64,000 nucleotides of DNA from the NCBI GenBank assembly GCA_964633415.1, contig CAZWFY010000009.1, positions 7,389 to 71,388 on the forward strand, given 5' to 3'. The notes beneath the pieces were generated by a model that was not told the origin of the DNA, searched no databases, and worked only from the letters and a program-made list of their open reading frames with translations. The translations under genes were made by a program, and so were the position numbers. Origin of the DNA: an uncultured Clostridia bacterium. GTDB lineage: Bacteria; Acidobacteriota; Aminicenantia; UBA2199. This document shows positions 1-64,000 of this stretch, piece after piece; position 1 is the stretch's first letter, and the number at the start of each line of letters is the position of its first letter.

Positions 1-942
1 TTTAAAATTGTAAATTTTTCCGGGCTTCATAGTTATATATTTTCTAAGATAATCCGTACGGACGATTTTGTTACCCTCAATAATGACTTTCCCAAGCCTG
101 TACCGGGGACCTAATTCAACGGGAATTGAAATTTTTATCATCTTTTGAAATTTCCCGAACAAAGTCATTCTATTTATTCTTGAGAACACAGGCTTACCGA
201 CTTTAGCTTCCAAATATCCCTTCTGCCTTAACCTGTCTCTGACATTCTTTAGGTCTTCTTCCATTTTATCTTTATTATAGACATCTTTTCCGGTCACTGC
301 AGATAAGATACCATGAACTTTGTTATTCTTCATACCCCATCTCAGAAAATATGGAGATACTGTTTTTTTATTCAAACCCGGAAAAACTATTGCTCCGATC
401 CTTGTTTTTGAACCGGGTGAAACCTTAATAAGAATGTCCACCCCGCCTTTTGATTTTTTCTCAATTATTTTTACTTTTCCGTCATTATAACTTTTCTCAA
501 TAAGCAGATCATTGATAACCTTTTCAATTTTTTTAATTTTTGAAGAGTTGTAATAAGAAAAGGTAGTTAAAACAATATTATTTTCCTGAAGCTTATCTTC
601 AATATCACTCTGTTTCAGCTTTTTATCAATCTCATACTTAACGGAATTAATAAGAGGGTTTTCAACTACAATGATTTTTACCTCTTTTCCACCCTCGATA
701 TCATTAACTTCGATCTTTATATTTTTAAAAAAACCGGTTTCCCAGAGTATTTTAAAATCTTTGCGAAGAACTTCAGGCGAATACTCCCCGCCGACTCTCG
801 ACTTAAGATAAAACAGGATAGTATCTTTTGAAACTTTCTTATTACCTTCAACATCTATCTTTTTTATATCCACTGCCATAAGCGACAGTGTAACAAAATA
901 AAGCAAAATTAATATGATGGAAATTTTTTTCATAAACGCCTC
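1..942 (-). CDS. bamA: Outer membrane protein assembly factor BamA, N-terminal POTRA region (partial, 3' end lies beyond the window start)
   Basis: Hand translation of the reverse strand from ATG at 942 stays open to position 1 (314 codons). Signal peptide MKKISIILILLYFVTLSLMA, then POTRA-like IDVEGNKKVSKDTILFYLKSRVGGEYSPEVLRKDFKILWETGFFKNIKIEV. Absent from the ORF track because it runs off the edge. Confidence 0.7.
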
Positions 943-1178
943 ACAAATATGGTTTTTTATATCATAGTTTAGTCTAAAATTCAATTTGGATTTTCTCGGT
1001 CATTCCGATACAAATTTAAAAATATGGAGAATTTCATAACTTTTCGGACGAATAAAAATGGCAAAGAGTTTCATGTTTATAAAAATTTTACACTTTTTTA
1101 ATAATCACAAATCCAATTTTATAAATACTTTTCAATTATCTGAAACTATTCCTTTAATAAATTTTTCATCAACAAATA

Positions 1179-1207
1179 TTGACTTAAAGATCATGTTTCC
1201 ATATACT
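1179..1207 (+). promoter_or_regulatory. Putative sigma70-like promoter: TTGACT, 17 nt spacer, TATACT, about 22 nt upstream of the ATG at 1229
   Basis: Hexamers read directly in the sequence; weak GGAG Shine-Dalgarno follows. Confidence 0.3.
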
Positions 1208-1228
1208 GAATCTTTACGGAGCAAAAAT

Positions 1229-2173
1229 ATGGGAACGGTTCTTATAACAGGAGGAGCAGGATTCATCGGATCTCATCTGTCCGATAGATTTTTAAAAGAG
1301 GGATGGGATGTGATTGTCCTTGACAACCTTCTTACAGGGTCATCAAACAATATTTCCCACCTTATTGGTAAAGAAAAATTTAAGTTCATTAAATATGATG
1401 TTACCGATTACCTTTTTTTTAAGGAGAATATCGACCTTATCCTTCACTTTGCCTGTCCCGCATCCCCTTTTGATTACGCACAGCATCCGATACATACAAT
1501 GAAAGTTGACTCTCTCGGAACTTTGAATACATTGGGACTTGCAAAGAATAAAAAAGCAAGATATCTTTTCGCATCCACTTCGGAAATTTACGGAAGTCCC
1601 GAACAGCATCCGCAAAAAGAAGATTATTGGGGTAACGTTAATCCGGTAGGTCCAAGATCGGTTTACGATGAAGCAAAGAGATTTTCCGAAGCCATGTGTA
1701 TGGCATATTTCAGAGAACACAATATAGATATAAGAATTGCAAGAATATTTAACACTTACGGAACAAGAATGAGACTTCTTGACGGCAGAGTAATTCCTAC
1801 ATTTATCCATCAGGCATTAAAAAATCAATCCATAACAATATTTGGTGACGGATCACAAACAAGGAGTTTCTGCTTCGTTGACGATATGGTGGAAGGGCTC
1901 TATAATTTTGCTACAAAAGACGGGCTTAACGGGGAGGTTGTTAATCTTGGAAATACCGAAGAACATTCAATAAAATTTCTCGCTGAAGAGATAATAAAAT
2001 TAACGGATTCATCATCGGATATTATCAATCATGATCTGCCTGAAGATGATCCTCCTGTCAGACAACCGGATATTTTAAAAGCAAACAGACTGCTTGGCTA
2101 CTCTCCTGAAATTTCTCTCTCGGACGGTCTTAAAAAAATCATTCCGTGGTTTAAGGAAAGAAAAGATGGATAA
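1229..2173 (+). CDS. UDP-glucuronate decarboxylase (UDP-xylose synthase)-like NAD-dependent epimerase/dehydratase
   Basis: Rossmann motif VLITGGAGFIGSHL. Catalytic YDEAKRFSE (YxxxK). GDGSQTRSFCFVDD typical of the UXS/ArnA-decarboxylase subfamily. Start moved to the internal Met (MGTVLITGG) because the 57-aa upstream extension of the ORF has no homology-like features. Confidence 0.8.
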   Translation: MGTVLITGGAGFIGSHLSDRFLKEGWDVIVLDNLLTGSSNNISHLIGKEKFKFIKYDVTDYLFFKENIDLILHFACPASPFDYAQHPIHTMKVDSLGTLNTLGLAKNKKARYLFASTSEIYGSPEQHPQKEDYWGNVNPVGPRSVYDEAKRFSEAMCMAYFREHNIDIRIARIFNTYGTRMRLLDGRVIPTFIHQALKNQSITIFGDGSQTRSFCFVDDMVEGLYNFATKDGLNGEVVNLGNTEEHSIKFLAEEIIKLTDSSSDIINHDLPEDDPPVRQPDILKANRLLGYSPEISLSDGLKKIIPWFKERKDG

Positions 2174-3095
2174 GAGAATTTTCGGTCCGGTACCTTCGAG
2201 ACGACTCGGGATATCACTCGGGATAGATGTTATACCTTTTAAAACCTGTACACTTGATTGTATATATTGTGAATGCGGAAGAACAACCGATCACGGATTG
2301 GAAAGAAAAAGATTCTTTAATCCCGATGAAGTTCTGGAAGAATTGAATGATTATTTAAAAAGAAATATCCCTCTGGATTATATAACATTTTCCGGATCCG
2401 GAGAACCGACATTAAACAGTGATATAGGCTATATTATTAGAGAAATAAAAAAAATCAGTAATGTCCCGGTTGCAGTCCTTACAAACGGCACACTACTTTA
2501 TGATAAAACGGTCAGGGATGAACTTCTTCCCGCAGATCTGGTTCTCCCCTCTCTTGATGCCGTATCCGAGAATATATTTAGAAAAATAAACAGGCCCGCA
2601 AAAGGACTTCATTCATCCGAAATAATTGAGGGTCTTGTTGAATTTTCAAATATTTATAAAGGGAAAATATGGCTTGAAGTCTTCTTTGCAGCAGGAGTGA
2701 ATGATTTTGAAGAAGAGTTGGATAAGCTTTATTCAACAATAAAAAGAATTTCTCCGGACAGAGTTCAGCTTAATTCTCTTGACAGACCTCCGGCATATAA
2801 AAATACTAAAGCAGTTGATATAAATTTTCTTGAACATGTTAAAAACAGATGGAATGATCTTAATGTAGATATAATTAAAAGGATTAGAATGAGGGAGGAT
2901 ATCCCCTCTTTTTCAAAGAATCTTGAAGAAAATATACTTAACACTATTTTAAGAAGACCGCTTACGGTTCAGGATCTTGAAACTTTAACCGGGAAAAGAC
3001 CCGCCGAACTTTTAAAATATATTGATGTCTTAGAGAAGGAAAAAAAGATCAAACCTAAAGTAATAGGCGATAAAATATTTTATACATCAAAATAA
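2166..3095 (+). CDS. Radical SAM protein (CxxxCxxC; COG0731-like Fe-S oxidoreductase)
   Basis: FGPVPSRRLGISLGIDVIPFKTCTLDCIYCECG carries the 4Fe-4S/SAM cysteine triad, and FSGSGEPTLN is the glycine-rich SAM motif. Start at MDKRIF (2166) overlaps the upstream stop by 8 nt. Confidence 0.75.
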   Translation: MDKRIFGPVPSRRLGISLGIDVIPFKTCTLDCIYCECGRTTDHGLERKRFFNPDEVLEELNDYLKRNIPLDYITFSGSGEPTLNSDIGYIIREIKKISNVPVAVLTNGTLLYDKTVRDELLPADLVLPSLDAVSENIFRKINRPAKGLHSSEIIEGLVEFSNIYKGKIWLEVFFAAGVNDFEEELDKLYSTIKRISPDRVQLNSLDRPPAYKNTKAVDINFLEHVKNRWNDLNVDIIKRIRMREDIPSFSKNLEENILNTILRRPLTVQDLETLTGKRPAELLKYIDVLEKEKKIKPKVIGDKIFYTSK

Positions 3096-3171
3096 AAACC
3101 TTTCTTAAATTATACATCTGACTCGATCAATTACACTTCATTTCTTAACTATTTTGTGATATATATTCTCG

Positions 3172-4059
3172 ATGAAATTTGTCACTTTGAAAAAGTGCCC
3201 TTTATGCGGTTCTTCCGAAATCATTGATTTCAAACACGGCACAATTAATGTAAAAAAAATTGATTCCGATAATTTCAAAATAACCGACAGCTCTTACGGC
3301 TCTCTATGGGATTTTTCCCGCTGTAAAAAATGTTCATTTGTTTTTTCTAATCCAAAACTTGATAAAGAGAGTCTTATTGAATTCTATTCGGCACTTGAAG
3401 ACACGGAATATAGTGAAGAAAAAGATGGAAGGGCAAAAAATTTCAAGACGGTATTAAATAGAATAAAAAAACTTCAACCCGCAGATAATTCACTTCTTGA
3501 TATAGGGTCGGCAAGCGGTATTTTTGTAAAACTTGCAAAAGAGAAAGGTTATAATGCAGATGGTATCGAACCATCCGGATTCCTCGTAAAAGAAGCTAAA
3601 GAAAAATTCGGTATAGACCTGTTTAGAGGAACTGTCGAAGAATTTAAAAATAAGCATCGATATTCGGTTATTACTCTTCTTGACATTATTGAGCATGTCC
3701 ACTCTCCGGAAAATTTTATCTCTCAAGTATCGGAATTACTTAATGATAAAGGTCTGCTTGTTATCGTTACGCCCGATATAGACAGTTTTACATCAAAGAT
3801 AACCGGCAGCAGATGGTGGCACTACAGAATAGCTCACATTAATTTTTTTAATAAAAAATCCCTTGAATATTTACTGAAAAAAAACGGATTGGAAATAGTA
3901 GAAGTAAAAAGATATGCATGGAACTTTTCTCTGTTTTATCTTTTATCAAGACTCTTCCCAATGCTCAAAAAGAAAAAAAGTTTACAAAACGTGCTTAAAA
4001 GGATAAACTTAAAAGTACAGCTTTTTGATTCGCTGGAGATATATGCAAGAAAAATATAA
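3172..4059 (+). CDS. Class I SAM-dependent methyltransferase with N-terminal Zn-ribbon (CPLCG...CKKC)
   Basis: Motif I LLDIGSASGIFVKLAKEKGYNADGIEPSG. Four Cys in two CxxC pairs at the N-terminus. Methyltransferase type 11/12-like. Confidence 0.7.
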   Translation: MKFVTLKKCPLCGSSEIIDFKHGTINVKKIDSDNFKITDSSYGSLWDFSRCKKCSFVFSNPKLDKESLIEFYSALEDTEYSEEKDGRAKNFKTVLNRIKKLQPADNSLLDIGSASGIFVKLAKEKGYNADGIEPSGFLVKEAKEKFGIDLFRGTVEEFKNKHRYSVITLLDIIEHVHSPENFISQVSELLNDKGLLVIVTPDIDSFTSKITGSRWWHYRIAHINFFNKKSLEYLLKKNGLEIVEVKRYAWNFSLFYLLSRLFPMLKKKKSLQNVLKRINLKVQLFDSLEIYARKI

Positions 4060-4951
4060 ATATTATATAGAGTCGCTGAGGTTGGAGAGATGGCCGAGAA
4101 GTCTTGCAATTCTTCCGGGTTATATTGCCGCAATTGTATTATTGCCTAAAGAAACCAAAAGTTTTTCTCTTCTTCAGTTGATTCTCTTCCCCTTTGCAGC
4201 TTATATTTTAACTCTTCTGGTCTCGACCGCAAACTATATCATCAATGAAATCGCAGATGCCCCTTTTGATGCTTATCACCCTGCAAAAAAAGAGAGACCT
4301 CTTGTAAAAGGTGTCATAAGTGCAAAGATACTTATGATCATATGGAGCATCATTATTGTTTTTACTTCCGTTGCAGCCTACCTGATTTTTCACAGCAGTA
4401 ATCTTCTTATAACACTCGGCACACTTTTATTAGCGGGAATTCTCTACAATATTCCGCCCATCAGAATAAAAGATATACCTTTCCTTGATTCTACACTTGA
4501 ATCCGCCAACAACCCTATAAGATTCTTGATCGGGTGGGTAGTTATAGCGGGCAACTCTTTCCCGTGGTGGCTTCTGATTTCATGGTGGGCTTTCGGAAAT
4601 TTTTTAATGATAGGGAAAAGAGTTGCCGAAAAAAAGTTTCTGAGTTCCGACGAATCTTCATCATACAGAAGATCATTGAGCAGATATACACAACGAAGTC
4701 TTTTCGTTTTTATGATCCTTAATGCTCTTATCTTTCTCGTTACATTCGCCCTTTTTGCAATAGGATCGGGAATGAATACTTTTCTATATTCGATTCCCTT
4801 TATTATCATTTATCTGATAATGTTCATTAAAAAATCTTTACAGGATATAGACGGTGCGGAAGAACCGGAAAAACTTCTTAAAAATCCCTATTTTGCTTTG
4901 TATACACTTTTTCTGGTTGCGATTTTTTTATTAGCATATATACTTAAATAG
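4043..4951 (+). CDS. UbiA-family prenyltransferase (polytopic membrane protein)
   Basis: NEIADAPFD matches the NxxxDxxxD Asp-rich motif. About 8 predicted TM helices. Start at MQEKYKYY (4043) overlaps the upstream gene by 17 nt. Confidence 0.65.
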   Translation: MQEKYKYYIESLRLERWPRSLAILPGYIAAIVLLPKETKSFSLLQLILFPFAAYILTLLVSTANYIINEIADAPFDAYHPAKKERPLVKGVISAKILMIIWSIIIVFTSVAAYLIFHSSNLLITLGTLLLAGILYNIPPIRIKDIPFLDSTLESANNPIRFLIGWVVIAGNSFPWWLLISWWAFGNFLMIGKRVAEKKFLSSDESSSYRRSLSRYTQRSLFVFMILNALIFLVTFALFAIGSGMNTFLYSIPFIIIYLIMFIKKSLQDIDGAEEPEKLLKNPYFALYTLFLVAIFLLAYILK

Positions 4952-5599
4952 ATGGAAATAGAATTAATTCTTAAAATTTTGCTCGCATCTGCTCTCGGTG
5001 GTCTTATAGGACTTGAAAGGGAACTCTCAGGGAAAGAGGCAGGATTGAGAACAAATATTCTCATAGCAATCGGAAGCACTCTTTTTACCGCCCTTTCATT
5101 TAAGATTGTCAAACTTTCCGGTTCCGGAGATCCTACAAGAATAATAGCTCAGGTAGTTACGGGAGTCGGATTTATCGGTGCAGGTTCGATTATACGTTCA
5201 AAAATATCGGTGCACGGACTTACTACAGCAGCTACAATATGGACGGTATCTGCGATAGGAGTTGTGATAGGTTCCGGATTTTACCTGACCGCTTTTTTAG
5301 TTACGATCCTGTTGGTTTTTATCCTCAATATTTTTAAACACGTTTCAGGACATATAAAAAATAAAATTAAACTCTCTTCATTTTCTCTCACAACAAAAAA
5401 TAAACTTAGTATAGTTACAAATATAAAAAACATTGTAATGGAGTGCGGAATAAATCATTTTGAATGGTCTGTTAAAAAAGTAAAATCAGGATATACAATT
5501 GAATTATCAATCTCATCTACAGATATTAAGAAAAAAAAATTTATGGAAAAGATAATGGAAATGGACGGAATATCAGAATTCTCAAGTGATTCGATCTGA
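4952..5599 (+). CDS. mgtC: MgtC/SapB family membrane protein
   Basis: ILKILLASALGGLIGLERELSGKEAGLRTNILIAIGSTLFT is the signature MgtC N-terminal region. C-terminal soluble domain present. ATG immediately follows the upstream stop. Confidence 0.8.
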   Translation: MEIELILKILLASALGGLIGLERELSGKEAGLRTNILIAIGSTLFTALSFKIVKLSGSGDPTRIIAQVVTGVGFIGAGSIIRSKISVHGLTTAATIWTVSAIGVVIGSGFYLTAFLVTILLVFILNIFKHVSGHIKNKIKLSSFSLTTKNKLSIVTNIKNIVMECGINHFEWSVKKVKSGYTIELSISSTDIKKKKFMEKIMEMDGISEFSSDSI

Positions 5600-6199
5600 A
5601 TGATAGAATTGCTCGTCGCCACATCAAATCAGGGTAAAAAAAAAGAAGTGGAGGAGTATCTTAAGCGGTTTATTCCGGATATCACTTTTATTTCCCTTTC
5701 ATCACTAAAAAATATAACCGAACCTGAAGAAGATTCAATCGATTTTTGGGGAAACAGTGTAAAAAAATCTGTCTACTACAGCTCTAAAGCAAAGGGAATT
5801 ATTACTATGGCAGATGATTCCGGATTATCCGTAGATTCTCTTGGCGGAAGACCGGGTGTTAATTCTTCAAGATATTCAGGTCAGGAATGTGATGACAAAA
5901 AAAATATAGAAAAACTTTTAAAAGAACTTTCCGGGGAAAAAAGAAGAGAGGCAAAATTTATAACGGTTATTACACTTTCCCTTAACGGTAAAATCATAAA
6001 AAGTTTCAGAGGAGAAGTTCAGGGAGTAATCTTAAATGAAAAAAGAGGTTCGGGAGGTTTCGGATATGATTCGGTCTTTTTTTATCCTCCGTTGAAGAAA
6101 ACATTCGCAGAACTTACCGTTAAAGAAAAAAACAAAATATCACACAGAGCAAAAGCTTTGGAAAAAATGAAAAACTTCCTGGTTGACTTCAAACATTGA
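5600..6199 (+). CDS. rdgB: Non-canonical purine NTP pyrophosphatase (RdgB/HAM1 family)
   Basis: LLVATSNQGKKKE, ADDSGLSVDSLGGRPGVNSSRYSG, GFGYDSVF and HRAKAL motifs. Confidence 0.85.
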   Translation: MIELLVATSNQGKKKEVEEYLKRFIPDITFISLSSLKNITEPEEDSIDFWGNSVKKSVYYSSKAKGIITMADDSGLSVDSLGGRPGVNSSRYSGQECDDKKNIEKLLKELSGEKRREAKFITVITLSLNGKIIKSFRGEVQGVILNEKRGSGGFGYDSVFFYPPLKKTFAELTVKEKNKISHRAKALEKMKNFLVDFKH

Positions 6200-6224
6200 A
6201 TCAGTTTAATTTTTTTATAAAGAA

Positions 6225-6539
6225 TCAATTCTTGATATGAAAAAGTAGTCTGAAAGTATCCATCACAAGGCACGATGTTGAATTTGTATTGTTTTTTTTC
6301 AAGAAAATATAATGAAGCTTTCCCCCTATAAACTGACCGGAGAAAAAGAAAAAAACCGAAATTAAAAATGACCGAGCTGACCATCCGAGTCCTGAAAATA
6401 TTCTTAGAGAAATAACAAACGGAACAGGCAGATGAACAGAAAGTACCCACTGGAGCGAAAACTTTTCAGTATTCGATCTCCAATAACCGAATGGAAGATT
6501 TAAAAAAAATATTATCACTCCAAAGAACAGATAACTCAA
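6225..6539 (-). CDS. Possible small membrane protein (104 aa, TTG start) downstream of the rSAM operon
   Basis: Strong AAGGAG sits 7 nt upstream of the TTG start on the minus strand. Product has 2-3 hydrophobic helices. No recognisable family. Confidence 0.25.
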   Translation of the reverse strand: MSYLFFGVIIFFLNLPFGYWRSNTEKFSLQWVLSVHLPVPFVISLRIFSGLGWSARSFLISVFFFFSGQFIGGKLHYIFLKKNNTNSTSCLVMDTFRLLFHIKN

Positions 6540-6656
6540 TTTTTTCTCCTTATAGACTACGGAAAAATTTTAACAAACACTTCTCAACAATTCAAATGAT
6601 GACATTCACGGAAAAGTCGGAGCAAGCAGAAAAAAATTTTATTCATTAATCATTTA

Positions 6657-7607
6657 TTAATACAATTTCTCTAACTTATACTCATAAGGAATAAACATTC
6701 GATCCTTTTTTCTCCCCAAAAATTCCAGAAGATGCTGACCGCAATTACTTCCTATTCTATTCTCTTCCAATTCTCCCACACTTTCGATTATTGAAAAGCC
6801 AGCGGATCTTAATTTTTCAATCTTTTTCGATAATTCCGTTTCCCGGGAAAGATCAAGAATATTGTCAAGTCTATTTTTAACGGCAGTCCTTGTCGGATTT
6901 ACAGGAGTTAATTTAATCAAAAATATTTCAGGATTAAAAACATCTTCAATAATCTCCGGCAAAAAAGGTGTATCCCTTGATATGGCAAAATTAAGAGTTA
7001 TCTTTCTGTCACCGTGATTATAAAAACTATTCCCATATTTTGCAATCTCTCTCAGACTCCATTTTTTCACAGGAATAGCTATATCTCTGTATTTTTCCGA
7101 TGTAGAATGTACTGAAAACTGCATTTGGAAATTACCATCTGCGTATAAATCTTTTTTTACACTAACAAGGTTCGAAAAAAAATTGTTACAACCGACTGGA
7201 GCAACTGTAGAAATGCTTGGTAAAAAACCCGGAGCTTCATAGTGATTATTAAAATTCTTTAATACATTCAATACCGAAGTATTGAATGCCGGTTCACCCA
7301 TTCTTGCAAACTGAATTTTAAACTTTTTTACATTTACCTTTAAGTCCGGGAATCTTTTGCGAATAAGAAAATCTATCTGAGAGAAAATCTCCTTTTCAGA
7401 AAGTTTCCCGTTATAATAAGAACCGGCATCACAAATAGGACATCCGACCGGACATCCGAATAAAGTTGAAACAATCAGAACCCATTTTTCGGATCTTTCT
7501 AATGGAGGCTGTAGAGACTCCACAAACTCCAAATATTTCCCTGACTCCATCTTTGCAATATATACGGTAGCTATATCTTCATTTCCGGATTTAAATAGTA
7601 TTTTCAT
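6657..7607 (-). CDS. Radical SAM enzyme, RlmN/Cfr-like fold
   Basis: GCPVGCPIC is CxxxCxxC. MGEPAFN, FSVHSTS, KLTPVNPTR and IGSNCGQH align with RlmN MGMGEP, ISLHAPN, IPWNPFPG and DAACGQL. The position of the RlmN Cys118 equivalent is Phe. Confidence 0.6.
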   Translation of the reverse strand: MKILFKSGNEDIATVYIAKMESGKYLEFVESLQPPLERSEKWVLIVSTLFGCPVGCPICDAGSYYNGKLSEKEIFSQIDFLIRKRFPDLKVNVKKFKIQFARMGEPAFNTSVLNVLKNFNNHYEAPGFLPSISTVAPVGCNNFFSNLVSVKKDLYADGNFQMQFSVHSTSEKYRDIAIPVKKWSLREIAKYGNSFYNHGDRKITLNFAISRDTPFLPEIIEDVFNPEIFLIKLTPVNPTRTAVKNRLDNILDLSRETELSKKIEKLRSAGFSIIESVGELEENRIGSNCGQHLLEFLGRKKDRMFIPYEYKLEKLY

Positions 7608-8497
7608 GAACTCCTCATATTAAAATATATTTCCATAGCGGTTTTCAAACCATCTCCGACAGCTATTGACACCTGTCTGAAAATCCCGTTCTTAGCATCA
7701 CCTATAATTAATGCTCTCTCTTTTATCATATCCGGAAGGTTGTTATCTCTGTATAATTCTGTGTATAGTACATTGTCGGAAACTCTTCCTGTTGCAAAAA
7801 TCACTGAATCGAATCGTCTGGAAAAATTCTCACTCCCTCCCAAAAAAGATACGATAAGCTTCCCGTCGGAATTATGTTCAATTGATTTTATATAGACACC
7901 GGATAATATCTCACTTTTATCAGACATCCTCACCCTTTCAACAAGAGTACTTAAAGCACGAGGTTTATTTGAACGTAAAGCAATAGTCGTATTATTTGAT
8001 CCGGAAAGAGAGAGAGCATAATCGAATGCAGCATCACCTCCACCGATAATCAGAAAATTTTTCCCCGATAGACCTATAAGTTCTGTAATCTCAAAAAAGA
8101 TATTTCCTTTAATTTCATCGGAAAATCCATCAACAGATTCCGGATATACAGGAACTGTTCCCGTTGCAAAAACGACATAGTCCGAAAAATATATACCTCT
8201 GTCAAAAAAAATTTTGAATCTGTTTTTTTTTCTGTCAAATTTAACGACTTCAACCTTTGAATAGATAACATCAATATCAAGTAAATCCAAGTGTTTACCA
8301 AAAAGATCCGATAAATTCTCTCCGCTTATTCCTTTCGGAAATCCCGGATAATTCTCTATCAAATATCCGTTACGAAGCAGCCCTCCGACTCTTTTCTTTT
8401 CGAACAGGAAAAAACCGATTCCAAATCTTTTTAGCTGAATTGCAAGAGAAATTCCTGCGGGACCGGCTCCGATGACGGAAACACTTCTGAAATTCAT
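7604..8497 (-). CDS. FAD/NAD(P)-dependent oxidoreductase, thioredoxin-reductase-like FNR type (no redox CxxC)
   Basis: VSVIGAGPAGISLAIQL is the FAD GxGxxG motif. LIIGGGDAAFDYALSL is the NAD(P) site. No CxxC disulfide. Overlaps the rSAM gene by 4 nt. Confidence 0.75.
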   Translation of the reverse strand: MNFRSVSVIGAGPAGISLAIQLKRFGIGFFLFEKKRVGGLLRNGYLIENYPGFPKGISGENLSDLFGKHLDLLDIDVIYSKVEVVKFDRKKNRFKIFFDRGIYFSDYVVFATGTVPVYPESVDGFSDEIKGNIFFEITELIGLSGKNFLIIGGGDAAFDYALSLSGSNNTTIALRSNKPRALSTLVERVRMSDKSEILSGVYIKSIEHNSDGKLIVSFLGGSENFSRRFDSVIFATGRVSDNVLYTELYRDNNLPDMIKERALIIGDAKNGIFRQVSIAVGDGLKTAMEIYFNMRSS

Positions 8498-9154
8498 TTA
8501 ACCGAACCGCTCTATAACCTCGTTTGCAAAAACCGGATATGCAAATCCATGTGAAATATTCAGAAGTGATGATAGATGGAAATCTCTATTATAAGTTGCA
8601 GTAAAATCAATCCCGAAAAAAGTATCATACCCTCTTACAAATGCTTCTCTTGCAGTTGTTTCACAACAGAGATGGGTCATCACTCCTCCGATAAGGACCT
8701 GGGTGACATTTTTTGCCTTTAAGATACTTTCCAGATTAGTATTGTAAAATGCATTATACTGCGTCTTTTCAATTACAACTGCTTTTTCACTTAATTCCGA
8801 GTCAATAAGTTCGGAATACTCATCTTCTTTTCTTATGAAATCACGCCACCATTTCCCCATCTGTTCCGCATTCTCTTTTGTATTAATATGACGTGTCATA
8901 ATTACAGGCATTGAGAATTCAAAAAAAATATCACTTATCATCTTGATATGTTTAATAATAGACTCCCCTTGAGGAATAAAAGCATGAGAATTCTTATCAA
9001 AAAAAAATTTTTGCATATCAAGAATCAGGAAACATATATTCCCTTTTTTCATTTTTAATTCGTGCATATCACGAAATTTCAGAATATTTTTTAAAATTCT
9101 ATTTTCAGGATCGTCTTTTATTAAAGAATCAAAATACTTCTCTTTAATCATCAT
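8498..9154 (-). CDS. Isochorismatase-family cysteine hydrolase
   Basis: ICFLILDMQ and VLIGGVMTHLCCETTAREAF match the nicotinamidase/isochorismatase fold with a catalytic Cys. Start taken at the internal MMIKEKYF. The ORF could extend to 9193. Confidence 0.7.
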   Translation of the reverse strand: MMIKEKYFDSLIKDDPENRILKNILKFRDMHELKMKKGNICFLILDMQKFFFDKNSHAFIPQGESIIKHIKMISDIFFEFSMPVIMTRHINTKENAEQMGKWWRDFIRKEDEYSELIDSELSEKAVVIEKTQYNAFYNTNLESILKAKNVTQVLIGGVMTHLCCETTAREAFVRGYDTFFGIDFTATYNRDFHLSSLLNISHGFAYPVFANEVIERFG

Positions 9155-9369
9155 TTCTCTTTCCCCAAACCTATTTTTCTCCCGCAGTTTCAATTAGAGA
9201 GGGTTTTAAAAATTTTTTCATTTGCTTTCCCTTTTTATTGAATAAGTAATTGATTTTAGACTAACAAAAACCATCAGTCAACAGATCAGAACAAAAACTT
9301 TTGCTTAATATTGATTATTTTTTTTAGGATACATAGAATGAACTTGTTAAGATTGATCGGGAGGAATAA

Positions 9370-9831
9370 ATGAAAAATTGTGAAGAGATACTTATTGAAA
9401 AAGGTACAAATATGATATTTGTAAAAGATGATGTCAATATAGATGAAGCCGTCAGAATTATGCTTAAAAACAATATCGGGGCAATTCTCGTAAAGAGAAA
9501 TGAAGAGGTGATCGGTATTTGGACGGAGCGTGATCTTATGAGAAATATTACAATGGACAATTTTGATCCGAAAAAAGCAATAATCAAAAATTATATGACA
9601 AAAAATCTGATTTCAGCTCTTTCCACTGATAGCGTATATAATCTTATGGATAAATTTCTCGGGAAAAGATTGCGTCATCTTCTTATTGAAAAAGAGGGCA
9701 AATATATCGGTCTTCTTTCAATCGGAGATGTCATAAAAGCAACATTAAGAGCAAAAACCGAAGAACTCAACGAATTAAAAGCCATGGTCAGTTGGGATTA
9801 TTATGAAGATTGGGGGTGGCAGAAGAAATAA
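9370..9831 (+). CDS. CBS-domain pair protein
   Basis: Two CBS-like units (GAILVKRNEEVIGIWTERDLMR and RHLLIEKEGKYIGLLSIGDVIKA). Confidence 0.7.
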   Translation: MKNCEEILIEKGTNMIFVKDDVNIDEAVRIMLKNNIGAILVKRNEEVIGIWTERDLMRNITMDNFDPKKAIIKNYMTKNLISALSTDSVYNLMDKFLGKRLRHLLIEKEGKYIGLLSIGDVIKATLRAKTEELNELKAMVSWDYYEDWGWQKK

Positions 9832-9833
9832 AA

Positions 9834-12368
9834 ATGATTAAAAAAACAAATTCCAAACTATTGTTTTTTTCTATCCCAATTATAGTGATATTGCTTTTTT
9901 TCATTGGGAAAAACTTATTGTTTGTTAAAAAAGCAGGACATGGAATGAATGTAATTCTGATAACCGTGGATACACTCAGAGCCGATCATGTCGGAGTTTA
10001 TAATAAAAATGAAGAGAGCATTACACCGAATATTGACAAACTTGCCGACGAAGGAGTTATCTTCAAACATTGTATAGCTCATACCCCTTTAACTCTTCCT
10101 TCTCACGTATCTATTCTTTCCGGAACATATCCTCTGTATCACCAGGTTAGAGATAACGGCAGTTTCATTGTTCCTGATGAGTTGAAATTTATCAGTGAAA
10201 TATTTAAAGAAAACGACTATTCCACTTCAGCTTTCATTGCTGCATTTGTTCTCCATTCAAAGTGGGGGCTCGCTCAGGGATTTGATACTTATAGTGATGA
10301 TTTTGATCTTTCACTCTATAAAACCGTCTCACTAAGTAAAATCGAATTTAAAGCGGAAAAAGTTTTTAACAATGCAAAAAAATGGATAAAGGAGAATAAA
10401 AAAAATAAATTTTTTTCATGGATACATCTTTACGATCCACATTATCCCTATTCTCCCCCATCCCCTTTTCTTAATAAATACAAAAAAGATCTTTACAAGG
10501 GAGAGATCGCATACACCGATTCTATGATTGGAAAATTCATAAAATTTTTAAAAGATGAAAATATTCTTGATAATACAATTATTATTTTAACAGCAGATCA
10601 CGGAGAAGGAAGAGGTGATCATAAAGAAGACAATCACGGTTTCTTCATTTACGAATCCGTTATACATGTGCCGGCTCTGATCAGAGCTCCTTTCAAATTC
10701 CATGTAAAAAATTTCACCCAAACGATAGGTCATGTTGACCTGATGCCTACGATTCTCGATCTTGTCGGTCTCCCGATTCCCGACTCATGTCAGGGAAGAT
10801 CACTCGTGAATGAATTAAACGGGGAAAAAGCAGTAAATGAAATTACATATACGGAAACATATTATCCTAAGTTTCATTATGGATGGTCGAATTTAAAAGC
10901 TCTCTATTCCGGTAATTATAAATTTATTCTTTCACCGAAACCCGAGCTTTTTAATATTTCCACCGACAGGAATGAATCTGATAACATCTATTTTAAATAT
11001 TTTAATCAAGCCGGAAAGATTAAAAAACAGATGGAAATTTTTATAAAAAAGTTTTCAGAGAACAGAATATCTCCGATAAAGAACAATAAAATGAACACTG
11101 CCGATATGAAAAGATTTAAATCTTTAGGATATCTTTCAGGAAGTATAAAGATTGATAACAAAACACCACTTGCAGATCCGAAGGAAAAGTTTTTTATTGT
11201 TAAAAAAATCAAAAACGCTATGAGTTTTGTCAAAGCAGGTGATCTGGATTCTGCAACAAAACTGGTTATGGAGATACTCGGAAATGACAACCGGATAATT
11301 GACGCTCACGTTGTTCTCGGGAACATCTATGTTGATAAGAGCAATTATAAAGAAGCTTTACAATGTTTTAACAGAGCAATGAAATTAAAACCTCACTATA
11401 ACATTATAATGGGCAATGTGTTGAATTGTTATATAAAATTAAAAATGTATGATGCCGGCATAAACAGGGGGATTGATTTTTTAAAGATTTTCCCGAGAGA
11501 TGCAACGATCCTATTGAAACTCGGTGAATTCTATTTTTTAAAAAAAGAGTATAAAAAGTCGGAAAAATATTTCACTAACTCTTTGGAACAAAACCATTTT
11601 AATTCAAAAGTTCTATTCCGCCTTGCTGAAATAAATATTATAAAAAACAATAAGAAAAAAGCCAAAGAATTTATAGAAAAGATAAAAAACATTAAACCTG
11701 ATCATAAAATGCTTCCATATCTTTATATAAAGCTCAATCTTTTGGAAGGAAATCTATCCAAGGCAGTTAAACTGCAGGAACAAGAGATAAAAAACAATCC
11801 TCTGAACGCCGATTCGATTTATAATCTCGGATTGCTTAATCTTAGACAAAATAATCATAAGAAAGCCCTTGGAAACTTTTTTTCCGCAAAAAAACTAAAT
11901 CCCGGACTGAGAGGACTTAATTTGAGAATTGCACAAATCCTCGGACGTAGAGGTAACCATAAAAAAGCTGAAAAATATTTAAGGGAAGAACTCAAGTATT
12001 TTCATAATTCAATTCCTGCTTACTATGGTCTGGCAATTGAATTATATCAACAGAGAAGATTAAAAGCTGCAGTTATAAATTTCAAAAAGGCTATTGCTCT
12101 CAAACCTGATTTTGTAGATGCTCTTTTTAACCTCGGAGTTGTTTTATCCGAAATGGGGGAAAAAAAAGAGGCTATATCATATTTCGAAAAACTTATCATG
12201 ATGAAACCTAAAGATATCTATGCAAGAATAAAACTTGGAGAGTTAGTAAGAATAACCGACAAAAAAAGAGCATTATCTCATTTCAAAATCGCTTTAACAC
12301 TGGCAATTGAAAAAGGGGACAAAGCATTAATTAAAAAAATAAAAGCATGGATCTCATACCTCAAATAA
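9834..12368 (+). CDS. Membrane-anchored sulfatase-fold (alkaline phosphatase superfamily) enzyme fused to a C-terminal TPR domain
   Basis: Metal-site motif NVILITVDTLRADHVG. The site equivalent to CxPxR reads HTPLTLPSHVSILSG. N-terminal TM. About 350 aa of TPR repeats at the C-terminus. Confidence 0.75.
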   Translation: MIKKTNSKLLFFSIPIIVILLFFIGKNLLFVKKAGHGMNVILITVDTLRADHVGVYNKNEESITPNIDKLADEGVIFKHCIAHTPLTLPSHVSILSGTYPLYHQVRDNGSFIVPDELKFISEIFKENDYSTSAFIAAFVLHSKWGLAQGFDTYSDDFDLSLYKTVSLSKIEFKAEKVFNNAKKWIKENKKNKFFSWIHLYDPHYPYSPPSPFLNKYKKDLYKGEIAYTDSMIGKFIKFLKDENILDNTIIILTADHGEGRGDHKEDNHGFFIYESVIHVPALIRAPFKFHVKNFTQTIGHVDLMPTILDLVGLPIPDSCQGRSLVNELNGEKAVNEITYTETYYPKFHYGWSNLKALYSGNYKFILSPKPELFNISTDRNESDNIYFKYFNQAGKIKKQMEIFIKKFSENRISPIKNNKMNTADMKRFKSLGYLSGSIKIDNKTPLADPKEKFFIVKKIKNAMSFVKAGDLDSATKLVMEILGNDNRIIDAHVVLGNIYVDKSNYKEALQCFNRAMKLKPHYNIIMGNVLNCYIKLKMYDAGINRGIDFLKIFPRDATILLKLGEFYFLKKEYKKSEKYFTNSLEQNHFNSKVLFRLAEINIIKNNKKKAKEFIEKIKNIKPDHKMLPYLYIKLNLLEGNLSKAVKLQEQEIKNNPLNADSIYNLGLLNLRQNNHKKALGNFFSAKKLNPGLRGLNLRIAQILGRRGNHKKAEKYLREELKYFHNSIPAYYGLAIELYQQRRLKAAVINFKKAIALKPDFVDALFNLGVVLSEMGEKKEAISYFEKLIMMKPKDIYARIKLGELVRITDKKRALSHFKIALTLAIEKGDKALIKKIKAWISYLK

Positions 12369-12450
12369 AATATTGCAACAAGAACAGGATAAAATCACTT
12401 GACTATCAGATTTAATATTGATAACATCAAAAAATATCTATTTACCGGAA

Positions 12451-12936
12451 ATGAAAATGAAAAAATATATATTTATAGGAATAACGATTCTGTCACTGTT
12501 TATCTTTTCCATCTCATGCAAAAAAAAATTCGGTGAATTCAATCTTCAGCAACTTTCCGGAAATATAGTCTATAATGCCGTAAATAACACCTCTTCTCTT
12601 CAACTTCAGGTAAAAGGAACTACATTAAATTATATTAAAGGTTCATTTAAAAAATGGTATTTTGTTATCTACAACAGCGATAATGAAGAATTGTTAAAAA
12701 TTTCAGATGAAAACTATATGAATATCAGTTCCGATATAGAGGTTCAAAAAACAGATGTAGATCTTTACTATGATGGATTTCTGATTGTTAAAACAACAAA
12801 GAATATTCCCGGAGACATATTAAACGGGGGAACTCCCGACAGACTGTTATTAAGATGTACAATAGAAGATCAGTATGGAAATAAAACCGAACATGTTTTA
12901 ATGGGTCTTGTCCAGTATTTTAAAATCGAATTTTAA
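12451..12936 (+). CDS. Hypothetical lipoprotein
   Basis: MKMKKYIFIGITILSLFIFSISC signal peptide with lipobox Cys. No family recognised. Confidence 0.45.
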   Translation: MKMKKYIFIGITILSLFIFSISCKKKFGEFNLQQLSGNIVYNAVNNTSSLQLQVKGTTLNYIKGSFKKWYFVIYNSDNEELLKISDENYMNISSDIEVQKTDVDLYYDGFLIVKTTKNIPGDILNGGTPDRLLLRCTIEDQYGNKTEHVLMGLVQYFKIEF

Positions 12937-13183
12937 TTTAAACACAATCGTTGTTTAATAATCCGTTAACTTTTACTTCGGAATTAGGAAAAAGAATTCA
13001 AAATAATGAATAAATAGTCACCTATAATCCAAAATATTGATTTTTTTTTTACAACAAAATATCAGATCTTAAGCAAATCCAATGATATCTATAATATACA
13101 CTAATTACACTTGGAAATTTATTTTGGTATGAAACTTGCATTTATATATTGTGTTTAAAAAAAAACAATAAAAAGGAGGATTC

Positions 13184-16100
13184 ATGAAAAAGATTGTGTT
13201 ATTTATTTTTGCAGTCACACTTCTGGTTTTTCTTGGAAATAATATCTATTCCCAAGAACAATCCGGAGAGGTTATCGGAACTGTCGTATTAGAAGACGGT
13301 TCTGCTATTCCCGGAGTTCTTATCGAAGCAAGCGGTAAGAATCTGATAGGAAAGAAAACTGCCGTTTCCGATGAAAACGGAGCTTTTAGAATTCTGGGAT
13401 TACCCCCGGGAGAGTATAACTTTGTTTTCACACTTGAAGGATTTAAAACCTACAAGAGAAACGGAGTAACGATAGTTCTCGGAAAAACCATTAAACTGAA
13501 CATCGTAATGGAAACGGGCGTTATAAAAGAAGAGGTGGTTGTTTCCGGAATGGCACCGGTTATTGATGTCAGAAACAGTGCGGCTGCCGTAAACATCTCC
13601 AAGGAAGTTTTCCTCAAACTCCCCAAGGGACGTGATTTTACAAGTCTTATTGTAACTCAGGCAGGAGCAAATAATGAAAACATCGGTGGCGGACTTCAGA
13701 TGGAAGGTGCATCAAGTTCAGAGAACACTTTTTTTGTTGACGGTGTTAACACGACAACAATAGAAGGCGGAGTTTCCGGACAGAACATCAGCTATGACTA
13801 CATTGAAGAAGTACAGACCAAAACTACCGGTTATAATGCAGAGTTCGGCGGATCAATGGGTGGAGTTGTAAATGTAATAACGAAGAGTGGTGGTAATGAA
13901 TTCCACGGCGATCTGATCACATATTTCAATGCGGATTTCCTTAATGGAGAACCGAGAGATTCTCTAAGATTAAATCCTATTGACAGTACGAAAGCCGAAT
14001 ATTTTCATTATCCGAAAGACAAATATACTTCCATTGAGCCCGGTTTTTCTCTCGGCGGTTATCTGATAAAGGATAAAGTTTGGTTCTACGGAAGTTTTGT
14101 TCCGAGATTATTCAAACAGACAAGACAAGTAGATGCTATCGGACATCCGGAAGCAGCCGGAAAAGAGTATTCATACACGAGAACTTATTTTAAGGGATCG
14201 GGAAAAATTTCAGCGGCAATCACACCAAAACTTAGATTAACATTGTCGGGAACTCTTGATTCGCAGGAAGTTAAAAAAACACTTCCTCCTCAGTCAGGAT
14301 CATTTAATCCAAACGCATCCACATATGAGGATTACGGTTATAAGTATCCCGGACTGACACTTGCAGCAGGAATTGACTGGTCTATCGGAGATAACTCTTT
14401 CCTGAATGTTCAGGGAGGATATTTCCGTACAAATGCATACAGCACGAATATTCCTGAAAATGTACCGACAAGATTACGTCATATATATTCAAACTATGAT
14501 ATTCCGGGAATGCCGGATGATCTTAAAGTTCCCAGAGGATACTCAAATGTAGGATGGAGTGATATCTATCTTGATACAAAAAATATCGCAAGAAAAGTTT
14601 CAGCTAAAGCCGACTTCACAACTTATCTGAATGCAGGCGGTGAACATGTAATTAAAACAGGTTTCGGATGGAACCAGTTGTTCATGGATAAGAGTCAGGG
14701 TATCAATACACCTTACTGGGCTTTCTATTGGGGCAAATCCATCTATACAAAATTAGACGGTACCGTTGTTCCGGTAAAATACGGTTATGCAAGAGAACTC
14801 GGACCTTACGGAACAATTGCAGATGCAACAAGCAACAGATTTTCCTTCTACCTTCAGGATAGTTGGACAATTAAAGATAAGTTGACGATAAATTATGGTG
14901 TCAGACTTGAACAGGAAGAGATTCCTGCAATGGCTAAGGGTCATCCTACAGCTTTTGAATTTAAGTTTTTTGACAAGATCGCACCGAGATTCGGTTTTGC
15001 ATATGATATGAAAGGCAACGGAAAAACAAAGCTTTTCGGTAGTGCCGGAATCTATTATGATGTTATGAAACTCGACATGGTCGCCGGTTCTTTCGGTGGA
15101 TTAAAATGGGAAGATTCATGGTATGAAATCGTAAATCTTGACTGGAGACTTTATGACGGTCAGAAAGGATGGAGTTTTACAGGTTCAACCGATCCTATCA
15201 ACGGCGGACAGTTCTTAGAACATAAGAACCACAGAATCCCATCATTTGATACTATCCAACCGGCAGACTCAATGAAACCCATAAGCAAGATGGAGGTTTC
15301 TCTCGGATTTGCCCAGGAATTAAGCAACAACCTGGCTTTTACATTAAGAGGTTCATACAACAAAATGCTTCAGACTATCGAAGATATCGGTGTTCAGACT
15401 CCTTTGGGAGAAAAATACTTTATCGCTAATCCCGGTAGTGATTGGATAAATGCAAAGTATAAAGAATCCGGTGATGCAGGACTTATGCCTCCGGGAAGGA
15501 AATGTCCGGCTCCTAACAGAGAATATTATTCTCTTACATTCCAACTTGATAAAAAATTCTCAGATAACTGGTTGGGTGGTGCTTCATTAACCTTAAGCAG
15601 ACTTACAGGTAACCATTCGGGTCTTGCAAGTTCCGATGAATACGGAAGACATAATCCCGGTGTTGAAAGATATTGGGATCTCTGGTTCTTTATGTATGAT
15701 TCACACATGAAAGAAGTTATCGGACTGCTTCCGACGGACAGACCGATGGATTTTAAATTCTACGGAGCATACACCTTTGATTTCGGTCTTACAGTCGGTT
15801 TTAACGGTTATGCAAAGAGTGGAACTCCATTGTCAACCGAATTCATGCTCGACAACCAGCAGGGATGGTATCCGAACGGTAGAGCCGACCTCGGAAGAAC
15901 ACCATTCATCTGGCAGATCGATTCTTACATTGAATACACATTAAAGCTCGGTAAAGCTAATCTTCAGCTAAGTGCCAATATCTCCAATCTCACAAACAAC
16001 AATATCGCAAGAAGAACATACACTCGTATTTATGACGCAGCCGTATATCTCAGTGATTCGGAAATCGCACAGGGTTTTGATGTTGATACCGTCATGAAAT

Positions 16101-16192
16101 CTCTGGGACTTGAACGTGACCCGAGATTCTTGATGAATCATACTTTCCTTCCTCCAATCTCAATCAGACTCGGAGCTAAAATATCATTCTAA
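13184..16192 (+). CDS. TonB-dependent outer-membrane receptor (CarbopepD_reg-like domain + plug + beta-barrel)
   Basis: AAGGAGG RBS. Signal peptide. GTVVLEDGSAIPGVLIEASG...ENGAFRILGLPPGEY is a carboxypeptidase-regulatory-like domain. Plug FFVDGVNTT...GGVVNVITKSGGNEFHG. C-terminal ...GAKISF ends in an aromatic residue. Confidence 0.8.
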   Translation: MKKIVLFIFAVTLLVFLGNNIYSQEQSGEVIGTVVLEDGSAIPGVLIEASGKNLIGKKTAVSDENGAFRILGLPPGEYNFVFTLEGFKTYKRNGVTIVLGKTIKLNIVMETGVIKEEVVVSGMAPVIDVRNSAAAVNISKEVFLKLPKGRDFTSLIVTQAGANNENIGGGLQMEGASSSENTFFVDGVNTTTIEGGVSGQNISYDYIEEVQTKTTGYNAEFGGSMGGVVNVITKSGGNEFHGDLITYFNADFLNGEPRDSLRLNPIDSTKAEYFHYPKDKYTSIEPGFSLGGYLIKDKVWFYGSFVPRLFKQTRQVDAIGHPEAAGKEYSYTRTYFKGSGKISAAITPKLRLTLSGTLDSQEVKKTLPPQSGSFNPNASTYEDYGYKYPGLTLAAGIDWSIGDNSFLNVQGGYFRTNAYSTNIPENVPTRLRHIYSNYDIPGMPDDLKVPRGYSNVGWSDIYLDTKNIARKVSAKADFTTYLNAGGEHVIKTGFGWNQLFMDKSQGINTPYWAFYWGKSIYTKLDGTVVPVKYGYARELGPYGTIADATSNRFSFYLQDSWTIKDKLTINYGVRLEQEEIPAMAKGHPTAFEFKFFDKIAPRFGFAYDMKGNGKTKLFGSAGIYYDVMKLDMVAGSFGGLKWEDSWYEIVNLDWRLYDGQKGWSFTGSTDPINGGQFLEHKNHRIPSFDTIQPADSMKPISKMEVSLGFAQELSNNLAFTLRGSYNKMLQTIEDIGVQTPLGEKYFIANPGSDWINAKYKESGDAGLMPPGRKCPAPNREYYSLTFQLDKKFSDNWLGGASLTLSRLTGNHSGLASSDEYGRHNPGVERYWDLWFFMYDSHMKEVIGLLPTDRPMDFKFYGAYTFDFGLTVGFNGYAKSGTPLSTEFMLDNQQGWYPNGRADLGRTPFIWQIDSYIEYTLKLGKANLQLSANISNLTNNNIARRTYTRIYDAAVYLSDSEIAQGFDVDTVMKSLGLERDPRFLMNHTFLPPISIRLGAKISF

Positions 16193-16228
16193 GCTCATAA
16201 CTGAATAAATCAGTTATAAAATAAAAAG

Positions 16229-16263
16229 AGCCCTCTTGTTTGCACAAGAGGGCTTTTTTTTTA
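16229..16263 (+). terminator. Rho-independent terminator (11-bp GC-rich stem agccctcttgt/acaagagggct, then a T9 run)
   Basis: Perfect inverted repeat followed by a poly-T, read directly 37 nt after the receptor stop codon. Confidence 0.75.
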
Positions 16264-16487
16264 TATCTTTAGGTATTAAATAGTATCTTTCTCTTGACCA
16301 GAATTTTATTTAAATCATCAACGAAGACTCTTATCTAAGCGTAAAGTCAACAGAGAAATTACAAGAACTAATTGATCTTGATATAACATATTCAATAAAT
16401 AGTTGAAATTTTCCTGATAATATTCCATTTTAGCAAAAGTAAGTTTCAGCTAACAGGATATTTGTTTTAATATTTAAATATCAAAAA

Positions 16488-17510
16488 TTATTTGGCTCCT
16501 TTAAGACTATCAACAACAGCTTTAATACCGTCTGCTTCCGGAGATTTCGGATCCAATTTAAGAAATTTTTTAAAACTTTCAACAGCAGATTTGATATCAC
16601 CCTTATTAAGATAAGCATAGCCAAGCTTTAAATATGGTACTGACCATTTCGGTTTTATTTTAGATGCTATTTTATAATACTTGATTGCACCTTCGGAGTT
16701 ATTGTTACCAAAATAGATCTCTCCTACATTATATGCAAGGATCTCATCTTTAGGATTCATATTTATCGACTTCATAAAATATTCCTGCCCTCTCTTAAGA
16801 TCATTCTTCTTAACCAAAACCTCACCTATTCCCGCAAGAGATTTTGCTTTAATCTCAATTCCGTCTCTATTTTCTTTAGCATTTTTTATTACCGATTCAT
16901 ATTCGGTTATTGCTTTTTCATACTCTGCTTTTTCCTTGAAACATTTACCTATATAAAAATGAACCTGATATATATCAGGATGCTTATCGGCAAAATTTTG
17001 AAATGAAATAAGAGCTTTATCATATTTTTTTTCTTTTAAGAGTTTAATCCCCTCATCTATTGATTTTACATCCGATTTCAATTGTTCCGTAGCTATCTCT
17101 TCCACTGACTTTTTTAAAACCATCTTAACATCACGGTTTTTGTTCATTGTAAAAACTTCGAGACTTTTTGTGGCAGGAGAATAATTTTTATAAGTAACTG
17201 TAATTTTCCAGTAACCGTATCCAAGCGTTGAAAAGATCCATACTCCTTTTTTGTTTGTAACAGTGCTGAAAACCCGTCTGTTTTCTTCTTTAATAGGAAT
17301 TATCTCAGGTTTACTCCCCGATTTCTTAATTGATCCGATCAATTGAATTTCCACATTTGCTCCGGAAACGGGAGATTTGTCTTCAAAAAAAACAAACCCT
17401 TTCAGTCTGCCTTTACCTACTCCTGTTTGTGAATAAGCAATCTGGGATAGTAATAAAATCCCGGATATCATAAAAATAAGAAACATTTTTTTTTGTAAAT
17501 TCATTATCAC
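16488..17510 (-). CDS. Secreted TPR-repeat protein with N-terminal CarbopepD_reg-like domain
   Basis: Signal peptide. GRLKGFVFFEDKSPVSGANVEIQ beta-sandwich-like N-terminus. At least four TPR-like repeats (YQVHFYIGKCF..., AYNVGEIYF...). Confidence 0.6.
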   Translation of the reverse strand: MIMNLQKKMFLIFMISGILLLSQIAYSQTGVGKGRLKGFVFFEDKSPVSGANVEIQLIGSIKKSGSKPEIIPIKEENRRVFSTVTNKKGVWIFSTLGYGYWKITVTYKNYSPATKSLEVFTMNKNRDVKMVLKKSVEEIATEQLKSDVKSIDEGIKLLKEKKYDKALISFQNFADKHPDIYQVHFYIGKCFKEKAEYEKAITEYESVIKNAKENRDGIEIKAKSLAGIGEVLVKKNDLKRGQEYFMKSINMNPKDEILAYNVGEIYFGNNNSEGAIKYYKIASKIKPKWSVPYLKLGYAYLNKGDIKSAVESFKKFLKLDPKSPEADGIKAVVDSLKGAK

Positions 17511-17531
17511 TCCTAAAATTATATATAAAAT

Positions 17532-18503
17532 TTAATTTTTTATCGCAAATTTTATTTTTTTTCTTGTCTCTTTATTATCTGTATGGTTCTTGAGTATTAC
17601 TGTCATAACATATTTTCCCTGTTTTAAATCTATTGGAAATTTAATTGTATAATTATCCGACATATCATCCAGGTCCTTTTCAGTCAGCCTTATCTTAAAC
17701 TCTCTTTTTTTCACAATTTCCTTTTTTGTTTTCATTCTTACTATTTTCAAAGTCACTCCTATTGTGGTGGTATTATAAAGCCCTCCTTCCTCAGGTGTAA
17801 AAGAGATCGTAGAAAATGGAATAGTGAGTGAAAGTAATATTTTACCCTTGGACTTTTTATTCAACTTAATATTAAAATCCATAGGGATTTTTTCTCTGGA
17901 CACTTTAGGTTTAAGCATAATTCCAACAGTATTTAGCATTCCGATCTGTCTGGCACTGATCGGTGAAATTTTAAAATCATTTATTTGAAAATAATCAACA
18001 AAAATCACAGGAAAATTACCATACAACCAGACAATATGAGGATATGAATCTAAGGGTCTTTCTCCTGATCGAGAATAAATTTTACCCTGATAGAACCTTC
18101 GTTGGGACGGAGGTCCCAATATCATGTATATTCTTCCTCTATCTGTTTTCCATCCGCTTTTTTTCCCATTCCTGAAATATTTGTTGGCATATCTCATTCT
18201 GTTGTAGTATTCGGTTTTAAACTCATTCTCTTCCGTTCCGGGATCAGGATCTCTTTTTTCCCAGAACTCCTTTTTGAAAATCTCACGATCTTTCTGATTT
18301 GTCAGCGATAAGAATTTTTTCCTTTCCTGCTTTGTTATTATAAGAGAAACCTCATTCAGAAATATTTTATCATTTTCCGGTAGACTTTTGACAAGGATTC
18401 CGGAGCTGTTACAACCGTTTGTTAATATAAGAGTTGTCAAGAAAAACAAAAAAATAACAAATAAGATATTTCTATTTTTTATCTGCATTTCCATTCCTCC
18501 CAT
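17532..18503 (-). CDS. GWxTD-domain protein
   Basis: GWKTDRGRIYMILGPPSQRRF matches the GWxTD signature. N-terminal signal or lipoprotein-like sequence. The true start may be an internal Met, since 32 nt overlap the next gene. Confidence 0.65.
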   Translation of the reverse strand: MGGMEMQIKNRNILFVIFLFFLTTLILTNGCNSSGILVKSLPENDKIFLNEVSLIITKQERKKFLSLTNQKDREIFKKEFWEKRDPDPGTEENEFKTEYYNRMRYANKYFRNGKKSGWKTDRGRIYMILGPPSQRRFYQGKIYSRSGERPLDSYPHIVWLYGNFPVIFVDYFQINDFKISPISARQIGMLNTVGIMLKPKVSREKIPMDFNIKLNKKSKGKILLSLTIPFSTISFTPEEGGLYNTTTIGVTLKIVRMKTKKEIVKKREFKIRLTEKDLDDMSDNYTIKFPIDLKQGKYVMTVILKNHTDNKETRKKIKFAIKN

Positions 18504-20532
18504 TCAGCTTGTTGATCTTTTCTATTATCTTTTTTTGTTTAGGCATTATCGCAAGGGATTTTTTCCATATTCCGAGAGCTTGATCTCTTTTGCCCAATTT
18601 AAGATAAGCATCACCAATAGAATTTAATATATCAATGTTTGTCCCTGTATAATCAAGAATCTTTCTGAAATATTCTATTGCCTTTTCATAATCTTTTAAT
18701 GCCATAAGCGAATAACCCATAACCTGATAGAAATTATAGCGTTGATTAGTTTTGAGAAATTTTGTTCCGATTGAAATGTTTTTTCTGTGTTGCCCCAATA
18801 AAAAGAGAATCTTACAATAATCATATGCAATTATACTATTCCTTGGATTTTTATAGTAGGATTCTCTTAATATCTTATATCCTTTCAGATAATTTTCGGA
18901 ATTAACATATTGGTTCCCTATTGTATTGGAAATATATGGGTCATTCTTTAAGTTGGATAATGAAATATTCCATGCTCTCTTAATTATTTTATTAAGCGGA
19001 ATTATAAAAGGAACTGTTTCCACAGCGATAATTTTACCTTTAGAGAACAATTTTACTTCAATTTCATAATAGGAAGGTTTGAAACCCTTCAGATCAAACG
19101 AATGGAAAACATTAATATTCTTCGGGAAATTTAAAATTTCCAATTTATTTTTTTTAATAGCAACTAAATCTTTTTTCAATGAAATCAATACATAGCTTCC
19201 GTTATAATCATTCTCATTCATACCGATTATTTGACAATACACATGCAATTTATCATTTTGTGAAAAATCATTTTTAGGAGACATAACCATCTGTTTATTG
19301 TTAATTAAAAACGGCTTGAGTATATTTCTATTATTCTCTTTTATCTCATATGACAGGATAGGTTTCATAATTATAGGAGTTTTAGGATTGGGAATAACAA
19401 CTCTTTTTTCCATAGATGTAAACTCTTTGGAAACAACATTTCTTATTAAAATATTAATATCATATTTTCCTTCGATCAACGGAAACATATCCTGGAAATT
19501 AAAAAGTTTATTATAAATAGATGAAAGTTTTTTTACATCTATTGAAACGGGAACTTTTTTACTGAAACTGTAAACAACCTTTTTATTCTCATTGATAGCA
19601 CTACCTATCACTTCGAGAGTGGAATAGAGTTTGTCATCACGTCTCTCAAGAGAAAGCTTTTTAGGTTCGATCAGATAGTGAACAAAAAATATTCCGTTAT
19701 CATCTCTTATTACACTTATCTTCGAGCTGTTTGGAATATAATTTGTTGAATATTCCACATCTATATACTCTTTATACTTCAACAATTTTGATGCATAAGC
19801 TGTATTTATCCTCTTAGTAGGGGCTTCCACTACTCTTTTCTGGATAAGAATATCGGAAGCCATAGTCGGTTTTCCAAAAGAATTTATATCACCCTCTATG
19901 AGATTTAAGGATACTTTTGCCACATCCGGATCTATTCTAACCAGCTCATTATACGATTTCTTTGTATCACCAGTACTTCCTTTATAATGCATAAGTAGGG
20001 AAGCCGGACCATTTTGAATCGGACTATACAATACATAGTCACCGCTATTATACGGCTTGAAAAAAACAACGTTAAATGCATTAGGAAGCCCGTACTTCGC
20101 AAGCCCCTGATAATACCAGATAACAATCGGTCTCAATTCAGTCTCATGTTCATATCTTAAAATCGATTTCGGCTTACCAAGTGTTATATATATCCTCCCC
20201 ATTTCCGTTTTCCATCCGGGAGTGGGTGTACCTCTTCCGAAAGTATCGGTAGCATATTTCAGTCGTTTATAATGTTCATTTTTATATTCATTGATTATTG
20301 TATTATGATTCGGATCTCTGTTTTTCCAGAAAGCATTGATAAACATATCTCTCTGCAGGTCGGTCTCAAGCATTTTAAAAATTTTTCTTTCAGCCTTTGT
20401 GATTATATAAGCTACATCTTTCTCCAACCATTTTCTATATCTTAAACCGAGTTTATGACTTTTTTTTGCCGGTATTAAAAAATTAACCGAAACAACAAGA
20501 ATAATCAGTCCGAATAAGAATCTCCTTTTCAT
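18472..20532 (-). CDS. GWxTD-domain protein with C-terminal TPR repeats (paralog of the downstream gene)
   Basis: Signal peptide. GWKTEMGRIYITLGKPKSILRYE motif in the same position as in the neighbour. C-terminal TPR-like repeats (AIEYFRKILDY..., ALGIWKKSLAI...). Confidence 0.65.
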   Translation of the reverse strand: MKRRFLFGLIILVVSVNFLIPAKKSHKLGLRYRKWLEKDVAYIITKAERKIFKMLETDLQRDMFINAFWKNRDPNHNTIINEYKNEHYKRLKYATDTFGRGTPTPGWKTEMGRIYITLGKPKSILRYEHETELRPIVIWYYQGLAKYGLPNAFNVVFFKPYNSGDYVLYSPIQNGPASLLMHYKGSTGDTKKSYNELVRIDPDVAKVSLNLIEGDINSFGKPTMASDILIQKRVVEAPTKRINTAYASKLLKYKEYIDVEYSTNYIPNSSKISVIRDDNGIFFVHYLIEPKKLSLERRDDKLYSTLEVIGSAINENKKVVYSFSKKVPVSIDVKKLSSIYNKLFNFQDMFPLIEGKYDINILIRNVVSKEFTSMEKRVVIPNPKTPIIMKPILSYEIKENNRNILKPFLINNKQMVMSPKNDFSQNDKLHVYCQIIGMNENDYNGSYVLISLKKDLVAIKKNKLEILNFPKNINVFHSFDLKGFKPSYYEIEVKLFSKGKIIAVETVPFIIPLNKIIKRAWNISLSNLKNDPYISNTIGNQYVNSENYLKGYKILRESYYKNPRNSIIAYDYCKILFLLGQHRKNISIGTKFLKTNQRYNFYQVMGYSLMALKDYEKAIEYFRKILDYTGTNIDILNSIGDAYLKLGKRDQALGIWKKSLAIMPKQKKIIEKINKLNGRNGNADKK

Positions 20533-20589
20533 TTTTCCTCCTGCACATTCGTTAAAATTATAGCATTATATCTTGAAAAATCAACAAAT

Positions 20590-22242
20590 TCAGTTTGTTT
20601 CGGATGTGATATATTTCATGTCGGATTTATCGGTAAGAAGATCAATAACAGAGATAACACAACTATATTCACCTTCTTTAAATTTAGGAAAATTTATAGA
20701 AATTGAAAATATTCTATTCTCGGATACCAATATTTTCTCATTATCAAATCTTACATTTCCAAAACCATCGGTTATTTTTATATGAATCTTTAGTTTTCCG
20801 AGTTTTTTCTCACCTTCTTTTCTCAGATAAAAACCGTTTATTGAAATTTTTAATTTTTTTTGATTGAAAACAGCATTCAATATTTTTACCGCCGGTATTT
20901 TTTTTTCCATTTTTTTAAAATAATTTTTTATATAATCCTGTCTTATATTGTTATCAAAAACAACTCTATATTTTTCATCGGACGTCACTACTTTTATTTT
21001 CCCCTTTTTATCATCCGAAGGAGAATATGTCAGCATGTATAAAATATCCTTTTTCTTTACAATTTTATCTAAGGATTTTTTAATATTATTGGAGGATATA
21101 AGATCACCGCCTGTTATCCTTGTCAATTCCCTGAAATTATTTTCAATGTCGGTTGAGACTCTTTTATACTCTATATCATTAGAAAGAAGACTGTTTTGGG
21201 TTTTTATAAATATAGTTTGAAAAACCGCACCTACTTTATAAAACAGCTTGGAAATCTGTTTGGTCGGAAAATCCTGACTGACATTAAGCGAGAGATTTAT
21301 CCTTACCAATAAACTTGAAAGGATCTGTGCATAAGATATATCCTCCCCTCTGTCACTTATCCGAAGGTTGTTTATTAGATTTTTCACATAATTAACTATT
21401 TCCCCGGTCGGTTTTAATCTTGGGAACAACTCCATCTGATAAAAATTCACAACCCATTTTTCCCCTTTGATTCTATCGAGATATTGAGCAAAATTATAAT
21501 AACCGTTAATACTGGGAGTCAGATATCTTCTCTTATATTCATTCCATAATTTAAGGTAATCCCCAAGCATTTTTCTTACTTCATCCGCCGGATTAGACCT
21601 TCCTCCTCCCGAAGCTAATTCAGACCTCATTCTGTAAATAATTGTCTTTATCTTCTCAACTTCCGTTACCTGTCTCATTCTTGCTTTTTTACTCTCTTTG
21701 GAGATCATTTTTAATACAAGTTCGAGAATCCTTTTCTTTCCTTTTAAATTATCAAGTATAAAGGTTCTGTTATTGACAAAGATCATCAACCTGTCTCTCT
21801 CTCTTAAAACTTTTTCAAATATATAAGTAACTCCCTCCCTTAGAGATTTGTTCAATTTAGTCGTTCTGAATACGAGAACAAAATATCTTGAAGATTCTTT
21901 TCTTTTCTGAATTATTTCACTGTTTTCTTTAAGATCATCAACAATAATCGTTATACTTTTCCTTTTGATCCAGAAACCGTTGATCTTCTGCAATTTTCCG
22001 TCTTCATACAGTTTAAAATCCCCTTTTTTAAGTTCATCAATAGGTTTCCCTTTATAAAACACTCTTACGGGAACTTCGACATTAACGACGGAAACATTTT
22101 CAACAATTCGCTTCTCTTTTTTTTTAATTGATCCGTATAAACTCAAGGATAAAACAGATATGATCAGCGACAATAAAATAAAGCTTTTTTTTAAGTTAAA
22201 CTTATCTCTTTCCATTTGAGATTTTATACGTATTGCATTCAT
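20590..22242 (-). CDS. Hypothetical membrane-anchored protein, N-terminus resembling VWFA-related (TIGR03436-type) domain
   Basis: Single N-terminal TM. VSVVNVEVPVRVFYKGKPIDELKKGDFKLYEDGKLQKI resembles the conserved start of vWFA-related Acidobacterial-type proteins. The rest is unassigned. Confidence 0.4.
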   Translation of the reverse strand: MNAIRIKSQMERDKFNLKKSFILLSLIISVLSLSLYGSIKKKEKRIVENVSVVNVEVPVRVFYKGKPIDELKKGDFKLYEDGKLQKINGFWIKRKSITIIVDDLKENSEIIQKRKESSRYFVLVFRTTKLNKSLREGVTYIFEKVLRERDRLMIFVNNRTFILDNLKGKKRILELVLKMISKESKKARMRQVTEVEKIKTIIYRMRSELASGGGRSNPADEVRKMLGDYLKLWNEYKRRYLTPSINGYYNFAQYLDRIKGEKWVVNFYQMELFPRLKPTGEIVNYVKNLINNLRISDRGEDISYAQILSSLLVRINLSLNVSQDFPTKQISKLFYKVGAVFQTIFIKTQNSLLSNDIEYKRVSTDIENNFRELTRITGGDLISSNNIKKSLDKIVKKKDILYMLTYSPSDDKKGKIKVVTSDEKYRVVFDNNIRQDYIKNYFKKMEKKIPAVKILNAVFNQKKLKISINGFYLRKEGEKKLGKLKIHIKITDGFGNVRFDNEKILVSENRIFSISINFPKFKEGEYSCVISVIDLLTDKSDMKYITSETN

Positions 22243-22320
22243 AATAGTTATTGTTTTTCTATTCGGAATATTTTATTATGCTCTAAATGAAAAAAATCTT
22301 TACGAAGTATAATAAAAACA

Positions 22321-23919
22321 ATGTTTAAGATTAATGATGATCATAAAAGAGAACTTGAAAAAAAAGAGATAACCGTACAATCTTTTTTTTCTCAACTTGA
22401 GAAAATCAGTACCGGCAGTTCATATATTGAACTTGACAGACCTTCTCTTCCGTATGACGGGATAAAGATTTTATCAACTGAGGAACAAGAGAGAATGATC
22501 TCCATATTTTCAAAAAAAAGCAGATTTTATAAAATATCTAAATTTGTTCCCGCTTCCGGTGCGGCAACGAGAATGTTCAAAACGCTGTTCGAAATAAGAC
22601 ATTTGTTGGGATCAAATTCATTTTCAGACAAAATTTTAATGGAAAATTATGAGAATAATCATACTTTAGTGGAATTTGAAACATTTTTAAAAGGAATATA
22701 CTTAAAAAAATTTGCTTTCTCAGAAGATATTTATGTGATTCTAAAGAAAATTGGATTGGGAACCAAAGAGGTTTTGCAAAAAGAAAATTACAGTATAATT
22801 GTCAACTCGATTCTCGATAAAAATGGACTCGACTATGGTAATACACCTAAAGCTCTCATAAAATTCCATAAATATCAGGATACGGGAATAACACCTCTTG
22901 AAGAACACATAAGCGAAACCTGCCTCTATATGGGAAACGATAATCGTGAAAAAATGATTCATTTCACTCTATCTGATCAATATAATGATAAAATTTCTCT
23001 TTTTCTTGATGAGTTAAAAATAAAGTTCTCAAAGATAGGAATGAATTTTTCATATGAAATATCTTCTCAAAATAAAAATACGGATACGGTTGCAATTGAT
23101 CTTAAAGGTAATCCCGTCACTACTCCCGAAGGTAAATTACTCTTCAGACCCGGAGGACACGGCTCTCTCCTCTATAATTTAAACAATATGGACAACGATC
23201 TTATCTTTATCAAAAACATTGATAACATCACAACTTATGATCGTATAAACAGCTCTGTCAATTATAAAAAAATAATGGGTGGAATGATAATTGAGATAAG
23301 AGAAAAAGTTTTTAAATATTTAAACCTTCTTCCGGAGATAAGAAAAGATTCTGAAATTATAAACGATATATATTGTTATTCAAAAGATGTATTGAATATC
23401 GGTTTCAGTAAAGATTTCTCCGAATTTGATATTAATAAAAAAAAAGAGATATTGAAAAACAGACTCAATCGACCTATCAGAGTTTGCGGTATGGTTGAAA
23501 ACAGAGGAGAACCCGGTGGAGGACCATTTTGGATAAAGGGAAATTCCGGCGAAAACATTCTGCAAATCGTGGAAAAAGCTCAGATCAACACATCCGACCT
23601 GAAGCAGATGGAAATCTTAAAAAATTCAAAATATTTTAATCCCGTTGATATCGTCTGCAGCATAACTGATTTCAAAGGGGAAAAATTTCACCTCCCGGAT
23701 TTTTCAGATGAAACGAAATATTTTGTTTCCGAAAAAGATTATAACGGAGAAAAAATCAGAGTATTGGAACATCCCGGACTATGGAATGGAGCAATGTACG
23801 ATTGGATCACTATCTTTGTCGAAACACCTGTTGAAACTTTCAACCCTGTAAAAAGTGTTAACGATCTTTTGAAGAACAATCATATTCCCAAAAAAAATAT
23901 ATGTTTTTATTCAAGATAA
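22321..23919 (+). CDS. DUF4301-like protein, putative UGPase-type nucleotidyltransferase fold
   Basis: PASGAATRMFK, IFIKNIDNITTYD, RPGGHGSLLYNL and ENRGEPGGGPFWIK resemble the UDP-sugar pyrophosphorylase motifs LNGGLGTxMG, SNxDNL, PxGHGD and EGG, respectively. Confidence 0.45.
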   Translation: MFKINDDHKRELEKKEITVQSFFSQLEKISTGSSYIELDRPSLPYDGIKILSTEEQERMISIFSKKSRFYKISKFVPASGAATRMFKTLFEIRHLLGSNSFSDKILMENYENNHTLVEFETFLKGIYLKKFAFSEDIYVILKKIGLGTKEVLQKENYSIIVNSILDKNGLDYGNTPKALIKFHKYQDTGITPLEEHISETCLYMGNDNREKMIHFTLSDQYNDKISLFLDELKIKFSKIGMNFSYEISSQNKNTDTVAIDLKGNPVTTPEGKLLFRPGGHGSLLYNLNNMDNDLIFIKNIDNITTYDRINSSVNYKKIMGGMIIEIREKVFKYLNLLPEIRKDSEIINDIYCYSKDVLNIGFSKDFSEFDINKKKEILKNRLNRPIRVCGMVENRGEPGGGPFWIKGNSGENILQIVEKAQINTSDLKQMEILKNSKYFNPVDIVCSITDFKGEKFHLPDFSDETKYFVSEKDYNGEKIRVLEHPGLWNGAMYDWITIFVETPVETFNPVKSVNDLLKNNHIPKKNICFYSR

Positions 23920-24007
23920 ATCTGCTGTCACATATATTATTCATGATCATACTATTCTTGAAAAACAAAAAATTGACTAATTTCAGTAATTATAATAGCA
24001 TTTTCGT

Positions 24008-24493
24008 ATGAACTTATTCTCTTTTATAGGATGGTCAGGAAGCGGAAAAACCACTATCATCACACTTTTAATAAAAGAACTTATTTCGAGAGATTTCAGT
24101 ATTACCTCAATAAAACATGTTCCGGGGAAATTTTACCTTGAACCGGAATCAAAAGACAGCTTTAAATATCTTGCAAATGGTGCCGAAGAAGCTTTTATCC
24201 TCAGCTCAAAAGAATTAATAAATACAATGCTGATCGATGAAAACTTTAATATATTTGACAAATACAAGAAAAAATTTGATCAATATGACATGGTTTTTGC
24301 AGAGGGATTAAGCTACGGCAATTATCCCGTGTTTGAAGTTTTTGACTCAACAAAGAATGACCGTCTGAAAGGAGATCCGAAAAAAATAACGGCAATTATC
24401 GGAGATAAAAATATTATTGAAGGGATCAGGTTTTTTGAAAGAGATGACATTGTTGGAATTGCCGACTTTATAGAGAAATTAACAAAAAAATAG
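24008..24493 (+). CDS. mobB: MobB-like P-loop NTPase (molybdopterin-guanine dinucleotide biosynthesis adapter family)
   Basis: FSFIGWSGSGKTT Walker A, IKH, KDS and ADFIEKL align along the length of MobB. Confidence 0.65.
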   Translation: MNLFSFIGWSGSGKTTIITLLIKELISRDFSITSIKHVPGKFYLEPESKDSFKYLANGAEEAFILSSKELINTMLIDENFNIFDKYKKKFDQYDMVFAEGLSYGNYPVFEVFDSTKNDRLKGDPKKITAIIGDKNIIEGIRFFERDDIVGIADFIEKLTKK

Positions 24494-24526
24494 AATTTGA
24501 TACATTTTTTCAAGAAGGAGGAAACT

Positions 24527-24943
24527 ATGAAAAGTTATAGAAAAGAGTTGTGGTTTGAATCTAAAGAAAGAAGGAAGTTTTTTCACATAACACCTTTAAT
24601 TCGGAAATGCCTCAAGGAGAGCGGCATAAAGGAAGGAATTCTTCTTTGTAATGCCATGCATATTACTGCAAGTGTTTTTATTAACGATAATGAATCCGGA
24701 CTGCATGCCGATTTTGAAAAATGGCTCGAAAAGCTTGCACCGGAAAAACCATACTCACAATATAAACATAATGGTTTTGAAGATAACGGAGATGCACATC
24801 TTAAAAGAACCGTCATGGGAAGAGAAGTTGTAGTCGCAATAACAGACGGAAATCTTGATTTCGGTCCTTGGGAAGAGATCTTTTACGGCGAATTTGACGG
24901 AAAAAGAAGAAAAAGAGTACTTGTTAAAATAATAGGCGAATAA
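24527..24943 (+). CDS. YjbQ/UPF0047 family protein (secondary thiamine-phosphate synthase-like)
   Basis: [36 protein letters not shown]...[35 protein letters not shown] matches YjbQ family conservation. AAGGAGG RBS 8 nt upstream of the chosen ATG. Confidence 0.7.
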
Positions 24944-25154
24944 ATTTGTTAAAAAAAATAAAAATAATCATTCATTTATCATAATAAGTGTGATAAAATC
25001 CTTCCTTAAAAAAAGGTTTAATAAAATGACAACTTTTTCAAAGAGAAAAAAGTGAATCCGGGCAAAGATATCAATATGATTGATAAAAAAACCCTGATAT
25101 CCTTTTCATTCATCAGGTTTAAAAAAAACAAATCAAAAATACAGGGGTATTTTA

Positions 25155-25445
25155 ATGGAAAAAGATGAAAAACTGATCAATTCCGAAGCACTGGAACGAA
25201 GATCAAAGAAAAAACCTTCTCCAAAAGAGAATAGTTTGTACGTTATAAGCAAATATTGTAAGGGATGCGGACTTTGCGTTGATGTTTGTCCCACAGGTAC
25301 ACTGTTACTTGAAGACAACGTCGAGAGTAAATTCGGAATTTCAGTCAGAGTTGATGCACCGGAGTTCTGTATAGGATGCAAGATATGTGAGAACAGATGC
25401 CCCGATTTTGCAATATTTTCCAATTATGACCAGGAGAAACAATGA
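25155..25445 (+). CDS. porD: 2-oxoacid:ferredoxin oxidoreductase delta subunit (2x[4Fe-4S] ferredoxin)
   Basis: CKGCGLCVDVCP and CIGCKICENRCP cluster motifs. Immediately upstream of, and overlapping, the alpha subunit. Confidence 0.8.
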   Translation: MEKDEKLINSEALERRSKKKPSPKENSLYVISKYCKGCGLCVDVCPTGTLLLEDNVESKFGISVRVDAPEFCIGCKICENRCPDFAIFSNYDQEKQ

Positions 25446-26563
25446 CAAAAAGAAAAGTATATCAGGGTAATATAATCGTAGCAAAAGCGGCAATAGCGGC
25501 CGGATGTAACTTTTTTGCGGGATATCCGATAACACCTTCTTCGGAGATAGCTCAATATATGTCAAGAGAATTCCCGAAAATAGACAGAGATTTTATCCAG
25601 ATGGAAGATGAGATCGCTTCTCTCGGAGCTTGTATCGGAGCTTCACTTTCCGGGAAAAAAGTTTTAACCGCAACAAGCGGACCGGGATTTTCCCTTATGC
25701 AGGAACACCTCGGTCTTGCTGTAATGGCGGAAATCCCCCTTGTAATAGTAAATGTTATGAGAGGAGGTCCCTCCACAGGAATGCCGACAAAACCTTCTCA
25801 AGCGGATATAATGCAAGCCAAATGGGGAACACATGGAGATCATCCTATAATCACACTATATCCTGCCTTTGCAGATGAAATTTTTTCAGAAACGGTAAGA
25901 GCTTTTAATTTATCCGAAAAGTTCTGGAATCCTGTCATTCTGCTTCTTGACGAAGTTATTGCCAAAGCTCATGAAGATATAGAAATTCCCGACCAGAAGA
26001 ATATTGAAATATATAAATACAAATCGAATACATTAAAGGATCTTAATATCTATGACAGAATAATCGGCGAAAAACCACCGAGAGTTGATTTTTTCGAAGG
26101 ATATCCCATTCATATAGACGGACTTGAACATGATTCTCACGGATGGCCTTCTTACGATGCGGATACAGCAGATAAAATGCAAAATTTAAGACTACAAAAG
26201 ATCAATGATCATCTTGATGAAATAATAGAGTTTAAAGAATATTTTATGGATGATGCGGAAATTATGGTCTTTTCTTTCGGTGTCTCTGCAAGAGGAGCTC
26301 TTGCAGCTGTAAGAGAAGCAAGATCAAAGGGAATCAAAGTCGGTCTTTTTCAAGCTTTAACAATATGGCCATTTCCTGAAAAAGCACTCATTGAAAGATT
26401 TAAAAAGATAAAAAAGGTGCTTACTGTTGAAATGAATATGGGACAGACCAAATATGAGATAGACAGAATTGCAACTGACGATATTGAAAGAAAAGCATTG
26501 CTTAGAGCAAACGGCATACCTTTTACACCTAAAGAAATTGTAAAATCAATCGAGGAGTTTTAA
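25442..26563 (+). CDS. porA: 2-oxoacid:ferredoxin oxidoreductase alpha subunit
   Basis: GNIIVAKAAIAAGCNFFAGYPITPSSEI N-terminal signature of POR/KOR alpha. Confidence 0.85.
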   Translation: MTKRKVYQGNIIVAKAAIAAGCNFFAGYPITPSSEIAQYMSREFPKIDRDFIQMEDEIASLGACIGASLSGKKVLTATSGPGFSLMQEHLGLAVMAEIPLVIVNVMRGGPSTGMPTKPSQADIMQAKWGTHGDHPIITLYPAFADEIFSETVRAFNLSEKFWNPVILLLDEVIAKAHEDIEIPDQKNIEIYKYKSNTLKDLNIYDRIIGEKPPRVDFFEGYPIHIDGLEHDSHGWPSYDADTADKMQNLRLQKINDHLDEIIEFKEYFMDDAEIMVFSFGVSARGALAAVREARSKGIKVGLFQALTIWPFPEKALIERFKKIKKVLTVEMNMGQTKYEIDRIATDDIERKALLRANGIPFTPKEIVKSIEEF

Positions 26564-26564
26564 A

Positions 26565-27410
26565 ATGAGAAATTATGAAAAATATATCAGATACAGAACT
26601 TTTCCTACTCCCTGGTGTCCGGGATGCGGGGACGGAACAATCCTCAAATCAATTGCAATGGCATTTGCCGAACTTGACATTGATCCTAACGATATAATTG
26701 TCGTAGCGGGAATCGGATGTTCAGGAAGAATGCCTACATTCTTTAATACAAATACACTTCACACAACTCACGGCAGAGCACTTACATTTGCAACGGGAAT
26801 AAAACTTGCGAGACCTGAAAAGATGGTTGTTGTTATTTCAGGTGACGGAGATGCATTGGCAATAGGCGGAAATCATTTGATTCATGCAGCAAGAAGAAAT
26901 ATCGGTATTAAAATGATCTTACTGAATAACGGAGTATACGGAATGACAGGAGGTCAGGTATCACCTTTAACTCCTCAAAAATTTATAACCGAAACAACTC
27001 CCTATGGTAATATTGAGCCTAAATTCTTAGCCGCTGAACTCTTAATTGCAGCAAGAGCTACATTTGTTGCCCGTGAAACGGTAAACAGACCGGTTCAGCT
27101 AAAAAATGTCATTAAAAAATCTTTTCTTCACTCGGGTTTCTCGGTTGTCGAGGCAATAAGCAATTGTCATATTAATCTCGGTCGGAGAAATAAGATGAAA
27201 AATCCTGTCAAGATGACCAAATGGATCGGGGAAAGAACCGTAACAAAAGAACAATATGCAAAACTAACTCCAAAAGAGAGAGAACACAAATATCCCGTAG
27301 GTGTCCTTCAGGAGACAACGGACAGATATGAATATTCCGAACTTTATCATAAACATATAGTCCCGGCCGCGAAACAAGCGGTAGCGGAGAATAATAAGGG
27401 GAAAAAATGA
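26565..27410 (+). CDS. porB: 2-oxoacid:ferredoxin oxidoreductase beta subunit (TPP-binding)
   Basis: WCPGCGDG and GDGDALAIGGNHLIHAARRN TPP/Mg site. Confidence 0.85.
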   Translation: MRNYEKYIRYRTFPTPWCPGCGDGTILKSIAMAFAELDIDPNDIIVVAGIGCSGRMPTFFNTNTLHTTHGRALTFATGIKLARPEKMVVVISGDGDALAIGGNHLIHAARRNIGIKMILLNNGVYGMTGGQVSPLTPQKFITETTPYGNIEPKFLAAELLIAARATFVARETVNRPVQLKNVIKKSFLHSGFSVVEAISNCHINLGRRNKMKNPVKMTKWIGERTVTKEQYAKLTPKEREHKYPVGVLQETTDRYEYSELYHKHIVPAAKQAVAENNKGKK

Positions 27411-27943
27411 ACGAAAGATATGAGATAAGATATGGTGCGGTCGGCGGTCAAGGTATAATAACGGCAGGAGCTCTGCTGGTTGATATTGCAGTGGAAAAAG
27501 AGAATAAATATGCACTTGAAAGTCCTACATATACTGCAACCGTCAGAGGAGGTCCGACAAAAGTTGATGTTCTGATCTCCGATAAAAAAATTGTCTTTCC
27601 TCAGGCAAGTGCAATTGATTTTTTTCTATGCACATTCCAAAAAACATTTGATCTCTATAAAAGCCGGTTAAAAGATGATGCCATCGTTGTTGTTGATTCC
27701 AATCTTGTTACGGATCTCGGTGACACTCACAATTGGAAGGTTTATCAGATCCCGATAATAAATGAGACAAAAAAGAAACTCGGGAATATAGTTTTAACTT
27801 CTGTTGTCACTTTATCAATAACTCAGAAACTGACGGAAATCATTGAATATGACAATATGTTAGCTTTTATTAAAAACTGGGCTCCGAAAGGATTTCTTGA
27901 TCTGAATATCAAGGCAATCGAAATAGGTCGTGATCTGGTTTAA
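27407..27943 (+). CDS. porG: 2-oxoacid:ferredoxin oxidoreductase gamma subunit
   Basis: GAVGGQGIITAGALL motif. 4-nt overlap with beta. Confidence 0.8.
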   Translation: MNERYEIRYGAVGGQGIITAGALLVDIAVEKENKYALESPTYTATVRGGPTKVDVLISDKKIVFPQASAIDFFLCTFQKTFDLYKSRLKDDAIVVVDSNLVTDLGDTHNWKVYQIPIINETKKKLGNIVLTSVVTLSITQKLTEIIEYDNMLAFIKNWAPKGFLDLNIKAIEIGRDLV

Positions 27944-27990
27944 CATCTGTTAAAGTTGACTTTTTTTTTAATTAACATAAAATTTCAATT

Positions 27991-29295
27991 ATGGATACTT
28001 ATAAAGATTTTTTAAAAGAACTCGATTGGCGAGGAATGATCCATAACATCACTCCGGGTGCGGAAAGGCAGCTTGAGAAAGAGATGACAATCGCTTATGT
28101 CGGGATTGATCCTACAGCAGATTCACTTCATATCGGACACCTTGTTTCACTGATGATGTTGAAACACTTCCAGATGAAAGGACATAAACCGCTTGTTCTG
28201 GTTGGAGGTGCAACCGGAATGATAGGAGATCCGTCGGGAAAATCCGAAGAGAGAAATCTGCTTGATGAAAAAACTTTATTACAAAATCAGAGATTGATTA
28301 AAGATCAGATATCAAAATTTCTCAACTTTGACACAAATATAAACAATTGTGCCGAAATGGTTAACAATTACGACTGGATGAAGAAATATTCTTTCCTTGA
28401 TTTTATAAGAGAGATCGGCAAACATATTACCGTTAATTATATGATAGCAAAAGATTCGGTAAAAAAAAGAATAGGTGAGGACTCCTCATCAGGGATGTCT
28501 TTTACGGAGTTTTCCTATCAACTCGTTCAAGCTACCGATTTTCTTGAACTCTATCTTAATAAAAACTGTAAACTTCAAATGGGAGGATCCGACCAGTGGG
28601 GCAATATCACGACGGGGATCGAACTGATAAGAAAAAAGACAGGCGGGGAAGTATTTGCTCTGACATGTCCTCTGATAACAAAAAGCGACGGGTCAAAATT
28701 CGGCAAAACAGAGACCGGAAATATATGGCTCGATCCGGATAAAACTTCTCCATATAAGTTTTATCAATTCTGGATAGATACATCGGATAAAGATGCGGAA
28801 AAATATATAAAGATATTCACTATTCTTAATAAACATGAAATAGAAGAACTTATTAACGAACATAATAAAGCTCCTCATCTGAGATTACTTCAGAAAAAAC
28901 TTGCGGAAGAGATTACCATCATGGTCCATTCCAAAGAGGATTTTTTTAATGCAAAAGAGGCTTCCGGAATACTATTCGGAGCAGGGACAAAAGAAACTCT
29001 GGAAAATTTAAATGAAAAAGATTTTCTATCGGTGTTTGACGGAGTACCTAATTTCAATATTCCGGAGAAAGATCTCTCATCGGGAGTCAACATCACGGAT
29101 CTTTTGTCGGTTCGGACAAATATACTATCATCAAAAAGTGAAGCGAGAAGACTTATAAAAAACGGTGGTTTAAGTATAAATAAGGAAAAAATATTAAATG
29201 AAACTCAAATAATCAATTCGGATTTTCTTATAAACGGAAAATATATTCTTGCTCAAATTGGAAAGAAAAAATATTTTCTGATAATAATCAAATAG
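27991..29295 (+). CDS. tyrS: Tyrosine--tRNA ligase
   Basis: HIGH motif (LHIGHLV), [19 protein letters not shown] (KMSKS equivalent) and C-terminal S4-like domain. Confidence 0.9.
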
Positions 29296-29306
29296 CTTCC
29301 GGAAAA

Positions 29307-30611
29307 TCAACCCGATCTCTCTGCTATTTTAACAATGTTATGCAATAAAAACTTAGTAAGGAAACTTCTATTATCTCCCTCCATTAGAGTTAAAATCACA
29401 TCGGAATAAATCTTAAAATTCTTTAGTCTCTTTTTAGGGACAGAACTCTTTGATGGAGATCTCAATCTTAACGGATTGATATATCTTCTCCCTCTCTGAA
29501 TCCCATAATGGAGATGCGGTCCGGTTGAACGTCCGGTGCTTCCGACATATCCGATAATTTTCCCCTGAACAACATATTTTCCTCTCCTTATACCTGGTTT
29601 TATTCCTGATAAATGGTAATAATGTGTTTTATAATTATTTTTGTGAGAGATTATGATAAACCGTCCTCTGACCCGACTATATCCGGTCCTAAAAACAACT
29701 CCGTCTCCGGAAACACGTATCACAGTCCCTCTTGGTGCTCCGAAATCCACACCGTTATGATTTGCCGAAAAACCAAGTATCGGATGTTTTCTTAATCCGA
29801 AACGTGATGTAACTCTCATAAAGGGCAGAGGGCATCTCAGGAACATTTTTCTTACTGCTTTTCCATCAGGATGGAAATATGAATATTTTCCCTTTTGGAA
29901 TTCAAATCTTACAGTCCGAATAATTTTCCCCCTGTTTACAAACTTAGCGGCAATTAAATGACCGTATCCTACAAATTTATTTTGCACATATTTTTTTTCT
30001 ATTAAAACCGTAAAAGAATCATTTTGTCTTATATCTCTGTTGAAATCCACATCATATTCAAAAAGTGAAGCCATCAGATCAGCGAGTTCACCTTTTTCTC
30101 CCAATCTAAGTATCGTTTGAAAAAGAGACTCTTCAATCACTCCTTTGATTACCGAAAGTTTGGTTTTTATTGGAATATTGATCACATCGGCAGAAAATTT
30201 TCCTTTTTTATTTTTTATTAATAAAAAACTACTATAATTAATAAAATATTTTATACTTCCCAAACCCGACCCATTATATCTAACCACATATTCATTTCCG
30301 ATTTTAATTTTCCTTACATCAAATACTTTTGTTACGGCATTGATGATTATCTCTCTCTCATTAGCATTAATATTTTCATCATACAGAATCTTTTCAATAG
30401 TTGTACCGCTTCTTACCTTTCGCTTGAATTCAATAAAAGGCGGAGACAGAGTTTGTATATTTATATTTCCGCTTGTAACACTTTCAACCTGCCTGTTATC
30501 GGTAGTGAAAAATCCAAAAAACATTTTAATAAGTGAAACTGCCATAAATAAAAGCAGGAAAATTATTACAAAAGCTCTAACTCTTATTAAATATATTTTT
30601 TTTATCTTCAT
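29307..30611 (-). CDS. M23-family metallopeptidase (membrane-anchored)
   Basis: HNGVDFGAPRGTVIRVSGDGVV and GSTGRSTGPHLHYGI are HxxxD/HxH zinc motifs of LytM/M23. N-terminal TM. Confidence 0.8.
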   Translation of the reverse strand: MKIKKIYLIRVRAFVIIFLLLFMAVSLIKMFFGFFTTDNRQVESVTSGNINIQTLSPPFIEFKRKVRSGTTIEKILYDENINANEREIIINAVTKVFDVRKIKIGNEYVVRYNGSGLGSIKYFINYSSFLLIKNKKGKFSADVINIPIKTKLSVIKGVIEESLFQTILRLGEKGELADLMASLFEYDVDFNRDIRQNDSFTVLIEKKYVQNKFVGYGHLIAAKFVNRGKIIRTVRFEFQKGKYSYFHPDGKAVRKMFLRCPLPFMRVTSRFGLRKHPILGFSANHNGVDFGAPRGTVIRVSGDGVVFRTGYSRVRGRFIIISHKNNYKTHYYHLSGIKPGIRRGKYVVQGKIIGYVGSTGRSTGPHLHYGIQRGRRYINPLRLRSPSKSSVPKKRLKNFKIYSDVILTLMEGDNRSFLTKFLLHNIVKIAERSG

Positions 30612-30761
30612 AGAAACTGATTCTACTAATGTTATAGGAGTAAATCAAATTTAAATTAGATACTTTTTATTAATAAAAAAATTTAAATATTTATAAAGGT
30701 TTTAAGATTAAACTTTGCTCAACTTTCAGTTGATCGGTTAATCTGATATAATTGTAACACT

Positions 30762-33356
30762 ATGATTAAGTATGCTATGAAAAAAATCTTCGGAACAAGA
30801 AATGAGAGGGAACTAAAAAAATTCATACCGACAGTAGAAAAGATCAACGATCTGGAGCCGTCAATAGTTAAACTTTCCGATGAAGAGTTGAAAAACAAGA
30901 CAATTCATTTCAGAGAAAGGATAAAATCAGGTGAAACACTTGATGATATTCTACCCGAAGCATTCGCCGTAGTAAGAGAGACAGGGAAACGTGTCCTGAA
31001 TATGAGGCATTTTGATGTTCAGTTAATGGGTGGAATTGTCCTTCATCAGGGTAAAATTGCTGAAATGAAAACAGGGGAAGGGAAAACTCTCGTAGCTACT
31101 CTTTCCGCATATTTAAATGCATTGGAAGGGAAAGGTGTTCATGTAGTCACCGTTAACGATTATCTCGCCCAGAGAGATTCTGAGTGGATGGGTAATATTT
31201 ATAGATTCCTTGGGCTGTCAGTCGGGGTTATTCAACATGAAATGGATGATATGGAGAGAAAAGAGGCATACAATTGTGATGTAACTTACGGAACTAACAA
31301 TGAATTCGGGTTCGATTATCTTAGAGATAATATGAAATTTGATGTGGATCTTTTATGCCAGAAAGAATTTAATTTTGCAATTGTCGACGAAGTTGACTCT
31401 ATTCTCATTGATGAAGCGAGAACACCCTTGATAATTTCAGGTCCTACTGAAGAATCAACATCAATCTATTATCAGGTAAATGATTTTGTTAAAAGGATAA
31501 AGAAAGATAGTGAAACATATGAAGTTGATGAAAAATCTAAAACAGTTGTTTTAACCGAAAAAGGTATAACCGAAGCAGAAAAGTTTTTTAAAGTTAATAA
31601 CCTCTATGATCTTAACAATATGGATACTCTCCATCAAACTTATCAATCTCTTAAAGCACATCTTCTGTTTTCAAGAGATGTTGATTATCTGGTAAAAGAT
31701 AATCAGGTTATTATCGTTGATGAATTTACCGGCAGGATGATGCCGGGGAGAAGATTCTCCGACGGACTTCATCAAGCTCTCGAAGCAAAAGAAAATGTCA
31801 AGATAGAGCAGGAGTATCAGACACTTGCAACTATAACATTTCAGAATCTTTTCAGAATGTATAAAAAGTTATCGGGAATGACCGGAACAGCTGTAACGGA
31901 AGCTCCTGAATTTAATGCAATATATAACCTTGATGTAATTGAAATCCCGACAAATAAAACACTTATTAGAATAGAATATCCCGATGTTATTTTCGGTAGT
32001 AAAGATGAAAAATGGAATGCTGTTGCAAATGAGATAAAAGAGTTGAATCGTAAAGGACAACCTGTTCTTGTCGGTACAATCTCAATTGAAAATTCGGAAT
32101 TGATAAGCAGAAAATTGAAAAGGGAGCAGGTAAAACACCATGTTCTAAATGCTAAATATCATGAAATGGAAGCAGAAATAGTTGCTCAGGCCGGAAGAAA
32201 AGGATCCGTTACGATAGCTACAAATATGGCCGGAAGAGGAACCGACATTATTCTCGGTGGAAATCCGGAATTCATCTTAATTGAAGAACTTAAAAAGAAA
32301 GGATATACTCCGGAAACAGCACCCGGAGATATGACTGAAACTCTTATGGAAGATGTAAAAGCCAGACAAAAAATAGAGCAAAAAGATGTCCTTGCACTTG
32401 GGGGACTCCATATTCTCGGAACGGAAAGACACGAATCAAGAAGAATTGACAATCAGTTGAGAGGAAGATCGGGAAGACAGGGTGATCCCGGGTCATCGCG
32501 TTTTTACATATCTCTTGAAGATGACCTGATGAAAATACTCGGGAGTGAAAGGATTCGCGGATTATTGGTCAGAGCCGGTATGAATGAAGGGAATCCGATT
32601 GAGAACAGATTTGTCACAAAAGCTATTGAGAATGCCCAGAAACAGATAGAAGGACAAAACTTTCTTATGAGAAAACATCTCCTTGAATATGATGATGTAA
32701 TGAATAAACAGAGAAAGCTTATCTATTCAATAAGAAAAGATATTTTATACGGGAAAGATTTTAAAGATCACATTTCGGAATTGACAACGGAGATATTCGA
32801 CAGTATCTTAGGCTATCACTGTGATGAAAACAAGGAACCGGAAGAGTGGAATTTTGACTCGTTTAAAAAGGAAATAACCGCTCAATTCGGAATAAACGTT
32901 GATGATGTAATTAAAGAAGACTATATTGATGTCCCCTATTTTGAACTTAGAGACACTTTATTAAATTATTTAAAATCAATTTACTCGGAAAAAGAGCAGA
33001 TGATCGGATCTGACAACTTAAGAGAATTCGAACGTTGGGTAATGTTACAGATAATAGATTCTCAATGGAAGGATCATCTGTTAAATGTAGATCATCTTAA
33101 AGAAGGCATAGGGTTAAGGGGATATGCACAAAAGGATCCGCTCATTGAGTATAAGAAAGAGAGTTTCGAACTCTTTCAGGAACTTCAGGACAGAATTGAT
33201 GACGAAATTATTAAAACACTTTTCCTGTTTCAACCTGTTCCGGAAGAAGAGATTGAGAGTTTGAGAAAAAAGAAAAAATCCAGTCTCTCTAAACCAAGTT
33301 CCAAAATGCCCGGAAGAAGGTCGGGAAAAAGAAAAAAGAAAAAAAAGAGAAGGTAA
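30762..33356 (+). CDS. secA: Preprotein translocase ATPase SecA
   Basis: Full-length SecA ([15 protein letters not shown]..., [10 protein letters not shown] Walker [20 protein letters not shown]). The C-terminus is a K/R-rich tail without a zinc finger. Confidence 0.95.
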
Positions 33357-33361
33357 TTAAT

Positions 33362-34828
33362 ATGGAAAATAAATTTACCGAATATGATGGACTCACGTTT
33401 GATGATGTCTTACTTGTCCCCGGATATTCCGAGGCTATTCCGCGAGAAGTAGATGTTTCTGCAAAATTATGTAAAGACATTATTCTTAACATTCCTTTGA
33501 TATCAGCCGCAATGGATACTGTTTCGGAATCCCGGATGGCTATTGCTATGGCTCAGATGGGAGGAATATCAATTATACATAAGAATATGTCTATCGAAGA
33601 ACAAGCTCTCGAAGTAAGAAAAGTTAAAAGATCCGAATCCGGAATAATTGTTGACCCGATAACTCTTAATCCTGAAAATAAAATATACGAAGCCCTGCAA
33701 CTTGTTAAAAACAAGGGTATTTCCGGTCTTCCGATTATTGATAAAAAAGGTAAACTGAAAGGTATTCTGACAAACAGAGATATGAGATTTGCCACGGAAA
33801 CAGAACGAGAGATAAAAGAATTTATGACATCTGAAAATCTTATAACAGTAAGCGAGGATACTTCTCCGGAAGAAGCCAAAAAACTTCTGAATCAAAACAA
33901 GATAGAAAAACTTCCTGTAGTTGATAAAACCAATACACTTGTAGGTTTAATAACATTAAAGGATATTCTTAAATCCGAACAATTTCCGAAAGCATCAAAG
34001 GATAGTTTCGGCAGATTACTTGTGGGAGCTGCAGTTGGAACGGCAAAAGATACAATGGAGAGGGTTAAAGCCCTTATTAGAGAAAGAGCAGATGTAATTG
34101 TTGTCGATACATCTCACGGCCATTCTAAAAAAGTTCTTGATACCGTAAAAAAAATAAGAAAATCCTACAAGGATATTGCAATTATAGGCGGAAATATTGC
34201 CACTGGAGAAGCCGCTCTGGCACTAATTGAAGCAGGTGCCGATGCCGTTAAAGTAGGAATAGGTCCGGGCTCAATATGCACAACGAGAATTGTCACCGGA
34301 GCGGGGATGCCTCAAATAGCAGCTCTTATCGAGATAAAAAAAGCTGTGAAAAACAGAGTTCCGATTATAGCCGACGGAGGTATCAAATTTTCGGGAGATG
34401 TCACAAAAGCACTTGCAGCAGGAGCTGACACCGTCATGATAGGATCACTGCTTGCGGGAACCGATGAAAGCCCGGGGGAACTTATTATATATCAGGGACG
34501 GACCTATAAAAAATATAGAGGAATGGGTTCTATAAGTGCCATGAAACAAGGCAGCAAGGACAGATATTTTCAGGAAGATGAATATTCGGAATCAAAGTTA
34601 ATACCGGAAGGAATAGAAGGCAGAGTCCCATATAGAGGAAGTGTTATGGAGATAGTTCCGTTAATGATAGGCGGGATACGTGCCGGAATGGGATTAACAG
34701 GATGCAAAACAATTGTGGACCTTCACAACAAAGCAAAATTTGTCAAGATCACAGGAGCATCATTGAAGGAGAGTCACGTTCATGATGTTATGATCACGGA
34801 AGAGTCCCCCAATTATCGTTTGGACTGA
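33362..34828 (+). CDS. guaB: IMP dehydrogenase
   Basis: CBS pair plus [11 protein letters not shown] catalytic Cys loop and [12 protein letters not shown]. Confidence 0.9.
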
Positions 34829-34871
34829 TCTGATATCTTTTTTTATTTCCAATAATACTTTTGTATCGGTA

Positions 34872-35936
34872 TCAAATTTTTATAAGGTTATATTCCGTAT
34901 TACCGAATCCCAACTCTTTCGAATGATCAAGTTGAACTCTATAAGGGATATCGTATGAAACCCCGGACAATTTTTTCCCTATTCTCTCCTCAACAAGATC
35001 AAGTGATGCCGAATCAATCGCTACCGGGTCACTTGATATAAGAATACCTATATCCGGAGCGATCTGTTCATAAGAATTCATACAATCACAATCTTTTGAG
35101 ATATTTGTAAGAAAATTAATAAAGATCATCTTTCCCATCTTCGTTTTACTAACCCCCAAAGCATGTTCCACTATCTTCTTTTGAAGTCTTTCGTAACTTT
35201 CACTCCAGTTATATCCGACTGCATCAAATCTACAGACAGCAAGGCATTCACCGCAACCTATGCAAACGCTTTTATTAATATAAGCTTTCCCTTCAACAAA
35301 CGATATAGCTTCCACCGGGCACCACTTTATACACTCTCCGCAGGCAGTGCAGAATTTTTTTTTTATTTTCGGTTTTGATGTAGAGTGCTGGACCATCTTT
35401 CCTCTACGGCTCGAAAGTCCCATTCCAAGATTTTTCAGAGTTCCTCCGAATCCTGAAACAATGTGCCCTGTAAAATGTGTAACAACAACTAATGATTGTA
35501 TCTTTTCAACAAGTGAAGCGATAGAAACTTTATTGTAAAATTTTCCTTCTATCGCTATCTCAATTTCTTCATCTCCCATCAATCCGTCGGACATAATTAT
35601 CGGCATTCCCGTATTCTCTATTGAAAATCCCTGTCTGTTTGCATGCATAATGTGATCTATCGCATTTGTTCTGTTCCCTCGGTATAGTGTCGATGTCTCC
35701 GTTAGAAAAGGCAAACCACCCATATCTTTTATAAGCTCTCCAATTACTTTTAAATAGGTCGACCTTACAAACCCACTCTTCGGACCTTCTCCGAAGTGAG
35801 TTTTGACGGCAACCATATCTTTTTTACTGATAAATGAAAAAAAAGAATTTTCCTTTAAGCTCTTTTTAAATTTCCCAATAAGACTATCTTCGGATTCACT
35901 TTCTTTGATCTCAATAAAAAATACTTTAGAACTCAT
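34872..35936 (-). CDS. DUF362-domain protein with 2x[4Fe-4S] ferredoxin insert
   Basis: CTACGECIKWCP and CIGCGECLAVC motifs within a DUF362-like scaffold. Confidence 0.6.
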   Translation of the reverse strand: MSSKVFFIEIKESESEDSLIGKFKKSLKENSFFSFISKKDMVAVKTHFGEGPKSGFVRSTYLKVIGELIKDMGGLPFLTETSTLYRGNRTNAIDHIMHANRQGFSIENTGMPIIMSDGLMGDEEIEIAIEGKFYNKVSIASLVEKIQSLVVVTHFTGHIVSGFGGTLKNLGMGLSSRRGKMVQHSTSKPKIKKKFCTACGECIKWCPVEAISFVEGKAYINKSVCIGCGECLAVCRFDAVGYNWSESYERLQKKIVEHALGVSKTKMGKMIFINFLTNISKDCDCMNSYEQIAPDIGILISSDPVAIDSASLDLVEERIGKKLSGVSYDIPYRVQLDHSKELGFGNTEYNLIKI

Positions 35937-36025
35937 TAATTCTTTCCCTCCGTTAACTTTTAATTATAGAATAATCTATTCTTTTTTTGAATTCGATATT
36001 AAGATAATCTGATCAGAAAGATTAG

Positions 36026-38329
36026 TTAAAGATCTTTTCTGTTTTCAATAACATCTTCTATTTTATCTCTTAATCCCTCTACTAAAGCTTTAATCTCACT
36101 TAAAGATGCCCCTCTTTTATAAGCAGCATCAAGATTCCTTGAAACCGTTTCAAGCTCGGTAAGGCTGAAATATCCCGCATTTCCCTTTAAAGTATGTGCG
36201 ATCCTTGCAATCATCTCATTTTCTTCTGAAATTTTATCTCTACTTATCACCTTATTTAAAAAGCTCCTTTTCTCACTCAAATCTTCCAGAAGTACATTGA
36301 ATGCTTTTCCGAATAAATTATCCTTTTTCGGAATTCTGTCCGTATCTCTCTGTTTAATCATTTCACTTTCACTGTTACTCTCTGCCGACTCAAAAAGCCT
36401 GTACATCTCAGAGAATAACAGTTCAAAATCTATAGGTTTCGACATGAGAGAATCAATGATATCACTAAGGTCATCTCCATTCTCAAACTTTAGATCCGCC
36501 GTCAAAAGGATTATAGGTATTTTTACCTTCTTTTTCCTTAATTCTATTGCCGCTTCCATACCTGATAATTCAGGCATCTTATTATCCATTATTATTATAT
36601 CCGGATTATAAAAATCAATTTGATGCAATAACTCTTTTCCATCATTAACAAGTTTAACAAAATTAAAGCCTCTCATCCTCAAAGCTTCATTTAATAATTC
36701 CCGATTAAAAATATCATCTTCGGCTACAACTATTCTTCTGTTTAAATATTTGTCAATATCTTCACGATTGATGGAATTTTTCTTGTCAGACAATTTATAT
36801 TCTATTACCTCCGTTCTATTTGCAGGCAATGTTACGGAAAACTTGGAACCTTTTCCAAAACCCGATTCAAAACTGATCTCACCACCCATTAGTTCTGCAA
36901 GATTTTTTGAAATCACAAGACCGAGACCGGTTCCGGAACTATTAATCATTAATGAATTCTTGTCTGAAAAAAACGGGTCGAAGATCCTTTGCTTTGAATC
37001 CTCTTCAATCCCAATCCCCGTATCAGTCACTGAAAACTTTATAACTTCGGATTCAGATATATAATCTATATCAAGTGTCACCGATCCTTCTATAGTAAAT
37101 TTTAATGAGTTTGAAAGGAAATTTCCCAATATCTGCTGTATTCGCCTCATATCTCCATAAACTGTTTTAGGTACGGTCTCTCTTTTTTTTATCTCAAACC
37201 GTACAGCTTTTTCACTAAAAAGATGATCAAATAACGAGGAAATATTTTCAATAAGATCATCTACTTCATATTGTTGAATATTCAATTTTATTTTTCCCGC
37301 TTCAATTTTTGAAACATCAAGAATATCATTAATCAGGTTTTCTAAAATCTTCCCCGATTTTTTTATATTTGAAACATATTTTTTCTGCTTATCATTAGTA
37401 TCCGTTCCGGTCATAAGATCAGCAAATCCATTTATGGCATTTAAAGGAGTTCTCATATCATGAGACATATTCGCTAAAAATACAGACTTGAATTTTACAG
37501 CCTCTTCCGCTCTGTTTTTCTGAATTTCCATCTCATTATATGCTGACTCCAATTCCTGCTCCATTTCAACCCTTAATGTAATATCTTTTTTAATTGCACC
37601 GTAACCGATTATTTCATCATTATCAAGTTTGACCGGAAAAATTGTTGCTTCTTCTATAAAGTCTTCACCGTTTTTTTTTCTGTTGGTAAATTCACCCTGC
37701 CAGACTTCTCCCGAACTTATTGTTTCCCACAGATATTCAAAATATTTCTTCGGATACTTTGCAGCCGGAGATTTCAGAATCCTCGGATTCTTTCCTATAG
37801 CTTCATCAAATGAATATCCCGTATTTATTTCAAAAAAACGATTAACATACTCAATATTTCCTTTTGTATCCGTTAGAACAATTGAATCTGCGGCTTGATC
37901 GACAAGCGTTGCCATTCGTGCCAACTGGAGTTCGGATTGTTTGCGTATCGTTATATCTTCGATTATTCCATCTATTATAAAAGATTTATCATCAATATAT
38001 CCTGCAATTTTTTCCGTCAATTTAACCCAGATCATATCTCCGTTCTTCTTCTTTAGTTTGATTTCACTACCATGGACCTCATTATTGTTTTTTAATATTT
38101 CAATCAAATTATTCCTGTCTGAGGATTCACAATACAATTCGGAAACTTTGATATTTAGCATCTCTTCCTCGGAATCATAATTCAAAATATCAACCATAAA
38201 CCTATTTACTTTTAAAAACTTTCCTTTTGAAGTAGTTCTGAAAATCCCTACCGGAATATTAGAGAGGATGGTCTCAAAATTTTTGATCTCTTTTTTATTG
38301 AGATCATCAATCTCTATTTTTTTTTTCAT
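36026..38329 (-). CDS. Hybrid sensor histidine kinase: PAS domains, HisKA/HATPase, receiver and C-terminal HPt
   Basis: H-box MSHDMRTPLNAINGF. G-boxes GTGLGLVISK. REC IVVAEDD...IIIMDNKMPELSGMEA. HPt IAHTLKGNAGYFSL. Confidence 0.8.
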   Translation of the reverse strand: MKKKIEIDDLNKKEIKNFETILSNIPVGIFRTTSKGKFLKVNRFMVDILNYDSEEEMLNIKVSELYCESSDRNNLIEILKNNNEVHGSEIKLKKKNGDMIWVKLTEKIAGYIDDKSFIIDGIIEDITIRKQSELQLARMATLVDQAADSIVLTDTKGNIEYVNRFFEINTGYSFDEAIGKNPRILKSPAAKYPKKYFEYLWETISSGEVWQGEFTNRKKNGEDFIEEATIFPVKLDNDEIIGYGAIKKDITLRVEMEQELESAYNEMEIQKNRAEEAVKFKSVFLANMSHDMRTPLNAINGFADLMTGTDTNDKQKKYVSNIKKSGKILENLINDILDVSKIEAGKIKLNIQQYEVDDLIENISSLFDHLFSEKAVRFEIKKRETVPKTVYGDMRRIQQILGNFLSNSLKFTIEGSVTLDIDYISESEVIKFSVTDTGIGIEEDSKQRIFDPFFSDKNSLMINSSGTGLGLVISKNLAELMGGEISFESGFGKGSKFSVTLPANRTEVIEYKLSDKKNSINREDIDKYLNRRIVVAEDDIFNRELLNEALRMRGFNFVKLVNDGKELLHQIDFYNPDIIIMDNKMPELSGMEAAIELRKKKVKIPIILLTADLKFENGDDLSDIIDSLMSKPIDFELLFSEMYRLFESAESNSESEMIKQRDTDRIPKKDNLFGKAFNVLLEDLSEKRSFLNKVISRDKISEENEMIARIAHTLKGNAGYFSLTELETVSRNLDAAYKRGASLSEIKALVEGLRDKIEDVIENRKDL

Positions 38330-38372
38330 TATCGGAACAGATTATAATTATCTTTCAGCATATATAAAATTG

Positions 38373-39005
38373 CTAATCAAGAGACCTTTTAATTTCAGAA
38401 ATAGCAAGTTCCACTTCGGCTCTTTCATCTATGTTTTGAGGAGCAATGATCAGCAGATAAAAATTTACTTCCCGTAATTTAAAACGCCTTAGAACGATCT
38501 TATCAAGATTATTAATATCCATAGATATATTATTAGCTTCACTCTGATGTAAAAAAGATTCGGCTTTTTCAAGAGATTCACCTAGAATAGATGCATAAGC
38601 GGCAAGAACCTGATCTTCAGCAGGGCTATTGTAAACCGCCAATGGCAAACCATCCTCATCCGCAATAACAGCTCCCTCAAAGGAACCTCTTTTACACATT
38701 ACAGCCAGCAATTTATAGAGAGGATCATCACCGTCAATTTCAAAATCAATATTTTTTTCAACCGTTTTATTTTCAGATGAATAATCCTTAAAAACATCCG
38801 GATCTTCAATATTTTCGGACAACTCTCTATTGGCATTGAAATCATCGTGTTTAATAAAATTTGTTGAATAATTTACTTCCGTTAACTCCGACTTAAAGAC
38901 AGATGAAGAATTAATACCTCCAACGGTTTCTTCACCTCCCGATAACTCCTTCAGGAGATCTACCGTTTCGGAAAGATCAAAAGAGTCCGGCAATAGGTTC
39001 GTCAT
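38373..39005 (-). CDS. Roadblock/LC7 (MglB-like) domain protein with acidic N-terminal extension
   Basis: C-terminal KRGSFEGAVIADEDGLPLAVYNSPAEDQVLAAYASILGE is Roadblock-like. The first ~100 aa are acidic and low-complexity. Overlaps the upstream parA-like gene by 29 nt. Confidence 0.5.
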   Translation of the reverse strand: MTNLLPDSFDLSETVDLLKELSGGEETVGGINSSSVFKSELTEVNYSTNFIKHDDFNANRELSENIEDPDVFKDYSSENKTVEKNIDFEIDGDDPLYKLLAVMCKRGSFEGAVIADEDGLPLAVYNSPAEDQVLAAYASILGESLEKAESFLHQSEANNISMDINNLDKIVLRRFKLREVNFYLLIIAPQNIDERAEVELAISEIKRSLD

Positions 39006-39786
39006 TTTCTTCTCCTTTCAAAAGTTTGCTGTTCCTCTCCTGAAGTTCGAGGGCAAGATCAATAAATATACGCCCCTGTTCAGCTCCGTTTGGCATCAAT
39101 GAGACGGGTACGGCAAACATTCCGGCTCTTTCAAAATATTCATTAAACGGAATTACAGTTCTAAATAGTGTCTTTTCGGGGAACACATCATTAATCTTTG
39201 AAAATATATCAGACTCAATTCTACTGGAAGAATTAAACATATTAATAAGAACTCCTTCAAGATCAAGAGTCGGGTTTTTTTCATCCCGGACCATTTTCAT
39301 AGCTTTTAAAAATAGTGGAATGGTTTTCAGTGAAAAAGTTTTGCAATTTACCACAAGAATAGTCGAATCACTCACGGAAAGGAGAGAAGTTACAACCGAC
39401 CCTATTCCCGCAGGTGCATCAATAATAATATATTTATATTTATCCGAAAGACCTTTAATTGCATTCCCGAGATCTCCATTCCTTGCCATATTCTCAATAA
39501 GATCTATATCCTTAGGTTCGGGACTTCCCATACCGAGAATATTCAGGAATTTATCCTTAGTCATTTCAACCGCACTTGAAATATCGGAACTTACTTTCAA
39601 AACATCTATTATCCCCAATTTAGTCCTTTTTTTCAGATTACTTGCAACAGAGATACCTCCTTGAGGATCACCGTCCACAAGTAAAACCGAGTTTCCCAGT
39701 TTTCCAAGAGTATAGGCAAGATTAAATGCGATAGTTGTCTTACCGACCCCGCCTTTCTGACTCGCAATAGTAATTATTTTTGACAT
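38977..39786 (-). CDS. ParA/MinD-family P-loop ATPase
   Basis: KIITIASQKGGVGKTTIAFNLA deviant Walker A and LLVDGDPQG. Confidence 0.8.
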   Translation of the reverse strand: MSKIITIASQKGGVGKTTIAFNLAYTLGKLGNSVLLVDGDPQGGISVASNLKKRTKLGIIDVLKVSSDISSAVEMTKDKFLNILGMGSPEPKDIDLIENMARNGDLGNAIKGLSDKYKYIIIDAPAGIGSVVTSLLSVSDSTILVVNCKTFSLKTIPLFLKAMKMVRDEKNPTLDLEGVLINMFNSSSRIESDIFSKINDVFPEKTLFRTVIPFNEYFERAGMFAVPVSLMPNGAEQGRIFIDLALELQERNSKLLKGEENDEPIAGLF

Positions 39787-39809
39787 TAGTATAACTCCGG
39801 TTTACATCT

Positions 39810-40718
39810 TTACCTTTTGAAAAATTCAAAGGGAAAATCATTATTGATCTGTAGGAGAGATTCAATATTCCCCTTTATATCTCCGTCCATAAGAACAATA
39901 AGATCATCTATTCCCATATAAGAATTTTTTTTTACATCTTTAATCCCGAGAAGAAACTCCATTTTTCTCGTTATCTTAATTTTTTCCGATCTTTTGGAAA
40001 AATCACTTAACATAGAATTACATTCATCAATGTAGGTAAAATTTTTCATTAGAATATTCATTATACCAATTTTTTCATTTTCTTGGAAATCTTCGGAAAT
40101 ATTTGAATAATCAACAATAAACCTACCCTTATTTAGAAAAAATATTCTGTTTAATGCTTTTTCTCCGGTAAACTTTCCGAATTTACAGGAGATAATAAAA
40201 CCATTTTTAACAATTAACTCAGCTGCCATATCCGGAAACTTTATTTTAGCGGATTTGCTACCCAGTTCCGCACTCTGAAGCAGATCTGCCAAAGGAAACT
40301 TTTCAAGATTTCCAGTTAAAAGCTCATCATTTATCCTGTTGGTTTTCGATCTCCTTATTGAAGCTTTTATTCTTGCTCTCAATTCAGCTTTATTAACAGG
40401 TTTTATAATATAATCATCCGCACCTATCTCAAACCCTTTAACTTTGACATCGGCACGGTCAACCGAAGTCAGCATTAAGATCGGAATATGAGAATATTTC
40501 GAATCGGATTTTATATCTTTTAATATTTCAATCCCATCCTTTCCAGGCATCATAACATCGAGAAGAATAAGATCCGGAAAAATCTCAGACATCATTTCAA
40601 TTCCCACTTTCCCGTTTTCAGCATTGTATACGATATAACCCGAATCAGACAAATATTCATCAAGAACTGCAACAGTAACTTTATCATCGTCAATTATCAA
40701 TATTTTAAGCTTTTCCAT
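39810..40718 (-). CDS. Response regulator: receiver domain fused to DUF4388 (PATAN-like) domain
   Basis: REC ILIIDDD...DLILLDVMMPGKDG...LTSV. C-terminal LTGNLEKFPLADLLQSAELGSKSAKIKF...GEKAL matches the DUF4388 consensus L.G.L..f.L.DLLQ. Confidence 0.65.
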   Translation of the reverse strand: MEKLKILIIDDDKVTVAVLDEYLSDSGYIVYNAENGKVGIEMMSEIFPDLILLDVMMPGKDGIEILKDIKSDSKYSHIPILMLTSVDRADVKVKGFEIGADDYIIKPVNKAELRARIKASIRRSKTNRINDELLTGNLEKFPLADLLQSAELGSKSAKIKFPDMAAELIVKNGFIISCKFGKFTGEKALNRIFFLNKGRFIVDYSNISEDFQENEKIGIMNILMKNFTYIDECNSMLSDFSKRSEKIKITRKMEFLLGIKDVKKNSYMGIDDLIVLMDGDIKGNIESLLQINNDFPFEFFKR

Positions 40719-40735
40719 TTGAATTTCGATTAATT

Positions 40736-41485
40736 CTATCCTTTAAAATCAAGATTTTCATCAAGCAGAGATACTCCGCACTTAAGATTTTCCAACCAAA
40801 TAAAGAACTTTTCAATATTTTCCTTTCCCGGCAATACCGCACCATGCTGAGGTGCAATCTGTTCTATATCAAGTTTTCTAACCATATTCACCCATTTTTT
40901 CAATATTTCATTTCCGGGAATAAATCTCTTATGAAAAATTTCCATATATTTTATATGTTCATCAAAATTTTCAACTCTATTATAATTCTGACCGAATGAA
41001 GCACCGAGATCTCCTGAAAAAAGTATCTTCGATTCAGGATCATATATTTGAAAATTAGCAGCAGAATGCATAAAGTGTGCAGGAATAACACTTAAATTCC
41101 TTTCTCCGACCTTTATTTCCATACCATCATCGGGAATAGGATTGATCCTTTTTGAAATATAATCATCAATCCCGAAATGCATGACAAATCTTGTCCAGTG
41201 TTCCGAAAGATATGCTTTGGCTTCGGTCAGCATCAGCCATGCATTACCGGAAGCAACAATATCCGGATCCTGATGTGAAAAAAATATATGTTTTAATTTT
41301 GAAACACTTACAACTTCCGCTATCTCCTTTATAAGCGATGAAAAAACTTTATGACCTCCGGGGTCAAGGATCATCGCCTCATCACCATCCACAATCACAA
41401 ATTGTGTCGCCTGAATCATACCTCCAACGGCAAGATCATCAAACATAACGCATTTATGTTCATTGTTTTGATAAAGTATTTCCAT
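40736..41485 (-). CDS. MBL-fold / flavodiiron-like di-iron domain protein (ODP-type candidate sensor)
   Basis: FFSHQDPDIVASG lies at the position of the MBL HxHxDH motif. Downstream His/Asp ligands (PAHFMHSA, SGDLG, PQHGAV) are spaced as in the FprA N-domain or ODP. Confidence 0.45.
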   Translation of the reverse strand: MEILYQNNEHKCVMFDDLAVGGMIQATQFVIVDGDEAMILDPGGHKVFSSLIKEIAEVVSVSKLKHIFFSHQDPDIVASGNAWLMLTEAKAYLSEHWTRFVMHFGIDDYISKRINPIPDDGMEIKVGERNLSVIPAHFMHSAANFQIYDPESKILFSGDLGASFGQNYNRVENFDEHIKYMEIFHKRFIPGNEILKKWVNMVRKLDIEQIAPQHGAVLPGKENIEKFFIWLENLKCGVSLLDENLDFKG

Positions 41486-41497
41486 GATATTCCCCTT

Positions 41498-41872
41498 TTA
41501 AAGAACAGAAAGAACCTTGGCGATCTCTTCGGAGGCTCTTGACATTCCAAGGAAGACAAGTCCCAATTTAGCTTCCGGTCTTGCCAGTGCAAGAAGAACC
41601 GAATGAGGTCCGGCTTCAGTAATAACAACATATCCGTTTTCTCCCTTAATGAAAAGCTGATTTATTTTTCCTCTTTTTAACTCTTCAGCAGCTTTTGCTC
41701 CCATATTTAAGATAGCTGCACTCATTGCAGCAACTTGAGTCTCCTCCGTTCCCTGAGGAAGTATATTTGCGATCATTAATCCGTCTTCGGAAATTATTGC
41801 ACTGGCTTCAAAATCGGTAGTACTCGACTGAAGTTTGATCAAAATATTATTTAATTCTTCCGGCTTTGACAT
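41498..41872 (-). CDS. Roadblock/LC7 (MglB-like) domain protein
   Basis: ASAIISEDGLMIANI...QLFIKGENGYVVITEAG...LALARPEAKLGLV is the canonical Roadblock pattern. 124 aa. Confidence 0.7.
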   Translation of the reverse strand: MSKPEELNNILIKLQSSTTDFEASAIISEDGLMIANILPQGTEETQVAAMSAAILNMGAKAAEELKRGKINQLFIKGENGYVVITEAGPHSVLLALARPEAKLGLVFLGMSRASEEIAKVLSVL

Positions 41873-42041
41873 CTTTCCTCCTCTTGATCTAAAAACTTTA
41901 ATTTAATTAAACTTTGTATTGATTACAATTGCAAGCTTCTAATTATTTATTTTAACAATAAAAGTCTGAAATGTCAAAAGTCCGTACATCAGCAAGTAGA
42001 TTGGTCTTGACCATATAATACCTAAGAATTATAATGGTTTT

Positions 42042-42518
42042 ATGAAAGATGAAATTACGGACTTTTTAAATTCTGCAATAAAAGAAGCAGAAATAGGGAT
42101 TAATTCGGGAGATGGTGGTCCGTTCGGAGCAATAATAGTTAAGGACGGTGTAATCATCTCTTCAGCTCATAACGAGGTGATTAGCAGCAATGACCCCACC
42201 GCCCATGCTGAAATTCTTGCTATCAGAAGAGCTTCCGAAAAGCTATGTAGATTTGATCTGTCGGATTGTGAGATTTATTCAACATGCGAACCATGCCCAA
42301 TGTGTTTTTCAGCAATTCACTGGGCGAAAATCAAAAAGCTCTATTACGGATGTACAAACCAGGATGCTGCAAAGATAGGTTTTGATGATAAATTTATTTA
42401 TGATGTTATAAAGGGCGACAGTATAGATTCAAGATTAAAATCAATCCAGATTAACAGGGATAAATGTCTTCCCCTTTTCAAATTATGGGATAACAAAACC
42501 GACAAGACACCTTACTGA
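42042..42518 (+). CDS. CDA-fold deaminase, guanine deaminase (B. subtilis GuaD)-like
   Basis: PTAHAEILAIR and CEPCPMCFSAIHWAKIKKLYYG zinc site. The strong similarity to B. subtilis GuaD is recalled from memory. TadA is the alternative. Confidence 0.65.
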   Translation: MKDEITDFLNSAIKEAEIGINSGDGGPFGAIIVKDGVIISSAHNEVISSNDPTAHAEILAIRRASEKLCRFDLSDCEIYSTCEPCPMCFSAIHWAKIKKLYYGCTNQDAAKIGFDDKFIYDVIKGDSIDSRLKSIQINRDKCLPLFKLWDNKTDKTPY

Positions 42519-42663
42519 CAATCAGGTTATTATATTAATTATCAGTGATATTTTTTAAAAGAATATTGGATTGGAAAGACAGTATGTAAATATATACATT
42601 CAGTGATTTTTAATGTCAATATATTTTTAAAAATTAACGGATATCCTTTCTCAGTTCGTTACT

Positions 42664-42692
42664 TGACAGAAATAATGCTAAGCCTTAGAATG
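42664..42692 (+). promoter_or_regulatory. Putative sigma70 promoter TTGACA, 17 nt spacer, TAGAAT upstream of tatA
   Basis: Consensus -35 with near-consensus -10, followed by AAGGAG RBS and ATG at 42710. Coordinates may be off by 1. Confidence 0.35.
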
Positions 42693-42709
42693 ATACAAAA
42701 GGAGATAAA

Positions 42710-42901
42710 ATGATTGGAAGTCTCGGAATTTGGGAAATTTTATTAATTTTTGTTGTTATTGCACTACTTTTTGGCGGAAAGAAACTTCCTGAACTCGGCA
42801 AGGGGCTTGGAGACGGAATAAAAAACTTTAAAAATTCATTAAAGAAAGACACTGATGAAGATAAAGAGGAAAAACAGACCGAGAATGAGAAGGATAATTG
42901 A
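42710..42901 (+). CDS. tatA: Twin-arginine translocase subunit TatA/E
   Basis: [41 protein letters not shown] is a TM helix plus amphipathic helix typical of TatA. Confidence 0.85.
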
Positions 42902-43952
42902 AGAGGCAATAGAGAAGAGAAAGAAAAAACAGCTTGAGATTGAAAATATATTAAAAGATATCGGAGAGTCTATTGGAAAGTCTTCTTTTTTTAAAAGCAG
43001 AAAACGCCGTTTACAAAATCTTTTTTCAAAATTCTCCGAATCCCTTTTTGAATTGATAACCGCTCAGGATAGGGAGTGGGATGAACTCTCTAACAACCAT
43101 TATTCATCAATTTTTAATTCGCTCAGTTCTCAAATTGAAGATCTCTCGGCAAAATTTTCAAACTTTAAAACAGTTACCGGAAATTTTATTGACCTTGAGA
43201 ACAGGCTCGGAGAGTTGATAAAAAAAATTCCCGCCGATACCGGTGTTAAAGAGAAAAACGAATTAAAAAAAATTAAGGATGAGATATCTCCGGTTCAATA
43301 TTCGGATTTTGAAAAGAGATTCAGAGGAAATTCCGAAAAGATCTACGAGAGACAGGAAAAGTATATACAATATTTCAAAGGACAGCAGAATATACTCGAT
43401 ATAGGATGCGGAAGAGGAGAGTTTATCCAACTGCTTTCTGAAAATAATATTGATGCCGAAGGTATTGATATTTCTTCATCAATGCTTAAAGAGGCTAAGG
43501 GAAAAGGTCTGAAATGTAGTGAAGAAGATGCGCTTCAATTTTTAAAGAATAGAAAAGAGAATTCATTGGGAGGAATATTTTCAGCTCAAGTTATTGAACA
43601 CTTCCCTTCAAACTATCTGATTGAGATAGTTGCGGAATCACACAGGGTTTTAAGGAAAGGCGGAATAATTATTTTTGAAACACTTAATCCTCTTTCGCTT
43701 TTTGCTCTTACAAACATCTATTTTCTTGATATAACACATCAAAAACCGCTTCATCCGGAATTTATGAGATATCTCTTTAAGGCATATAATTTTTCAAACG
43801 TTGATATACTCTATTCGGAACCTCTGGATAAACACTACTTAGAGGAAATTCCGGTAGGAAACGGGATTGCGAAACAATTTAACTCAAATGTTGATAAACT
43901 TAATAAAATTCTGTTTTCCTCACCCGATTATGCTATTATCGGGGAAAAATAA
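42885..43952 (+). CDS. Coiled-coil protein with C-terminal class I SAM-dependent methyltransferase domain
   Basis: [15 protein letters not shown] motif I and IIFETLNP. N-terminal ~170 aa predicted coiled coil. Start uncertain; the chosen ATG overlaps tatA by 17 nt. Confidence 0.55.
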
Positions 43953-45745
43953 TGAAGAATATAAGAAACTTTTCTATTATTGCCCATATTGACCATGGGA
44001 AGACAACTCTCTCAGATAGAATACTCGAGATCACAAATGCTGTCTCAAAAAGAGATATGCAGGAACAGATACTTGATTCTATGGAACTTGAAAGAGAAAG
44101 AGGTATTACAATAAAATCTCACTTTGTACGACTTGAATATACATATAAAAACAGAGAAAAATATCTCCTTAATCTTATCGACACTCCCGGACATATTGAT
44201 TTTAACTATGAGGTATCACGTTCACTCTCCGCATGCGAAGGAGCGGTTCTTGTAATTGACTCAACGCAGGGAGTTGAAGCTCAAACCGTTGCGAATACTT
44301 ATCTCGCCGTTGAAAATGACCTTTCTTTAATTCCGGTTATGAATAAAATTGATCTTCCCAATAATGAACTTGAAAAATCTCTTGATCAGATGGAAAGTAT
44401 TATCGGTCTTTCCCGGGATGAATCACTTAACGTCAGTGCAAAAACCGGAGAAGGTGTAAAAGAGATTCTCGATGCAATCATAGAGAGGATCCCCCCTCCG
44501 GAGGGAGATAAATCGAAACCACTTCGTGCTCTTATTTTTGATTCATGGTTTGACCCCTACAGAGGTGTCATAATACTGGTAAGAATTATTGACGGAGAAC
44601 TGAAAAAAGGAGAAAAAATAAAATTCCTTTCAAACGGAGCGGTTTATGAAATAAATGAGCTTGGCGTTCATACTCCCAAGATTGAACCTCTTAAACAACT
44701 TTCGGCAGGAGAGGTCGGATATCTTATAGGAAGTATAAAGAAAATTTCCGAAGTAAAGGTCGGTGATACAATTACTTTGGCAAAGGAGGAGAACATAAAA
44801 CCTCTTCCGGGTTTTAAAGAACCACAGCCTATGGTATTTGCCGGATTTTATCCGGGAGAAGGATCCAGCCATGAAGAGCTCAGAGAAGCAATAGAAAAAC
44901 TCATACTAAATGACTCATCATTAAAATTCGAACCTGAGAATTCTCCTGCCCTCGGCATCGGGTTCAGATGCGGATTTCTCGGACTTCTGCATAAAGAGAT
45001 CATTCAGGAAAGATTGGAAAGAGAATATAATTTATCTATAGTTACAACAGCTCCTTCCGTCAGATATAGAGTGACGACAACAAAGGGAGAGATCTTTGAG
45101 ATCGAATCACCGGCAGACCTCCCCCCTCCTCAACATCTGGCAAAAATAGAAGAACCCTATATTGAAGCAATTATAATAACACCTGATTCATATCTCGGAA
45201 ATATAATGAAACTTCTTCAAAATCGGAGAGGTATTCATAAAAAAATGGACTACATAAGTTCAAAAAGAGTTCATCTGACATATGAACTCCCTCTTGCAGA
45301 AGTTTTATACGATTTTTTCAATAAAATAAAATCGATTTCCCAAGGATATGCATCCTTTGATTATGAACTTCTGGATTACAGAGAATCTCCTCTGATAAAG
45401 CTTGATATTTTGATCAATCAGATGCCTGTCGATGCACTTGCATTAATTGTTCATAAAGACAAAGCTTTTACATACGGGAACCTATTGACATCAAAGATGA
45501 AAAAATCGATTCCAAAACAACTTTTTGAAGTAGTTATTCAAGCTGCAATAAATAAACGAGTAATTGCCAAAACAGTAGTAAAAGCATTGAGAAAAAATGT
45601 TCTTGCAAAATGTTACGGCGGCGATATTTCAAGAAAAATGAAACTTCTTGAAAAACAGAAGAAAGGAAAGAAGAGGATGAAAAGAATAGGAAAAGTAGAT
45701 ATTCCTCAGGAAGCTTTTCTTGCAGCTCTTGAATTGGAAGACTGA
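43952..45745 (+). CDS. lepA: Elongation factor 4 (LepA)
   Basis: [26 protein letters not shown] and NKIDLP GTPase motifs plus the LepA-specific C-terminus. Confidence 0.95.
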
Positions 45746-45776
45746 TTGGTAAAATAGATTTTAAGGAGAATAGTAA

Positions 45777-47156
45777 ATGGAAAACAGTATTGAAAAAAAT
45801 AAATTTCCCGGAAGTTTCTGGACGGCAAATTTAACCGAACTATTTGAAAGAGGTGCCTATTATGCGATGGCAAGCTTTGTTGTCCTATACCTCGGACAGT
45901 TGGGTCTGGGTGACTATTGGCCAAGTACTTTGAACGGAGTTCTATGGACTCTTGTATATTTTCTTCCCATTCTGTCGGGAACAATTGCGGACAGGGTCGG
46001 GTTTAAAAAATCCCTTCTATTTGCTTTTATTCTGCTTACCGCAGGATATATGTTGATGGGCTATCCGGTATGGTTTGGAGGAAATGTTTTAAGCCATACA
46101 GTAGAAAGTACCGTAACGGCGGGTTTAAGTGTAACAATCCCGATATTTTTTGCGATTCTCCTGATAGGTATGGGTGGATCCATTATAAAACCATGTATAT
46201 CGGGAACAGTACAAAAAACATCGGGGAAAAGAGCAACACTTGCATTTGCAATATTCTATATGGTTATCAATATAGGTTCACTTTTAGGAAGAGCTATAAG
46301 CTATTTTACCAGAACCGGGTTTGACAATCTCAGTCTTATATTTGCCGTTTCCGTTATAAGTTCAATCATTGCATTTTTCGTTGTTCTTTTTTTCTATACT
46401 GATATTGATAAATCGGAAAGAGTAAAACGTGTTATGAAAGAAGCCAAATCGGTAAAAAGAATTCTGCTCGATATGGTTCTGGTTCTTAAAAACAAACGAT
46501 TCGCTCTTTTTTTAATAGTTTCAAGCGGATTCTTTTTTATCTACTCACAAGTATACAATGTTATCCCGCTCTATCTGAAGAAAGTTGTTGAACTGGATCC
46601 CGCAGTCGATATAATTACCATGGCAAATCCGTTTGTTATTGTTTTTTTCCAATTACTGATCACAAAAAAATTCGGAAAAATGAAACCTATAAATTCAATA
46701 ATTGTAGGAATTATTATAATAGGTATAGCAATGATCATAAATCTTGTTCCGATATTTCTGGCAGGAGGCGTCAGCAAAATGGTACTTGGAGATTTTATTC
46801 CAATCGGATCTCTGTTTGCGGTTCTGACCGTTGCTATGATCGCTTTCGGTGAACTTTTTACATCAGCAAGAACATATGAATACATCGGAGCATTGGCTCC
46901 CAAAGGGCAGGAGGGTCTGTTTCTCGGATATGCAAATCTCCCGGTGGCTATCGGGGCTCTGGTAGGCGGACCGGCAGGTGCATTTATTTTTAATGAAATA
47001 ATGTGCAGACATTCGGAGAAATTGCAGACAGGACTTCTCAAGCTTAATCCGTTCTGGAACTCTTTAGGATGGATAATCCTTATGGCTGTAGGTCTGTTCT
47101 CAGCTCTCTCAATGTGGCTCTATAACAGATGGTTAAACAATAATCCCGTAAAATAG
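45777..47156 (+). CDS. MFS transporter, proton-dependent oligopeptide (POT/PTR2)-like
   Basis: TELFERGAYYAMASF resembles the POT ExxERFxYYG motif. 12-14 TM helices. Confidence 0.65.
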   Translation: MENSIEKNKFPGSFWTANLTELFERGAYYAMASFVVLYLGQLGLGDYWPSTLNGVLWTLVYFLPILSGTIADRVGFKKSLLFAFILLTAGYMLMGYPVWFGGNVLSHTVESTVTAGLSVTIPIFFAILLIGMGGSIIKPCISGTVQKTSGKRATLAFAIFYMVINIGSLLGRAISYFTRTGFDNLSLIFAVSVISSIIAFFVVLFFYTDIDKSERVKRVMKEAKSVKRILLDMVLVLKNKRFALFLIVSSGFFFIYSQVYNVIPLYLKKVVELDPAVDIITMANPFVIVFFQLLITKKFGKMKPINSIIVGIIIIGIAMIINLVPIFLAGGVSKMVLGDFIPIGSLFAVLTVAMIAFGELFTSARTYEYIGALAPKGQEGLFLGYANLPVAIGALVGGPAGAFIFNEIMCRHSEKLQTGLLKLNPFWNSLGWIILMAVGLFSALSMWLYNRWLNNNPVK

Positions 47157-47179
47157 ATAGATACAATTTTTCAGATATC

Positions 47180-47986
47180 TTAAGCTGAATTATCTCTGAT
47201 ATTATCAAGTATCTCCGAAGCTATCTCTTCAATCGGTTTATTCGTAACTTTGATGATCTTACAATTTTTTATTCTATTAAAAATAGAATGGGCAAAATTC
47301 AATTCACTCTGTACATACATTCTATCCGCATAATTTCCGGTCCCTCCGCCAAGATGTTTATCTCTGACACTTCTTAATATAGAGAGAGCACCCGCTGATG
47401 TATCAAGCCCGAAAATACTTTTATCAGCAACTTCAAACAGAATATCCGGAGGTTCCATTCCTTCAATAATAGGAACATTAGCAACCATCCAGCCTTTAAA
47501 TGCAAAATAAATGCTCAAAGGGGTCTTGAATGTTCTTGAAACTCCGACAAGAATAAGTTCGGCTTTATCAAGTTCTTCTATCCTCTGTCCGTCATCATGT
47601 CGGAATGCAAATTCCATTGCTTCGATTCTTTGGAAATAAGATTTATTTAATTTCCGGAACAATCCCGGAACTTCGCTCGGAGTTGCAGAGAGACGCTCTG
47701 CAAGCTGAGCAAGAAGAGGTCCCATGAGATCAATCGTAACCACTTCATTTAACATTCCGAATTCAAGTATTTTATTTCTTAATCTTTCGGAAACAATGGT
47801 ATGAACAACAAAACCGTTAACCCTTCTGGCTCTTTTTATGATTTTTTCAATTCTATTCTCACTCCTCACTTTGGAATTAATTATCAACTCAACTTCGTCT
47901 GTTCCGAACTGAGCAATTGCAGATTTTAATGCACCTTCGGCCGTCCTTCCTGTTCCATCCGAAATAATGAATATCTGTTGTTTCAT
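47180..47986 (-). CDS. Pyruvate,phosphate dikinase / PEP synthase regulatory protein (kinase-pyrophosphorylase, DUF299)
   Basis: IFIISDGTGRTAE and ILVGVSRTFKTPLSIY P-loop are characteristic of PpsR/YdiA. Confidence 0.8.
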   Translation of the reverse strand: MKQQIFIISDGTGRTAEGALKSAIAQFGTDEVELIINSKVRSENRIEKIIKRARRVNGFVVHTIVSERLRNKILEFGMLNEVVTIDLMGPLLAQLAERLSATPSEVPGLFRKLNKSYFQRIEAMEFAFRHDDGQRIEELDKAELILVGVSRTFKTPLSIYFAFKGWMVANVPIIEGMEPPDILFEVADKSIFGLDTSAGALSILRSVRDKHLGGGTGNYADRMYVQSELNFAHSIFNRIKNCKIIKVTNKPIEEIASEILDNIRDNSA

Positions 47987-48062
47987 AATACTATATTCTA
48001 CTTAAATCCTTTTAAGTATTAAAGTATATTAGAAGCTTTTTAATCCGAGGTATAATTTTGAT

Positions 48063-48100
48063 CAAAAAAGTACGAAGGCGGATTAGTTTGAATCCGCCTC
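48063..48100 (-). terminator. Probable intrinsic terminator of the tricorn-like gene (9-bp stem ggcggatt.../...aatccgcc, T-run a few nt downstream on the minus strand)
   Basis: Inverted repeat aggcggatt-agtttg-aatccgcct. On the minus strand it is followed by ttcgtacTTTTTT. Confidence 0.4.
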
Positions 48101-48117
48101 CGTATCATATGATTTTT

Positions 48118-51100
48118 CTATTTCTCTTTTAAAATAACTTCGACCGCTTTTCTTAATTGTTTATCCTTTCCCATAGAAACCGACTCATAATCATTTAAAA
48201 CCCGATAGTCGGGATAAAGCTGTTGGTTCTCAAGATATTTTCCGTCATTTCCGAGCATTCCTACCTGAGGAATCCCGAAATATAAACTTCTATCCTGAAG
48301 TGTTTCCCACCAGACTGCTGTTCCTGTCCCGGGAACAGGCATCCCGACAAGTTTTCCTATTTTTAGTGCTTTATAGGAAAAAGGGAACATATGTGCATCG
48401 GAATAGTTTGACTCACTCATTACAACAACCGATTTTTTTACCCATCTGTTCATCGGTTCTATTCCTATAGCTCTTTTTCTCGGATAAAATGTCATATATT
48501 TTTTTCCAGATAAAAGAATTACCAGATCATTATGAAGCCATCCTCCTCCGTTAAATCTGGTGTCAACGACAATTCCGTCCTTATTGTAATTTCTTCCCAT
48601 TATTTCGGAATAGATCGTTCTGAAACTATGACTATCCATTCCCCTTATATGAACATACCCTATCTTTCCACCGGAAAGTTTCTCAGTCTCATCTCTTCTG
48701 CTTTTCACCCATCTTTCATAGAGAAGATTGTTTAACCTGTGCAAAGAGATTGGTTTTATTTTTTCAGTCCATGACTTACCCGTAGAAGGATCCGTCAGAC
48801 TAACGAGAATATATTTTCCGGATTTTCTGTTGAGAATAGTATAATAATTCAACCCTTTTACAATCGGAATCCCATCGATTTTCTTTATTATAACTCCGTT
48901 TTTCACTTTGGAATCGGCTCTGTCAAAAGGACCTTTTTCAATAACCTCAGCTACTTTCAAACCGGGTCCGTTAAAACCGGTATCAAAAAACAGTCCCATA
49001 CTTGCCGTGGAATCCCCGTTTCTTGATCTTACTCTATACCCTGATCCTGTATGAGATGCATTTAACTCACCAAGCATTTCACTAAGCAATTCTGCGAAAT
49101 CATAGTTGTTATTTATTGACGGAAGAAATTTTTTATAAAATTCTTTATAATATTTCCAGTCAATATTGTGGAGATTCGGATCGTAAAATTTTTCTTTAAC
49201 CTGCCTCCAGACATGCTCAAACATATATTCCCTTTCTCTCTCCGAATTAACCTCCATTTCTGCAGAAACAGACACCGGTTTTTGCATTCCGTTGGTAAGA
49301 TTTACTTTAACGATCCTTGTACCGGCAAGAACAAACACATTCTTTCCTTTCTTGTCAAATACCAAGCCTCTTCCTGCCGATCTGAATTTTGTAACAAGTT
49401 TAACTTTCTTTTCACGTAAAACATTTGACCAGAGAGCAAACCCCTTTTTATATCTACTTATATATACAAGAGTTTTCTCATCAGGACTTAAAGCGGAATC
49501 AACAAGATTGGATGACCTGACGGTTAACTTAACAACTCTGTCTTCTATATTCTTCAGATCTATAGCAATATTTTTTATTTTTTCTTTTTCCTTACTCTTT
49601 TTTTCTTCCTTTTTACTTTTCCCATTCTCTACATCTTTCTTGTTTTTCTTTTCCATCTCCTTTTTCAAAGCATATTCAGCCTTTGACAGAGTGAATTTAT
49701 CAAACGAATCTTTTGTGAAGAACATAGCGTAAACATCAAATTGTGCACCCCAGCTTCCGTGACTCCGCATTCCGTATTTATCCGAAGCCCATATCATAAA
49801 ATCTCCTTTTTTACTCCAGATCGGCATCTCGTCCGCATATCCGCTTTTTGTAAGATTTACAACACTCTTACTACAGGAAGCATCAACAAGTCCGACTTCA
49901 TCGATCCATATTTTTTTGTCCAGATACTGAACCAGCAACCATTTGCTGTCAGGGGACCAGGAAAACCACTGATCTCCGTCACTGTAGGAATAGTTCTTAT
50001 CTCCCGATAACACCGTTCTTACCTTTTTTGATTTAAGATTTATTACTCTCAATGTTGTTCTTGTTTCCAGAAATGCCACCTCTTCCCCGTTTGGACTGTA
50101 AAGTGGCTGGAAGGTATCTTTATCACTCTCAAGTATGGGATAAGTTTTTATTAGAGTTGATGCATAAAAATATGGTTCATCTTTACTCTCTATCTTTGCC
50201 TCATAAAGATTCCAGCTGTTATTTAACTCTCCTGCAAAAAGAAGTTTCCGTCCATCCGGGCTGAAACTTACACTTCTCTCCTGCTCGGGAGTATTTGTTA
50301 TCCTTTTTGTAATTCCATAATCAACCGATGTAACAAAAACCTCACCTCTCGCAATATAAGCAACCTCTTTCCCATTCGGAGAGAGAACATATTGAGTAAT
50401 TCCGGAGGATACATTGATGTGTTTAACAGGATTTGTAGATTCATCAGGATTTATATCAACATTCACTTTTAAAGGATTAACTTCATTTTTTTTCTTTATA
50501 AAAATCTTCCCGTTATATCCGAAACATAGTTCATCATTCTTTGATATTGACAGAAATCTAACAGGATTTTTTGTGAAAAATGTTATCTGTTTCTTTTCAT
50601 TAACATTGTTAAGATTCATCTCCCATACATTAAAGCTCCCCGATTTCTCACTAATAAAGAAGACATTTTCTTGATCACTGCTCCACAAAGGATTTCTGTC
50701 TTCTCCCTTAAATTCAGTAAGTTTTTTATGTTTCTTTGATTTAATGTCATATAACCATATATCTCTTGCAACAGAAGAAACATGATGTTTTCTCCATCTG
50801 TTTTCATACCCTTTCCGGTCGTGATAAAGAATCTTATCTCCGTTTTTATTCATAACCGCATCTATTGCAGGTGAAGTCAAAATCCGGTTCGGTAACCCGC
50901 CCTTTACATTAACACTGTATAGTTCCGGTAATACTCCCGAAGGAAAGAGAACGGATTTAACGGAATCCATTCTTGACGAATAAAAAATAACGTATTCTCC
51001 TTCCGGAGTAAATCCGGTCGGAATATCTCCGGCACTGTGAAAGGTCAACCTTTTTGCTTTTCCTCCATCAATGGAAATATAGAATATATCAAAATTCCCG

Positions 51101-51357
51101 AACCTGTCCGAAGCAAATGCGATAAACTTTCCGTCCGGCGACCAAACCGGTTTAAAATCATATGCACTGTGTCTTGTCAGTTGCACAGCCTTCCCACCTG
51201 CTGAATCAACAATAAATATATCACCCTGGAAACTGAAAGCAATCTGTTCTCCACTTGGCGATATAGCCGGATATCTCATCCAGTTTTCAGATGAATAAAG
51301 ATTCATTATCGAAATCAGAAATAGTAGTGAAAATAAAATTGTTTTAAAATTTTTCAT
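48118..51357 (-). CDS. Tricorn protease homolog (tandem beta-propellers + PDZ + S41 peptidase)
   Basis: Signal peptide. WMRYPAISPSGEQIAFSFQGDIFIV and repeated PD40/TolB-like blades. C-terminal IVVDTRFNGGGW and VMSESNYSDAH S41-like core. 1079 aa matches tricorn length. Confidence 0.7.
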   Translation of the reverse strand: MKNFKTILFSLLFLISIMNLYSSENWMRYPAISPSGEQIAFSFQGDIFIVDSAGGKAVQLTRHSAYDFKPVWSPDGKFIAFASDRFGNFDIFYISIDGGKAKRLTFHSAGDIPTGFTPEGEYVIFYSSRMDSVKSVLFPSGVLPELYSVNVKGGLPNRILTSPAIDAVMNKNGDKILYHDRKGYENRWRKHHVSSVARDIWLYDIKSKKHKKLTEFKGEDRNPLWSSDQENVFFISEKSGSFNVWEMNLNNVNEKKQITFFTKNPVRFLSISKNDELCFGYNGKIFIKKKNEVNPLKVNVDINPDESTNPVKHINVSSGITQYVLSPNGKEVAYIARGEVFVTSVDYGITKRITNTPEQERSVSFSPDGRKLLFAGELNNSWNLYEAKIESKDEPYFYASTLIKTYPILESDKDTFQPLYSPNGEEVAFLETRTTLRVINLKSKKVRTVLSGDKNYSYSDGDQWFSWSPDSKWLLVQYLDKKIWIDEVGLVDASCSKSVVNLTKSGYADEMPIWSKKGDFMIWASDKYGMRSHGSWGAQFDVYAMFFTKDSFDKFTLSKAEYALKKEMEKKNKKDVENGKSKKEEKKSKEKEKIKNIAIDLKNIEDRVVKLTVRSSNLVDSALSPDEKTLVYISRYKKGFALWSNVLREKKVKLVTKFRSAGRGLVFDKKGKNVFVLAGTRIVKVNLTNGMQKPVSVSAEMEVNSEREREYMFEHVWRQVKEKFYDPNLHNIDWKYYKEFYKKFLPSINNNYDFAELLSEMLGELNASHTGSGYRVRSRNGDSTASMGLFFDTGFNGPGLKVAEVIEKGPFDRADSKVKNGVIIKKIDGIPIVKGLNYYTILNRKSGKYILVSLTDPSTGKSWTEKIKPISLHRLNNLLYERWVKSRRDETEKLSGGKIGYVHIRGMDSHSFRTIYSEIMGRNYNKDGIVVDTRFNGGGWLHNDLVILLSGKKYMTFYPRKRAIGIEPMNRWVKKSVVVMSESNYSDAHMFPFSYKALKIGKLVGMPVPGTGTAVWWETLQDRSLYFGIPQVGMLGNDGKYLENQQLYPDYRVLNDYESVSMGKDKQLRKAVEVILKEK

Positions 51358-51476
51358 ATAATTCTCCTTAACACTTTTGTAGATTTTTCTTAAATATATT
51401 ATACGATTAAAAAGAGAAAAGGTTAAAAATGAAAAAAAAAAATACTAACAAATCTTTCAATATACAATATCTCTAA

Positions 51477-53366
51477 TTACAATTTTATTGTTCTCTTAGA
51501 TCTTTTCAGTTCCCCTCTCATTTTATCTAACTGTTTCTTATAATAATCAATATTATCGACGGCGGTTCTCAATGCATTGTATGCCGCTTTATAAGCATCT
51601 TCATATCTTTCATTTGCAAGATAAGCTTCCGAAAGCGTATCAAATATATGAGCCGCTTCCTTTAACCTTATAGCTTGCAGAGCAAGTCTTAACCCCTTCT
51701 TTGGAGACCTCACGGATTCATCTTTGCAAGTAATTAAAAGCCAAGCAAGATTATTTAAAATTTCCGGTTGATTTTCATTTAGATATAAACTTTTTTCATA
51801 ATTGCTCTCCGCAAGTTTCCATTTTGACTGTTCATAATAGAGGGATGCAAGAGTTGCATATAAACGAGGATCGGCAGGAGATGAATCAATCTTCTTTTCT
51901 AAAGCTTTTATAATAATATTTGTTTCGAATTTACGGATAGAAAGAGTTGTGGATGGTGACAAAGAAAAAAATGTAAAAATCAGCAGGATAAACAGATATG
52001 ATATTATCGATTTTTTAACCTTAGATCCATGTTTCCGGATAATCCTTTTATCCTTCATACACTCCGTCAGGAAATCTACTCTCTCCCCTATTGTAAAATG
52101 ATGCCAGTTGGAGCCTCTCTTCTCATTTCCCGCAAGGAATCTGATCTTTTGAAAAGCAGAAATGAGGAGTCCGGGATCAACATCAGATTCAAAACAGAAA
52201 AGATCTGCCTCCCGTTCAAAATTTCTCATAAAATAAGCAAATATATACCTGAAATAAACAATAAAAAAGATAATATAAACAGAAGCAATAAAAAAATTGA
52301 AAAAACCCGTTCCGGAATTATTACTTAGATTAAAAAACATATTAAAACCGAATTGAAAATTTAATACTGCTAATTCAACAAGGGTTATCATTCCGCTTCC
52401 GATTATTATGAATCCGATAAAAAACAGAAGATAGTAAAATAAATGTCTCTTTTTTACATGCCCTGTTTCATGACTTATAACGGCAATCATTTCATCATCA
52501 TTAAGAATATTTTTAAGACCCGGAGTAATAAGAAGATATCTGAAACGCTTAAAAAAACCTATTACCGCAGCCGTAATAAGATCACCTCCGAAAGAGTTCC
52601 AATAAAGAATCTTTTTAAACTCGATACCTTGAGCTCTCGAATAATTCAATATCGATCTTTTTAAATTTCCCTCTTCCATTTCCGAACAGTTCCACATTCT
52701 GACAATAAGCGAAGGAGACAGGAATATGAAAAGTAGTAAAAAAAGGATTAAAAATACGAGCTGAAAAAGAAAAGACGAACTATTCCGAACAACCCATTCT
52801 ATTTTTATTAGACCGAGTATATCGGATAAAAGCGTGATTCCTATCCATGGAATAAGAACCACAAGGTTAAACTTAATATTCTCGATAATATATCTGTATG
52901 GATTTAATCCGTATCCTATCTCTTCTCCAAAGAACCTGAAACTCCAATACCAGATAATAGCAAGATGCAAAATAAAAACAGCTATCATTGATATATTTAC
53001 GAAAGTTCCGATCCCGGAAAAACCGAAAAGAGAATAGAGAATCGGTTTAAGATCAAATACAAACAACTCGAGAGAAAAGAATATAAGTGCTAAAAATGAA
53101 TTTTTGTCTGTATTTTTTACTATATCTCTTTTTATATTAATATCTTCCCCATCTCTCTCCTCAAATCCCTTCTTCAATTTCACAAATCTCATCCTGTTCA
53201 AATGGGAAAATATCATTAAGATAAGCATGATGAAAAGAATATCCTCCAAAGGTGAAAAAAGAGTGTTCTGCGTTATCGGAGCAACAGAAAAAAGAACTAC
53301 AGCTACAATAAAATATATAAAATTTTTGTATATCATTAACCGTCCCTTAATTGATTTGTCTGTCAA
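51477..53366 (-). CDS. Polytopic membrane M48-family zinc metalloprotease fused to C-terminal TPR repeats
   Basis: HETGHVKKRH is HExxH. More than 8 TM helices. C-terminal TPR-like repeats (YATLASLYYEQSKW..., LNNLAWLLI...). Confidence 0.7.
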   Translation of the reverse strand: MTDKSIKGRLMIYKNFIYFIVAVVLFSVAPITQNTLFSPLEDILFIMLILMIFSHLNRMRFVKLKKGFEERDGEDINIKRDIVKNTDKNSFLALIFFSLELFVFDLKPILYSLFGFSGIGTFVNISMIAVFILHLAIIWYWSFRFFGEEIGYGLNPYRYIIENIKFNLVVLIPWIGITLLSDILGLIKIEWVVRNSSSFLFQLVFLILFLLLFIFLSPSLIVRMWNCSEMEEGNLKRSILNYSRAQGIEFKKILYWNSFGGDLITAAVIGFFKRFRYLLITPGLKNILNDDEMIAVISHETGHVKKRHLFYYLLFFIGFIIIGSGMITLVELAVLNFQFGFNMFFNLSNNSGTGFFNFFIASVYIIFFIVYFRYIFAYFMRNFEREADLFCFESDVDPGLLISAFQKIRFLAGNEKRGSNWHHFTIGERVDFLTECMKDKRIIRKHGSKVKKSIISYLFILLIFTFFSLSPSTTLSIRKFETNIIIKALEKKIDSSPADPRLYATLASLYYEQSKWKLAESNYEKSLYLNENQPEILNNLAWLLITCKDESVRSPKKGLRLALQAIRLKEAAHIFDTLSEAYLANERYEDAYKAAYNALRTAVDNIDYYKKQLDKMRGELKRSKRTIKL

Positions 53367-53420
53367 TTTTATTACTTATAACCATTAATTGCAATAGATC
53401 CGAAGCGGTGGTAGAATAAC

Positions 53421-54419
53421 ATGTTTAAAAAGGAAAATATGATGATTGATAAAGCTTTTAATTCAATTTTGGATACGGTTGGAAACACTCCCATTGTGAA
53501 ACTTAACAAGGTAACATCTGAGATAAAAGGTGAAATATTTGCAAAACTTGAATTTTTCAATCCGATGGGAAGTGTTAAAGACAGAGCTGCAAAATATATG
53601 ATAGAACAAGCGGAAAAAGATGGCAGGATTAAAGAGGGACAATTGATTATCGAAAGTTCTTCGGGAAATACAGCTCTTGGTCTTGCACTTATAGCTATCC
53701 AGAAGGGGTACAAGCTGAAAGTGGTTGTCAGAGATAGAATCAGTCCCGAAAAACTTAACCTTCTTGAGACTTTGGGTGTTGATGTACTTAAGGTTGACAG
53801 TTCACTTCCTCCGGAATCTCCCGAAAGCTACAACAATATTACTCCAAAGCTTGTTAAGGAGACAAAAAATTCCTATTTTCCAGACCAACATAATAATCCG
53901 GAAAATAATGACTCACATTACAATTCCACAGGCCCGGAGATATGGGAGCAGATGGAAGGTAAAATAGACTATTTTATTGCAGGTATAGGCACGGGAGGAA
54001 CTATAGGGGGAGTCGCAAAATTCCTCAAAGAGAAAGATCCCGGGATCAAGATCATAGCAATAGATCCCGAAGGTTCCATATTTTATGATTATTTTAAATA
54101 TAAAAAGATGGTTGAACCCAAACCATATCTAATAGAAGGTCTCGGTGATGAATTTCTCATCAAATGTGCCGACTTTTCAAACATAGATGATATGTTTAGA
54201 GTATCGGACAGAGATTCATTCCTCTTTGCAAGAAAACTGTTAAAAGAAGAGGGGATCCTTGCAGGAGGTTCCTCGGGTGCAGCACTATGGGGAGCATTAA
54301 AACTTGCAAAAGAGATTAATAAAGATGCCCGGATTGTCACAATATTTCCCGATAGTTCAAACAGATATCTCAGTACAATATTCAACGATGAATGGATGAA
54401 AGAGAAAGGATTCCTTTAA
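53421..54419 (+). CDS. Cysteine synthase family PLP-dependent enzyme (CysK/CysM/CBS-like)
   Basis: GNTPIVKLN, PLP lysine in SVKDRAA, SSGNTALGLALIA and GIGTGGT motifs. Confidence 0.8.
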   Translation: MFKKENMMIDKAFNSILDTVGNTPIVKLNKVTSEIKGEIFAKLEFFNPMGSVKDRAAKYMIEQAEKDGRIKEGQLIIESSSGNTALGLALIAIQKGYKLKVVVRDRISPEKLNLLETLGVDVLKVDSSLPPESPESYNNITPKLVKETKNSYFPDQHNNPENNDSHYNSTGPEIWEQMEGKIDYFIAGIGTGGTIGGVAKFLKEKDPGIKIIAIDPEGSIFYDYFKYKKMVEPKPYLIEGLGDEFLIKCADFSNIDDMFRVSDRDSFLFARKLLKEEGILAGGSSGAALWGALKLAKEINKDARIVTIFPDSSNRYLSTIFNDEWMKEKGFL

Positions 54420-54420
54420 A

Positions 54421-56055
54421 TCAATCCTTGTTTTTTAGTTTTATATAATGGTCAATGAGTGCATTAGTTGAACTGTCATGATTTTTTACATCCGGTTTCT
54501 CACTGTTAAGTTCAGAAAATATTTTTTCCGATAATCTTTTACCCGATTCCACACCCCACTGATCAAATGAATCAATATTCCAGATAACTCCCTGGACAAA
54601 AACCTTATGTTCATAGATTGCTATTAACTTTCCGAGAAAATAGGGAGATAATTCATCCATAACCATAGTATTTGACGGACGATTGCCTCTGCAAACAAGA
54701 TGTGGAATGATTTTTTCATCCCTTCCGTTAATTCTTAATTTTTCCTCTTCAACCCCGAATGCAAGAGCTTCACTCTGTGCAATCATATTTGATATCAGCA
54801 TATCATGGAACTCGTCTCTTCCTTTTCCGGATCTTGCAAACCCTATAAAATCCACCGGAATAATATCCGTTCCCTGATGCAAAAGCTGGAAAAAAGAGTG
54901 TTGAGCATTTGTACCTCTATCTCCGAAAATCACCGGAACCGTATCAATCAAAACACTTTTTCCATTTATATCAACACTTTTTCCATTGGACTCCATCTCC
55001 AGTTGCTGAAGATATTTAGTGAAATATTTGAGCTCTTCACCGTATGGAATAACTGCCGCTGCACTTCTGCCAAAAAAATTCCTATTCCAAATTCCGATCA
55101 GACCGAGTAGAACGGGGATGTTTCTTCTAAAAGGAGCATATCTGAAATGGTTGTCTACGGAATGAAACCCTTTTAAAAATCGATCATACTTTTCACGCCC
55201 TAAAGATATCATCAGCGAAAGATTTACTGCAGATGATACCGAAAATCTTCCCCCTATCCATTCTCCTATCTCAAAAACATTGTCCTCTTGAATCCCAAAC
55301 GCCAGAGCATTATCCTTTTTTGCGGTTATTGCAATAAAATGATCTTTAATCGGATTTGTGATTTTCAATCTATTACTTAGCCAGTCAACGGCAGATCCGG
55401 CATTCATCATTGTCTCTTTTGTTGAAAATGATTTTGAAATAATTATAAAAAGTGTCTCCTCAGGATCAAGTTTCTTATAAACATTTTCGGAGAACGTTCT
55501 GTCTAAATTGGAAATAAAATATTGATTTATCCCTTCCGATCCATATCTTTTCAAAGCACAATAGGACATTAACGGACCTAAATATGATCCTCCTATTCCG
55601 ATATTCACTATATTTCTGATTCTCTTTCCTGTCCCGCCTTTCCTTTCCCCGGAAACTATACCGTTGGAAAACTTCTGCATTTTTTTATACGTTGAAGATA
55701 CAATCTGTTCTACATCAGTTCCGGATATCACTGATTTATCACTAAAGACATCTCTTGATACGGTATGAAGAGCAGGCCTGTTCTCTGTGGCATTAACTTT
55801 CCCCCCGTTAAACAGATCTTCGATCTTTTCTCCAAGAGAAACTTTTTTCGCTAATTTAACAAGAAGATCAACACTCTCTTCCGTTAACTGATTTTTTGAA
55901 TAATCAAAATAGATACCATCTTCATAAAGAGAAAATGTTTTTCCTCTTTTGTTATCTTTAGCAAAAAGTTTTTCAATGTTTATACTTTTAATTTCTTCAA
56001 AGTGATTCTTGACAGTCTTCCACTCTGTTAAATCCGATATACTATTTTTTTCCAT
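54421..56055 (-). CDS. pgi: Glucose-6-phosphate isomerase
   Basis: DYSKNQLTEE, NIGIGGSYLGP and GGRFSVSSAVN PGI signatures. 544 aa. Confidence 0.9.
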   Translation of the reverse strand: MEKNSISDLTEWKTVKNHFEEIKSINIEKLFAKDNKRGKTFSLYEDGIYFDYSKNQLTEESVDLLVKLAKKVSLGEKIEDLFNGGKVNATENRPALHTVSRDVFSDKSVISGTDVEQIVSSTYKKMQKFSNGIVSGERKGGTGKRIRNIVNIGIGGSYLGPLMSYCALKRYGSEGINQYFISNLDRTFSENVYKKLDPEETLFIIISKSFSTKETMMNAGSAVDWLSNRLKITNPIKDHFIAITAKKDNALAFGIQEDNVFEIGEWIGGRFSVSSAVNLSLMISLGREKYDRFLKGFHSVDNHFRYAPFRRNIPVLLGLIGIWNRNFFGRSAAAVIPYGEELKYFTKYLQQLEMESNGKSVDINGKSVLIDTVPVIFGDRGTNAQHSFFQLLHQGTDIIPVDFIGFARSGKGRDEFHDMLISNMIAQSEALAFGVEEEKLRINGRDEKIIPHLVCRGNRPSNTMVMDELSPYFLGKLIAIYEHKVFVQGVIWNIDSFDQWGVESGKRLSEKIFSELNSEKPDVKNHDSSTNALIDHYIKLKNKD

Positions 56056-56083
56056 AAACTTTTAATACTTCAATACAAAAATA

Positions 56084-56845
56084 TTATAAAAAATATTCTC
56101 TGTAATATTTCAAAGATTTTTCAAGATCCGCCCTTGAATGGGGTTCAAGAGTAACGGTAAACCTGTTGGGAAGTTCTGACAATACACTCTTCACCTCCTC
56201 CCAGCAGATATCCCCTTCGCCAAGAGGAAGGTGGTCATCGCCGCTCCCATTATTATCGTGGAAATGAAAGTGAATAGGTTTTTCCGAACTCAGAAGTAAT
56301 AACCATTCCTTGAAAGGGATAGTTCCGAAAACTCTATGATGTCCAAAATCAAAACAGTGAATAAGATTATTGTTATTTATTCTTTTTTCGAGATCCAAAG
56401 CCATAACCGGTGTCTGATCCGCAATATTTTCAATTGCTACAAGAGGAGGAGAATAAGCCATGAGTTTTTTAAAGAAAATCGAAGAGTTTTTCAACCACAT
56501 ATCTTTATACTCTCTATAATATATATTATCAAAATTATAATGAACAACAACGAGATAGGAATTCCATTGTTTCCCCATCTCCATAACTTTTTTTAATTTA
56601 TTAAAACTAAGATCTCTTATTTCAGAATCAGACCCGCCTGTAGATATATCAAGGAAAGGGGCATGAATCGTATTTGATCCGAATTTCTTAAGTATCTTTG
56701 AAAACTTTTTTATTTCCTCTTCATCAATATCTTTTAATGTCTCTCCATCAAGATATATTTCCGGATTAATTCCGTTCTCAAAGAAAAATCTCCACTCATT
56801 AATAAAATTTGCGGCTTTTACTCTGACAAAAAGATCCTTAAACAT
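56084..56845 (-). CDS. Xylose-isomerase-like TIM-barrel protein (sugar phosphate isomerase/epimerase family)
   Basis: IHAPFLDISTG...YLVVVHYNFD...HFHFHDNNGSGDDHLPLGEG is the AP-endonuclease-2/TIM-barrel metal-site pattern. Confidence 0.55.
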   Translation of the reverse strand: MFKDLFVRVKAANFINEWRFFFENGINPEIYLDGETLKDIDEEEIKKFSKILKKFGSNTIHAPFLDISTGGSDSEIRDLSFNKLKKVMEMGKQWNSYLVVVHYNFDNIYYREYKDMWLKNSSIFFKKLMAYSPPLVAIENIADQTPVMALDLEKRINNNNLIHCFDFGHHRVFGTIPFKEWLLLLSSEKPIHFHFHDNNGSGDDHLPLGEGDICWEEVKSVLSELPNRFTVTLEPHSRADLEKSLKYYREYFL

Positions 56846-56850
56846 TTATA

Positions 56851-57219
56851 CTAATCCATTAGCTGTTCAAATTTAATTGACAAGTCTTTTACACTCAAAG
56901 GTTTCGGAATAAAATTTTCAACTTTTTTTCCGAATATTTTATCTTCAAGATACTGCTTGCCATATCCTGAAGTAAAAAGAATTTTGACATCAGGATATTC
57001 ACTTTTAAGGATCTCTCCAACTTCATTTCCCTTTAAGTCAGGCATTTCAACATCCAATAACACTAAAAATATTTTCCCATATAGTTCTCTAAACAGCTTT
57101 ATCCCGTCCTTTCCTGATGACGCCGTAACACAGTTGTAACCCATCATCTCAATCATCGCAGCACCGGTATCCCGGATTATTTTTTCATCATCAATAAGTA
57201 GGATAATTTTTTTTTTCAT
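56851..57219 (-). CDS. Single-domain response regulator (CheY-like receiver)
   Basis: ILLIDDE...VLLDVEMPDLKGNEV...ILFTSGYG carry the conserved Asp pocket, phospho-Asp and Thr/Lys positions. Confidence 0.8.
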   Translation of the reverse strand: MKKKIILLIDDEKIIRDTGAAMIEMMGYNCVTASSGKDGIKLFRELYGKIFLVLLDVEMPDLKGNEVGEILKSEYPDVKILFTSGYGKQYLEDKIFGKKVENFIPKPLSVKDLSIKFEQLMD

Positions 57220-57224
57220 ATCTT

Positions 57225-58283
57225 CTATTTTCTAATAACTCTTACACCTCTGATCTTCTGATCTACCGGAAACTCTCCGAGAAGAATATAACCGCTTTTC
57301 ATATTTTTCACAAGTACTTTCACCTTCACTCTTTCCCACTCAAATATATTGTCATAGAGAGACTGAAGAGATGAAACACTTATACCGAATTCAGCAGTTA
57401 AAGTGATCTTCTTACTCAAATCCCCGGGTTTTATCACTCTGTTTATCATTGGATAACCGCTCTGTTTTCTATCGCCACTCTTTTCAAAAGAGAAAACAGC
57501 GGAAAAAACAAGTTTTTTAATATCCGTATCACCTATGTTTTTTACTTTCAAATCAATTAAAGGATAAATAATAACATCACCTGCTTTTTGAATCTTATAT
57601 ATCCACTCACTCTTATAATTATCAACTTTTAAAGAACTTTTTAAATTTTCATCTTCAGCACTATCCAAATCAAGAAACTCTCTATTGCCTTTAATAACCT
57701 GTTTTACAGGATAAGTCCCACCGATCCTTGAAGGAGGTGAACCCTTAGTTCTTGCAAAAATCTTTACTCTCAATTTTTTCCAGTTTTCTAATTTTTCATA
57801 GAATGCCTTTACAGAAGAAGCAGTATAACCGTTAGCTCCCGATAAAACGATTTTCTCACTGATTTCACCCGGCTTGAGAGGATTCTGCATACTTTTGGAA
57901 TATCCTGAAGTATGAGTCTTTCCGGTCAGAACAAATTCAAAAACCCCCTCAAAATCTACGAATTGTAACGGTTCACTGCCAATATTTTTAACCTTTAAGG
58001 ATATAACAGGAACTATCTTGACCATAACATCTTTGAAATTAGTCTTAACTTCCCGCCATTCCGTTTCCTGCCAGACAATTTCCATTGATCTTCTTACCTG
58101 ACTGCTATTCCATGTGGATTTAAATGAAGTGACAATCACAATCGCAGCAATAAGAAAAGCGGCAATAAGAATAAAATTAATCCAATATTTAGGATCATTT
58201 ATCCTCTGCTTCAAATCTTTTTTTTCCCCGTTATATTTATTGAATATGGAATCATTGTCATTCATTATTTCCTCCGCCTGCAA
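57225..58283 (-). CDS. Hypothetical membrane-anchored protein with two internal repeats
   Basis: N-terminal TM. Two ~110-aa units share VxIxPxIxLKVKNIGxxxxxxxxFxxVFxF...KPGxxSxKIxLxxxxGxxxSSxxxxYxxxxxWxxxxVKxxxK. Confidence 0.45.
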   Translation of the reverse strand: MQAEEIMNDNDSIFNKYNGEKKDLKQRINDPKYWINFILIAAFLIAAIVIVTSFKSTWNSSQVRRSMEIVWQETEWREVKTNFKDVMVKIVPVISLKVKNIGSEPLQFVDFEGVFEFVLTGKTHTSGYSKSMQNPLKPGEISEKIVLSGANGYTASSVKAFYEKLENWKKLRVKIFARTKGSPPSRIGGTYPVKQVIKGNREFLDLDSAEDENLKSSLKVDNYKSEWIYKIQKAGDVIIYPLIDLKVKNIGDTDIKKLVFSAVFSFEKSGDRKQSGYPMINRVIKPGDLSKKITLTAEFGISVSSLQSLYDNIFEWERVKVKVLVKNMKSGYILLGEFPVDQKIRGVRVIRK

Positions 58284-58308
58284 TCACTATTTTAACAAAA
58301 AGAGATAT

Positions 58309-58338
58309 AAAAAAAAAGGGGGGCGAAAAAGCCCCCCC
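58309..58338 (-). terminator. Rho-independent terminator for gdhA (ggggggc/gcccccc stem, T9 on minus strand)
   Basis: aaaaaaaaaGGGGGGCgaaaaaGCCCCCCC lies 27 nt downstream (on the minus strand) of the gdhA stop. Confidence 0.75.
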
Positions 58339-58364
58339 ATTGTATTTTCAGGTTTTTTTAACTA

Positions 58365-59726
<1,362 letters not shown>

Positions 59727-59829
59727 TTATCTCCTTTAAATCATTTTTTTTTGAATTCAATTTTTATCAAAAATATGTTAAGATGTCAACTATTTGTTAA
59801 TAAAATAAATTTTTTTTTGGAGACATAAA

Positions 59830-61011
59830 ATGGACAGATTATCTGCAAGAGTAAAGAGGATATCCGCCTCACCTACACTTGAACTTTTAAAGATCAAAAA
59901 CTCAATGATTAAAAAAGGTGATACTATATTGGATTTTGGTGCGGGAGAGCCTGATTTCAACACTCCTGATTTTATAAAAAAAGCCGGAATTGAGGCGATT
60001 AATAATAATTTCACCAAATATACTTCCGTTACAGGTATTCCGGAACTTAAGAAAGCGATTGCAGTGAATTATAAAAAAGAGCAGGGTTTTTTACCTGAGG
60101 ATAAAGAGATAATTGTAACACCGGGCAGCAAATACGGACTTTATCTGATAATTCAGGCTCTTATTGATGAAGGAGATGAAGTTATTATCCCTAAACCATA
60201 CTGGGTGACCTATCCTCAGCTTGTAAGTTTTGCAGGAGGAAAAGTTATCTATGCAGATCATATAAACGGAGTTGACCTATTCACAATTACCGCTGAATCC
60301 TATATAGAAAAGTATAGCGAAAAAACAAAGGCAATTATAGTAAACTCTCCTTCAAATCCCACCGGAGAAATAATGTCGGATTCCGAACTAAAAAGACTAC
60401 TTGAATTCTTCACAAAAAAGGATGTTTTTATTATTTTCGATGATTGTTACAGAAAGATCGTTTATACGGAAAAAGAATTCACATCACCGATCTCCCTTTT
60501 TCCGGATTCCTTCGGGAATCTTGCAATTGTAAGTTCACTCTCTAAAACATTTTCTATGACAGGTTGGAGAATAGGATATACAATTGCTCCTGAGTTTATC
60601 TGCAACTCAATGTCAAAAATTCAGGGACACTCCACATCAAACCCATGCTCAATATCTCAGAAATCTGCAATTGCAGCTCTTTTGGAAGAGGAAGGATCGG
60701 TTTTATCTATGGTTAAAAAATATAAACAAAGAAGAGATCTCATAACTCAAAAAATAAGAGAGATAGGAAATCTGAAATTTAAAATCCCTCAGGGAGCCTT
60801 TTACTTTTTTGTGGATTTCTCTTATTATATAACAAAAATGGGATTTAAGAATGATAAAGATTTTGCAATGGATATTCTGAATAAGCTGAAAATCATAACT
60901 GTTCCGGGATCTGCATTCGGAGCGGAAGGATATCTGCGAATTTCCTATGCAGCATCATTGGATATTCTTAAAGAGGGATTCAACAGACTTGAAAAATATT
61001 TGAACGGATAA
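59830..61011 (+). CDS. Class I/II pyridoxal-phosphate-dependent aminotransferase (aspartate aminotransferase-like)
   Basis: PLP-Lys motif SLSKTFSMTGWRIGY. NPTGEIMS. 393 aa. Confidence 0.85.
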   Translation: MDRLSARVKRISASPTLELLKIKNSMIKKGDTILDFGAGEPDFNTPDFIKKAGIEAINNNFTKYTSVTGIPELKKAIAVNYKKEQGFLPEDKEIIVTPGSKYGLYLIIQALIDEGDEVIIPKPYWVTYPQLVSFAGGKVIYADHINGVDLFTITAESYIEKYSEKTKAIIVNSPSNPTGEIMSDSELKRLLEFFTKKDVFIIFDDCYRKIVYTEKEFTSPISLFPDSFGNLAIVSSLSKTFSMTGWRIGYTIAPEFICNSMSKIQGHSTSNPCSISQKSAIAALLEEEGSVLSMVKKYKQRRDLITQKIREIGNLKFKIPQGAFYFFVDFSYYITKMGFKNDKDFAMDILNKLKIITVPGSAFGAEGYLRISYAASLDILKEGFNRLEKYLNG

Positions 61012-61012
61012 T

Positions 61013-62692
61013 ATGGAGCTTGACTATAAAGGAAGAACATTTTCTTTTTCAAAAAATAAGAGGAAAAAAAGAAAAAGAAGAGTTGTTATTATATTATTTT
61101 CCCTGCTGTTTTTTCTTTTGGTAACTCTTTACATCTCTCATAGCGATTACGGTAAAATAAAAAAGATTGAATCACTGCTTCTTACAAATAGACTTAACAA
61201 AGCTGAAAAAGTTTTTAATGATATAAAAAATTCTTTTTTTCATAAAAATTCAAAGAGAGAACTTAAAGCCTTAATATACCTCTTTAAAGGAAAACTCAAA
61301 ACCGGAAATGATATATTGAAAAAGCTTAAAGTAAAGAGATCATATATTAATTATAAATCATTTCTGGATTTTTTTTCCTACAATTCAAAATATGATCTTT
61401 TAAAAATTTATTCCGAATTTCTTTATGATTTTTACAATAGGGATCCCGAACTGCTTATCTCAATTGCTTCGGCATCATCGGCACTTTATCTGCCGCAAAA
61501 ATCAGACAAATTTTTAAAACTTGCGATTGAATCCGGAGAAGATCAAAATAGTGGAAAGATAAAAATATTAAAGGATATAAATAAAACCTTAAGAAGTGGA
61601 AAGATCAATTTTGTGTTTGACTCCAATAAAGACCCGATAGCATACTATGACATTGCAAAAAGAGAAGCTGTTCCTATGATAAAAGGATTTGACTTCTCTG
61701 AATTCGGCAGATCCGTAAGAACCGGAATCAAGTTTTTCACTCTTACCATTGATAAATTTGTTCAGGATAAGGTGGACAGACTATTCAGAGGGAAACACGG
61801 ATCTCTTGTTTTTATAGATCTTGATGACGGAAGTATTATTTCCGCTTATTCCAAACCATTTAATACAAATTTTCCAAACTCTGCATTTACAGAAAAATAT
61901 GAACCCGGATCAATAATCAAATGCATAACAATGTTTTCATACCTCAATTCTCAGGTTGATGACATTTTTCCGTTTAACTGCAAAGGTAATATGCTTATCG
62001 ACGGCAAAATTTTTTACGACTGGATAAAACACGGGAATCTGAATGATCCGGTCACGGCTCTCGCCCGATCCTGCAATCTATCCTTTGCCAAAATGGGGAT
62101 TTTGATTGGAAAGCAGAAGCTGTCCGACACTCTGAAACTTTTCCGGTTTAACAACCCTCCGATCAACGACCTTTTTTTAAAATTAAAGACGGGAAGTTTT
62201 AATGAAAACATCAACAATGATTTTTCACTTGCCAAACTATCCATAGGACTTAATGAAATAGAGGAGACTACATTTCATATGGCATTAATCAGTTCATTGA
62301 TAGCATCAGACGGAATCTCCGCATCTCCTTTTTTAATCATAAACAGAAAGAATATTTTAAAACTCGGTAATTATTACCATAAATCATCTGTTATGGAAGT
62401 AATGAAAAACAACATGGCATACAGTAAGATTCGGTTTGCCATGAACCGTGTCGTTGAAGATAAAAACGGAACCGGAAGAAGAGCAAAAAAAGACAACTTA
62501 AAATTTGCAATTAAAACCGGAACGGCAGGGAGTAAGAAACTTGGATTCGACTCTGTTATTATTGGTTTTTTCCCCTATGAATCTCCAAGATTTTCATTTG
62601 CAATCAGGCTTGAAAGAGCGGGAAAAGCAGAATTAGCGGGAGCCGGATTCCTTAAAGATTTTTTAACCGGTGTTACGGAAAGGAACAGATAA
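61013..62692 (+). CDS. Membrane-anchored penicillin-binding transpeptidase-domain protein
   Basis: SxxK (GSIIK), SxN (SCN) and KTG (KTGTAGS) motifs in order. GSLVFIDLDDGSIISAYS resembles the PBP2/FtsI start of the TP domain. N-terminal TM plus a non-canonical helical N-domain. Confidence 0.65.
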   Translation: MELDYKGRTFSFSKNKRKKRKRRVVIILFSLLFFLLVTLYISHSDYGKIKKIESLLLTNRLNKAEKVFNDIKNSFFHKNSKRELKALIYLFKGKLKTGNDILKKLKVKRSYINYKSFLDFFSYNSKYDLLKIYSEFLYDFYNRDPELLISIASASSALYLPQKSDKFLKLAIESGEDQNSGKIKILKDINKTLRSGKINFVFDSNKDPIAYYDIAKREAVPMIKGFDFSEFGRSVRTGIKFFTLTIDKFVQDKVDRLFRGKHGSLVFIDLDDGSIISAYSKPFNTNFPNSAFTEKYEPGSIIKCITMFSYLNSQVDDIFPFNCKGNMLIDGKIFYDWIKHGNLNDPVTALARSCNLSFAKMGILIGKQKLSDTLKLFRFNNPPINDLFLKLKTGSFNENINNDFSLAKLSIGLNEIEETTFHMALISSLIASDGISASPFLIINRKNILKLGNYYHKSSVMEVMKNNMAYSKIRFAMNRVVEDKNGTGRRAKKDNLKFAIKTGTAGSKKLGFDSVIIGFFPYESPRFSFAIRLERAGKAELAGAGFLKDFLTGVTERNR

Positions 62693-64000
62693 ATGAAAAA
62701 ACGACTCTCTTTCATATTTATTGTATTATTTCTTCTTAACTATCTTTCTTATTCGATAACGGTTGTATTCCCGTTTAAAGTGAGCTTGAAAGAGGATAAA
62801 TCATTACAATGGCTCGGTAAAGCGGTATCTTTGTATATAGATTGCGGATTCAAGCTGAACGGCATTAACTCTTTTAGTAATGCGGATACCGATTCTTTTC
62901 TAAAAAAATACAGGATAACCTTCCCCTACAATATCTCTAAAGCACTATTAATACACATTTCCAAAGAGATAGGAGCAGACAGGCTGATATGGGGGGAGAT
63001 CTCATCATCGGATAATTTAAAAAACCAATCTCCGAGACACATAATCATCAAAACCTTTGTAATAGACATCAAAAATTTCACACAAAAATATCTTCCGGTT
63101 ATTAAAGGAATTCCCGGAAATATTTTCGAGATGGAACAGAAACTATTTAACTATGTTTTTAACCTCTATTCTCCCGGAAAAGATCAAATTATTTTCCCTG
63201 ATATTGAATTTGACAAATCAGGTTATGAAATATTTGTAAAAGCAATGTTAATAGACAATTTTGAAGAAAGAATAAAATTATTTAAAAAGATCCCTGTTGA
63301 TAAAGATCATACTTCCGACCTGCTTAATCTTGAGTTGGCGAAATCTCTTTTTTTTACAAATTCAAGTAGTGAAGCGGAAGAATATTTAAAAAAGATAGAA
63401 GATGACAGTTACCTGAAAGGTGAAAAATGCTTTCTTTTAGGGATAATAAACTATTTCGACGGGCAAATGGATGAATCAATGAATAATTTCTCCAAAGTTT
63501 TAGGAACAAAGGTATTCACAGCAGAGGCTCTCAGTAACTACGGAATGCTCTTAGGTTTGACTCATGACTATAAAGAAGGAATAAAATATCTTAAAAGATC
63601 TCTGAAGATTAAAAAGACCGACGAAGCCTATCTTAATATAATGTATATATATATGCTTGATAAAAGATTATCCGAAGCTAAGAGTGCCCTCGTTTCAGCA
63701 CTCACAAAATTTCCATACTCCGATGATCTTAGAAATATACTGAAAAAATTTCTCGATGAATTTCCACTTTCAAAACGGGCAAGTGAAGTTTTTTCAAAAT
63801 ATATCCCGGGGTTTAATATCGGGAATAAAAAATATAGGATCCATTTTAAACTTATAAATCCTTTCATTCCGGGAATCAACGATGAGTCTTCCACAGGAAA
63901 TATCGGATCGGAATATAACGGAGCAAACGACAACCCCGATCCTATGATTAATGAACTGGACAGGAAGCTTTGGAAAAATCCTTTTTCAGGAGACTCATAC
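62693..64000 (+). CDS. Secreted TPR-repeat protein (partial, continues past window end)
   Basis: ATG directly follows the upstream stop. Signal peptide MKKRLSFIFIVLFLLNYLSYS. Open to the window end with TPR-like repeats (AEALSNYGMLLG..., AYLNIMYIYML...). Not in the ORF track because it has no stop. Confidence 0.55.
   Translation, partial: MKKRLSFIFIVLFLLNYLSYSITVVFPFKVSLKEDKSLQWLGKAVSLYIDCGFKLNGINSFSNADTDSFLKKYRITFPYNISKALLIHISKEIGADRLIWGEISSSDNLKNQSPRHIIIKTFVIDIKNFTQKYLPVIKGIPGNIFEMEQKLFNYVFNLYSPGKDQIIFPDIEFDKSGYEIFVKAMLIDNFEERIKLFKKIPVDKDHTSDLLNLELAKSLFFTNSSSEAEEYLKKIEDDSYLKGEKCFLLGIINYFDGQMDESMNNFSKVLGTKVFTAEALSNYGMLLGLTHDYKEGIKYLKRSLKIKKTDEAYLNIMYIYMLDKRLSEAKSALVSALTKFPYSDDLRNILKKFLDEFPLSKRASEVFSKYIPGFNIGNKKYRIHFKLINPFIPGINDESSTGNIGSEYNGANDNPDPMINELDRKLWKNPFSGDSY

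Follow-up and report, generated by a model that had tools for sequence, protein, structure and literature searches.

What do the six genes at positions 1229 to 6199 of this Aminicenantes (Acidobacteriota) metagenome contig make, and which of them work together? The window, the 64-kb (64,000-nucleotide) stretch of DNA analyzed here, carries all six on its plus strand; the original prediction had counted seven, although its own title named just six. The features of the locus are as follows.

1179-1207, plus strand: promoter-like site TTGACT-17-TATACT (consensus match only), 22 nt 5′ of the first gene start
1229-2173, plus strand: UDP-glucuronate decarboxylase (UDP-xylose synthase), an extended SDR of 314 aa (human UXS1, 338 bits, E = 4e−100)
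2166-3095, plus strand: radical SAM protein (rSAM) of 309 aa with a C-terminal region of no assigned family (Pfam Radical_SAM, 65 bits)
3172-4059, plus strand: Zn-ribbon class I SAM methyltransferase (MT) of 295 aa (Methyltransf_23, 93 bits)
4043-4951, plus strand: UbiA-superfamily membrane enzyme of 302 aa, polyprenyl-phosphate phosphoribosyltransferase-like clade (UbiA, 68 bits)
4952-5599, plus strand: MgtC/SapB-family membrane protein of 215 aa (Pfam MgtC, 131 bits)
5600-6199, plus strand: RdgB/HAM1 non-canonical purine NTP pyrophosphatase of 199 aa (Ham1p_like, 194 bits)

Layout of the locus and its conservation

The families originally assigned to the six products all hold by profile or sequence scores, and the gene junctions are as predicted from their coordinates. 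The SDR and rSAM genes overlap by 8 nt (ATGGATAA), a 76-nt spacer separates rSAM from MT, MT and the UbiA-like gene overlap by 17 nt, and the UbiA-like gene directly abuts MgtC, as MgtC does RdgB. Abutting or overlapping stops and starts are ordinary in bacterial operons. A promoter and terminator scan returned no more sites than the shuffled expectation and showed no terminator between genes inside the block; the promoter-like site lies within the 295-nt divergent intergenic region between the cluster and bamA (minus strand, orientation taken from locus L001). The cluster is divergent to bamA-skp-fabZ-lpxA, which makes a role in the envelope plausible.

The SDR scored far higher against UXS1 than against the next SDR class (≤135 bits) and matched Pfam Epimerase at 181 bits. 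Its start was placed at 1229 because of a GGAG ribosome-binding site and agreement in length with homologues of 314 to 317 aa, and a longer open reading frame from 1058 was rejected on the same grounds. The rSAM protein carries the motif C28-x3-C32-x2-C35 (CX3CX2C, residues 28 to 35) and belongs to a family with at least 529 metagenome relatives. It fits no known subfamily, all NCBIfam matches being far under cutoff, and its PDB matches (NifB and MoaA) are weak.

Gene order was compared across 80 related genomes (Aminicenantes loci), with denominators that differ by gene pair (65 to 77). MT lies directly 5′ of the UbiA-like gene in 74 of 77 species-level loci, over UbiA identities from 39% to 71%. 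RdgB, found downstream in 64/67 loci, is the conserved final gene of the block within the Aminicenantes, and MgtC stands between the UbiA-like gene and RdgB in 58/72 loci, being missing from the block in one divergent subclade. Junctions in this block abut or overlap down to 39% UbiA identity, whereas the outer flanks vary. MgtC and RdgB had been regarded as the odd ones out, yet within the Aminicenantes they are the most conserved neighbors of the MT-UbiA pair.

Read as a single pathway for all six genes, the original prediction would have the SDR supply UDP-xylose (or a UDP-4-keto-pentose) as the pentose source, rSAM and MT modify it, and the UbiA-like enzyme attach it to polyprenyl phosphate, as in an Ara4N- or DPA-like glycolipid route. 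This would fit the single strand, the tight junctions, the bona fide UXS character of the SDR, the divergent envelope genes, and the SDR-rSAM-MT-UbiA order repeated in about 9 to 13 close relatives. However, the UDP-xylose synthase gene is upstream in only 7/65 related loci and the rSAM gene in 11/72, in the closest relatives only (about 10 to 15% of related loci), and in locus L012 a peptidase gene intervenes between rSAM and MT. Orthologs of rSAM elsewhere, at 40 to 60% identity, have no SDR, MT, or UbiA-like gene nearby, and the full-length ones have none of the other five genes within 7 kb and no conserved neighbor. Four modules from a sister clade (L175, L091, L174, and L089) also lack both genes, as well as MgtC and RdgB. 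The single pathway is already weakened by this synteny: the SDR and rSAM genes are clade-specific neighbors outside the conserved module. They would have been added 5′ of it only among close relatives of the window and would take no part in the pathway.

The UbiA-like enzyme and its methyltransferase partner

Profiles place the UbiA-like protein with DPPR synthases, not with MenA, UbiA, or DGGGPS, the families among which the original prediction had left the choice. Its top NCBIfam matches were DPPR-synthase models at 88, 81, and 64 bits, all under cutoff (88 versus 234), and the UbiA, MenA, and MqnP models scored ≤30 bits. When the family profile (A1) was searched against PDB sequences, the sole match was Rv3806c (E = 3.8e−17), the decaprenyl-phosphate phosphoribosyltransferase (DPPR synthase) of Mycobacterium tuberculosis; no aromatic prenyltransferase structure matched at E ≤ 1. 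Nine of the 11 PRPP-contact residues of Rv3806c are kept and family-invariant (R22, K28 as R, Y70, N73, D77, K87, R90, Y138, and K143). The clade-wide signature E74/G135/N157 (Rv3806c numbering) departs from the validated enzymes, with D74 changed to Glu, Q135 (a ribose O3 contact) to Gly, and Y157 (a 5-phosphate contact) to Asn. The AF2 model (pLDDT 84) had 8j8j as its top structural match, in a fold search where DPPRS and other UbiA folds alike gave TM-scores of 0.64 to 0.70, with no separation.

Transfer of sugars from UDP-sugars to polyprenyl phosphate is carried out by GT2 enzymes, for example ArnC and GtrB, and no enzyme of this kind is present here. In the validated enzymes of this UbiA subfamily, PRPP and not a UDP-sugar supplies the pentose (PMC10994848, PMC11127046), and UDP-xylose, the donor originally proposed, is therefore unlikely. 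Given the synteny and this donor preference, we regard a single six-gene pathway as very improbable. A donor other than PRPP is possible, because of the changed contact residues and scores far below the DPPR-synthase cutoffs.

The MT has four N-terminal cysteines (Cys 9, 12, 51, and 54) of the predicted Zn ribbon, and its AF2 model (pLDDT 91.5) resembled most closely the NDP-sugar C3-methyltransferases MtmC, KijD1, and TcaB9 (E = 1e−15 to 1e−13, TMq 0.60 to 0.67), in alignments of about 305 columns that include the Zn domain. At the sequence level, TcaB9 matched weakly (about 41 bits, residues 39 to 249), and Pfam Methyltransf_13 and Methyltransf_14, the domains that define TcaB9-type enzymes, gave no match. 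The best NCBIfam match was UbiG.

This last match would be expected if the pair were an aromatic prenyltransferase and an O-methyltransferase (UbiA/UbiG- or MenA/MenG-like) whose product is a quinone-like or phenolic lipid carrying prenyl and methyl groups. UbiG structures also match the SAM-binding core of the MT, and JGI automatic annotations name many homologues "4-hydroxybenzoate polyprenyltransferase" and "polyprenyl-benzoquinol methylase." However, the UbiG score (50 bits, under the cutoff of 103) covers the SAM core alone, the modeled fold is nearest to sugar methyltransferases, and both the profile scores and the PDB sequence match of the UbiA-like protein lie with DPPR synthase. The recurrent partners of the clade, moreover, are HAD phosphatases and GT-C glycosyltransferases in glycan loci. 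An aromatic product thus has only a slim chance of being correct.

Those partners came to light in the sister clade. In L175, HAD, MT, UbiA, and a PMT_2 GT-C follow in that order, HAD overlapping MT and MT overlapping UbiA; in L091, a HAD-MT fusion precedes UbiA and PMT_2; and in L174, PMT_2 precedes a HAD-UbiA fusion amid GT4, GT87, and Wzy genes. Across the three loci, the HAD proteins are orthologs of one another, as are the GT-C proteins. The link between MT and UbiA also appears as gene fusion: both lie in one reading frame in an Aminicenantes MAG (L019) and in four separate 50%-identity clusters from distant lineages (P0187, P0199, P0208, and P0256), and in P0326 the MT is fused to HAD. 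In the four clusters, the MT half is homologous to the window MT over its full length, Zn ribbon included (31 to 33% identity, E = 1e−49 to 1e−60).

Proposed pathway and the place of MgtC and RdgB

The functional unit would be the translationally coupled MT and UbiA-like enzyme, and we consider it probable that this pair uses PRPP to build a methylated polyprenyl-phosphate pentofuranose donor. By homology to mycobacterial DPPR synthase and Gram-negative PPPRS, the UbiA-like protein is predicted to be a membrane phosphoribosyltransferase that most likely moves ribose-5-phosphate from PRPP to polyprenyl phosphate at the cytoplasmic face. The MT, its conserved partner, would then most likely methylate the lipid-linked pentose, by O- or C-methylation at an unspecified position, to give a methylated polyprenyl-phosphate pentofuranose. 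The sister-clade operons suggest that a GT-C encoded elsewhere would use this product as an extracytoplasmic glycosyl donor. Since the DPPR-synthase-like enzyme is functionally tied to the MT, the modified polyprenyl-linked pentose of the original prediction is reasonable as a product, and such a methylated donor probably serves the cell envelope. A search for HAD or PAP2 phosphatase genes and GT-C genes returned none in the 64-kb window and none up to about 8 kb away in the 80 Aminicenantes loci, and no MATE- or GtrA-type flippase appeared among the window open reading frames scanned.

MT, UbiA, MgtC, and RdgB could instead form a single system, with MgtC as membrane partner, flippase, or regulator and RdgB on the nucleotide or PRPP side. 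The frequency of both genes, their tight junctions between changing outer flanks, and a block that holds no dedicated flippase or phosphatase gene are consistent with this, as is the gene for an APRT-like PRPP enzyme that about 12 loci carry a few genes further downstream. However, MgtC is absent from the block in one subclade, the sister-clade modules never include either gene, and RdgB scores above the equivalog cutoff set for the canonical house-cleaning enzyme (TIGR00042, 170 versus 145 bits), a pyrophosphatase and not a phosphomonoesterase. We found no link between MgtC and a UbiA-type enzyme in the published literature, and conserved operon membership may reflect only shared regulation or descent. 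A four-gene system is unlikely, and we place MgtC and RdgB outside the proposed MT-UbiA mechanism, as presumably co-transcribed neighbors conserved across the Aminicenantes.

Comparison with known systems

The Ara4N lipid A pathway (ArnA to ArnT) shares with this module an envelope logic of polyprenyl-phosphate pentose and PMT_2-family GT-C (ArnT-like in the sister-clade operons), and in the window a UDP-GlcA-decarboxylating SDR adjoins the module. That SDR is of the UXS type, however (96 bits to ArnA versus 338 to UXS1), homologues of ArnB, ArnC, and ArnD are lacking, and the lipid-sugar synthase is of the UbiA type, not GT2. TcaB9, KijD1, and MtmC resemble the MT in having an N-terminal Zn domain with four Cys and, after it, a class I SAM fold. 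At 295 aa against 416 aa, the MT is shorter by about 120 aa, lacks a nucleotide-binding C-terminal domain, and probably acts on a lipid-linked substrate in place of a dTDP-linked one.

Rv3806c (8j8j/8j8k), whose mechanism has been described (PMC10994848), has the same length as the UbiA-like protein (302 aa) and shares its N-x-x-x-D-x-x-x-D/HPxKxxRP loop, GKRxAE loop, and C-terminal G-x-EPE motif. The two are just 28% identical, and the UbiA-like gene has a methyltransferase partner instead of DprE1/DprE2 epimerase or Rv3807c-type phosphatase neighbors.

Systems of PPPRS, phosphatase, flippase, and GT-C add pentofuranoses to bacterial glycans (PMC11127046), as in the three-component glycosylation by the Citrobacter youngae ORF15 PRP-PPPRS, a MATE flippase, and a GT136 GT-C (Kelly et al. 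2024, PMC11127046). The same logic, in which a lipid-linked pentofuranose serves as donor in extracytoplasmic glycosylation, holds for L175, L091, and L174 of the sister clade, where the UbiA-like synthase is paired with a fused or adjacent HAD phosphatase and a GT-C. These operons differ in that the GT-C is of the PMT_2 type, and the first motif of the clade has NE in place of ND. In the window and all Aminicenantes loci, phosphatase and GT-C are unlinked and MgtC and RdgB are linked. A dedicated Zn-ribbon methyltransferase, absent from the published description (PMC11127046), is inserted or fused here, and MT-UbiA is best read as a version of the known lipid-linked pentofuranose systems that adds methylation.

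Layout and conservation of the gene block

The block at 1229 to 6199 contains six genes on the plus strand, not the seven of the original prediction, whose junction coordinates were all correct and whose family labels were each confirmed with Pfam and NCBIfam. Four of the five junctions overlap or abut.

Genes of the block and features downstream of it
1229-2173, plus strand, SDR; 8-nt overlap with the radical SAM gene (ATGGATAA)
2166-3095, plus strand, radical SAM protein (rSAM); 76-nt gap to the MT gene
3172-4059, plus strand, Zn-ribbon SAM methyltransferase (MT); 17-nt overlap with the UbiA-like gene
4043-4951, plus strand, UbiA-like membrane enzyme; abuts the MgtC gene
4952-5599, plus strand, MgtC; abuts the RdgB gene
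5600-6199, plus strand, RdgB; last gene of the block
6225-6539, minus strand, 104-aa hydrophobic ORF of no family, directly past RdgB
6657-9193, minus strand, three overlapping genes: Cfr/RlmN-like radical SAM protein (no Pfam hit), TrxR-like flavoprotein, isochorismatase-family hydrolase

The SDR start was placed at 1229, where a GGAG site is present and the resulting length agrees with homologs of 314 to 317 aa; both favor this start over the rejected ATG farther upstream that opens the mechanical ORF. The promoter/terminator scan found a promoter-like site at 1179 to 1207, with scan counts overall no higher than those of shuffles, and no intergenic terminator inside the block. The 76-nt gap upstream of the MT gene could leave room for a separate MT promoter. 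An Rfam scan of 700 to 6800 at an E value of ≤1 matched zero RNA families, and there is thus no PRPP, Mg2+, or SAM riboswitch in this interval.

An identical locus is present on the 101-kb metagenome contig k141_860239 (ENA ERZ27262693), and homologs of the locus carry the labels Aminicenantes or Acidobacteriota. Upstream of the block and divergent from it is bamA-skp-fabZ-lpxA, while the small membrane ORF and then the three-gene set lie downstream and are convergent. The homologous locus L009 has an ORF that matches the 104-aa ORF in size and position. The trio is a recurrent neighbor that lies 3' of RdgB, cooriented with it in L032, L035, L041, L046, and L048 and on the opposite strand in L042 and the window. 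The ORFs scanned elsewhere in the window encode housekeeping-type and outer membrane proteins. A DUF4301 protein is encoded at 22321 to 23919 (584 bits), and another Methyltransf_23 protein (365 aa, 42855 to 43952) has a stop that abuts the start of lepA (43952 to 45745).

Conservation was assessed in 80 loci with UbiA relatives (39 to 71% identity), nearly all of them from Aminicenantes MAGs, in a scan that took one genome per species. Neighbors were counted by tblastn with the six window proteins, with the loci having enough sequence as denominators. The MT gene is directly upstream of UbiA in 74/77 loci. MgtC and RdgB had been singled out as the unusual members of the block, but these were the wrong neighbors: RdgB is found downstream of UbiA in 64/67 loci and MgtC between the two in 58/72, versus 7/65 for an upstream SDR gene and 11/72 for an upstream rSAM gene. 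Synteny in relatives, the check suggested with the prediction, therefore held for MT, RdgB, and MgtC and failed for the SDR and rSAM. One divergent subclade lacks MgtC, and there UbiA is followed directly by RdgB. The SDR and rSAM genes are confined to the closest relatives of the window, and in L012 a peptidase gene lies between rSAM and MT. Outside MT-UbiA-(MgtC)-RdgB, the flanks vary by lineage (S9 peptidase and GlgC, GAPDH and PGK, or the bamA cluster). On the basis of the neighbor counts and the changing outer flanks, we conclude that MT-UbiA-(MgtC)-RdgB is the conserved unit and that the SDR and rSAM are recent, clade-specific neighbors of it. A gene for an APRT-like phosphoribosyltransferase (Pfam Pribosyltran) lies a few genes 3' of RdgB in L035 (11071 to 11583) and in ∼11 more Aminicenantes loci; the presence of this second PRPP user near a PRPP-type membrane transferase may be a coincidence.

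The UbiA-like enzyme and its methyltransferase

The lipid-linked pentofuranose donors of mycobacteria (for example, DPA) and of Gram-negative bacteria (for example, Und-P-Ribf) are products of DPPR synthase (DPPRS)-type enzymes. These donor systems are drug targets and drive surface-glycan diversity.

The subfamily of the UbiA-like enzyme was assigned by HMM and PDB ranking. Three decaprenyl-phosphate phosphoribosyltransferase models were its top NCBIfam matches (88, 81, and 64 bits), followed by a HAD-fused “UbiA family” model (49 bits), whereas the MenA, UbiA, heme O, DGGGPS, and chlorophyll synthase models scored ≤35 bits. No NCBIfam model reached its cutoff, and the DPPRS equivalog scores were 87.7 versus a cutoff of 234 (NF008977) and 80.9 versus 207 (NF008978). 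When a profile of 26 family members was searched against 177,635 PDB sequences, the only match at an E value of ≤1 was Rv3806c, the Mycobacterium tuberculosis DPPR synthase (8j8j/8j8k; E = 3.8e−17). In both searches, validated DPPRS is the UbiA subfamily nearest to the sequence; an affiliation with quinone prenyltransferases, which the original prediction had named as evidence against itself, was not seen. The AF2 model (pLDDT of 84) has a UbiA fold with 8j8j as the top match, but the fold search does not discriminate because AfUbiA, DGGGPS, and other UbiA folds give similar TM-scores.

Numbering over the first 44 residues of Rv3806c agrees with both the PDB-profile alignment and the structure paper. 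Among the PRPP contacts listed in that paper (PMC10994848), the Mg2+/pyrophosphate residues R22, N73, D77, K87, R90, Y138, and K143 are all present in the window enzyme (as R13, N68, D72, K82, R85, Y135, and K143) and are invariant in the family. D74 of the ND motif is replaced by Glu. Of the phosphoribose contacts, Y70 is kept and K28 is replaced by Arg, while Q135 is replaced by Gly and Y157 by Asn clade-wide. The E74/G135/N157 signature extends throughout the wider clade, including its HAD-fused members, and therefore marks a distinct, uncharacterized branch of DPPRS-like enzymes; in a 50%-identity cluster library, 239 clusters score at an E value of ≤1e−30. Other fusions in the UbiA clade, among P0227, P0176, P0353, and P0338 to P0347, include a GT2-UbiA protein of 591 aa and long forms of 735 to 854 aa, one of which (P0353) is carried by the cultured acidobacterium Luteitalea sp. 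TBR-22.

The MT and UbiA genes overlap in most loci. In an Aminicenantes MAG (L019:7116-8906), they form one 596-aa reading frame, which is either a natural fusion or the product of a frameshift where the two genes overlap. Four proteins of 612 to 652 aa among the 150 top-ranking cluster representatives are Methyltransf_23-UbiA fusions (P0187, P0199, P0208, and P0256), and their N-terminal halves align with the full window MT, including the Zn ribbon, at 31 to 33% identity (E = 1e−49 to 1e−60). Relatives of P0187 include HAD-UbiA fusions plus one HAD-MT fusion.

The MT has a class I fold and an N-terminal Zn domain with four conserved cysteines (C9, C12, C51, and C54). The top Foldseek matches of its model (pLDDT of 91.5) were MtmC, KijD1, and TcaB9, nucleotide-sugar C3-methyltransferases that share the four-Cys domain and class I fold with it over ∼305 columns. 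In contrast to the TcaB9 type, the MT lacks Methyltransf_13/Methyltransf_14 and the C-terminal NDP-sugar-binding domain (295 aa versus 416 aa), and it matched only Methyltransf_23, _11, _12, _25, and _31 in Pfam. The absence of the TcaB9-family C-terminal domain and Pfam signatures fits a substrate that is not nucleotide linked. A role of MT-UbiA in quinone biosynthesis was considered and rejected. The MT scored 50.2 bits versus the TIGR01983 cutoff of 102.95 for UbiG, and the SAM-binding core alone aligned.

Judging by its sequence, the UbiA-like enzyme would transfer ribose-5-phosphate from PRPP onto polyprenyl phosphate, and the fusions, gene order, and fold together suggest that the MT would methylate the lipid-linked pentose. 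By analogy with the sister-clade operons, dephosphorylation and flipping would follow, after which a GT-C would attach the methyl-pentofuranose to an acceptor in the envelope. For MT-UbiA, two of the six genes, the best reading is thus a modified polyprenyl-linked pentose of the DPA kind, which was originally predicted for the whole block and did not hold for the other four genes.

The other four genes of the block

The SDR is a UXS, matching human UXS1 at 338 bits (E = 4e−100, residues 4 to 310) versus 135 bits for the next class and 96 for ArnA. UDP-xylose, the product of UDP-glucuronate decarboxylase, serves Leloir transferases, and DPPRS-type enzymes are not known to use UDP-sugars. The SDR is therefore unlikely to feed the UbiA enzyme, and the proposal that a nucleotide sugar is the pentose source is probably wrong. 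We also rejected the reading of the SDR as an epimerase of the ArnA or ORF13 type that works on a lipid-linked sugar, as it is a clear UXS ortholog and is not retained together with the module.

The rSAM has a CX3CX2C motif (C28, C32, and C35) and matched PF04055 at 65.3 bits versus a cutoff of 29.5, but with no NCBIfam subfamily model near its cutoff, it falls into no assigned subfamily. A metagenome scan returned >500 relatives. Within 7 kb of full-length orthologs with 40 to 60% identity, the other five genes were absent and no common neighbor was found. The family (L124 to L173) is very widespread; forms of ∼255 aa with ∼33% identity, which lack the C-terminal ∼60 residues, occur on human gut metagenome contigs. 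No conserved neighbors were seen for the family.

RdgB scored above the cutoff of TIGR00042, the equivalog model for the canonical house-cleaning pyrophosphatase (170.3 versus 145.35 bits). MgtC is a typical family member (PF02308, 131 bits versus a cutoff of 31.4) that fell below the NF007431 cutoff (151 versus 214). The linkage of both to MT-UbiA is found only in Aminicenantes and is missing from sister-clade modules. We treat this class-wide linkage in an uncultured lineage as conserved cotranscription that does not imply a mechanistic role. The block encodes no small multi-TM protein other than MgtC, and no MATE or SMR/GtrA flippase was recognized in Pfam scans of the block, its neighbors, and part of the window ORFs. 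Because no linked flippase was found and the MgtC gene abuts that of UbiA, a partner role for MgtC is conceivable, if speculative. We consider quite improbable a combined reading in which MT-UbiA has a housekeeping function throughout Aminicenantes, supplying an envelope polymer with a methylated lipid-linked pentofuranose as the Gram-negative equivalent of the mycobacterial DPA pathway, and MgtC is a membrane partner dedicated to it, as flippase or regulator. If MgtC were such a partner, this would provide a primary biochemical role for an enigmatic family.

Sister-clade operons and known pentofuranose systems

UbiA relatives beyond the 80 Aminicenantes loci were found in four sister-clade contexts, all from metagenome assemblies.

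Gene order in sister-clade loci
L175: HAD, MT, UbiA, PMT_2-type GT-C; overlaps at HAD/MT and MT/UbiA
L091: HAD-MT fusion, UbiA, PMT_2 GT-C, then ABC-2 transporter and GT4 genes
L174: PMT_2, HAD-UbiA fusion, amid GT87, GT4, acyltransferase, and Wzy genes; without MT
L089: MT-UbiA fusion, multi-TM protein of no family, HAD

The HAD proteins are orthologous in all four loci, as are the GT-C proteins of L175 and L091. The genes flanking the L089 fusion have weak VWA-like matches or no family. Directly 3' of MT-UbiA fusions, L089:12060-13751 and the 492-aa gene after P0199 encode multi-TM or unassigned proteins without a Pfam or NCBIfam hit, and these may be unrecognized GT-C-type transferases.

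The locus points to a large, uncharacterized DPPRS-family branch that is repeatedly fused or operon linked to a Zn-ribbon MT, a HAD phosphatase, and a GT-C, and methylated pentofuranose donors are therefore predicted. Our literature search did not find methylation of pentofuranose donors described as a tailoring step, nor was the module found described in the literature on Aminicenantes UbiA, MgtC-UbiA, PPPRS-methyltransferase, or O-methyl ribofuranose. The two-gene MT-UbiA pair of the window and the four-gene operon of L175 are clonable candidates.

No homolog of the sister-clade HAD and no tblastn match to the sister-clade PMT_2 was found in the 64-kb window or within ∼8 kb in the 80 Aminicenantes loci. 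A hydropathy screen, Pfam scans of part of the window ORFs, and these tblastn searches likewise gave no phosphatase, GT-C, or flippase in the window, where the only multi-TM ORFs besides UbiA (4043 to 4951) encode an MFS transporter and an M48 peptidase. The window locus thus differs from the three-component pentofuranose glycosylation systems of Citrobacter, which include a PPPRS, a phosphatase, and a GT-C (PMC11127046), in having neither a linked phosphatase nor a linked GT-C. The sister-clade operons share the architecture of those systems, with the methyltransferase as an addition; the sole methyltransferase mentioned in PMC11127046 is WbdD, an unrelated chain terminator. The MT-associated DPPRS-like module is an uncharacterized variant of the known lipid-linked pentofuranose systems.

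Follow-up and report, generated by a model that had tools for sequence, protein, structure and literature searches.

RlmN and Cfr methylate adenine at C2/C8, and in RlmN the methyl group is carried by the cysteine (C355) of a C-terminal ...CGQ sequence. A protein of the same fold is encoded together with a flavoprotein and a hydrolase in the window, that is, the whole 64-kb stretch of DNA analyzed here. This raises the question of whether the three genes form a functional unit and, if so, what such a unit might make.

Organization of the locus

The four ORFs proposed in a sequence-only reading of this DNA are all found where it had placed them, all on the minus strand. The cassette begins with a gene for a cysteine hydrolase of the isochorismatase fold (8498..9154 from an ATG, or to 9193 from a TTG), for which the ATG at 9154, giving 218 aa, is favored by gene callers and by homologue lengths of 215-223 aa. 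Its stop codon immediately abuts the start of the second gene (8498/8497), which encodes a thioredoxin reductase (TrxR)-like FAD/NAD(P)H flavoprotein of 297 aa without the redox-active CxxC (7604..8497). The third gene (6657..7607), for the RlmN/Cfr-fold radical SAM protein of 316 aa, shares with the second the 4-nt overlap that had been read there (7604..7607). Each of the three proteins has more than 1500 homologues, and the three are thus real genes. A sigma-70-like site (TTGACT, 17 nt, TAAAAT; 9253..9281, minus strand) upstream of the hydrolase gene is a weak candidate for the cassette promoter; the 17 promoter-like sites in the region are not above the shuffle expectation of 14.0 ± 4.1, and the promoter and terminator scan of the cassette region, which gave nothing above shuffle expectation, is uninformative. 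Neither a second RlmN-like gene nor any folate gene was found within the 64-kb window.

Divergent from the cassette lies a gene for a 153-aa CBS-pair protein (PF00571; 9370..9831, plus strand). Its homologues, 64-69% identical, lie in convergent orientation about 30 nt from the radical SAM stop codon in five other loci (L006, L009, L020, L102 and L103). The gene adjoins the cassette in two different arrangements, and its product is possibly an accessory or regulatory partner. Downstream of the radical SAM gene, with no terminator-like site found between them, is a hydrophobic 104-aa ORF (6225..6539, minus strand), which is missed by gene callers and has no match in Pfam or NCBIfam. It follows an AAGGAG Shine-Dalgarno sequence and differs from its counterpart in a sister strain at 14 of 315 nt (2, 3 and 9 at the first, second and third codon positions), against 16 of 152 nt in the flanking DNA. 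Owing to this third-position bias, the divergence below that of the flanks and the Shine-Dalgarno sequence, the ORF is probably a real gene, as its earlier description as a membrane ORF with a strong ribosome binding site had suggested. Its inclusion in the operon as a further member does not carry over to other genomes: among about 170 loci it is present only in L001, L002 and L091, and it is lineage-specific and outside the conserved module.

Conservation of the module

The radical SAM family is found in at least 578 species-level genomes of more than 15 phyla, archaea included, at about 55% identity, and the cassette is carried by hundreds of species of anaerobic bacteria and archaea. In 164 non-redundant loci, the flavoprotein gene nearly always abuts the radical SAM gene. 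ORF calling puts it at the -1 position in 74 of 83 loci, and tblastn finds it directly upstream in every locus with upstream sequence but one; a second, independent sample agrees. The hydrolase gene is at -2 in about 80% of assessable loci (about 63/77 and 39/50). The commonest junction is a 4-nt overlap, and searches started from the hydrolase or the flavoprotein return to the same cassette. The parts are also fused naturally, either flavoprotein to radical SAM protein, with the flavoprotein N-terminal (P0368 and P0393), or radical SAM protein to hydrolase, with the hydrolase C-terminal (P0391, P0392, P0409 and P0423). The trio is a real conserved module, translationally coupled, and it occurs far beyond the source genome, on which its earlier interpretation had been made to depend. 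In about 20% of loci the hydrolase is absent next to the cassette, with a remnant in L061, and there it is dispensable or encoded elsewhere.

Genes are inserted between the flavoprotein and radical SAM genes in three loci (L123, L135 and L153). These were considered as partners and rejected as unrelated cargo (a ThaI restriction-modification pair, a nitroreductase, and HD/desulfoferrodoxin/ferritin genes). Among the remaining genes that border the cassette (SelB, SIR2-TPR, Nnr, a methyltransferase, a ferredoxin, DUF6398 and toxin-antitoxin-like genes), no pattern is seen. An apparent 711-aa fusion in L057 is an artefact of crude ORF calling, as the genes for the hydrolase and the flavoprotein lie in different frames there.

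The trio had been called unfamiliar as a pathway, and no description of it came up in a full-text literature search that covered the trio, RlmN-like paralogues, radical SAM enzymes with p-aminobenzoate (pABA), and gaps in the folate pathway of Dehalococcoidia; no curated family describing the cassette was found either. Only a small extra Cfr/RlmN subfamily without assigned function is mentioned by Kaminska et al. (PMC2836569).

The radical SAM protein

The cluster motif CxxxCxxC (C52-x3-C56-x2-C59) is invariant in 38 family members and the wider clade. Also invariant is C289 in GSNCGQ, which aligns with 'IDAACGQ' of Cfr and is equivalent to RlmN C355 and Cfr C338. An AlphaFold2 model (pLDDT 86.5) has RlmN (3rfa; E 3e-13, TM 0.66), 6fz6 and Cfr (9p0p) as its top structural matches in Foldseek. 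The claim of an RlmN/Cfr-like protein retaining both motifs is thereby upheld, whereas the alignment does not run along its whole length as had been thought. It covers the core only (Cfr residues 69-347; positions 78-267 of 355 in the TIGR00048 model), beginning at RlmN residue 93-119, and the N-terminal RNA-binding domain is absent. The position of RlmN C118 and Cfr C105, read earlier as Phe, indeed lacks a cysteine, but its residue is Ile45, seven residues before the first cluster cysteine; Phe50 is at position -2 from that cysteine. At this position, members of the core family, fusions and sister groups alike have I, L, V, M, T or N and never Cys. The profile searches that had been proposed as a check gave 35.9 bits against TIGR00048 (cutoff 290), 27.3 against CfrAB (cutoff 530) and 24.6 against TIGR04432 (cutoff 550). 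Judged from its sequence, the protein is not a member of the RlmN/Cfr family, because it scores below cutoff and lacks the N-terminal domain and, with its whole clade, the C118 equivalent. The family has a neutral median pI of 7.1. This agrees with the earlier view that it is not a canonical RlmN or Cfr, and the JGI automatic annotation of family members as 23S rRNA A2503 methyltransferase would be a mis-annotation.

The flavoprotein and the hydrolase

The flavoprotein matches the Pyr_redox_2/3 domains but reaches only 99.9 bits against the thioredoxin reductase model TIGR01292 (cutoff 343). Its earlier description as TrxR-like without CxxC holds, since 'FFEIT' stands in place of CxxC and no cysteine is invariant among 65 homologues, in all of which the motifs for FAD (GxGxxG) and for NAD(P)H (GGGD) are conserved. 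A two-domain fold without CxxC would fit TrxR-like ferredoxin-NADP reductases (FNRs), which have a C-terminal extension over the flavin, but the chain stops soon after its final FAD motif. The label 'FNR-type' is the weaker one, as the protein is closer to thioredoxin reductases in the PDB (E 1e-18) than to TrxR-type FNRs (E 5e-9). Its suggested role as a dedicated redox partner of the radical SAM protein fits with the fusions of the two.

The hydrolase matches PF00857 at 116 bits (cutoff 27), and an Asp-Lys-Cys triad (D59/K143/C176, numbered on the 231-aa ORF) shows no variation in 54 homologues linked to the cassette, both of which bear out its assignment as a cysteine hydrolase of the nicotinamidase/isochorismatase fold. 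It is below every curated equivalog cutoff (BiuH, 51 versus 370 bits; RutB, 47 versus 378; PncA, 19.5 versus 174). Its best match overall in the PDB is EntB (63 bits). Isochorismatases of the EntB/PhzD type, which are vinyl-ether hydrolases, have glycine at the nucleophile position and use Asp general-acid chemistry. The cassette hydrolase does not share this glycine, having 'THLCCETTA' with the nucleophilic Cys against 'AHIGCMTTA' in EntB (2fq1).

Folate and other cofactor neighborhoods

Folate is the only deep, recurrent pathway association of the cassette, found in several independent arrangements. There are 12 folate-linked loci with at least three arrangements (folP-hydrolase-flavoprotein-radical SAM; folE-folB-folK/P-hydrolase-flavoprotein-radical SAM; convergent folP). 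In seven Chloroflexota/Dehalococcoidia loci, the hydrolase gene and folP (TIGR01496, 274 bits, cutoff 163) are translationally coupled, and the FolP proteins of these loci share 65-92% identity. The folE-folB-folK/P arrangement, in which the hydrolase gene is not constant, occurs in L003, L106 and L169 and is old, since the FolKP proteins are only 54-55% identical. In L149, 112 nt separate the cassette from a convergent dihydropteroate synthase (DHPS) gene, and L054 adds folK and a PTPS-family gene. Folate-linked cassette operons hold every gene of the pterin branch and no pabABC. In Bacillus subtilis, pABA genes sit beside folate genes in the pab-sul-folB-folK operon. To our knowledge, the presence of DHPS without recognizable pabABC in many anaerobes and archaea is a long-standing gap.

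About 90% of the loci, like the window, have no folate gene near the cassette. Among other cofactor genes, a complete biotin operon (birA-bioB-bioF-bioH-bioC-bioD-bioA) ends with the cassette in one Fermentibacteria lineage, the cassette follows lipA once, and it precedes thiC in two loci, where thiC is behind its own TPP riboswitch. These links are single and shallow. Replacement of biotin synthase was considered and rejected, as bioB and bioF are already part of that operon and the radical SAM protein is without auxiliary-cluster cysteines. A riboswitch scan of 74 loci and of the window region revealed neither a THF nor a ZTP riboswitch nor one of another class upstream of the cassette, the two TPP riboswitches detected controlling the downstream thiC. 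None of the three proteins matches the PabA, PabB or PabC families in profile searches, and the homologues and representatives that were listed include none fused to a folate enzyme. The cassette may be a missing step of a vitamin pathway, and the adjacency to cofactor genes may also reflect a general clustering of such genes.

Possible function

We tentatively favor, as the most likely reading, a NAD(P)H-driven three-enzyme small-molecule pathway that would provide anaerobes with a precursor of folate, for instance pABA. Folate is the most likely destination because the cassette is repeatedly inserted by dihydropteroate synthase in operons with the pterin-branch genes and without pabABC. In this pathway, the flavoprotein would hand NAD(P)H electrons via FAD to the radical SAM cluster. 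Cleavage of SAM would then yield a 5'-deoxyadenosyl radical for modification of a small, probably N-heteroaromatic or aromatic substrate. C289 might be a methyl or methylene carrier for RlmN-like C-C bond formation, with the intermediate resolved differently as the second cysteine is absent, or it might be a hydrogen-atom relay. The hydrolase would hydrolyze an amide (or vinyl-ether) bond, either in that substrate or in the product. The product would feed folate synthesis, the most economical guess being that anaerobic synthesis of pABA, or of a DHPS co-substrate equivalent to it, takes place. Against this, we know of no chemistry connecting an RlmN-type enzyme with pABA. The sharper proposal, that in many anaerobic bacteria and archaea PabABC is replaced by the cassette as a radical-SAM-dependent route, independent of oxygen, to pABA or another DHPS co-substrate, is doubtful. 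In one purely conjectural but chemically attractive version, the RlmN-like enzyme would put a one-carbon unit beside the ring nitrogen of a nicotinamide- or nicotinate-type ring, the nicotinamidase-fold hydrolase would handle the amide, and the methylated pyridine would recyclize to an isomeric aminobenzoate. 6-Methylnicotinate and pABA are isomeric (both C7H7NO2), and Kost-Sagitullin-type rearrangements are a precedent for such recyclization.

It is also possible, and only slightly less likely, that the cassette modifies another cofactor-related or nucleobase-like molecule and owes its place in vitamin operons only to the clustering of cofactor genes. Candidates would be methylation at a ring carbon of a free purine, a pterin or a nicotinamide-type compound, exemplified by 2-methyladenine, which certain cobamides have as lower ligand, or the processing of a SAM-derived by-product. 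The RlmN/Cfr fold with its methyl-carrier cysteine points this way, as do a sister architecture joining a QueT-like transporter domain, the radical SAM protein and a PNP_UDP_1 nucleosidase/phosphorylase domain, adenosine-deaminase paralogues near the cassette in seven loci, a phosphoribosyltransferase preceding it in L096, a nucleoside transporter adjoining an orphan radical SAM gene in L058, and the biotin, lipoate and thiamine neighbors. However, each nucleoside-related neighbor is from a single lineage, genes of cobamide, purine or NAD pathways do not recur beside the cassette, and the folate association alone spans several deep, independent arrangements. The same folP/folK/folE adjacency would equally suit another step of folate metabolism, which we consider unlikely. 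The flavoprotein might then serve as an alternative reductase for dihydropteroate/dihydrofolate or for a pterin, the radical SAM protein as a pterin C-methylase, as for methanopterin-type cofactors, and the hydrolase as a p-aminobenzoyl-glutamate-type salvage amidase. By established chemistry, an amidase could free pABA from pABA-glutamate, and pterin carbons by a ring nitrogen resemble the targets of RlmN and Cfr. Against this, the flavoprotein-radical SAM fusions indicate a redox partner rather than an independent reductase, salvage needs no radical SAM enzyme, and we know of no methylated folates in cassette-bearing lineages.

Very unlikely is that the radical SAM protein is a paralogue of RlmN/Cfr methylating rRNA or tRNA, with the flavoprotein as its reductase and the hydrolase as an unrelated passenger. 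No proteins are closer to it in sequence and fold than RlmN and Cfr, the methyl-carrying cysteine is conserved, and the JGI label names this activity. However, scores about 8-fold under the curated cutoffs, loss of the RNA-binding domain, absence of the essential resolving cysteine in the whole clade and neutral charge all argue against action on RNA. So does the obligate coupling, sometimes fusion, to an amidohydrolase, for which we know of no precedent among RNA methylases, and the identity of about 55% between bacteria and archaea would be more typical of small-molecule enzymes.

Should the cassette make pABA or another folate precursor, the gap of DHPS without pabABC would be closed, with the first radical SAM step in bacterial folate synthesis and a new enzyme set relevant to antifolates. 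Even with some other product, the radical SAM protein would be the first enzyme of the RlmN/Cfr fold with a target other than RNA. A methyl-carrier cysteine kept while the intermediate is resolved without a second cysteine, and a dedicated, sometimes fused flavoprotein reductase, would both matter for radical SAM enzymology.

Comparison with known systems

The cassette radical SAM protein has in common with RlmN and Cfr, the class A radical SAM methyltransferases, the core fold, CxxxCxxC, the 'MGEP' region and the C-terminal ...CGQ cysteine. It is about 70-100 residues shorter at the N-terminus, where they have the RNA-binding domain, and has Ile, Leu or Val for their resolving cysteine; it is always paired with the flavoprotein, usually with the cysteine hydrolase, and sometimes fused to them. 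The flavoprotein shares the two-Rossmann FAD/NAD(P)H architecture and the GxGxxG, GGGD and GD motifs with TrxR and TrxR-like FNRs, although it lacks the CxxC of TrxR and any conserved cysteine, and it is shorter than TrxR-type FNRs (about 330-360 aa), which it matches more weakly. EntB/PhzD, nicotinamidase, N-carbamoylsarcosine amidase, RutB and BiuH share the PF00857 fold and the triad Asp and Lys with the hydrolase, which has a nucleophilic Cys as amidases do, unlike EntB with its Gly. PabA, PabB and PabC resemble the cassette only in operon position, as a three-gene block by folP/folK/folB, with no relationship in sequence or fold. CADD (CT610), to which the cassette is equally unrelated in sequence and fold, is an oxygen-dependent route to pABA, and the cassette, if it makes pABA, would likewise be a non-orthologous replacement for the pABA genes. 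In contrast to both PabABC and CADD, it would use radical SAM chemistry, which could run under anoxic conditions.

Locus and gene layout

Four co-directional ORFs were read on the minus strand of the window: an isochorismatase-domain protein, hereafter the hydrolase (iso; 9193(9154)..8498), a flavoprotein of the pyridine-nucleotide-disulphide-oxidoreductase fold (flav; 8497..7604), a 316-aa radical SAM (rSAM) protein with a CPVGCPIC motif (7607..6657) and a hydrophobic ORF of 104 aa (6539..6225). The hydrolase stop adjoins the flavoprotein start, and the flavoprotein gene shares 4 nt with the rSAM gene. Independent gene callers run on the same DNA in public assemblies start the hydrolase at the ATG at 9154, giving 218 aa, and call the flavoprotein and rSAM genes too, but pass over the 104-aa ORF. 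This ORF is preceded by a strong Shine-Dalgarno sequence and persists in a sister strain, where the substitutions are distributed much as in coding DNA; it has no family match in Pfam or NCBIfam and is absent from all cassette loci beyond its own lineage. It probably encodes a genuine membrane protein that is restricted to this lineage and lies outside the module.

The neighbours in the window are unrelated to the cassette: RdgB/Ham1, MgtC, a UbiA/methyltransferase/radical-SAM cluster, a divergent CBS-pair protein and a sulfatase-TPR protein. The cluster (2094-4951, plus strand, continuing upstream in locus L001) has overlapping genes for an NAD-dependent epimerase/dehydratase, a 333-aa radical SAM protein unrelated to that of the cassette, a class I SAM methyltransferase and a UbiA-family prenyltransferase, and is followed by MgtC and RdgB/Ham1; it could serve lipid or polyprenyl-phosphate sugar modification. 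Farther along, at 14001-16000, the G+C content climbs locally from a background of about 0.33 to 0.41.

The radical SAM protein

The rSAM protein is not matched by the Pfam radical SAM model, and its NCBIfam matches are weak, with 35.9 bits for the RlmN model TIGR00048 (cutoff 290) and 25-27 bits for the Cfr models (cutoffs 468-550). With a profile of 38 family members, the PDB relatives are solely Cfr (9p0p, E 1.7e-11) and RlmN (6fz6, 3rf9 and 4pl1). The AlphaFold2 model (pLDDT 86.5, pTM 0.88) best matches RlmN 3rfa (E 3e-13, TM 0.66), 6fz6 and Cfr; SuiB, the fold class that comes next, is weaker by nine orders of magnitude. Residue-level alignments assign the cluster motif to C52, C56 and C59, and C289 in GSNCGQ aligns with the methyl-carrier Cys of Cfr (IDAACGQ; C355 of RlmN). 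Where RlmN and Cfr have their second mechanistic Cys (C118 and C105, respectively), 7 residues ahead of the first cluster Cys, this protein has Ile45; the sequence-only reading had placed a Phe there, but Phe50 stands at position -2. The four cysteines C52, C56, C59 and C289 are the only ones invariant in the 38 members. In a wider alignment with natural fusions and distant sister groups, the -7 position is I, L, M, T or N, never Cys, and the 'CG' Cys is invariant. The alignment starts at residue 69 of Cfr and residues 93-119 of RlmN, and thus the N-terminal RNA-binding domain is missing. The pI of the family is near neutral (median 7.1).

One distant sister group (P0487, P0505, P0465; L095 7001-9445) is a three-domain fusion of about 815 aa, in which an N-terminal QueT-like membrane domain (transporter S-component) and a C-terminal PNP_UDP_1 nucleoside phosphorylase/nucleosidase flank the rSAM domain. 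Here too the 'CG' Cys is present and the C118-equivalent Cys missing, and the gene is solitary in a Firmicutes-like context. This architecture points to a small molecule resembling a purine or deazapurine as the substrate of the branch.

The flavoprotein and the hydrolase

The FAD (GxGPAG) and NAD(P)H (GGGD) motifs of the flavoprotein are invariant in 65 homologues, among which no invariant Cys was found. It is closer to thioredoxin reductases (TrxRs; E 1e-18) than to TrxR-type FNRs (E 5e-9), but differs from TrxR in having 'FFEIT' at the CxxC site and in its score, 99.9 bits with TIGR01292 against a cutoff of 343.

The hydrolase scores 116 bits with PF00857 and finds EntB as its best PDB match, although EntB has Gly where the hydrolase has a nucleophilic Cys ('THLCCETTA'). 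All 54 homologues compared share D59, K143 and C176, and also C177, H70, H102, W115 and W116; the protein is far under every curated equivalog cutoff (BiuH, RutB, YcaC, PncA). By these sequence features, it is classed as an isochorismatase-fold Cys-hydrolase in no curated equivalog and not of the EntB/PhzD type. The hydrolase domain of the fusion protein P0423 (alignment A2, columns ~901-925) has Gly-Val ('TTDAGVAATAR') at the nucleophilic Cys site of other members, resembling EntB/PhzD there, whereas the fusion P0391 retains the Cys.

Conservation of the cassette

Relatives of the rSAM protein number in the thousands, the best 120 outside its own lineage being 52-59% identical and spread over many phyla; their source names are 'radical SAM protein' only or a JGI auto-label giving the RlmN reaction. 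With one genome taken per GTDB species, at least 578 loci encode it. Among the matches listed, the genomes are almost all MAGs and include Chloroflexota/Dehalococcoidia, Aminicenantes, Zixibacteria, Cloacimonadota, Fermentibacteria, WOR-3, Eisenbacteria, Ignavibacteria, Bacteroidota, Thermotogota, Spirochaetales, Planctomycetota and Thermodesulfobacteriota, together with the archaeal Thermoplasmatota, Heimdallarchaeota and Methanobacteriota. Clustering at 50% gave 163 representatives at E <= 1e-30.

Gene order was followed in two samples, in which genes outside the window were called by a crude ORF picker backed by tblastn. The first comprised 83 non-redundant loci, of which 74 have the flavoprotein gene at -1 and 57 the hydrolase gene at -2; tblastn detected the flavoprotein gene in every locus with upstream sequence except L058, and added six hydrolase genes and one decayed remnant. 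On the complete chromosome of a member of the Zixibacteria, this remnant of 49 residues (L061 8951-9097) directly precedes flav-rSAM, a sign that some lineages have lost the hydrolase; at its usual position the gene is missing in about 20% of loci. The commonest flav-rSAM junction is the 4-nt overlap (30 loci of this sample). The second comprised 80 metagenome loci: of those that could be assessed, 53 of 58 have the flavoprotein gene upstream and 39 of 50 the hydrolase gene. Three of the five apparent exceptions do have both genes, split from the rSAM gene by inserted cargo. In L123 (1783-3338), the operon is split between the flavoprotein and rSAM genes by a mobile restriction-modification cassette, which encodes an N6/N4 DNA methylase paired with a ThaI-type restriction endonuclease.

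Natural fusions join the flavoprotein to rSAM (P0368, P0393) or rSAM to the hydrolase (P0391, P0392, P0409, P0423), and the hydrolase gene precedes the P0368 fusion. In L096, which carries a flav::rSAM fusion, the hydrolase gene is preceded, at a distance of 24 nt, by a type-I phosphoribosyltransferase gene (524-1075). Searches starting from the hydrolase or the flavoprotein lead to the same cassette, whose flanking genes vary by lineage. Both samples, the fusions and these partner-led searches thus clearly establish co-occurrence of the trio outside this genome, on which the sequence-only reading had made its view of the operon depend.

Genomic neighbourhoods

The survey of neighbours took in 164 non-redundant loci, of which 120 span 6 kb or more; since the locus samples are phylogenetically non-independent, arrangements and not loci were counted. 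The sole association that recurs in several arrangements, deep and independent of one another, is with folate genes (12 loci). Seven Chloroflexota/Dehalococcoidia loci (L018, L031, L033, L054, L055, L118, L122) have folP-iso-flav-rSAM, with a 4-nt overlap between folP and the hydrolase gene in L031, L033 and L055, and folK and a PTPS/QueD-family gene also nearby in L054; this FolP is a bona fide dihydropteroate synthase (DHPS; TIGR01496, 274 bits against a cutoff of 163). The order folE-folB-folK/folP-iso-flav-rSAM occurs in L106 and L169, and without the hydrolase gene in L003 ('Coxiella sp. DG_40'), the three FolKP proteins being merely 54-55% identical. A convergent DHPS gene (286 bits) lies 112 nt from the rSAM gene in L149, and folK is four genes from the cassette in L027. 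The folE-folB-folK/folP operons hold all steps from GTP to dihydropteroate except the supply of p-aminobenzoate (pABA). In B. subtilis and similar bacteria, the pab genes hold that operon place, beside sul/folB/folK.

Other cofactor genes also adjoin the cassette. In one Fermentibacteria lineage (L034 2395-10951; also L037, L059), it closes a complete biotin operon in the order birA-bioB-bioF-bioH-like-bioC-bioD-bioA-iso-flav-rSAM; just downstream of it, on the opposite strand, are two tandem adenosine-deaminase paralogues, and such paralogues recur near the cassette in seven loci. The order trxB-lipA-flav-rSAM is found in one locus. In L070 and L157, the cassette is followed by thiC under its own TPP riboswitch, directly downstream of the rSAM gene (4858-4956 and 5105-5206, respectively), and the L157 thiC has a ThiC-associated N-terminal domain. 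No riboswitch was found upstream of the cassette in the loci scanned. A CBS-pair protein adjoins the cassette in six loci and two arrangements, divergent upstream in the window (153 aa; 9370..9831, plus strand), and convergent about 30 nt downstream of the rSAM gene in L006, L009, L020, L102 and L103, loci of the L006/L009 type being Aminicenantes-like. These proteins are 64-69% identical across lineages and may be adenosyl-ligand-sensing accessories or regulators.

Possible function

The flavoprotein would be a dedicated NAD(P)H:FAD reductase of the rSAM cluster, in view of the fusion, the universal adjacency and the absence of any disulfide. C289 may be an RlmN-type methyl/methylene carrier whose adduct is resolved without a second Cys, or alternatively a hydrogen-atom relay. 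The rSAM substrate is presumably a small molecule, because the RNA domain is absent, the charge is neutral, the partner is an amidase and conservation across domains is very high; that the protein is an RNA methyltransferase, like its fold relatives, is accordingly very improbable. The Cys-hydrolase would cut an amide in the substrate or product, and the rSAM::hydrolase fusion suggests possible channelling.

From the folate operon context, the product of the cassette is tentatively proposed to be a folate precursor, most economically pABA, a composite claim that is possible rather than probable. The same context might reflect action at a different folate step, which is distinctly unlikely. The folate inference is tempered by the biotin, lipA, thiC, adenosine-deaminase and CBS-pair neighbours, by the lack of a riboswitch and by the literature, in which our search found no paper describing the cassette. 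The main rival, another cofactor-related or nucleobase-type modification, is favoured by the QueT-rSAM-nucleosidase sister architecture and by the nucleoside-related neighbours, and is only slightly less likely. If the pABA role is true, the cassette could be a categorically new pathway.

Relation to known systems

No described counterpart of the three-protein system was found in the literature and families searched. The rSAM protein shares the fold and motifs of the class A radical SAM methylases RlmN and Cfr, but departs from them in three defining respects: it lacks the second Cys and the N-terminal domain, and it scores below the family cutoff. It is rated as an uncharacterised branch of their fold, one that has obligate partners.

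Follow-up and report, generated by a model that had tools for sequence, protein, structure and literature searches.

A predicted membrane-anchored sulfatase-fold protein with a putative threonine nucleophile motif and a TPR superhelix, encoded next to an Oar-type barrel in Aminicenantia

Gene structure and domain architecture

In the 64,000-nucleotide stretch of Aminicenantia DNA analyzed here (the 64-kb window), a forward-strand gene (9834..12368) encodes an 844-aa protein in which the ORF list, Pfam and an AF2 model of the whole protein (mean pLDDT 88.9, pTM 0.79) delineate a transmembrane anchor, a sulfatase-fold catalytic domain and a TPR array. The ORF ends at 12368 and opens with either a TTG at 9810 or an ATG at 9834. 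The latter is the likely start codon, because it lies 3 nt past the stop of the upstream CBS gene and gives a length of 844 aa, against 845 aa in the closest relative (P0121, 76% identity). No paralogue of this Sulfatase-TPR gene was found within the window.

The only hydrophobic segment, defined by a 19-aa mean hydropathy above 1.6, spans aa 4-35 and is modeled by AF2 as a helix at aa 8-35 (9855..9938, forward strand), which we read as a signal anchor; the single transmembrane helix proposed in the first-pass annotation is thereby borne out. An equivalent segment is present in 101 of 106 homologues, and in 16 of 266 the helix is replaced by a lipoprotein signal peptide. Basic residues flank the helix on either side, so the positive-inside rule alone cannot give the topology, and polarity across the membrane is our reading rather than a computed result. 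We take the protein to be exported and membrane-anchored on the strength of the N-terminal helix, the lipoprotein signal peptides of those 16 homologues and the envelope proteins encoded nearby.

The catalytic domain (aa 38-410; 9945..11063, forward strand) has a two-subdomain, S1-sulfatase-like fold. Pfam assigns Sulfatase (PF00884) to aa 39-312 (E 4.2e-45, 154.8 bits, cut-off 25) and SGSH_C to aa 271-402, with Phosphodiest (PF01663) as a weaker match that is still above its cut-off (E 1.1e-15, 58.6 bits, cut-off 23). The leading Foldseek matches in the PDB are S1 sulfatases, choline sulfatase and phosphonate monoester hydrolases (PMHs), including 9fo1 (E 2.5e-19, target-normalised TM 0.71) and the PMH 4upk (E 5.5e-17); all of the top 50 are sulfatases or PMHs, with no NPP enzyme among them. 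The best PDB sequence match by phmmer is 7oz8 (E 7e-27). Overall sequence and fold similarity is thus highest to true sulfatases and PMHs, and a promiscuous sulfatase activity may exist.

Past this domain, a linker (aa 411-448; 11064..11177, forward strand) is modeled with a pLDDT of only 64-73, yet its L431-G-Y433 columns are invariant and D448-P-K450 is conserved in an alignment of 112 homologues (hereafter A1) with 34-42% full-length identity to the query. The remainder of the protein is a TPR superhelix (aa 449-843; 11178..12365, forward strand) with 23 helices according to DSSP of the AF2 model, matched between about aa 460 and 830 by many Pfam TPR families (TPR_1, TPR_2, TPR_8 and others). 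The fusion to TPR repeats had been recognized in the first pass; the length given there, about 350 aa, was somewhat short, the modeled superhelix extending over about 395 aa.

Gene neighborhood and its conservation

Downstream on the same strand lie a small predicted lipoprotein (12451..12936) with the translated lipobox ...FSISC (MKMKKYIFIGITILSLFIFSISC) and an Oar-type barrel protein (13184..16192), in the order lipoprotein then TonB-dependent receptor that had been noted from the sequence. The lipoprotein had no match to a Pfam or NCBIfam domain; in the closest relative (locus L087) its place is taken by a 159-aa ORF, and a homologue was detected in just 1 of the 46 long loci (those of at least 15 kb). 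The barrel protein combines a CarboxypepD_reg N-terminal extension (E 3e-15) with a TonB-dependent-receptor-like barrel (OMP_b-brl_4, E 1e-27; TonB_dep_Rec_b-barrel, E 2e-7); its Plug match is sub-threshold (E 0.008, 17.1 bits, cut-off 23.9). No second barrel of this type occurs in the window. Of the 46 long loci, 40 have a homologue of the barrel no more than 10 kb from the Sulfatase-TPR gene. In 28 of 42 loci this homologue is the first or second ORF away from that gene, and direct neighbors are separated by gaps of -3 to 397 nt. Loci L002 and L003, together with 6 of the 46 long loci, are without a neighboring barrel. The Sulfatase-TPR gene and the barrel gene are a conserved pair and no coincidence.

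A bidirectional terminator-like hairpin with a 17-bp stem (16223..16260) closes this forward-strand unit; the hairpin search found none comparable between 9834 and 16192, and no strong terminator before 16223. Beyond it, a convergent block on the reverse strand (16488..22242) was resolved by Pfam and NCBIfam into genes for a CarboxypepD_reg+TPR protein (16488-17510), a GWxTD protein (17532-18503), a GWxTD+TPR protein (18472-20532) and a weakly matching acidobacterial-VWA-like protein (20590-22242). The GWxTD pair is found again in 19 of the 46 long loci, and the same trio is present in L001 and L005. When ORFs were clustered without bias across the fetched loci and the window region, the only recurrent partners were the barrel/TPR/CarboxypepD_reg group and GWxTD; conserved neighbors do not include the CBS gene, the 172-aa lipoprotein or the 550-aa VWA-like protein. 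For the GWxTD neighbor, whose AF2 model has a pLDDT of 88, Foldseek against the PDB returned just weak Ig-like beta-sandwich matches (e.g., factor XIII barrels, TM ~0.25), giving no functional lead, and a literature search produced nothing relevant.

A threonine at the formylglycine position

The candidate nucleophile motif, T87-L-P-S-H91 (10092..10106, forward strand), is confirmed by translation and sits at the N-terminus of a helix spanning residues 87-96. When eight solved S1 sulfatases (7oz8, 9ihk, 7p24, 5g2v, 6pt6, 6b0k, 6bia and 6hhm) were each aligned to the protein with HMMER, T87 fell on the formylglycine Cys/Ser column, P89 on the Pro and H91 on the Arg in all eight. The first-pass annotation, which read the motif as T-L-P-S-H with Thr at the nucleophile position and the maturation Arg gone, had asked for an alignment with PF00884 members to verify the column; the eight pairwise alignments keep T87 there, and no Cys or Ser elsewhere was found to occupy the formylglycine position in the alignments covering the motif. 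Neither T87 nor P89 varies in A1, and 263 of 266 motif occurrences among relatives have His at the position of H91. Those 266 were selected by a pattern demanding T at 87 and P at 89 and lend no independent support to these two residues, for which the evidence is the A1 invariance. Two other residues were considered and rejected as nucleophiles since their positions vary across the 266 occurrences: C80 (C in 148, A in 100) and T84 (T in 99, V in 93, A in 41).

The second of these bears on a register conflict, as hhalign to EptA and MCR-1 pairs their catalytic Thr (T285 in MCR-1) with T84 instead of T87, a shift of three residues. We favor T87 as the catalytic Thr, a choice settled only indirectly, given that half of the family has V or A in place of T84, that T87 is invariant and that the modeled helix starts at residue 87.

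When the 36-aa nucleophile segment was used as the query, the PDB matches were almost only NPP enzymes; the N-terminal 182 aa likewise match NPPs, with E between 1e-4 and 1e-3. The segment shares T, P, H, S, I, G, Y, P, H, D and N with ENPP1/3, T87-L-P-S-H91 aligning with their T-F-P-N-H and the invariant N108 (10155..10157, forward strand; A1) with their D-N. In SPAP and the NPPs, the nucleophilic Thr is positioned by the His at +4, and SPAP Asn110, equivalent to NPP Asn111, hydrogen-bonds a non-bridging phosphate oxygen (PMC3145672). T87, H91 and N108 reproduce this spacing of Thr, His +4 and Asn +21 (SPAP Thr89/Asn110), which makes N108, 21 residues past T87, a predicted phosphoryl-oxygen ligand. 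Judged by sequence, T-x-P-x-H is the canonical NPP/PhoK-type nucleophile motif and not merely a degraded CxPxR.

Predicted metal ligands and other candidate active-site residues

The metal-binding DxxRADH motif, reported as intact in the first pass, is confirmed by translation as D46-T-L-R-A-D-H52 (9969..9989, forward strand), with D46, T47 and R49 invariant in A1. Two further motifs accompany it: H198-L-Y-D-P-H203 (10425..10442, forward strand), in which H198 and H203 are invariant, and D255-H256-G-E258...H268 (10596..10637, forward strand), also confirmed by translation, which supplies a second pair of candidate metal ligands and a His in place of the sulfatase Lys, with D255, H256, E258 and H268 all invariant. 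Relative to sulfatases, H268 falls on the sulfate-binding Lys in five of five alignments, and neither alignment register retains the His of 'GKWH', which is V139 in one and G145 in the other; the Lys of that motif may survive as K143. A fixed mapping of that Lys was rejected, as two HMMER alignments disagree. We take the sulfate-binding residues compared here to be the equivalents of ARSA K123/H125 and K302, with H268 at the K302 equivalent.

Against MCR-1, the family profile scores a probability of 91.6% (E 8e-7) in hhalign, pairing D46 with E246, T47-x-R-A-D-H-V with T247-x-R-A-D-H-V, H198 with H390, H203 with H395, D255-H256-G-E258 with D465-H466-G-E468, and H268 with H478. The first motif, E246-T-A-R-A-D-H252 in MCR-1, also aligns with E-T-S-R-A-E of EptA. 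The aligned MCR-1 residues are Zn1 ligands, E246 among them, and residues that bind phosphate or Zn2, including the essential H395 (PMC5216409). The NPP/PhoK-type enzymes have a bimetallo zinc core (M1: Asp, His, His; M2: Asp, Thr, Asp, His). Of this, the query holds the M2-type ligands D46, T87, D255 and H256, with no variation at D46, D255 or H256 in A1, together with conserved candidate M1 ligands (H198/D201/H203/H268) whose spacing differs from D-x-x-x-H; a binuclear metal site is possible on this residue pattern.

Family breadth

The 266 relatives examined repeatedly show the form T-x-P-[SA]-H; the substitution defines a family and is not a local defect. At E <= 1e-30, 16,561 clusters at 50% identity match the query, and the closest genome matches are mostly Acidobacteriota (Aminicenantes, Vicinamibacteria). 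The distribution of the Sulfatase+TPR architecture, which the first-pass annotation had suggested surveying, was followed in two sets of relatives: the TPR tail is present in 118 of the 120 closest clusters, whose catalytic domains are 43-54% identical to the query, and in 109 of 146 representatives at 50% identity. Our protein carries the full feature set of this very large, uncharacterised 'Sulfatase + TPR' family, namely an N-terminal anchor or signal peptide, a DTxRAD/TxPxH/DHGE-x9-H domain and a C-terminal TPR array. In the longer relatives (920-1549 aa), Pfam found just additional TPRs or a tandem duplication of the Sulfatase-TPR unit and no further domain that was informative. A tblastn search for plasmid homologues gave just ordinary sulfatases at <= 30% identity.

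Databases annotate the relatives as 'arylsulfatase A-like enzyme' or 'sulfatase-like hydrolase/transferase'. We found no characterised member of the family in the searchable literature, and nothing relevant there on Aminicenantes, TonB and sulfatase in combination.

Proposed function and alternative explanations

We propose, at a probability of roughly 60%, that the protein is an exported metalloenzyme of the alkaline phosphatase superfamily, held at the inner membrane, that carries out phosphate-ester chemistry through phospho-Thr87 in the periplasm, coupled to the barrel, and is not a formylglycine sulfatase. The earlier suggestion of a phosphoryl-transfer enzyme with a Thr nucleophile agrees with our computational results, in that the Cys/Ser, Arg, Lys and 'GKWH' His of sulfatases are all replaced across the family while the metal ligands are invariant. 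In the proposed mechanism, phosphate esters would be cleaved or transferred via a covalent phospho-Thr87 intermediate. A divalent metal held by D46, T87, D255 and H256 would activate the Thr87 hydroxyl, H91 would position the nucleophile, and a non-bridging phosphoryl oxygen would be contacted by N108 and the backbone amide. The substrate or leaving group may be bound by H203 and H268, either in direct contact or by way of a second metal ion; E258 would orient H268, and H198 possibly joins the pair. The 11 repeats of the C-terminal TPR superhelix could serve as a docking scaffold. Co-encoded and probably co-transcribed with the Oar-type TonB-dependent barrel, the enzyme would act in the periplasm on phosphorylated cargo passing through it, most likely as a phosphodiesterase or phosphomonoesterase.

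A transferase would differ from this hydrolase in the last step, with the Thr87 intermediate passed to an envelope protein or glycan acceptor recruited by the TPRs. EptC, PptA, LtaS and OpgB transfer phospho-groups to their targets, the catalytic constellation matches MCR-1/EptA position for position in hhalign, TPR arrays are protein-recognition modules, and the adjoining genes encode envelope proteins with TPR or CarboxypepD_reg modules of their own. To our knowledge, however, all characterised transferases of the EptA/LtaS type possess a polytopic membrane domain of about five helices that delivers the phospholipid donor, whereas only one hydrophobic segment is present in the query and in 101 of 106 homologues, and certain homologues carry just a lipoprotein signal peptide. 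The nucleophile segment is also closer to the NPP hydrolases, and we regard transfer as unlikely, if the strongest of the alternatives.

Considerably less probable is a pseudoenzyme, in which the sulfatase-like domain only binds a ligand and the TPR array organizes an envelope complex as a scaffold or regulator. The loss of the canonical sulfatase catalytic residues and the large TPR domain would fit such a role, as would a weak NCBIfam match to YejM (E 8e-12), the YejM/PbgA-type domains of this superfamily being mainly regulators. Against this, the Thr, the metal ligands, N108, H203, E258 and H268 are invariant in 112 sequences at only ~34-42% full-length identity, conservation that would be unexpected without catalysis, and the motif also recurs in the more distant 50%-identity representatives. 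A genuine sulfatase using Thr or a differently modified residue as its nucleophile is very improbable: S1 sulfatases are the best sequence and fold matches and public annotations name relatives 'arylsulfatase A-like enzyme', but FGE/anSME cannot make formylglycine where C/S-x-P-x-R is missing, oxidation of Thr would yield a ketone (SulfAtlas paper, PMC5066984), H268 replaces the sulfate-binding Lys and the 'GKWH' His is lost.

Implications

Thousands of family entries are labeled 'arylsulfatase A-like' or 'sulfatase' in databases, and judging from their motifs the members cannot make formylglycine and are most likely phosphoesterases. If this is true, inferences on sulfur cycling drawn from such annotations in Acidobacteriota/Aminicenantes metagenomes are wrong, and the capacity for phosphorus cycling is underestimated there. 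For enzyme evolution, the family would show, within one scaffold, a naturally occurring intermediate stage between the chemistries of formylglycine and threonine. The close pairing with Oar-type barrels, a class of outer-membrane proteins that is abundant in Acidobacteria and Myxobacteria and whose cargo is largely unknown, offers a concrete, testable lead.

More speculatively, and at odds well below even, the T-x-P-x-H 'Sulfatase+TPR' proteins may form an unrecognised major clade of the alkaline phosphatase superfamily, bridging formylglycine and Thr enzymes by combining a sulfatase/PMH scaffold with an NPP-type Thr and EptA-type histidines. Under this broader proposal they would be dedicated periplasmic partner enzymes of Oar-type transporters in Acidobacteriota and, with the GWxTD, CarboxypepD_reg-TPR and VWA-like proteins, would constitute an undescribed TPR-assembled envelope system that takes up or processes phosphorylated macromolecules.

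Comparison with known systems

Among transporters, the barrel protein shares with the Oar subclass (Myxococcus xanthus Oar; PMC6434023) a CarboxypepD_reg extension preceding a large TonB-dependent-receptor-like barrel. Of the features of that subclass (CarboxypepD_reg extension, plug and 22-strand barrel), the first and the barrel families score above their Pfam cut-offs in our protein and Plug scores below; a term search of that paper found no partner enzyme of the Sulfatase-TPR kind, the words 'sulfatase', 'TPR' and 'phosphatase' being absent.

With the S1 sulfatases and PMHs (PF00884; SulfAtlas S1/S1_0), the query has in common the two-subdomain fold, including an SGSH_C-type C-terminal subdomain, the first metal Asp, D-H-G-E, the P-H-x-P histidine and the x-P-x-[RH]-x-x-x-L-[ST]-G helix. 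It differs from them in lacking the formylglycine Cys/Ser (T87), in having His for the motif Arg, H268 for the sulfate- or phosphonate-binding Lys and Thr47 for the second metal Asp/Gln, and in adding a membrane anchor and a TPR array. The PMHs (S1_0) illustrate the same divergence, as the fold match to 4upk/4uph is good while the formylglycine precursor is replaced by Thr in the query.

The NPP/PhoK(SPAP)-type enzymes (PF01663) share the segment T-x-P-x-H-x-S-I-x-[ST]-G-x-Y-P-x-x-H-x-x-x-D-N, with identical spacing of the Thr, His +4 and Asn +21. In contrast, the query resembles sulfatases in its global fold and its C-terminal subdomain, and in place of the NPP M1 zinc ligands D-x-x-x-H...H it has the pattern H198-x-x-D-x-H203...H268.

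Finally, the EptA/MCR-1/LtaS-type enzymes, which the first-pass annotation had invoked as a parallel by naming LtaS and EptA, share [DE]-T-x-R-A-D-H-V, a Thr nucleophile, D-H-G-E-x9-H and the His pair corresponding to MCR-1 H395/H478, and the LtaS-type primase 4uop matches aa 34-330 (E 5.5e-14). This parallel holds for the residues matched by hhalign to EptA and MCR-1 and fails for the membrane domain: the query has one hydrophobic helix rather than five and begins its catalytic domain at aa 38, adds a sulfatase-type C-terminal subdomain and a TPR tail, and aligns at the nucleophile in a register off by three. Given the single helix, a phosphodiesterase or phosphatase acting on soluble substrates is likelier than a lipid-headgroup transferase.

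Domain architecture and predicted membrane anchoring

The Sulfatase+TPR gene lies on the + strand, with an ATG at 9834, an alternative in-frame TTG at 9810 and a stop at 12368; only 3 nt separate the stop of the upstream CBS-pair gene from the ATG. Read from ATG 9834, the product is 844 aa long, similar in length to its closest relative (P0121; 845 aa), which is 76% identical over the catalytic domain. Pfam profiles matched Sulfatase (PF00884; aa 39–312; E 4.2e-45), SGSH_C (aa 271–402), more weakly Phosphodiest (PF01663; aa 40–261; E 1.1e-15) and, in the C-terminal half, TPRs of many families, while an NCBIfam scan of the protein returned no equivalog at or above cut-off. A confident AlphaFold2 model (mean pLDDT 88.9, pTM 0.79), built with 112 homologs as input, comprises an N-terminal helix (aa 8–35), a globular domain (aa 39–410), a linker of lower confidence (aa 411–448; pLDDT 64–73) and a TPR superhelix of 23 helices (aa 449–843). 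Despite its low confidence, this connection between the two domains holds an invariant L-G-Y (aa 431–433; window 11124–11132) and a conserved D-P-K-x-K (aa 448–452; window 11175–11189), which may serve for short-motif docking or as a hinge.

The single hydrophobic segment (aa 4–35) has an equivalent in 101 of 106 homologs, and 16 of 266 homologs instead carry a lipobox signal peptide directly ahead of the catalytic domain. The anchor segment, the lipobox homologs and the envelope-protein neighbors together argue for a periplasmic location of the catalytic and TPR domains, a placement that we infer, since basic residues flank the hydrophobic helix on both sides.

Threonine at the formylglycine position

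Translation places D46-T-L-R-A-D-H52, T87-L-P-S-H91 and D255-H-G-E...H268 at nt 9969–9989, 10092–10106 and 10596–10637, respectively. When the protein was aligned with eight solved S1 sulfatases (7oz8, 9ihk, 7p24, 5g2v, 6pt6, 6b0k, 6bia and 6hhm), T87 fell on the formylglycine Cys/Ser, P89 on the Pro and H91 on the Arg in all eight independent HMMER pairwise alignments. Translation and alignments thus bear out the first-pass annotation, which had read the formylglycine motif as T-L-P-S-H; another Cys or Ser at the formylglycine position was looked for and none was seen, C80 and T84 both being variable. Of 266 motif occurrences from the wider family, 148 have Cys and 100 have Ala at position 80; at position 84, 99 have Thr, 93 Val and 41 Ala; and 263 have His at position 91. 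Because the pattern used to pick these occurrences fixed T87 and P89, independent support for both residues comes from their invariance in the 112-sequence alignment.

Profile alignment (hhalign) against EptA and MCR-1 set T84, not T87, opposite the catalytic Thr, a register one helical turn off that of all sulfatase and NPP (ectonucleotide pyrophosphatase/phosphodiesterase) alignments. T84 was rejected as the nucleophile, since half of the family has Val or Ala there. In the alkaline-phosphatase superfamily the nucleophile is located at the N-terminus of a helix, and helix 87–96 of the AlphaFold2 model begins at T87. Since T84 is variable, T87 is invariant and the modeled helix starts at 87, we take T87 to be the probable nucleophile. 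The neighboring C80 (window 10071–10073) is a lone Cys seven residues ahead of the nucleophile, retained in at least 90% of close homologs; hhalign pairs it with the MCR-1 Cys reported to take part in a C281–C291 disulfide, and the query has no partner Cys.

Family breadth

A word-indexed search with the protein yielded 5,448 matches, of which the best 120 clusters were nearly all 760–790-aa Sulfatase+TPR proteins with catalytic-domain identities of 43–54%, mostly from Aminicenantes MAGs and named 'sulfatase-like hydrolase/transferase', 'arylsulfatase A-like enzyme/...TPR' or 'tetratricopeptide repeat protein' in the databases. An exhaustive search of 50%-identity representatives recovered 16,561 clusters at E <= 1e-30; T-x-P-[SA]-H plus D-T-x-R-A-D occurs in most of the best 150 representatives, and 118 of the 120 close clusters, as well as 109 of 146 representatives, have the TPR tail. 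Over 599 matches came from contigs sampled at one genome per species, and the top 80 belong to Aminicenantes, Vicinamibacteria, other Acidobacteriota and one Methylomirabilota. Invariant columns across the 112 sequences are D46, T47, R49, T87, P89, N108, H198, H203, D255, H256, G257, E258, E265 and H268. Judged from these alignments, the threonine motif is a hallmark of the family and not a single-protein oddity.

Databases already contain this very large family, in which the protein is unexceptional. Pfam PF00884 includes Thr-bearing non-sulfatases, which the SulfAtlas paper criticizes for TxNxE proteins (PMC5066984), so the general idea is not new. No description of this Sulfatase+TPR family was found in the searchable literature; the NPP-type motif on a sulfatase scaffold, the TPR fusion and the synteny with Oar-type barrels were undescribed in the literature searched.

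Tandem paralogy also occurs, with three Sulfatase-TPR genes alternating with barrels on one contig (L005, 4393–14811), as does head-to-tail fusion, with two catalytic domains in related proteins of 1,317–1,549 aa (P0122, P0124 and P0125). The same Aminicenantes-type cluster of Sulfatase-TPR, Oar-type barrel and GWxTD genes occurs on many 'binchicken' MAG contigs (loci L006–L011, L015, L022, L033–L035 and others) whose title, 'uncultured Clostridia/Eubacteriales bacterium', seems to be a placeholder or wrong taxonomy.

Gene neighborhood

Downstream of the Sulfatase+TPR gene lie a small lipobox protein (12451–12936) and a 1,002-aa barrel protein with CarboxypepD_reg, OMP_b-brl_4 and TonB_dep_Rec_b-barrel matches and a sub-threshold Plug match, an architecture described for the Oar subclass of TonB-dependent transporters (PMC6434023). 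No strong terminator-like hairpin was found downstream of the Sulfatase+TPR gene as far as the 3' end of the barrel gene; a very strong bidirectional one (16223–16260; 17-bp stem, T-runs on both strands) sits between the convergent barrel and CarboxypepD_reg-TPR genes. Among 46 related loci that span 15 kb or more, 40 have a barrel homolog within 10 kb. In the ORF order of 42 loci, the barrel comes directly next to the Sulfatase+TPR gene in 16 and one ORF further away in 12, and adjacent pairs are −3 to 397 nt apart. The 64-kb window contains a single such barrel, and some family members stand alone. Because the gene pair is conserved, we suggest that the enzyme may process cargo of the Oar-type barrel, and we hold the coupling of the two with moderate confidence.

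The convergent block (16488–22242, − strand) encodes CarboxypepD_reg+TPR, GWxTD, GWxTD+TPR and weakly acidobacterial-VWA-like proteins. This block, with its GWxTD pair, was seen again in 19 of the 46 loci, chiefly in Aminicenantes, and no recurrent partners beyond the barrel, CarboxypepD_reg/TPR and GWxTD genes were found around the related loci. Its products measure ~300–340 aa (CarboxypepD_reg+TPR), ~310–450 aa (GWxTD) and ~640–700 aa (GWxTD+TPR); the same three-gene block lies at 13371–17539 of locus L001 and 14822–18839 of L005, and that of the window adds a 550-aa protein with a weak match to the acidobacterial VWA family (TIGR03436). No mention of GWxTD was found in the searchable literature, and an AlphaFold2 model of the 323-aa GWxTD protein (pLDDT 88) gave no informative fold match in the PDB. 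Elsewhere in the window, a 316-aa ORF (6657–7607, − strand) matched no Pfam family at E <= 1e-3, although it has a C-x3-C-x2-C motif (FGCPVGCPICD), as is typical of radical-SAM enzymes. An Rfam scan of the entire window returned no family at gathering score, and G+C is ~31–41% throughout.

Active site compared with known enzymes

By sequence and fold, the nearest solved relatives overall are S1 sulfatases, choline sulfatase and phosphonate monoester hydrolases (PMHs). The S1 sulfatase 7oz8 (E 7e-27) and the PMH 4upk (E 1.7e-22) matched more strongly than the LtaS-type primase 4uop (E 5.5e-14), and the best 50 Foldseek matches were all of the sulfatase, choline sulfatase or PMH kind (9fo1: E 2.5e-19, target-normalised TM 0.71). 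Unlike in sulfatases, however, the sulfate-binding Lys is replaced by the invariant H268 in all five alignments reaching it, and the 'GKWH' His is gone under both competing registers, its column being V139 in one and G145, with K143-W144 kept, in the other.

The nucleophile segment used alone as query, in contrast, matched nearly only NPPs, with the 23-residue stretch L-T-L-P-S-H-V-S-I-L-S-G-T-Y-P-L-Y-H-Q-V-R-D-N paired with ENPP1; the N-terminal 182 aa gave NPP matches as well. In the SPAP/PhoK structure the nucleophile is Thr89, positioned by His93 (+4, 'present in NPP'), and Asn110 (+21), which corresponds to NPP Asn111 and is shared with PMH, forms a hydrogen bond to a non-bridging phosphate oxygen (PMC3145672). 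The spacings of T87, H91 and N108 are exactly those of Thr89, His93 and Asn110.

The remaining residues resemble those of phosphoethanolamine (pEtN) transferases, with profile-sequence hhalign probabilities of 91.6% for MCR-1 and 91.7% for E. coli EptA. D46 lies opposite MCR-1 E246, T47-x-R49-A-D-H-V opposite T247-x-R249-A-D-H-V, H198 opposite H390, H203 opposite H395, D255-H256-G-E258 opposite D465-H466-G-E468, and H268 opposite H478. In MCR-1, E246, T285, D465 and H466 are the Zn1 ligands, while either the phospho-Thr or a second zinc is contacted by H395 and by H478, whose orientation is set by E468 (PMC5216409). Because an NPP-type nucleophile segment and a pEtN-transferase-like remainder sit on a sulfatase-like fold, the predicted active site is a mosaic of sulfatase scaffold, NPP-type nucleophile helix and EptA-type histidine set.

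The first-pass proposal of a Thr-based phosphotransferase or phosphodiesterase in place of a sulfatase is supported by the NPP-like nucleophile segment, the MCR-1/EptA-like remainder and the lost sulfate-binding residues, and our confidence that the protein is not a sulfatase and uses Thr-based phosphoryl transfer is fairly high. In the mechanism we propose, metal-activated Thr87 would attack a phosphate ester, giving a phospho-enzyme stabilized by N108 and a backbone amide, with H91 in a positioning role; H203 and H268 may assist, with or without a second metal, water would resolve the intermediate, and the TPR array may dock the enzyme to partners. Hydrolysis is preferred over lipid-headgroup transfer because the protein lacks the polytopic membrane domain with which EptA/LtaS-type enzymes bind their donor, and we assign the protein, with moderate confidence, as a hydrolase rather than a transferase.

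Follow-up and report, generated by a model that had tools for sequence, protein, structure and literature searches.

A GWxTD protein pair and a CarboxypepD_reg-TPR protein form a conserved envelope module beside an Oar-subclass TonB-dependent transporter in Aminicenantes

What do exported proteins that carry the GWxTD domain contribute to the bacterial envelope? The question is raised by a 64,000-nucleotide stretch of DNA, here called the window, from a relative of Aminicenantes (Acidobacteriota), in which a sequence-only reading had picked out two tandem GWxTD genes in a run of four and had suggested a conserved envelope or surface module, leaving its role open. The GWxTD family (TIGR04514/PF20094) has no assigned function, a literature search found no papers on GWxTD or on TIGR03436, the VWFA-related family also named in that reading, and we know of no function for the TIGR03436 family itself. 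Oar-type TonB-dependent transporters, one of which is encoded next to the cluster, belong to the outer-membrane proteins that have expanded most in Acidobacteriota and related phyla, and to our knowledge almost nothing has been learned of their partners or cargo. The observation as a whole is confirmed. Four minus-strand open reading frames of 550, 686, 323 and 340 aa (G1 to G4) run in the same direction, the GWxTD pair (G2 and G3) and its export signals are present, and a CarboxypepD_reg-TPR protein (G4) follows.

G2 (18472..20532, minus strand; 686 aa) has a predicted signal peptide, a GWxTD domain, a beta-sandwich, a further domain and C-terminal TPR repeats (TPR_2/TPR_8 matches at residues 601-664), and G3 (17532..18503, minus strand, by its longest open reading frame; 323 aa) is a GWxTD protein with a C-terminal Ig-like beta-sandwich. 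The motif strings quoted in the sequence-only reading, GWKTEMGRIY and GWKTDRGRIY, are both found in the sequence, and both proteins are clear family members by profile search: against TIGR04514 (cutoff 28 bits) G2 scores 105.3 bits over residues 35-142 and G3 108.1 bits, and against Pfam PF20094 (cutoff 26.9 bits) they score 42.0 and 54.9 bits. The motif that names the family reads GWKTD in G3 and GWKTE, with D changed to E, in G2; its G and W show little or no variation in 74 aligned sequences. In each protein the GWxTD domain comes straight after the export signal, the two are 34% identical across ~150 aa, and hhalign finds homology between the middle domain of G2 and the C-terminal sandwich of G3 (96.7%). 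Full-length G2 orthologs of ~688 aa are widespread in Aminicenantes.

A 32-nt overlap between G2 and G3 had been described, and it holds for the longest open reading frames. The true overlap is more likely 17 nt, however, because homologues of G3 start at the third ATG (18488), its probable start, with a Shine-Dalgarno GGAGG at 18500-18496, 7 nt ahead of it. Cys31 of G3 is invariant in 52 homologs within the consensus L-x-S-C, by which G3 is a predicted lipoprotein; apart from this lipobox there is no invariant Cys or His. An AF2 model of G3 (pLDDT 86.6) shows a helical domain with a small sheet (43-197) and a sandwich (211-321). The GWxTD domain itself, for which structure prediction had been proposed as a check, is modelled with pLDDT 86.5 and has no solved structural relative, so its fold offers no functional hint. 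The 57-nt gap between G1 and G2 holds a promoter-like site (20557..20584, minus strand: TTGATT, a 16-nt spacer, TATAAT and an upstream TG) that is a consensus match only, such sites being no more frequent in the region than in shuffled sequence.

G4 (16488..17510, minus strand; 340 aa) is predicted to be secreted; its CarboxypepD_reg-like domain and the TPR repeats behind it had already been assigned by the sequence-only reading. The repeats score 70.5 bits against Pfam TPR_2. The N-terminal domain scores 30.1 bits against CarboxypepD_reg, slightly below the Pfam cutoff of 32.3, and is homologous to the N-terminal extension of the neighbouring transporter (hhalign 98.8%, E 1e-16, 85 columns), while G4 orthologs give unmarked PF13620 matches; this profile-level homology places it with the CarboxypepD_reg type.

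The transporter (13184..16192, plus strand; 1002 aa) is predicted to consist of a signal peptide, a CarboxypepD_reg N-terminal extension (PF13620, 56.7 bits against a cutoff of 32.3, residues 30-110), a weakly matching plug (17.1 bits against 23.9) and a beta-barrel (PF25183, 97.2 bits; PF00593, 31.6 bits, cutoff 27), and a TonB-box-like stretch, EEVVVSG, was spotted by eye after the extension. A PF13620 N-terminal extension defines the Oar subclass (PMC6434023), and the Oar protein of Myxococcus xanthus, which exports the protease PopC, has the same layout of extension, plug and barrel, although the plug here lies below the Pfam cutoff and M. xanthus Oar has no described GWxTD or TPR partners. 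Between the convergent transporter and G4 lies an intrinsic terminator (16223..16260) that was picked up on either strand; its 17-pair stem includes 6 G-C pairs and is preceded by an A-run and followed by a T-run. The receptor, the terminator and the opposite orientation are thus as first described, but the receptor was said to lie upstream; being tail-to-tail with the cluster, it sits past the cluster's 3' end and is not transcriptionally upstream.

Gene order was compared across 80 related Aminicenantes-type genome loci, with adjacency counts limited to testable loci. The order of GWxTD-TPR protein (G2), GWxTD lipoprotein (G3) and CarboxypepD_reg-TPR protein (G4) is kept among these relatives, G2 being adjacent to G3 in 48 of 64 testable loci and G4 directly downstream of G3 in 51 of 72. 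In 27 of 35 loci the GWxTD genes have a full-length transporter ortholog (>500 bits; the orthologs score 624-1284 bits) no more than 10 kb away, and a transporter-like reading frame is found within 6 kb of 30/34 GWxTD clusters; for comparison, the entire 64-kb window contains a single transporter. The four module families are each present in 55-80 of the 80 loci and the next real families in at most 24, no flanking gene family being conserved to a similar degree. Neighbourhood conservation, the proposed check, therefore bears out a conserved envelope module made of G2, G3 and G4, and adds the adjoining TonB-dependent receptor as an orthologous conserved partner.

The part of the earlier proposal that does not stand is the inclusion of G1 (20590..22242, minus strand; 550 aa), a divergent VWFA-related protein with a hydrophobic N-terminal stretch as its predicted membrane anchor, which adjoins G2 here. 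Its likeness to TIGR03436 is real in part: the match (E 8e-14) falls in two stretches, the higher-scoring of which spans positions 7-142 of the 324-position model, but at 51.8 bits fails the cutoff of 81.25. All members of its family (49/49) match the model, G1 and the proteins of the loci checked doing so below cutoff, and its N-terminal domain shares homology with the corresponding domain of bona fide TIGR03436 members (97.8%); its C-terminal domain is probably like the sandwich of G3 (hhalign 88.9%). Read by eye from an alignment, the position expected for the metal site is occupied by RYFVLVFR(I/T)T, and G1 appears to lack the VWA metal-binding motif DxSxS. Relatives of G1 (49-70% identical) adjoin the same DUF4301/MobB/YjbQ/POR block with no GWxTD genes, as in contexts L006-L008 and L091 of G1 orthologs, and the closest relative of the cluster (70% identical) has no G1, which led to the rejection of G1 as a conserved partner.

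A VWFA-related partner does survive at the level of the family, because in 10 of the 80 loci GWxTD genes have a TIGR03436-type gene as their immediate same-strand neighbour; two of these loci (L016, L066) have a TIGR03436-like gene (537-546 aa) placed like G1. This association, together with a protein (P0499) in which three GWxTD domains are fused to a VWA and a Big_7 domain, would suit an adhesive or matrix structure formed at the cell surface by VWFA-related, TPR and Ig-like proteins, broadly in keeping with the surface module first suggested. That interpretation is very unlikely, however, since most modules have no VWA gene, the G1 of the window is not a conserved neighbour and appears to lack DxSxS, and nothing points to surface exposure. 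Nor does the cluster correspond to a Bat (BatA-E) VWA/TPR operon, G4 scoring 48 bits against BatC (cutoff 175) and G1 having no BatA match in NCBIfam. The idea that VWFA-related proteins substitute for G4 by way of a common N-terminal sandwich was also rejected, the probability of CarboxypepD_reg homology being <20%.

The transporter stays with the module through several rearrangements. Its gene and those of the module are convergent, divergent or on the same strand (L018, L067), an alternative layout has an operon of G3, an unknown gene and the transporter facing G4 and G2 (L004, L045, L048, L052, L063), and paralogous GWxTD clusters stand beside paralogous transporters (L012, L060, L076). 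Against a functional tie, the transporter is usually on the strand opposite to the module genes, no transporter lies closer than 10 kb in three G3-type loci (L073, L074, L084), and one of two distant GWxTD contexts lacks one.

Persistence of this kind also bears on whether the transporter is a mere stable neighbour of a general envelope scaffold, a structural or biogenesis complex like Tol-Pal/CpoB or the BamD-type TPR lipoproteins. The module is near-universal within the clade (>516 matches among species genomes), as might be expected of such a complex, and it is often adjoined by a TPR protein of sulfatase fold (in the window at 9810..12368, plus strand), predicted to be membrane-anchored with C-terminal TPR repeats. 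This frequent though not constant neighbour gives sub-threshold arylsulfatase-family and MamA-like TPR matches, and it occurs in the closest relative, L090, as well as in 13 of the 35 loci that are fully flanked. The weak matches to YbgF/CpoB, BamD, LapB and PilW models that would speak for a scaffold are far below curated cutoffs and reflect generic TPR repeats only. The scaffold interpretation leaves unaccounted for a transporter link that outlasts rearrangement and recurs in paralogous copies, as well as the fusion of GWxTD to TonB_C, and is distinctly unlikely.

The explanation preferred here, though given somewhat less than an even chance, is that an Aminicenantes envelope module with G2, G3 and G4 as its conserved core works in the service of a single Oar-subclass TonB-dependent transporter, whose gene lies tail-to-tail with theirs. 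From their sequences all three are predicted to be exported and to lack any catalytic signature, carrying only binding or scaffold elements (GWxTD, Ig-like sandwiches, CarboxypepD_reg and TPR), and they are best read as a periplasmic set, not enzymatic, that has an accessory or sensing role for the transporter. The two GWxTD proteins would work as a pair and, with G4, whose first domain is of one kind with the periplasmic N-terminal extension of the transporter, would come together on the periplasmic side of the outer membrane. There the assembly would serve either as a link between transporter and TonB machinery or as a receiver that passes on the transporter's cargo. While family membership, export signals, gene order, common domains and the GWxTD fusions to TonB C-terminal and BlaR1 sensor-protease domains are observed, it is we who infer the physical contacts and exact location in this scheme, as well as the direction of transport and the substrate. 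In Bacteroides, a CarboxypepD_reg-type domain is shared by TonB paralogs and transporters, and a role in helping to form the transporter-TonB complex has been proposed for it (PMC10350073).

The GWxTD family reaches well beyond this locus, with 7759 clusters at 50% identity matching the domain at E <= 0.001. Among the 150 best representative clusters, 15 are fusions of BlaR1/M56 with GWxTD and TonB_C (P0364, P0497) or of M56 with two GWxTD domains, and G2-G3-like fusions (P0383, P0388) occur in several independent assemblies. In the M56 proteases, whose HExxH is intact, GWxTD takes the extracytoplasmic sensor position, mostly as tandem pairs, and a BlaI-type repressor gene lies directly upstream. 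That each such tandem comprises one G2-type and one G3-type domain is not supported, both domains scoring alike with both profiles. The relatives thus resemble BlaR1/BlaI and the M56-TonB fusions of Bacteroides (PMC10350073), whereas G2 and G3 themselves are predicted to be soluble or lipid-anchored, with no protease or transmembrane output.

These proteases lend weight to another explanation, namely that GWxTD is above all a sensor domain of the periplasm and that G2 and G3 are free-standing sensors or co-sensors of a ligand or of envelope state, not transport components, and possibly report to a BlaR1-type protease encoded elsewhere. We regard this as unlikely. Neither protein has a transmembrane or output domain among its Pfam/NCBIfam matches, none of five proteins (G1-G4 and the transporter) matches M56 in the same libraries, and an M56-family gene was noticed neither in the window nor in the 80 loci, the M56/BlaI neighbourhood search having covered loci L092-L175. 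Moreover, sensing leaves the tight orthologous link to one transporter unexplained. It must be said against the transporter-serving module, in turn, that a transporter lies nearby in only 2 of ~11 well-flanked M56-GWxTD loci.

The links to TonB-dependent transport and to BlaR1-type sensing are new here, and conserved neighbourhood with one transporter gives an orphan domain its first testable role. Three independent links, namely the neighbourhood with a single transporter ortholog, the TonB C-terminal fusions and the use of the domain as a BlaR1/BlaI sensor, together yield a concrete, testable hypothesis for GWxTD and hint that TonB-dependent transport in abundant, little-studied bacteria of soil and sediment may have an accessory or signalling layer that is new. 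In a bolder form, which is doubtful, GWxTD would be an unrecognised class of paired periplasmic adaptors that recognise TonB-dependent transporters or their cargo, free-standing G2 and G3 with G4 being obligate partners of Oar-type transporters in Acidobacteriota, and the BlaR1-type protease and TonB_C fusions providing a new trans-envelope signalling path that leads from the transporter to gene expression, in parallel with FecA/FecR. As far as was checked, the description of the family does not include the pairing, the link to a transporter or the fusions to BlaR1 and TonB_C.

Transporter-plus-lipoprotein receptors are familiar from SusC/SusD and RagA/RagB of Bacteroidota and TbpA/TbpB of Neisseria, and the module is reminiscent of them in that a dedicated lipoprotein and helical-repeat proteins are encoded next to a TonB-dependent barrel whose N-terminal extension is Ig-like. 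The resemblance would be functional only, an analogy: G2-G4 have no SusD/RagB or TbpB family match in Pfam or NCBIfam, and, unlike in SusC/SusD and TbpA/TbpB, the module genes are mostly convergent with the transporter and not in one operon with it, and the partners may sit in the periplasm instead of being exposed at the surface.

Just upstream of the transporter in the window is a gene for a small predicted lipoprotein (12418..12936, plus strand; 172 aa), with a lipobox-like S-I-S-C following a hydrophobic stretch and no family match. It is clade-specific: a homolog was found only in L018, and L090 has a 157-aa gene at the equivalent position as a candidate counterpart. As a general member of the module it was rejected, not being conserved upstream of transporter orthologs in other loci. 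A different companion appears in one sublineage that has the alternative layout, where a tonB gene and a gene for a secreted M1 peptidase lie beside the module, a hint that the substrate may be a peptide or protein.

Four genes of the locus share one direction on the minus strand, from 22242 to 16488: G1, a VWFA-like protein of 550 aa (22242..20590); G2, of 686 aa, with a GWxTD domain and C-terminal TPR repeats (20532..18472); G3, a GWxTD lipoprotein with a longest ORF of 323 aa (18503..17532); and G4, of 340 aa, with a CarboxypepD_reg-like domain and TPR repeats (17510..16488). The genes themselves are not new, since the proteins belong to named yet uncharacterised families. A sequence-only reading had proposed two adjacent GWxTD proteins, and this is borne out by TIGR04514 scores of 105.3 bits for G2 and 108.1 bits for G3 (cutoff 28), by PF20094 scores above the Pfam cutoff for both, and by 34% identity between the two across about 150 residues. 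The 32-nt overlap described for the pair holds for the longest ORFs, but an overlap of 17 nt is more likely, because the ATG at 18488 has a GGAGG site (18500-18496) 7 nt ahead of it and the N-termini of homologues fit a G3 start there. Export of the two GWxTD proteins was also anticipated. Ordinary signal peptides, judged by eye, are present in G2, G4 and the transporter discussed below, and G3 carries, in a lipobox-like setting (consensus L-x-S-C), a cysteine that does not vary among 52 homologues. G4 shows strong TPR matches, and its first domain is homologous to the transporter's N-terminal extension (98.8%), although its CarboxypepD_reg score falls narrowly under the Pfam cutoff (30.1 versus 32.3 bits).

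The TonB-dependent transporter (13184..16192, plus strand, 1002 aa) combines a CarboxypepD_reg extension (PF13620, 56.7 bits) with barrel matches, which is the architecture by which the Oar subclass is defined (PMC6434023). Its opposite orientation and terminator were rightly noted, but it is convergent with G4 at the 3' side of the cluster rather than upstream, the two genes meeting at a 17-pair hairpin (16223-16260) with a terminator score on each strand. Directly upstream of the transporter is a small predicted lipoprotein (12418-12936, plus strand) that matches no family; a homolog was detected only in locus L018, and in the closest relative, L090, the corresponding position is taken by a gene of 157 aa. 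Before it lies a sulfatase-fold TPR protein (9810..12368, plus strand) in which T-L-P-S-H (PLTLPSHVSILSG) replaces the C/S-x-P-x-R formylglycine motif of sulfatases. With threonine as the residue at the nucleophile position, the protein resembles the phosphotransferases and phosphodiesterases that share this fold and is perhaps no sulfatase; L084 has as many as three paralogs side by side. The window has a G+C content of about 31-41%, and the nearest named relatives of these proteins are from Candidatus Aminicenantes / Acidobacteriota. Many records that bear this Aminicenantes-type module are titled Eubacteriales, Clostridia, Methanosarcinales, Parcubacteria or Deferrimicrobium (L010, L013, L016, L017, L023, L045 and others), and such titles look unreliable for taxonomy.

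With each GTDB species represented by a single genome, a scan found more than 516 G3 relatives, the best 80 of which were taken with 10-kb flanks, their ORFs being called and assigned to the window proteins by phmmer. Among these 80 loci, G2 immediately precedes G3 on the same strand in 48 of the 64 whose sequence extends far enough, G4 immediately follows G3 in 51 of 72, and a full-length transporter ortholog (above 500 bits, where paralogs score 30-160) is found within 10 kb in 27 of the 35 flanked on both sides, upholding the proposal of a conserved envelope module; the sulfatase-fold protein occurs in 13 of those 35. As a control, all-against-all clustering of ORFs from the 80 loci placed the four module families in 80, 65, 58 and 55 loci and the next genuine families in 24 (sulfatase-TPR), 13, 11 and 10. 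Since the latter are far rarer, what is conserved is the module and not general synteny. Most commonly G2, G3 and G4 face the transporter. In some loci the transporter is instead divergent and upstream of G2; in two others, L018 and L067, it shares the strand of the GWxTD genes. In one sublineage (L004, L045, L048, L052, L063), G3, an uncharacterised secreted protein (~350 aa) and the transporter are co-directional and face G4 and G2. The transporter link outlasts gene rearrangement. Paralogous GWxTD clusters likewise adjoin paralogous transporters (L012, L060, L076), and a transporter-like ORF lies within 6 kb of 30 of the 34 GWxTD clusters with 6 kb on both sides, while the whole 64-kb window has one such gene. 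As exceptions, the transporter is absent from some G3-type loci among the 80, and from one of two distant GWxTD contexts. A rival role as a general envelope scaffold, set beside a neighbourhood that survives rearrangement, appears rather improbable.

The alternative layout also holds tonB and a secreted M1 metallopeptidase with a HELAH motif, and in L004, L037, L045, L047, L048, L052 and L063 these two genes are divergent from the series G3, ~350-aa secreted protein and transporter. Their presence beside the module hints at a peptide or protein cargo. A third, small GWxTD lipoprotein, some 220 aa long and with the lipobox L-A-S-C (21 bits, below the Pfam cutoff), recurs beside the transporter or before TIGR03436-type VWA genes (L030, L031, L055-L057, L062, L071, L073, L080, L083, L086).

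Searching the G3 domain against 1.84 billion representative proteins returned 7759 clusters at E <= 0.001, of which 3020 reach E <= 1e-10. In 15 of the best 150 clusters, an M56 protease domain of the BlaR1 type precedes one or, more often, two GWxTD domains, and two of these 15 (P0364, P0497) also end in TonB C-terminal domains; two further clusters among the 150 are G2-G3-like fusions, and GWxTD fusions recur in independent assemblies. Chains of the form GWxTD-TPR-GWxTD, G2 and G3 in one, reach 988-1205 aa (P0383, P0388), and P0388 recurs on many contigs from several sources. The M56 domains retain HExxH, and a gene for a BlaI-type repressor lies immediately upstream, as it does in most by far of the roughly 30 M56-GWxTD loci from a metagenome scan. 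The C-terminal part of BlaR1 is extracytoplasmic, so GWxTD holds the place of the sensor domain in the M56 proteins. This combination of repressor and protease with one or two extracytoplasmic GWxTD domains, in some cases with TonB C-terminal domains behind them (L092, L093, L096-L125), appears to be a BlaIR-type regulatory system of an uncharacterised class. A purely sensory role for G2, G3 and G4 would agree with this arrangement; weighed with the transporter ortholog beside most module loci, it is an unlikely account of them. A further exception to the transporter link is that few M56-GWxTD loci have a transporter nearby. The gene overlap, the fusions and the tandem domains of the sensors together suggest that the GWxTD domain acts as a pair.

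No solved counterpart of the GWxTD domain emerged: the best PDB match of the domain-only model (pLDDT 86.5, pTM 0.80) was no better than E = 1.1, and a sequence search with the family profile likewise gave no homologue of solved structure. In the AlphaFold model of whole G3 (pLDDT 86.6), a helical part with a small sheet (43-197) is followed by an Ig-like sandwich (211-321), and Foldseek matches in the PDB were confined to Ig-like sandwiches. The sandwich is common to G2 and G3 (hhalign 96.7%), and G2 is thus a G3-like core followed by another domain and TPR repeats. The positions that never vary between G2- and G3-type domains hold aromatic residues, glycine or a few charged residues (E60, R84, D85, R102 in G3 numbering), and no Cys or His is conserved in these alignments, which argues for binding rather than catalysis as the probable function.

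The GWxTD proteins are linked to the TonB/transporter system by three independent lines of evidence: conserved proximity to a single transporter ortholog that withstands rearrangement, the fusions to TonB C-terminal domains, and the domain common to G4 and the transporter. In Bacteroides thetaiotaomicron, the CarboxypepD_reg extension of a transporter is Ig-like, needed for function, and has a suggested role in transporter-TonB complex formation; TonB paralogs with M56 or CarboxypepD_reg domains have been noted there, uncharacterised (PMC10350073). Our preferred, still tentative, reading is that G2, G3 and G4 would form a non-enzymatic, predicted periplasmic accessory set serving the adjacent Oar-type transporter, matching the known kind of transporter with dedicated accessory proteins. 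The module, its Oar-type transporter link, the pairing and GWxTD as a BlaR1-type sensor are absent from the literature searched, and a large orphan domain gains a testable proposed role.

G1, which had been read as an anchored, VWFA-related neighbour, does have a hydrophobic N-terminal anchor and a significant TIGR03436 match, but at 51.8 bits this is under the cutoff of 81.25, its best stretch spanning the first 142 of 324 model positions, and the gene is not kept beside the module. Its family, of about 535 aa, is multi-copy in Aminicenantes and has no Pfam domain; TIGR03436 matches each of the 49 members sampled (best E 4.5e-23), those whose scores were inspected all falling under the curated cutoff. 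Relatives of G1 (49% and 70% identical) retain the DUF4301-MobB-YjbQ-2-oxoacid:ferredoxin oxidoreductase block (22321-27943, plus strand, in the window), followed by unrelated genes, as in L006 and L091 independently of the GWxTD module, whereas a 70% identical relative of the block from G2 to the sulfatase-TPR gene has a transposase and a 91-aa ORF at the G1 position. G1 therefore sits at a junction of two synteny blocks, and these contexts rule it out as a conserved module member. In L089, from the closest relative, an IS200/IS605-type Y1 transposase (8484-9623) just upstream of G2 occupies the site that G1 has in the window and may account for the differing gene order.

In 10 of the 80 loci, TIGR03436-type genes do stand immediately next to GWxTD genes and in the same direction, several well over cutoff (143-214 bits). 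A VWFA-like gene (537-546 aa), only distant kin of G1, precedes G2, G3 and G4 as in the window (L016, L066); elsewhere the order is small GWxTD lipoprotein, VWA, G3, or G2, G3, VWA. P0499/P0520 (~1400 aa, two contigs) join three GWxTD domains, Big_7 and VWA in one chain, and the C-terminal domain of G1 probably resembles the G3 beta-sandwich (hhalign 88.9%). An adhesion or matrix role might be read from such chains; with VWA genes adjoining in few loci and a transporter in most, it seems very doubtful beside the accessory role preferred here. G1-family paralogs are clustered, three in L008 (10001-18069), beside exbB/exbD, and one lies near tonB in L004 (2282-5074), a second, loose link of VWFA-related proteins to the Ton system.
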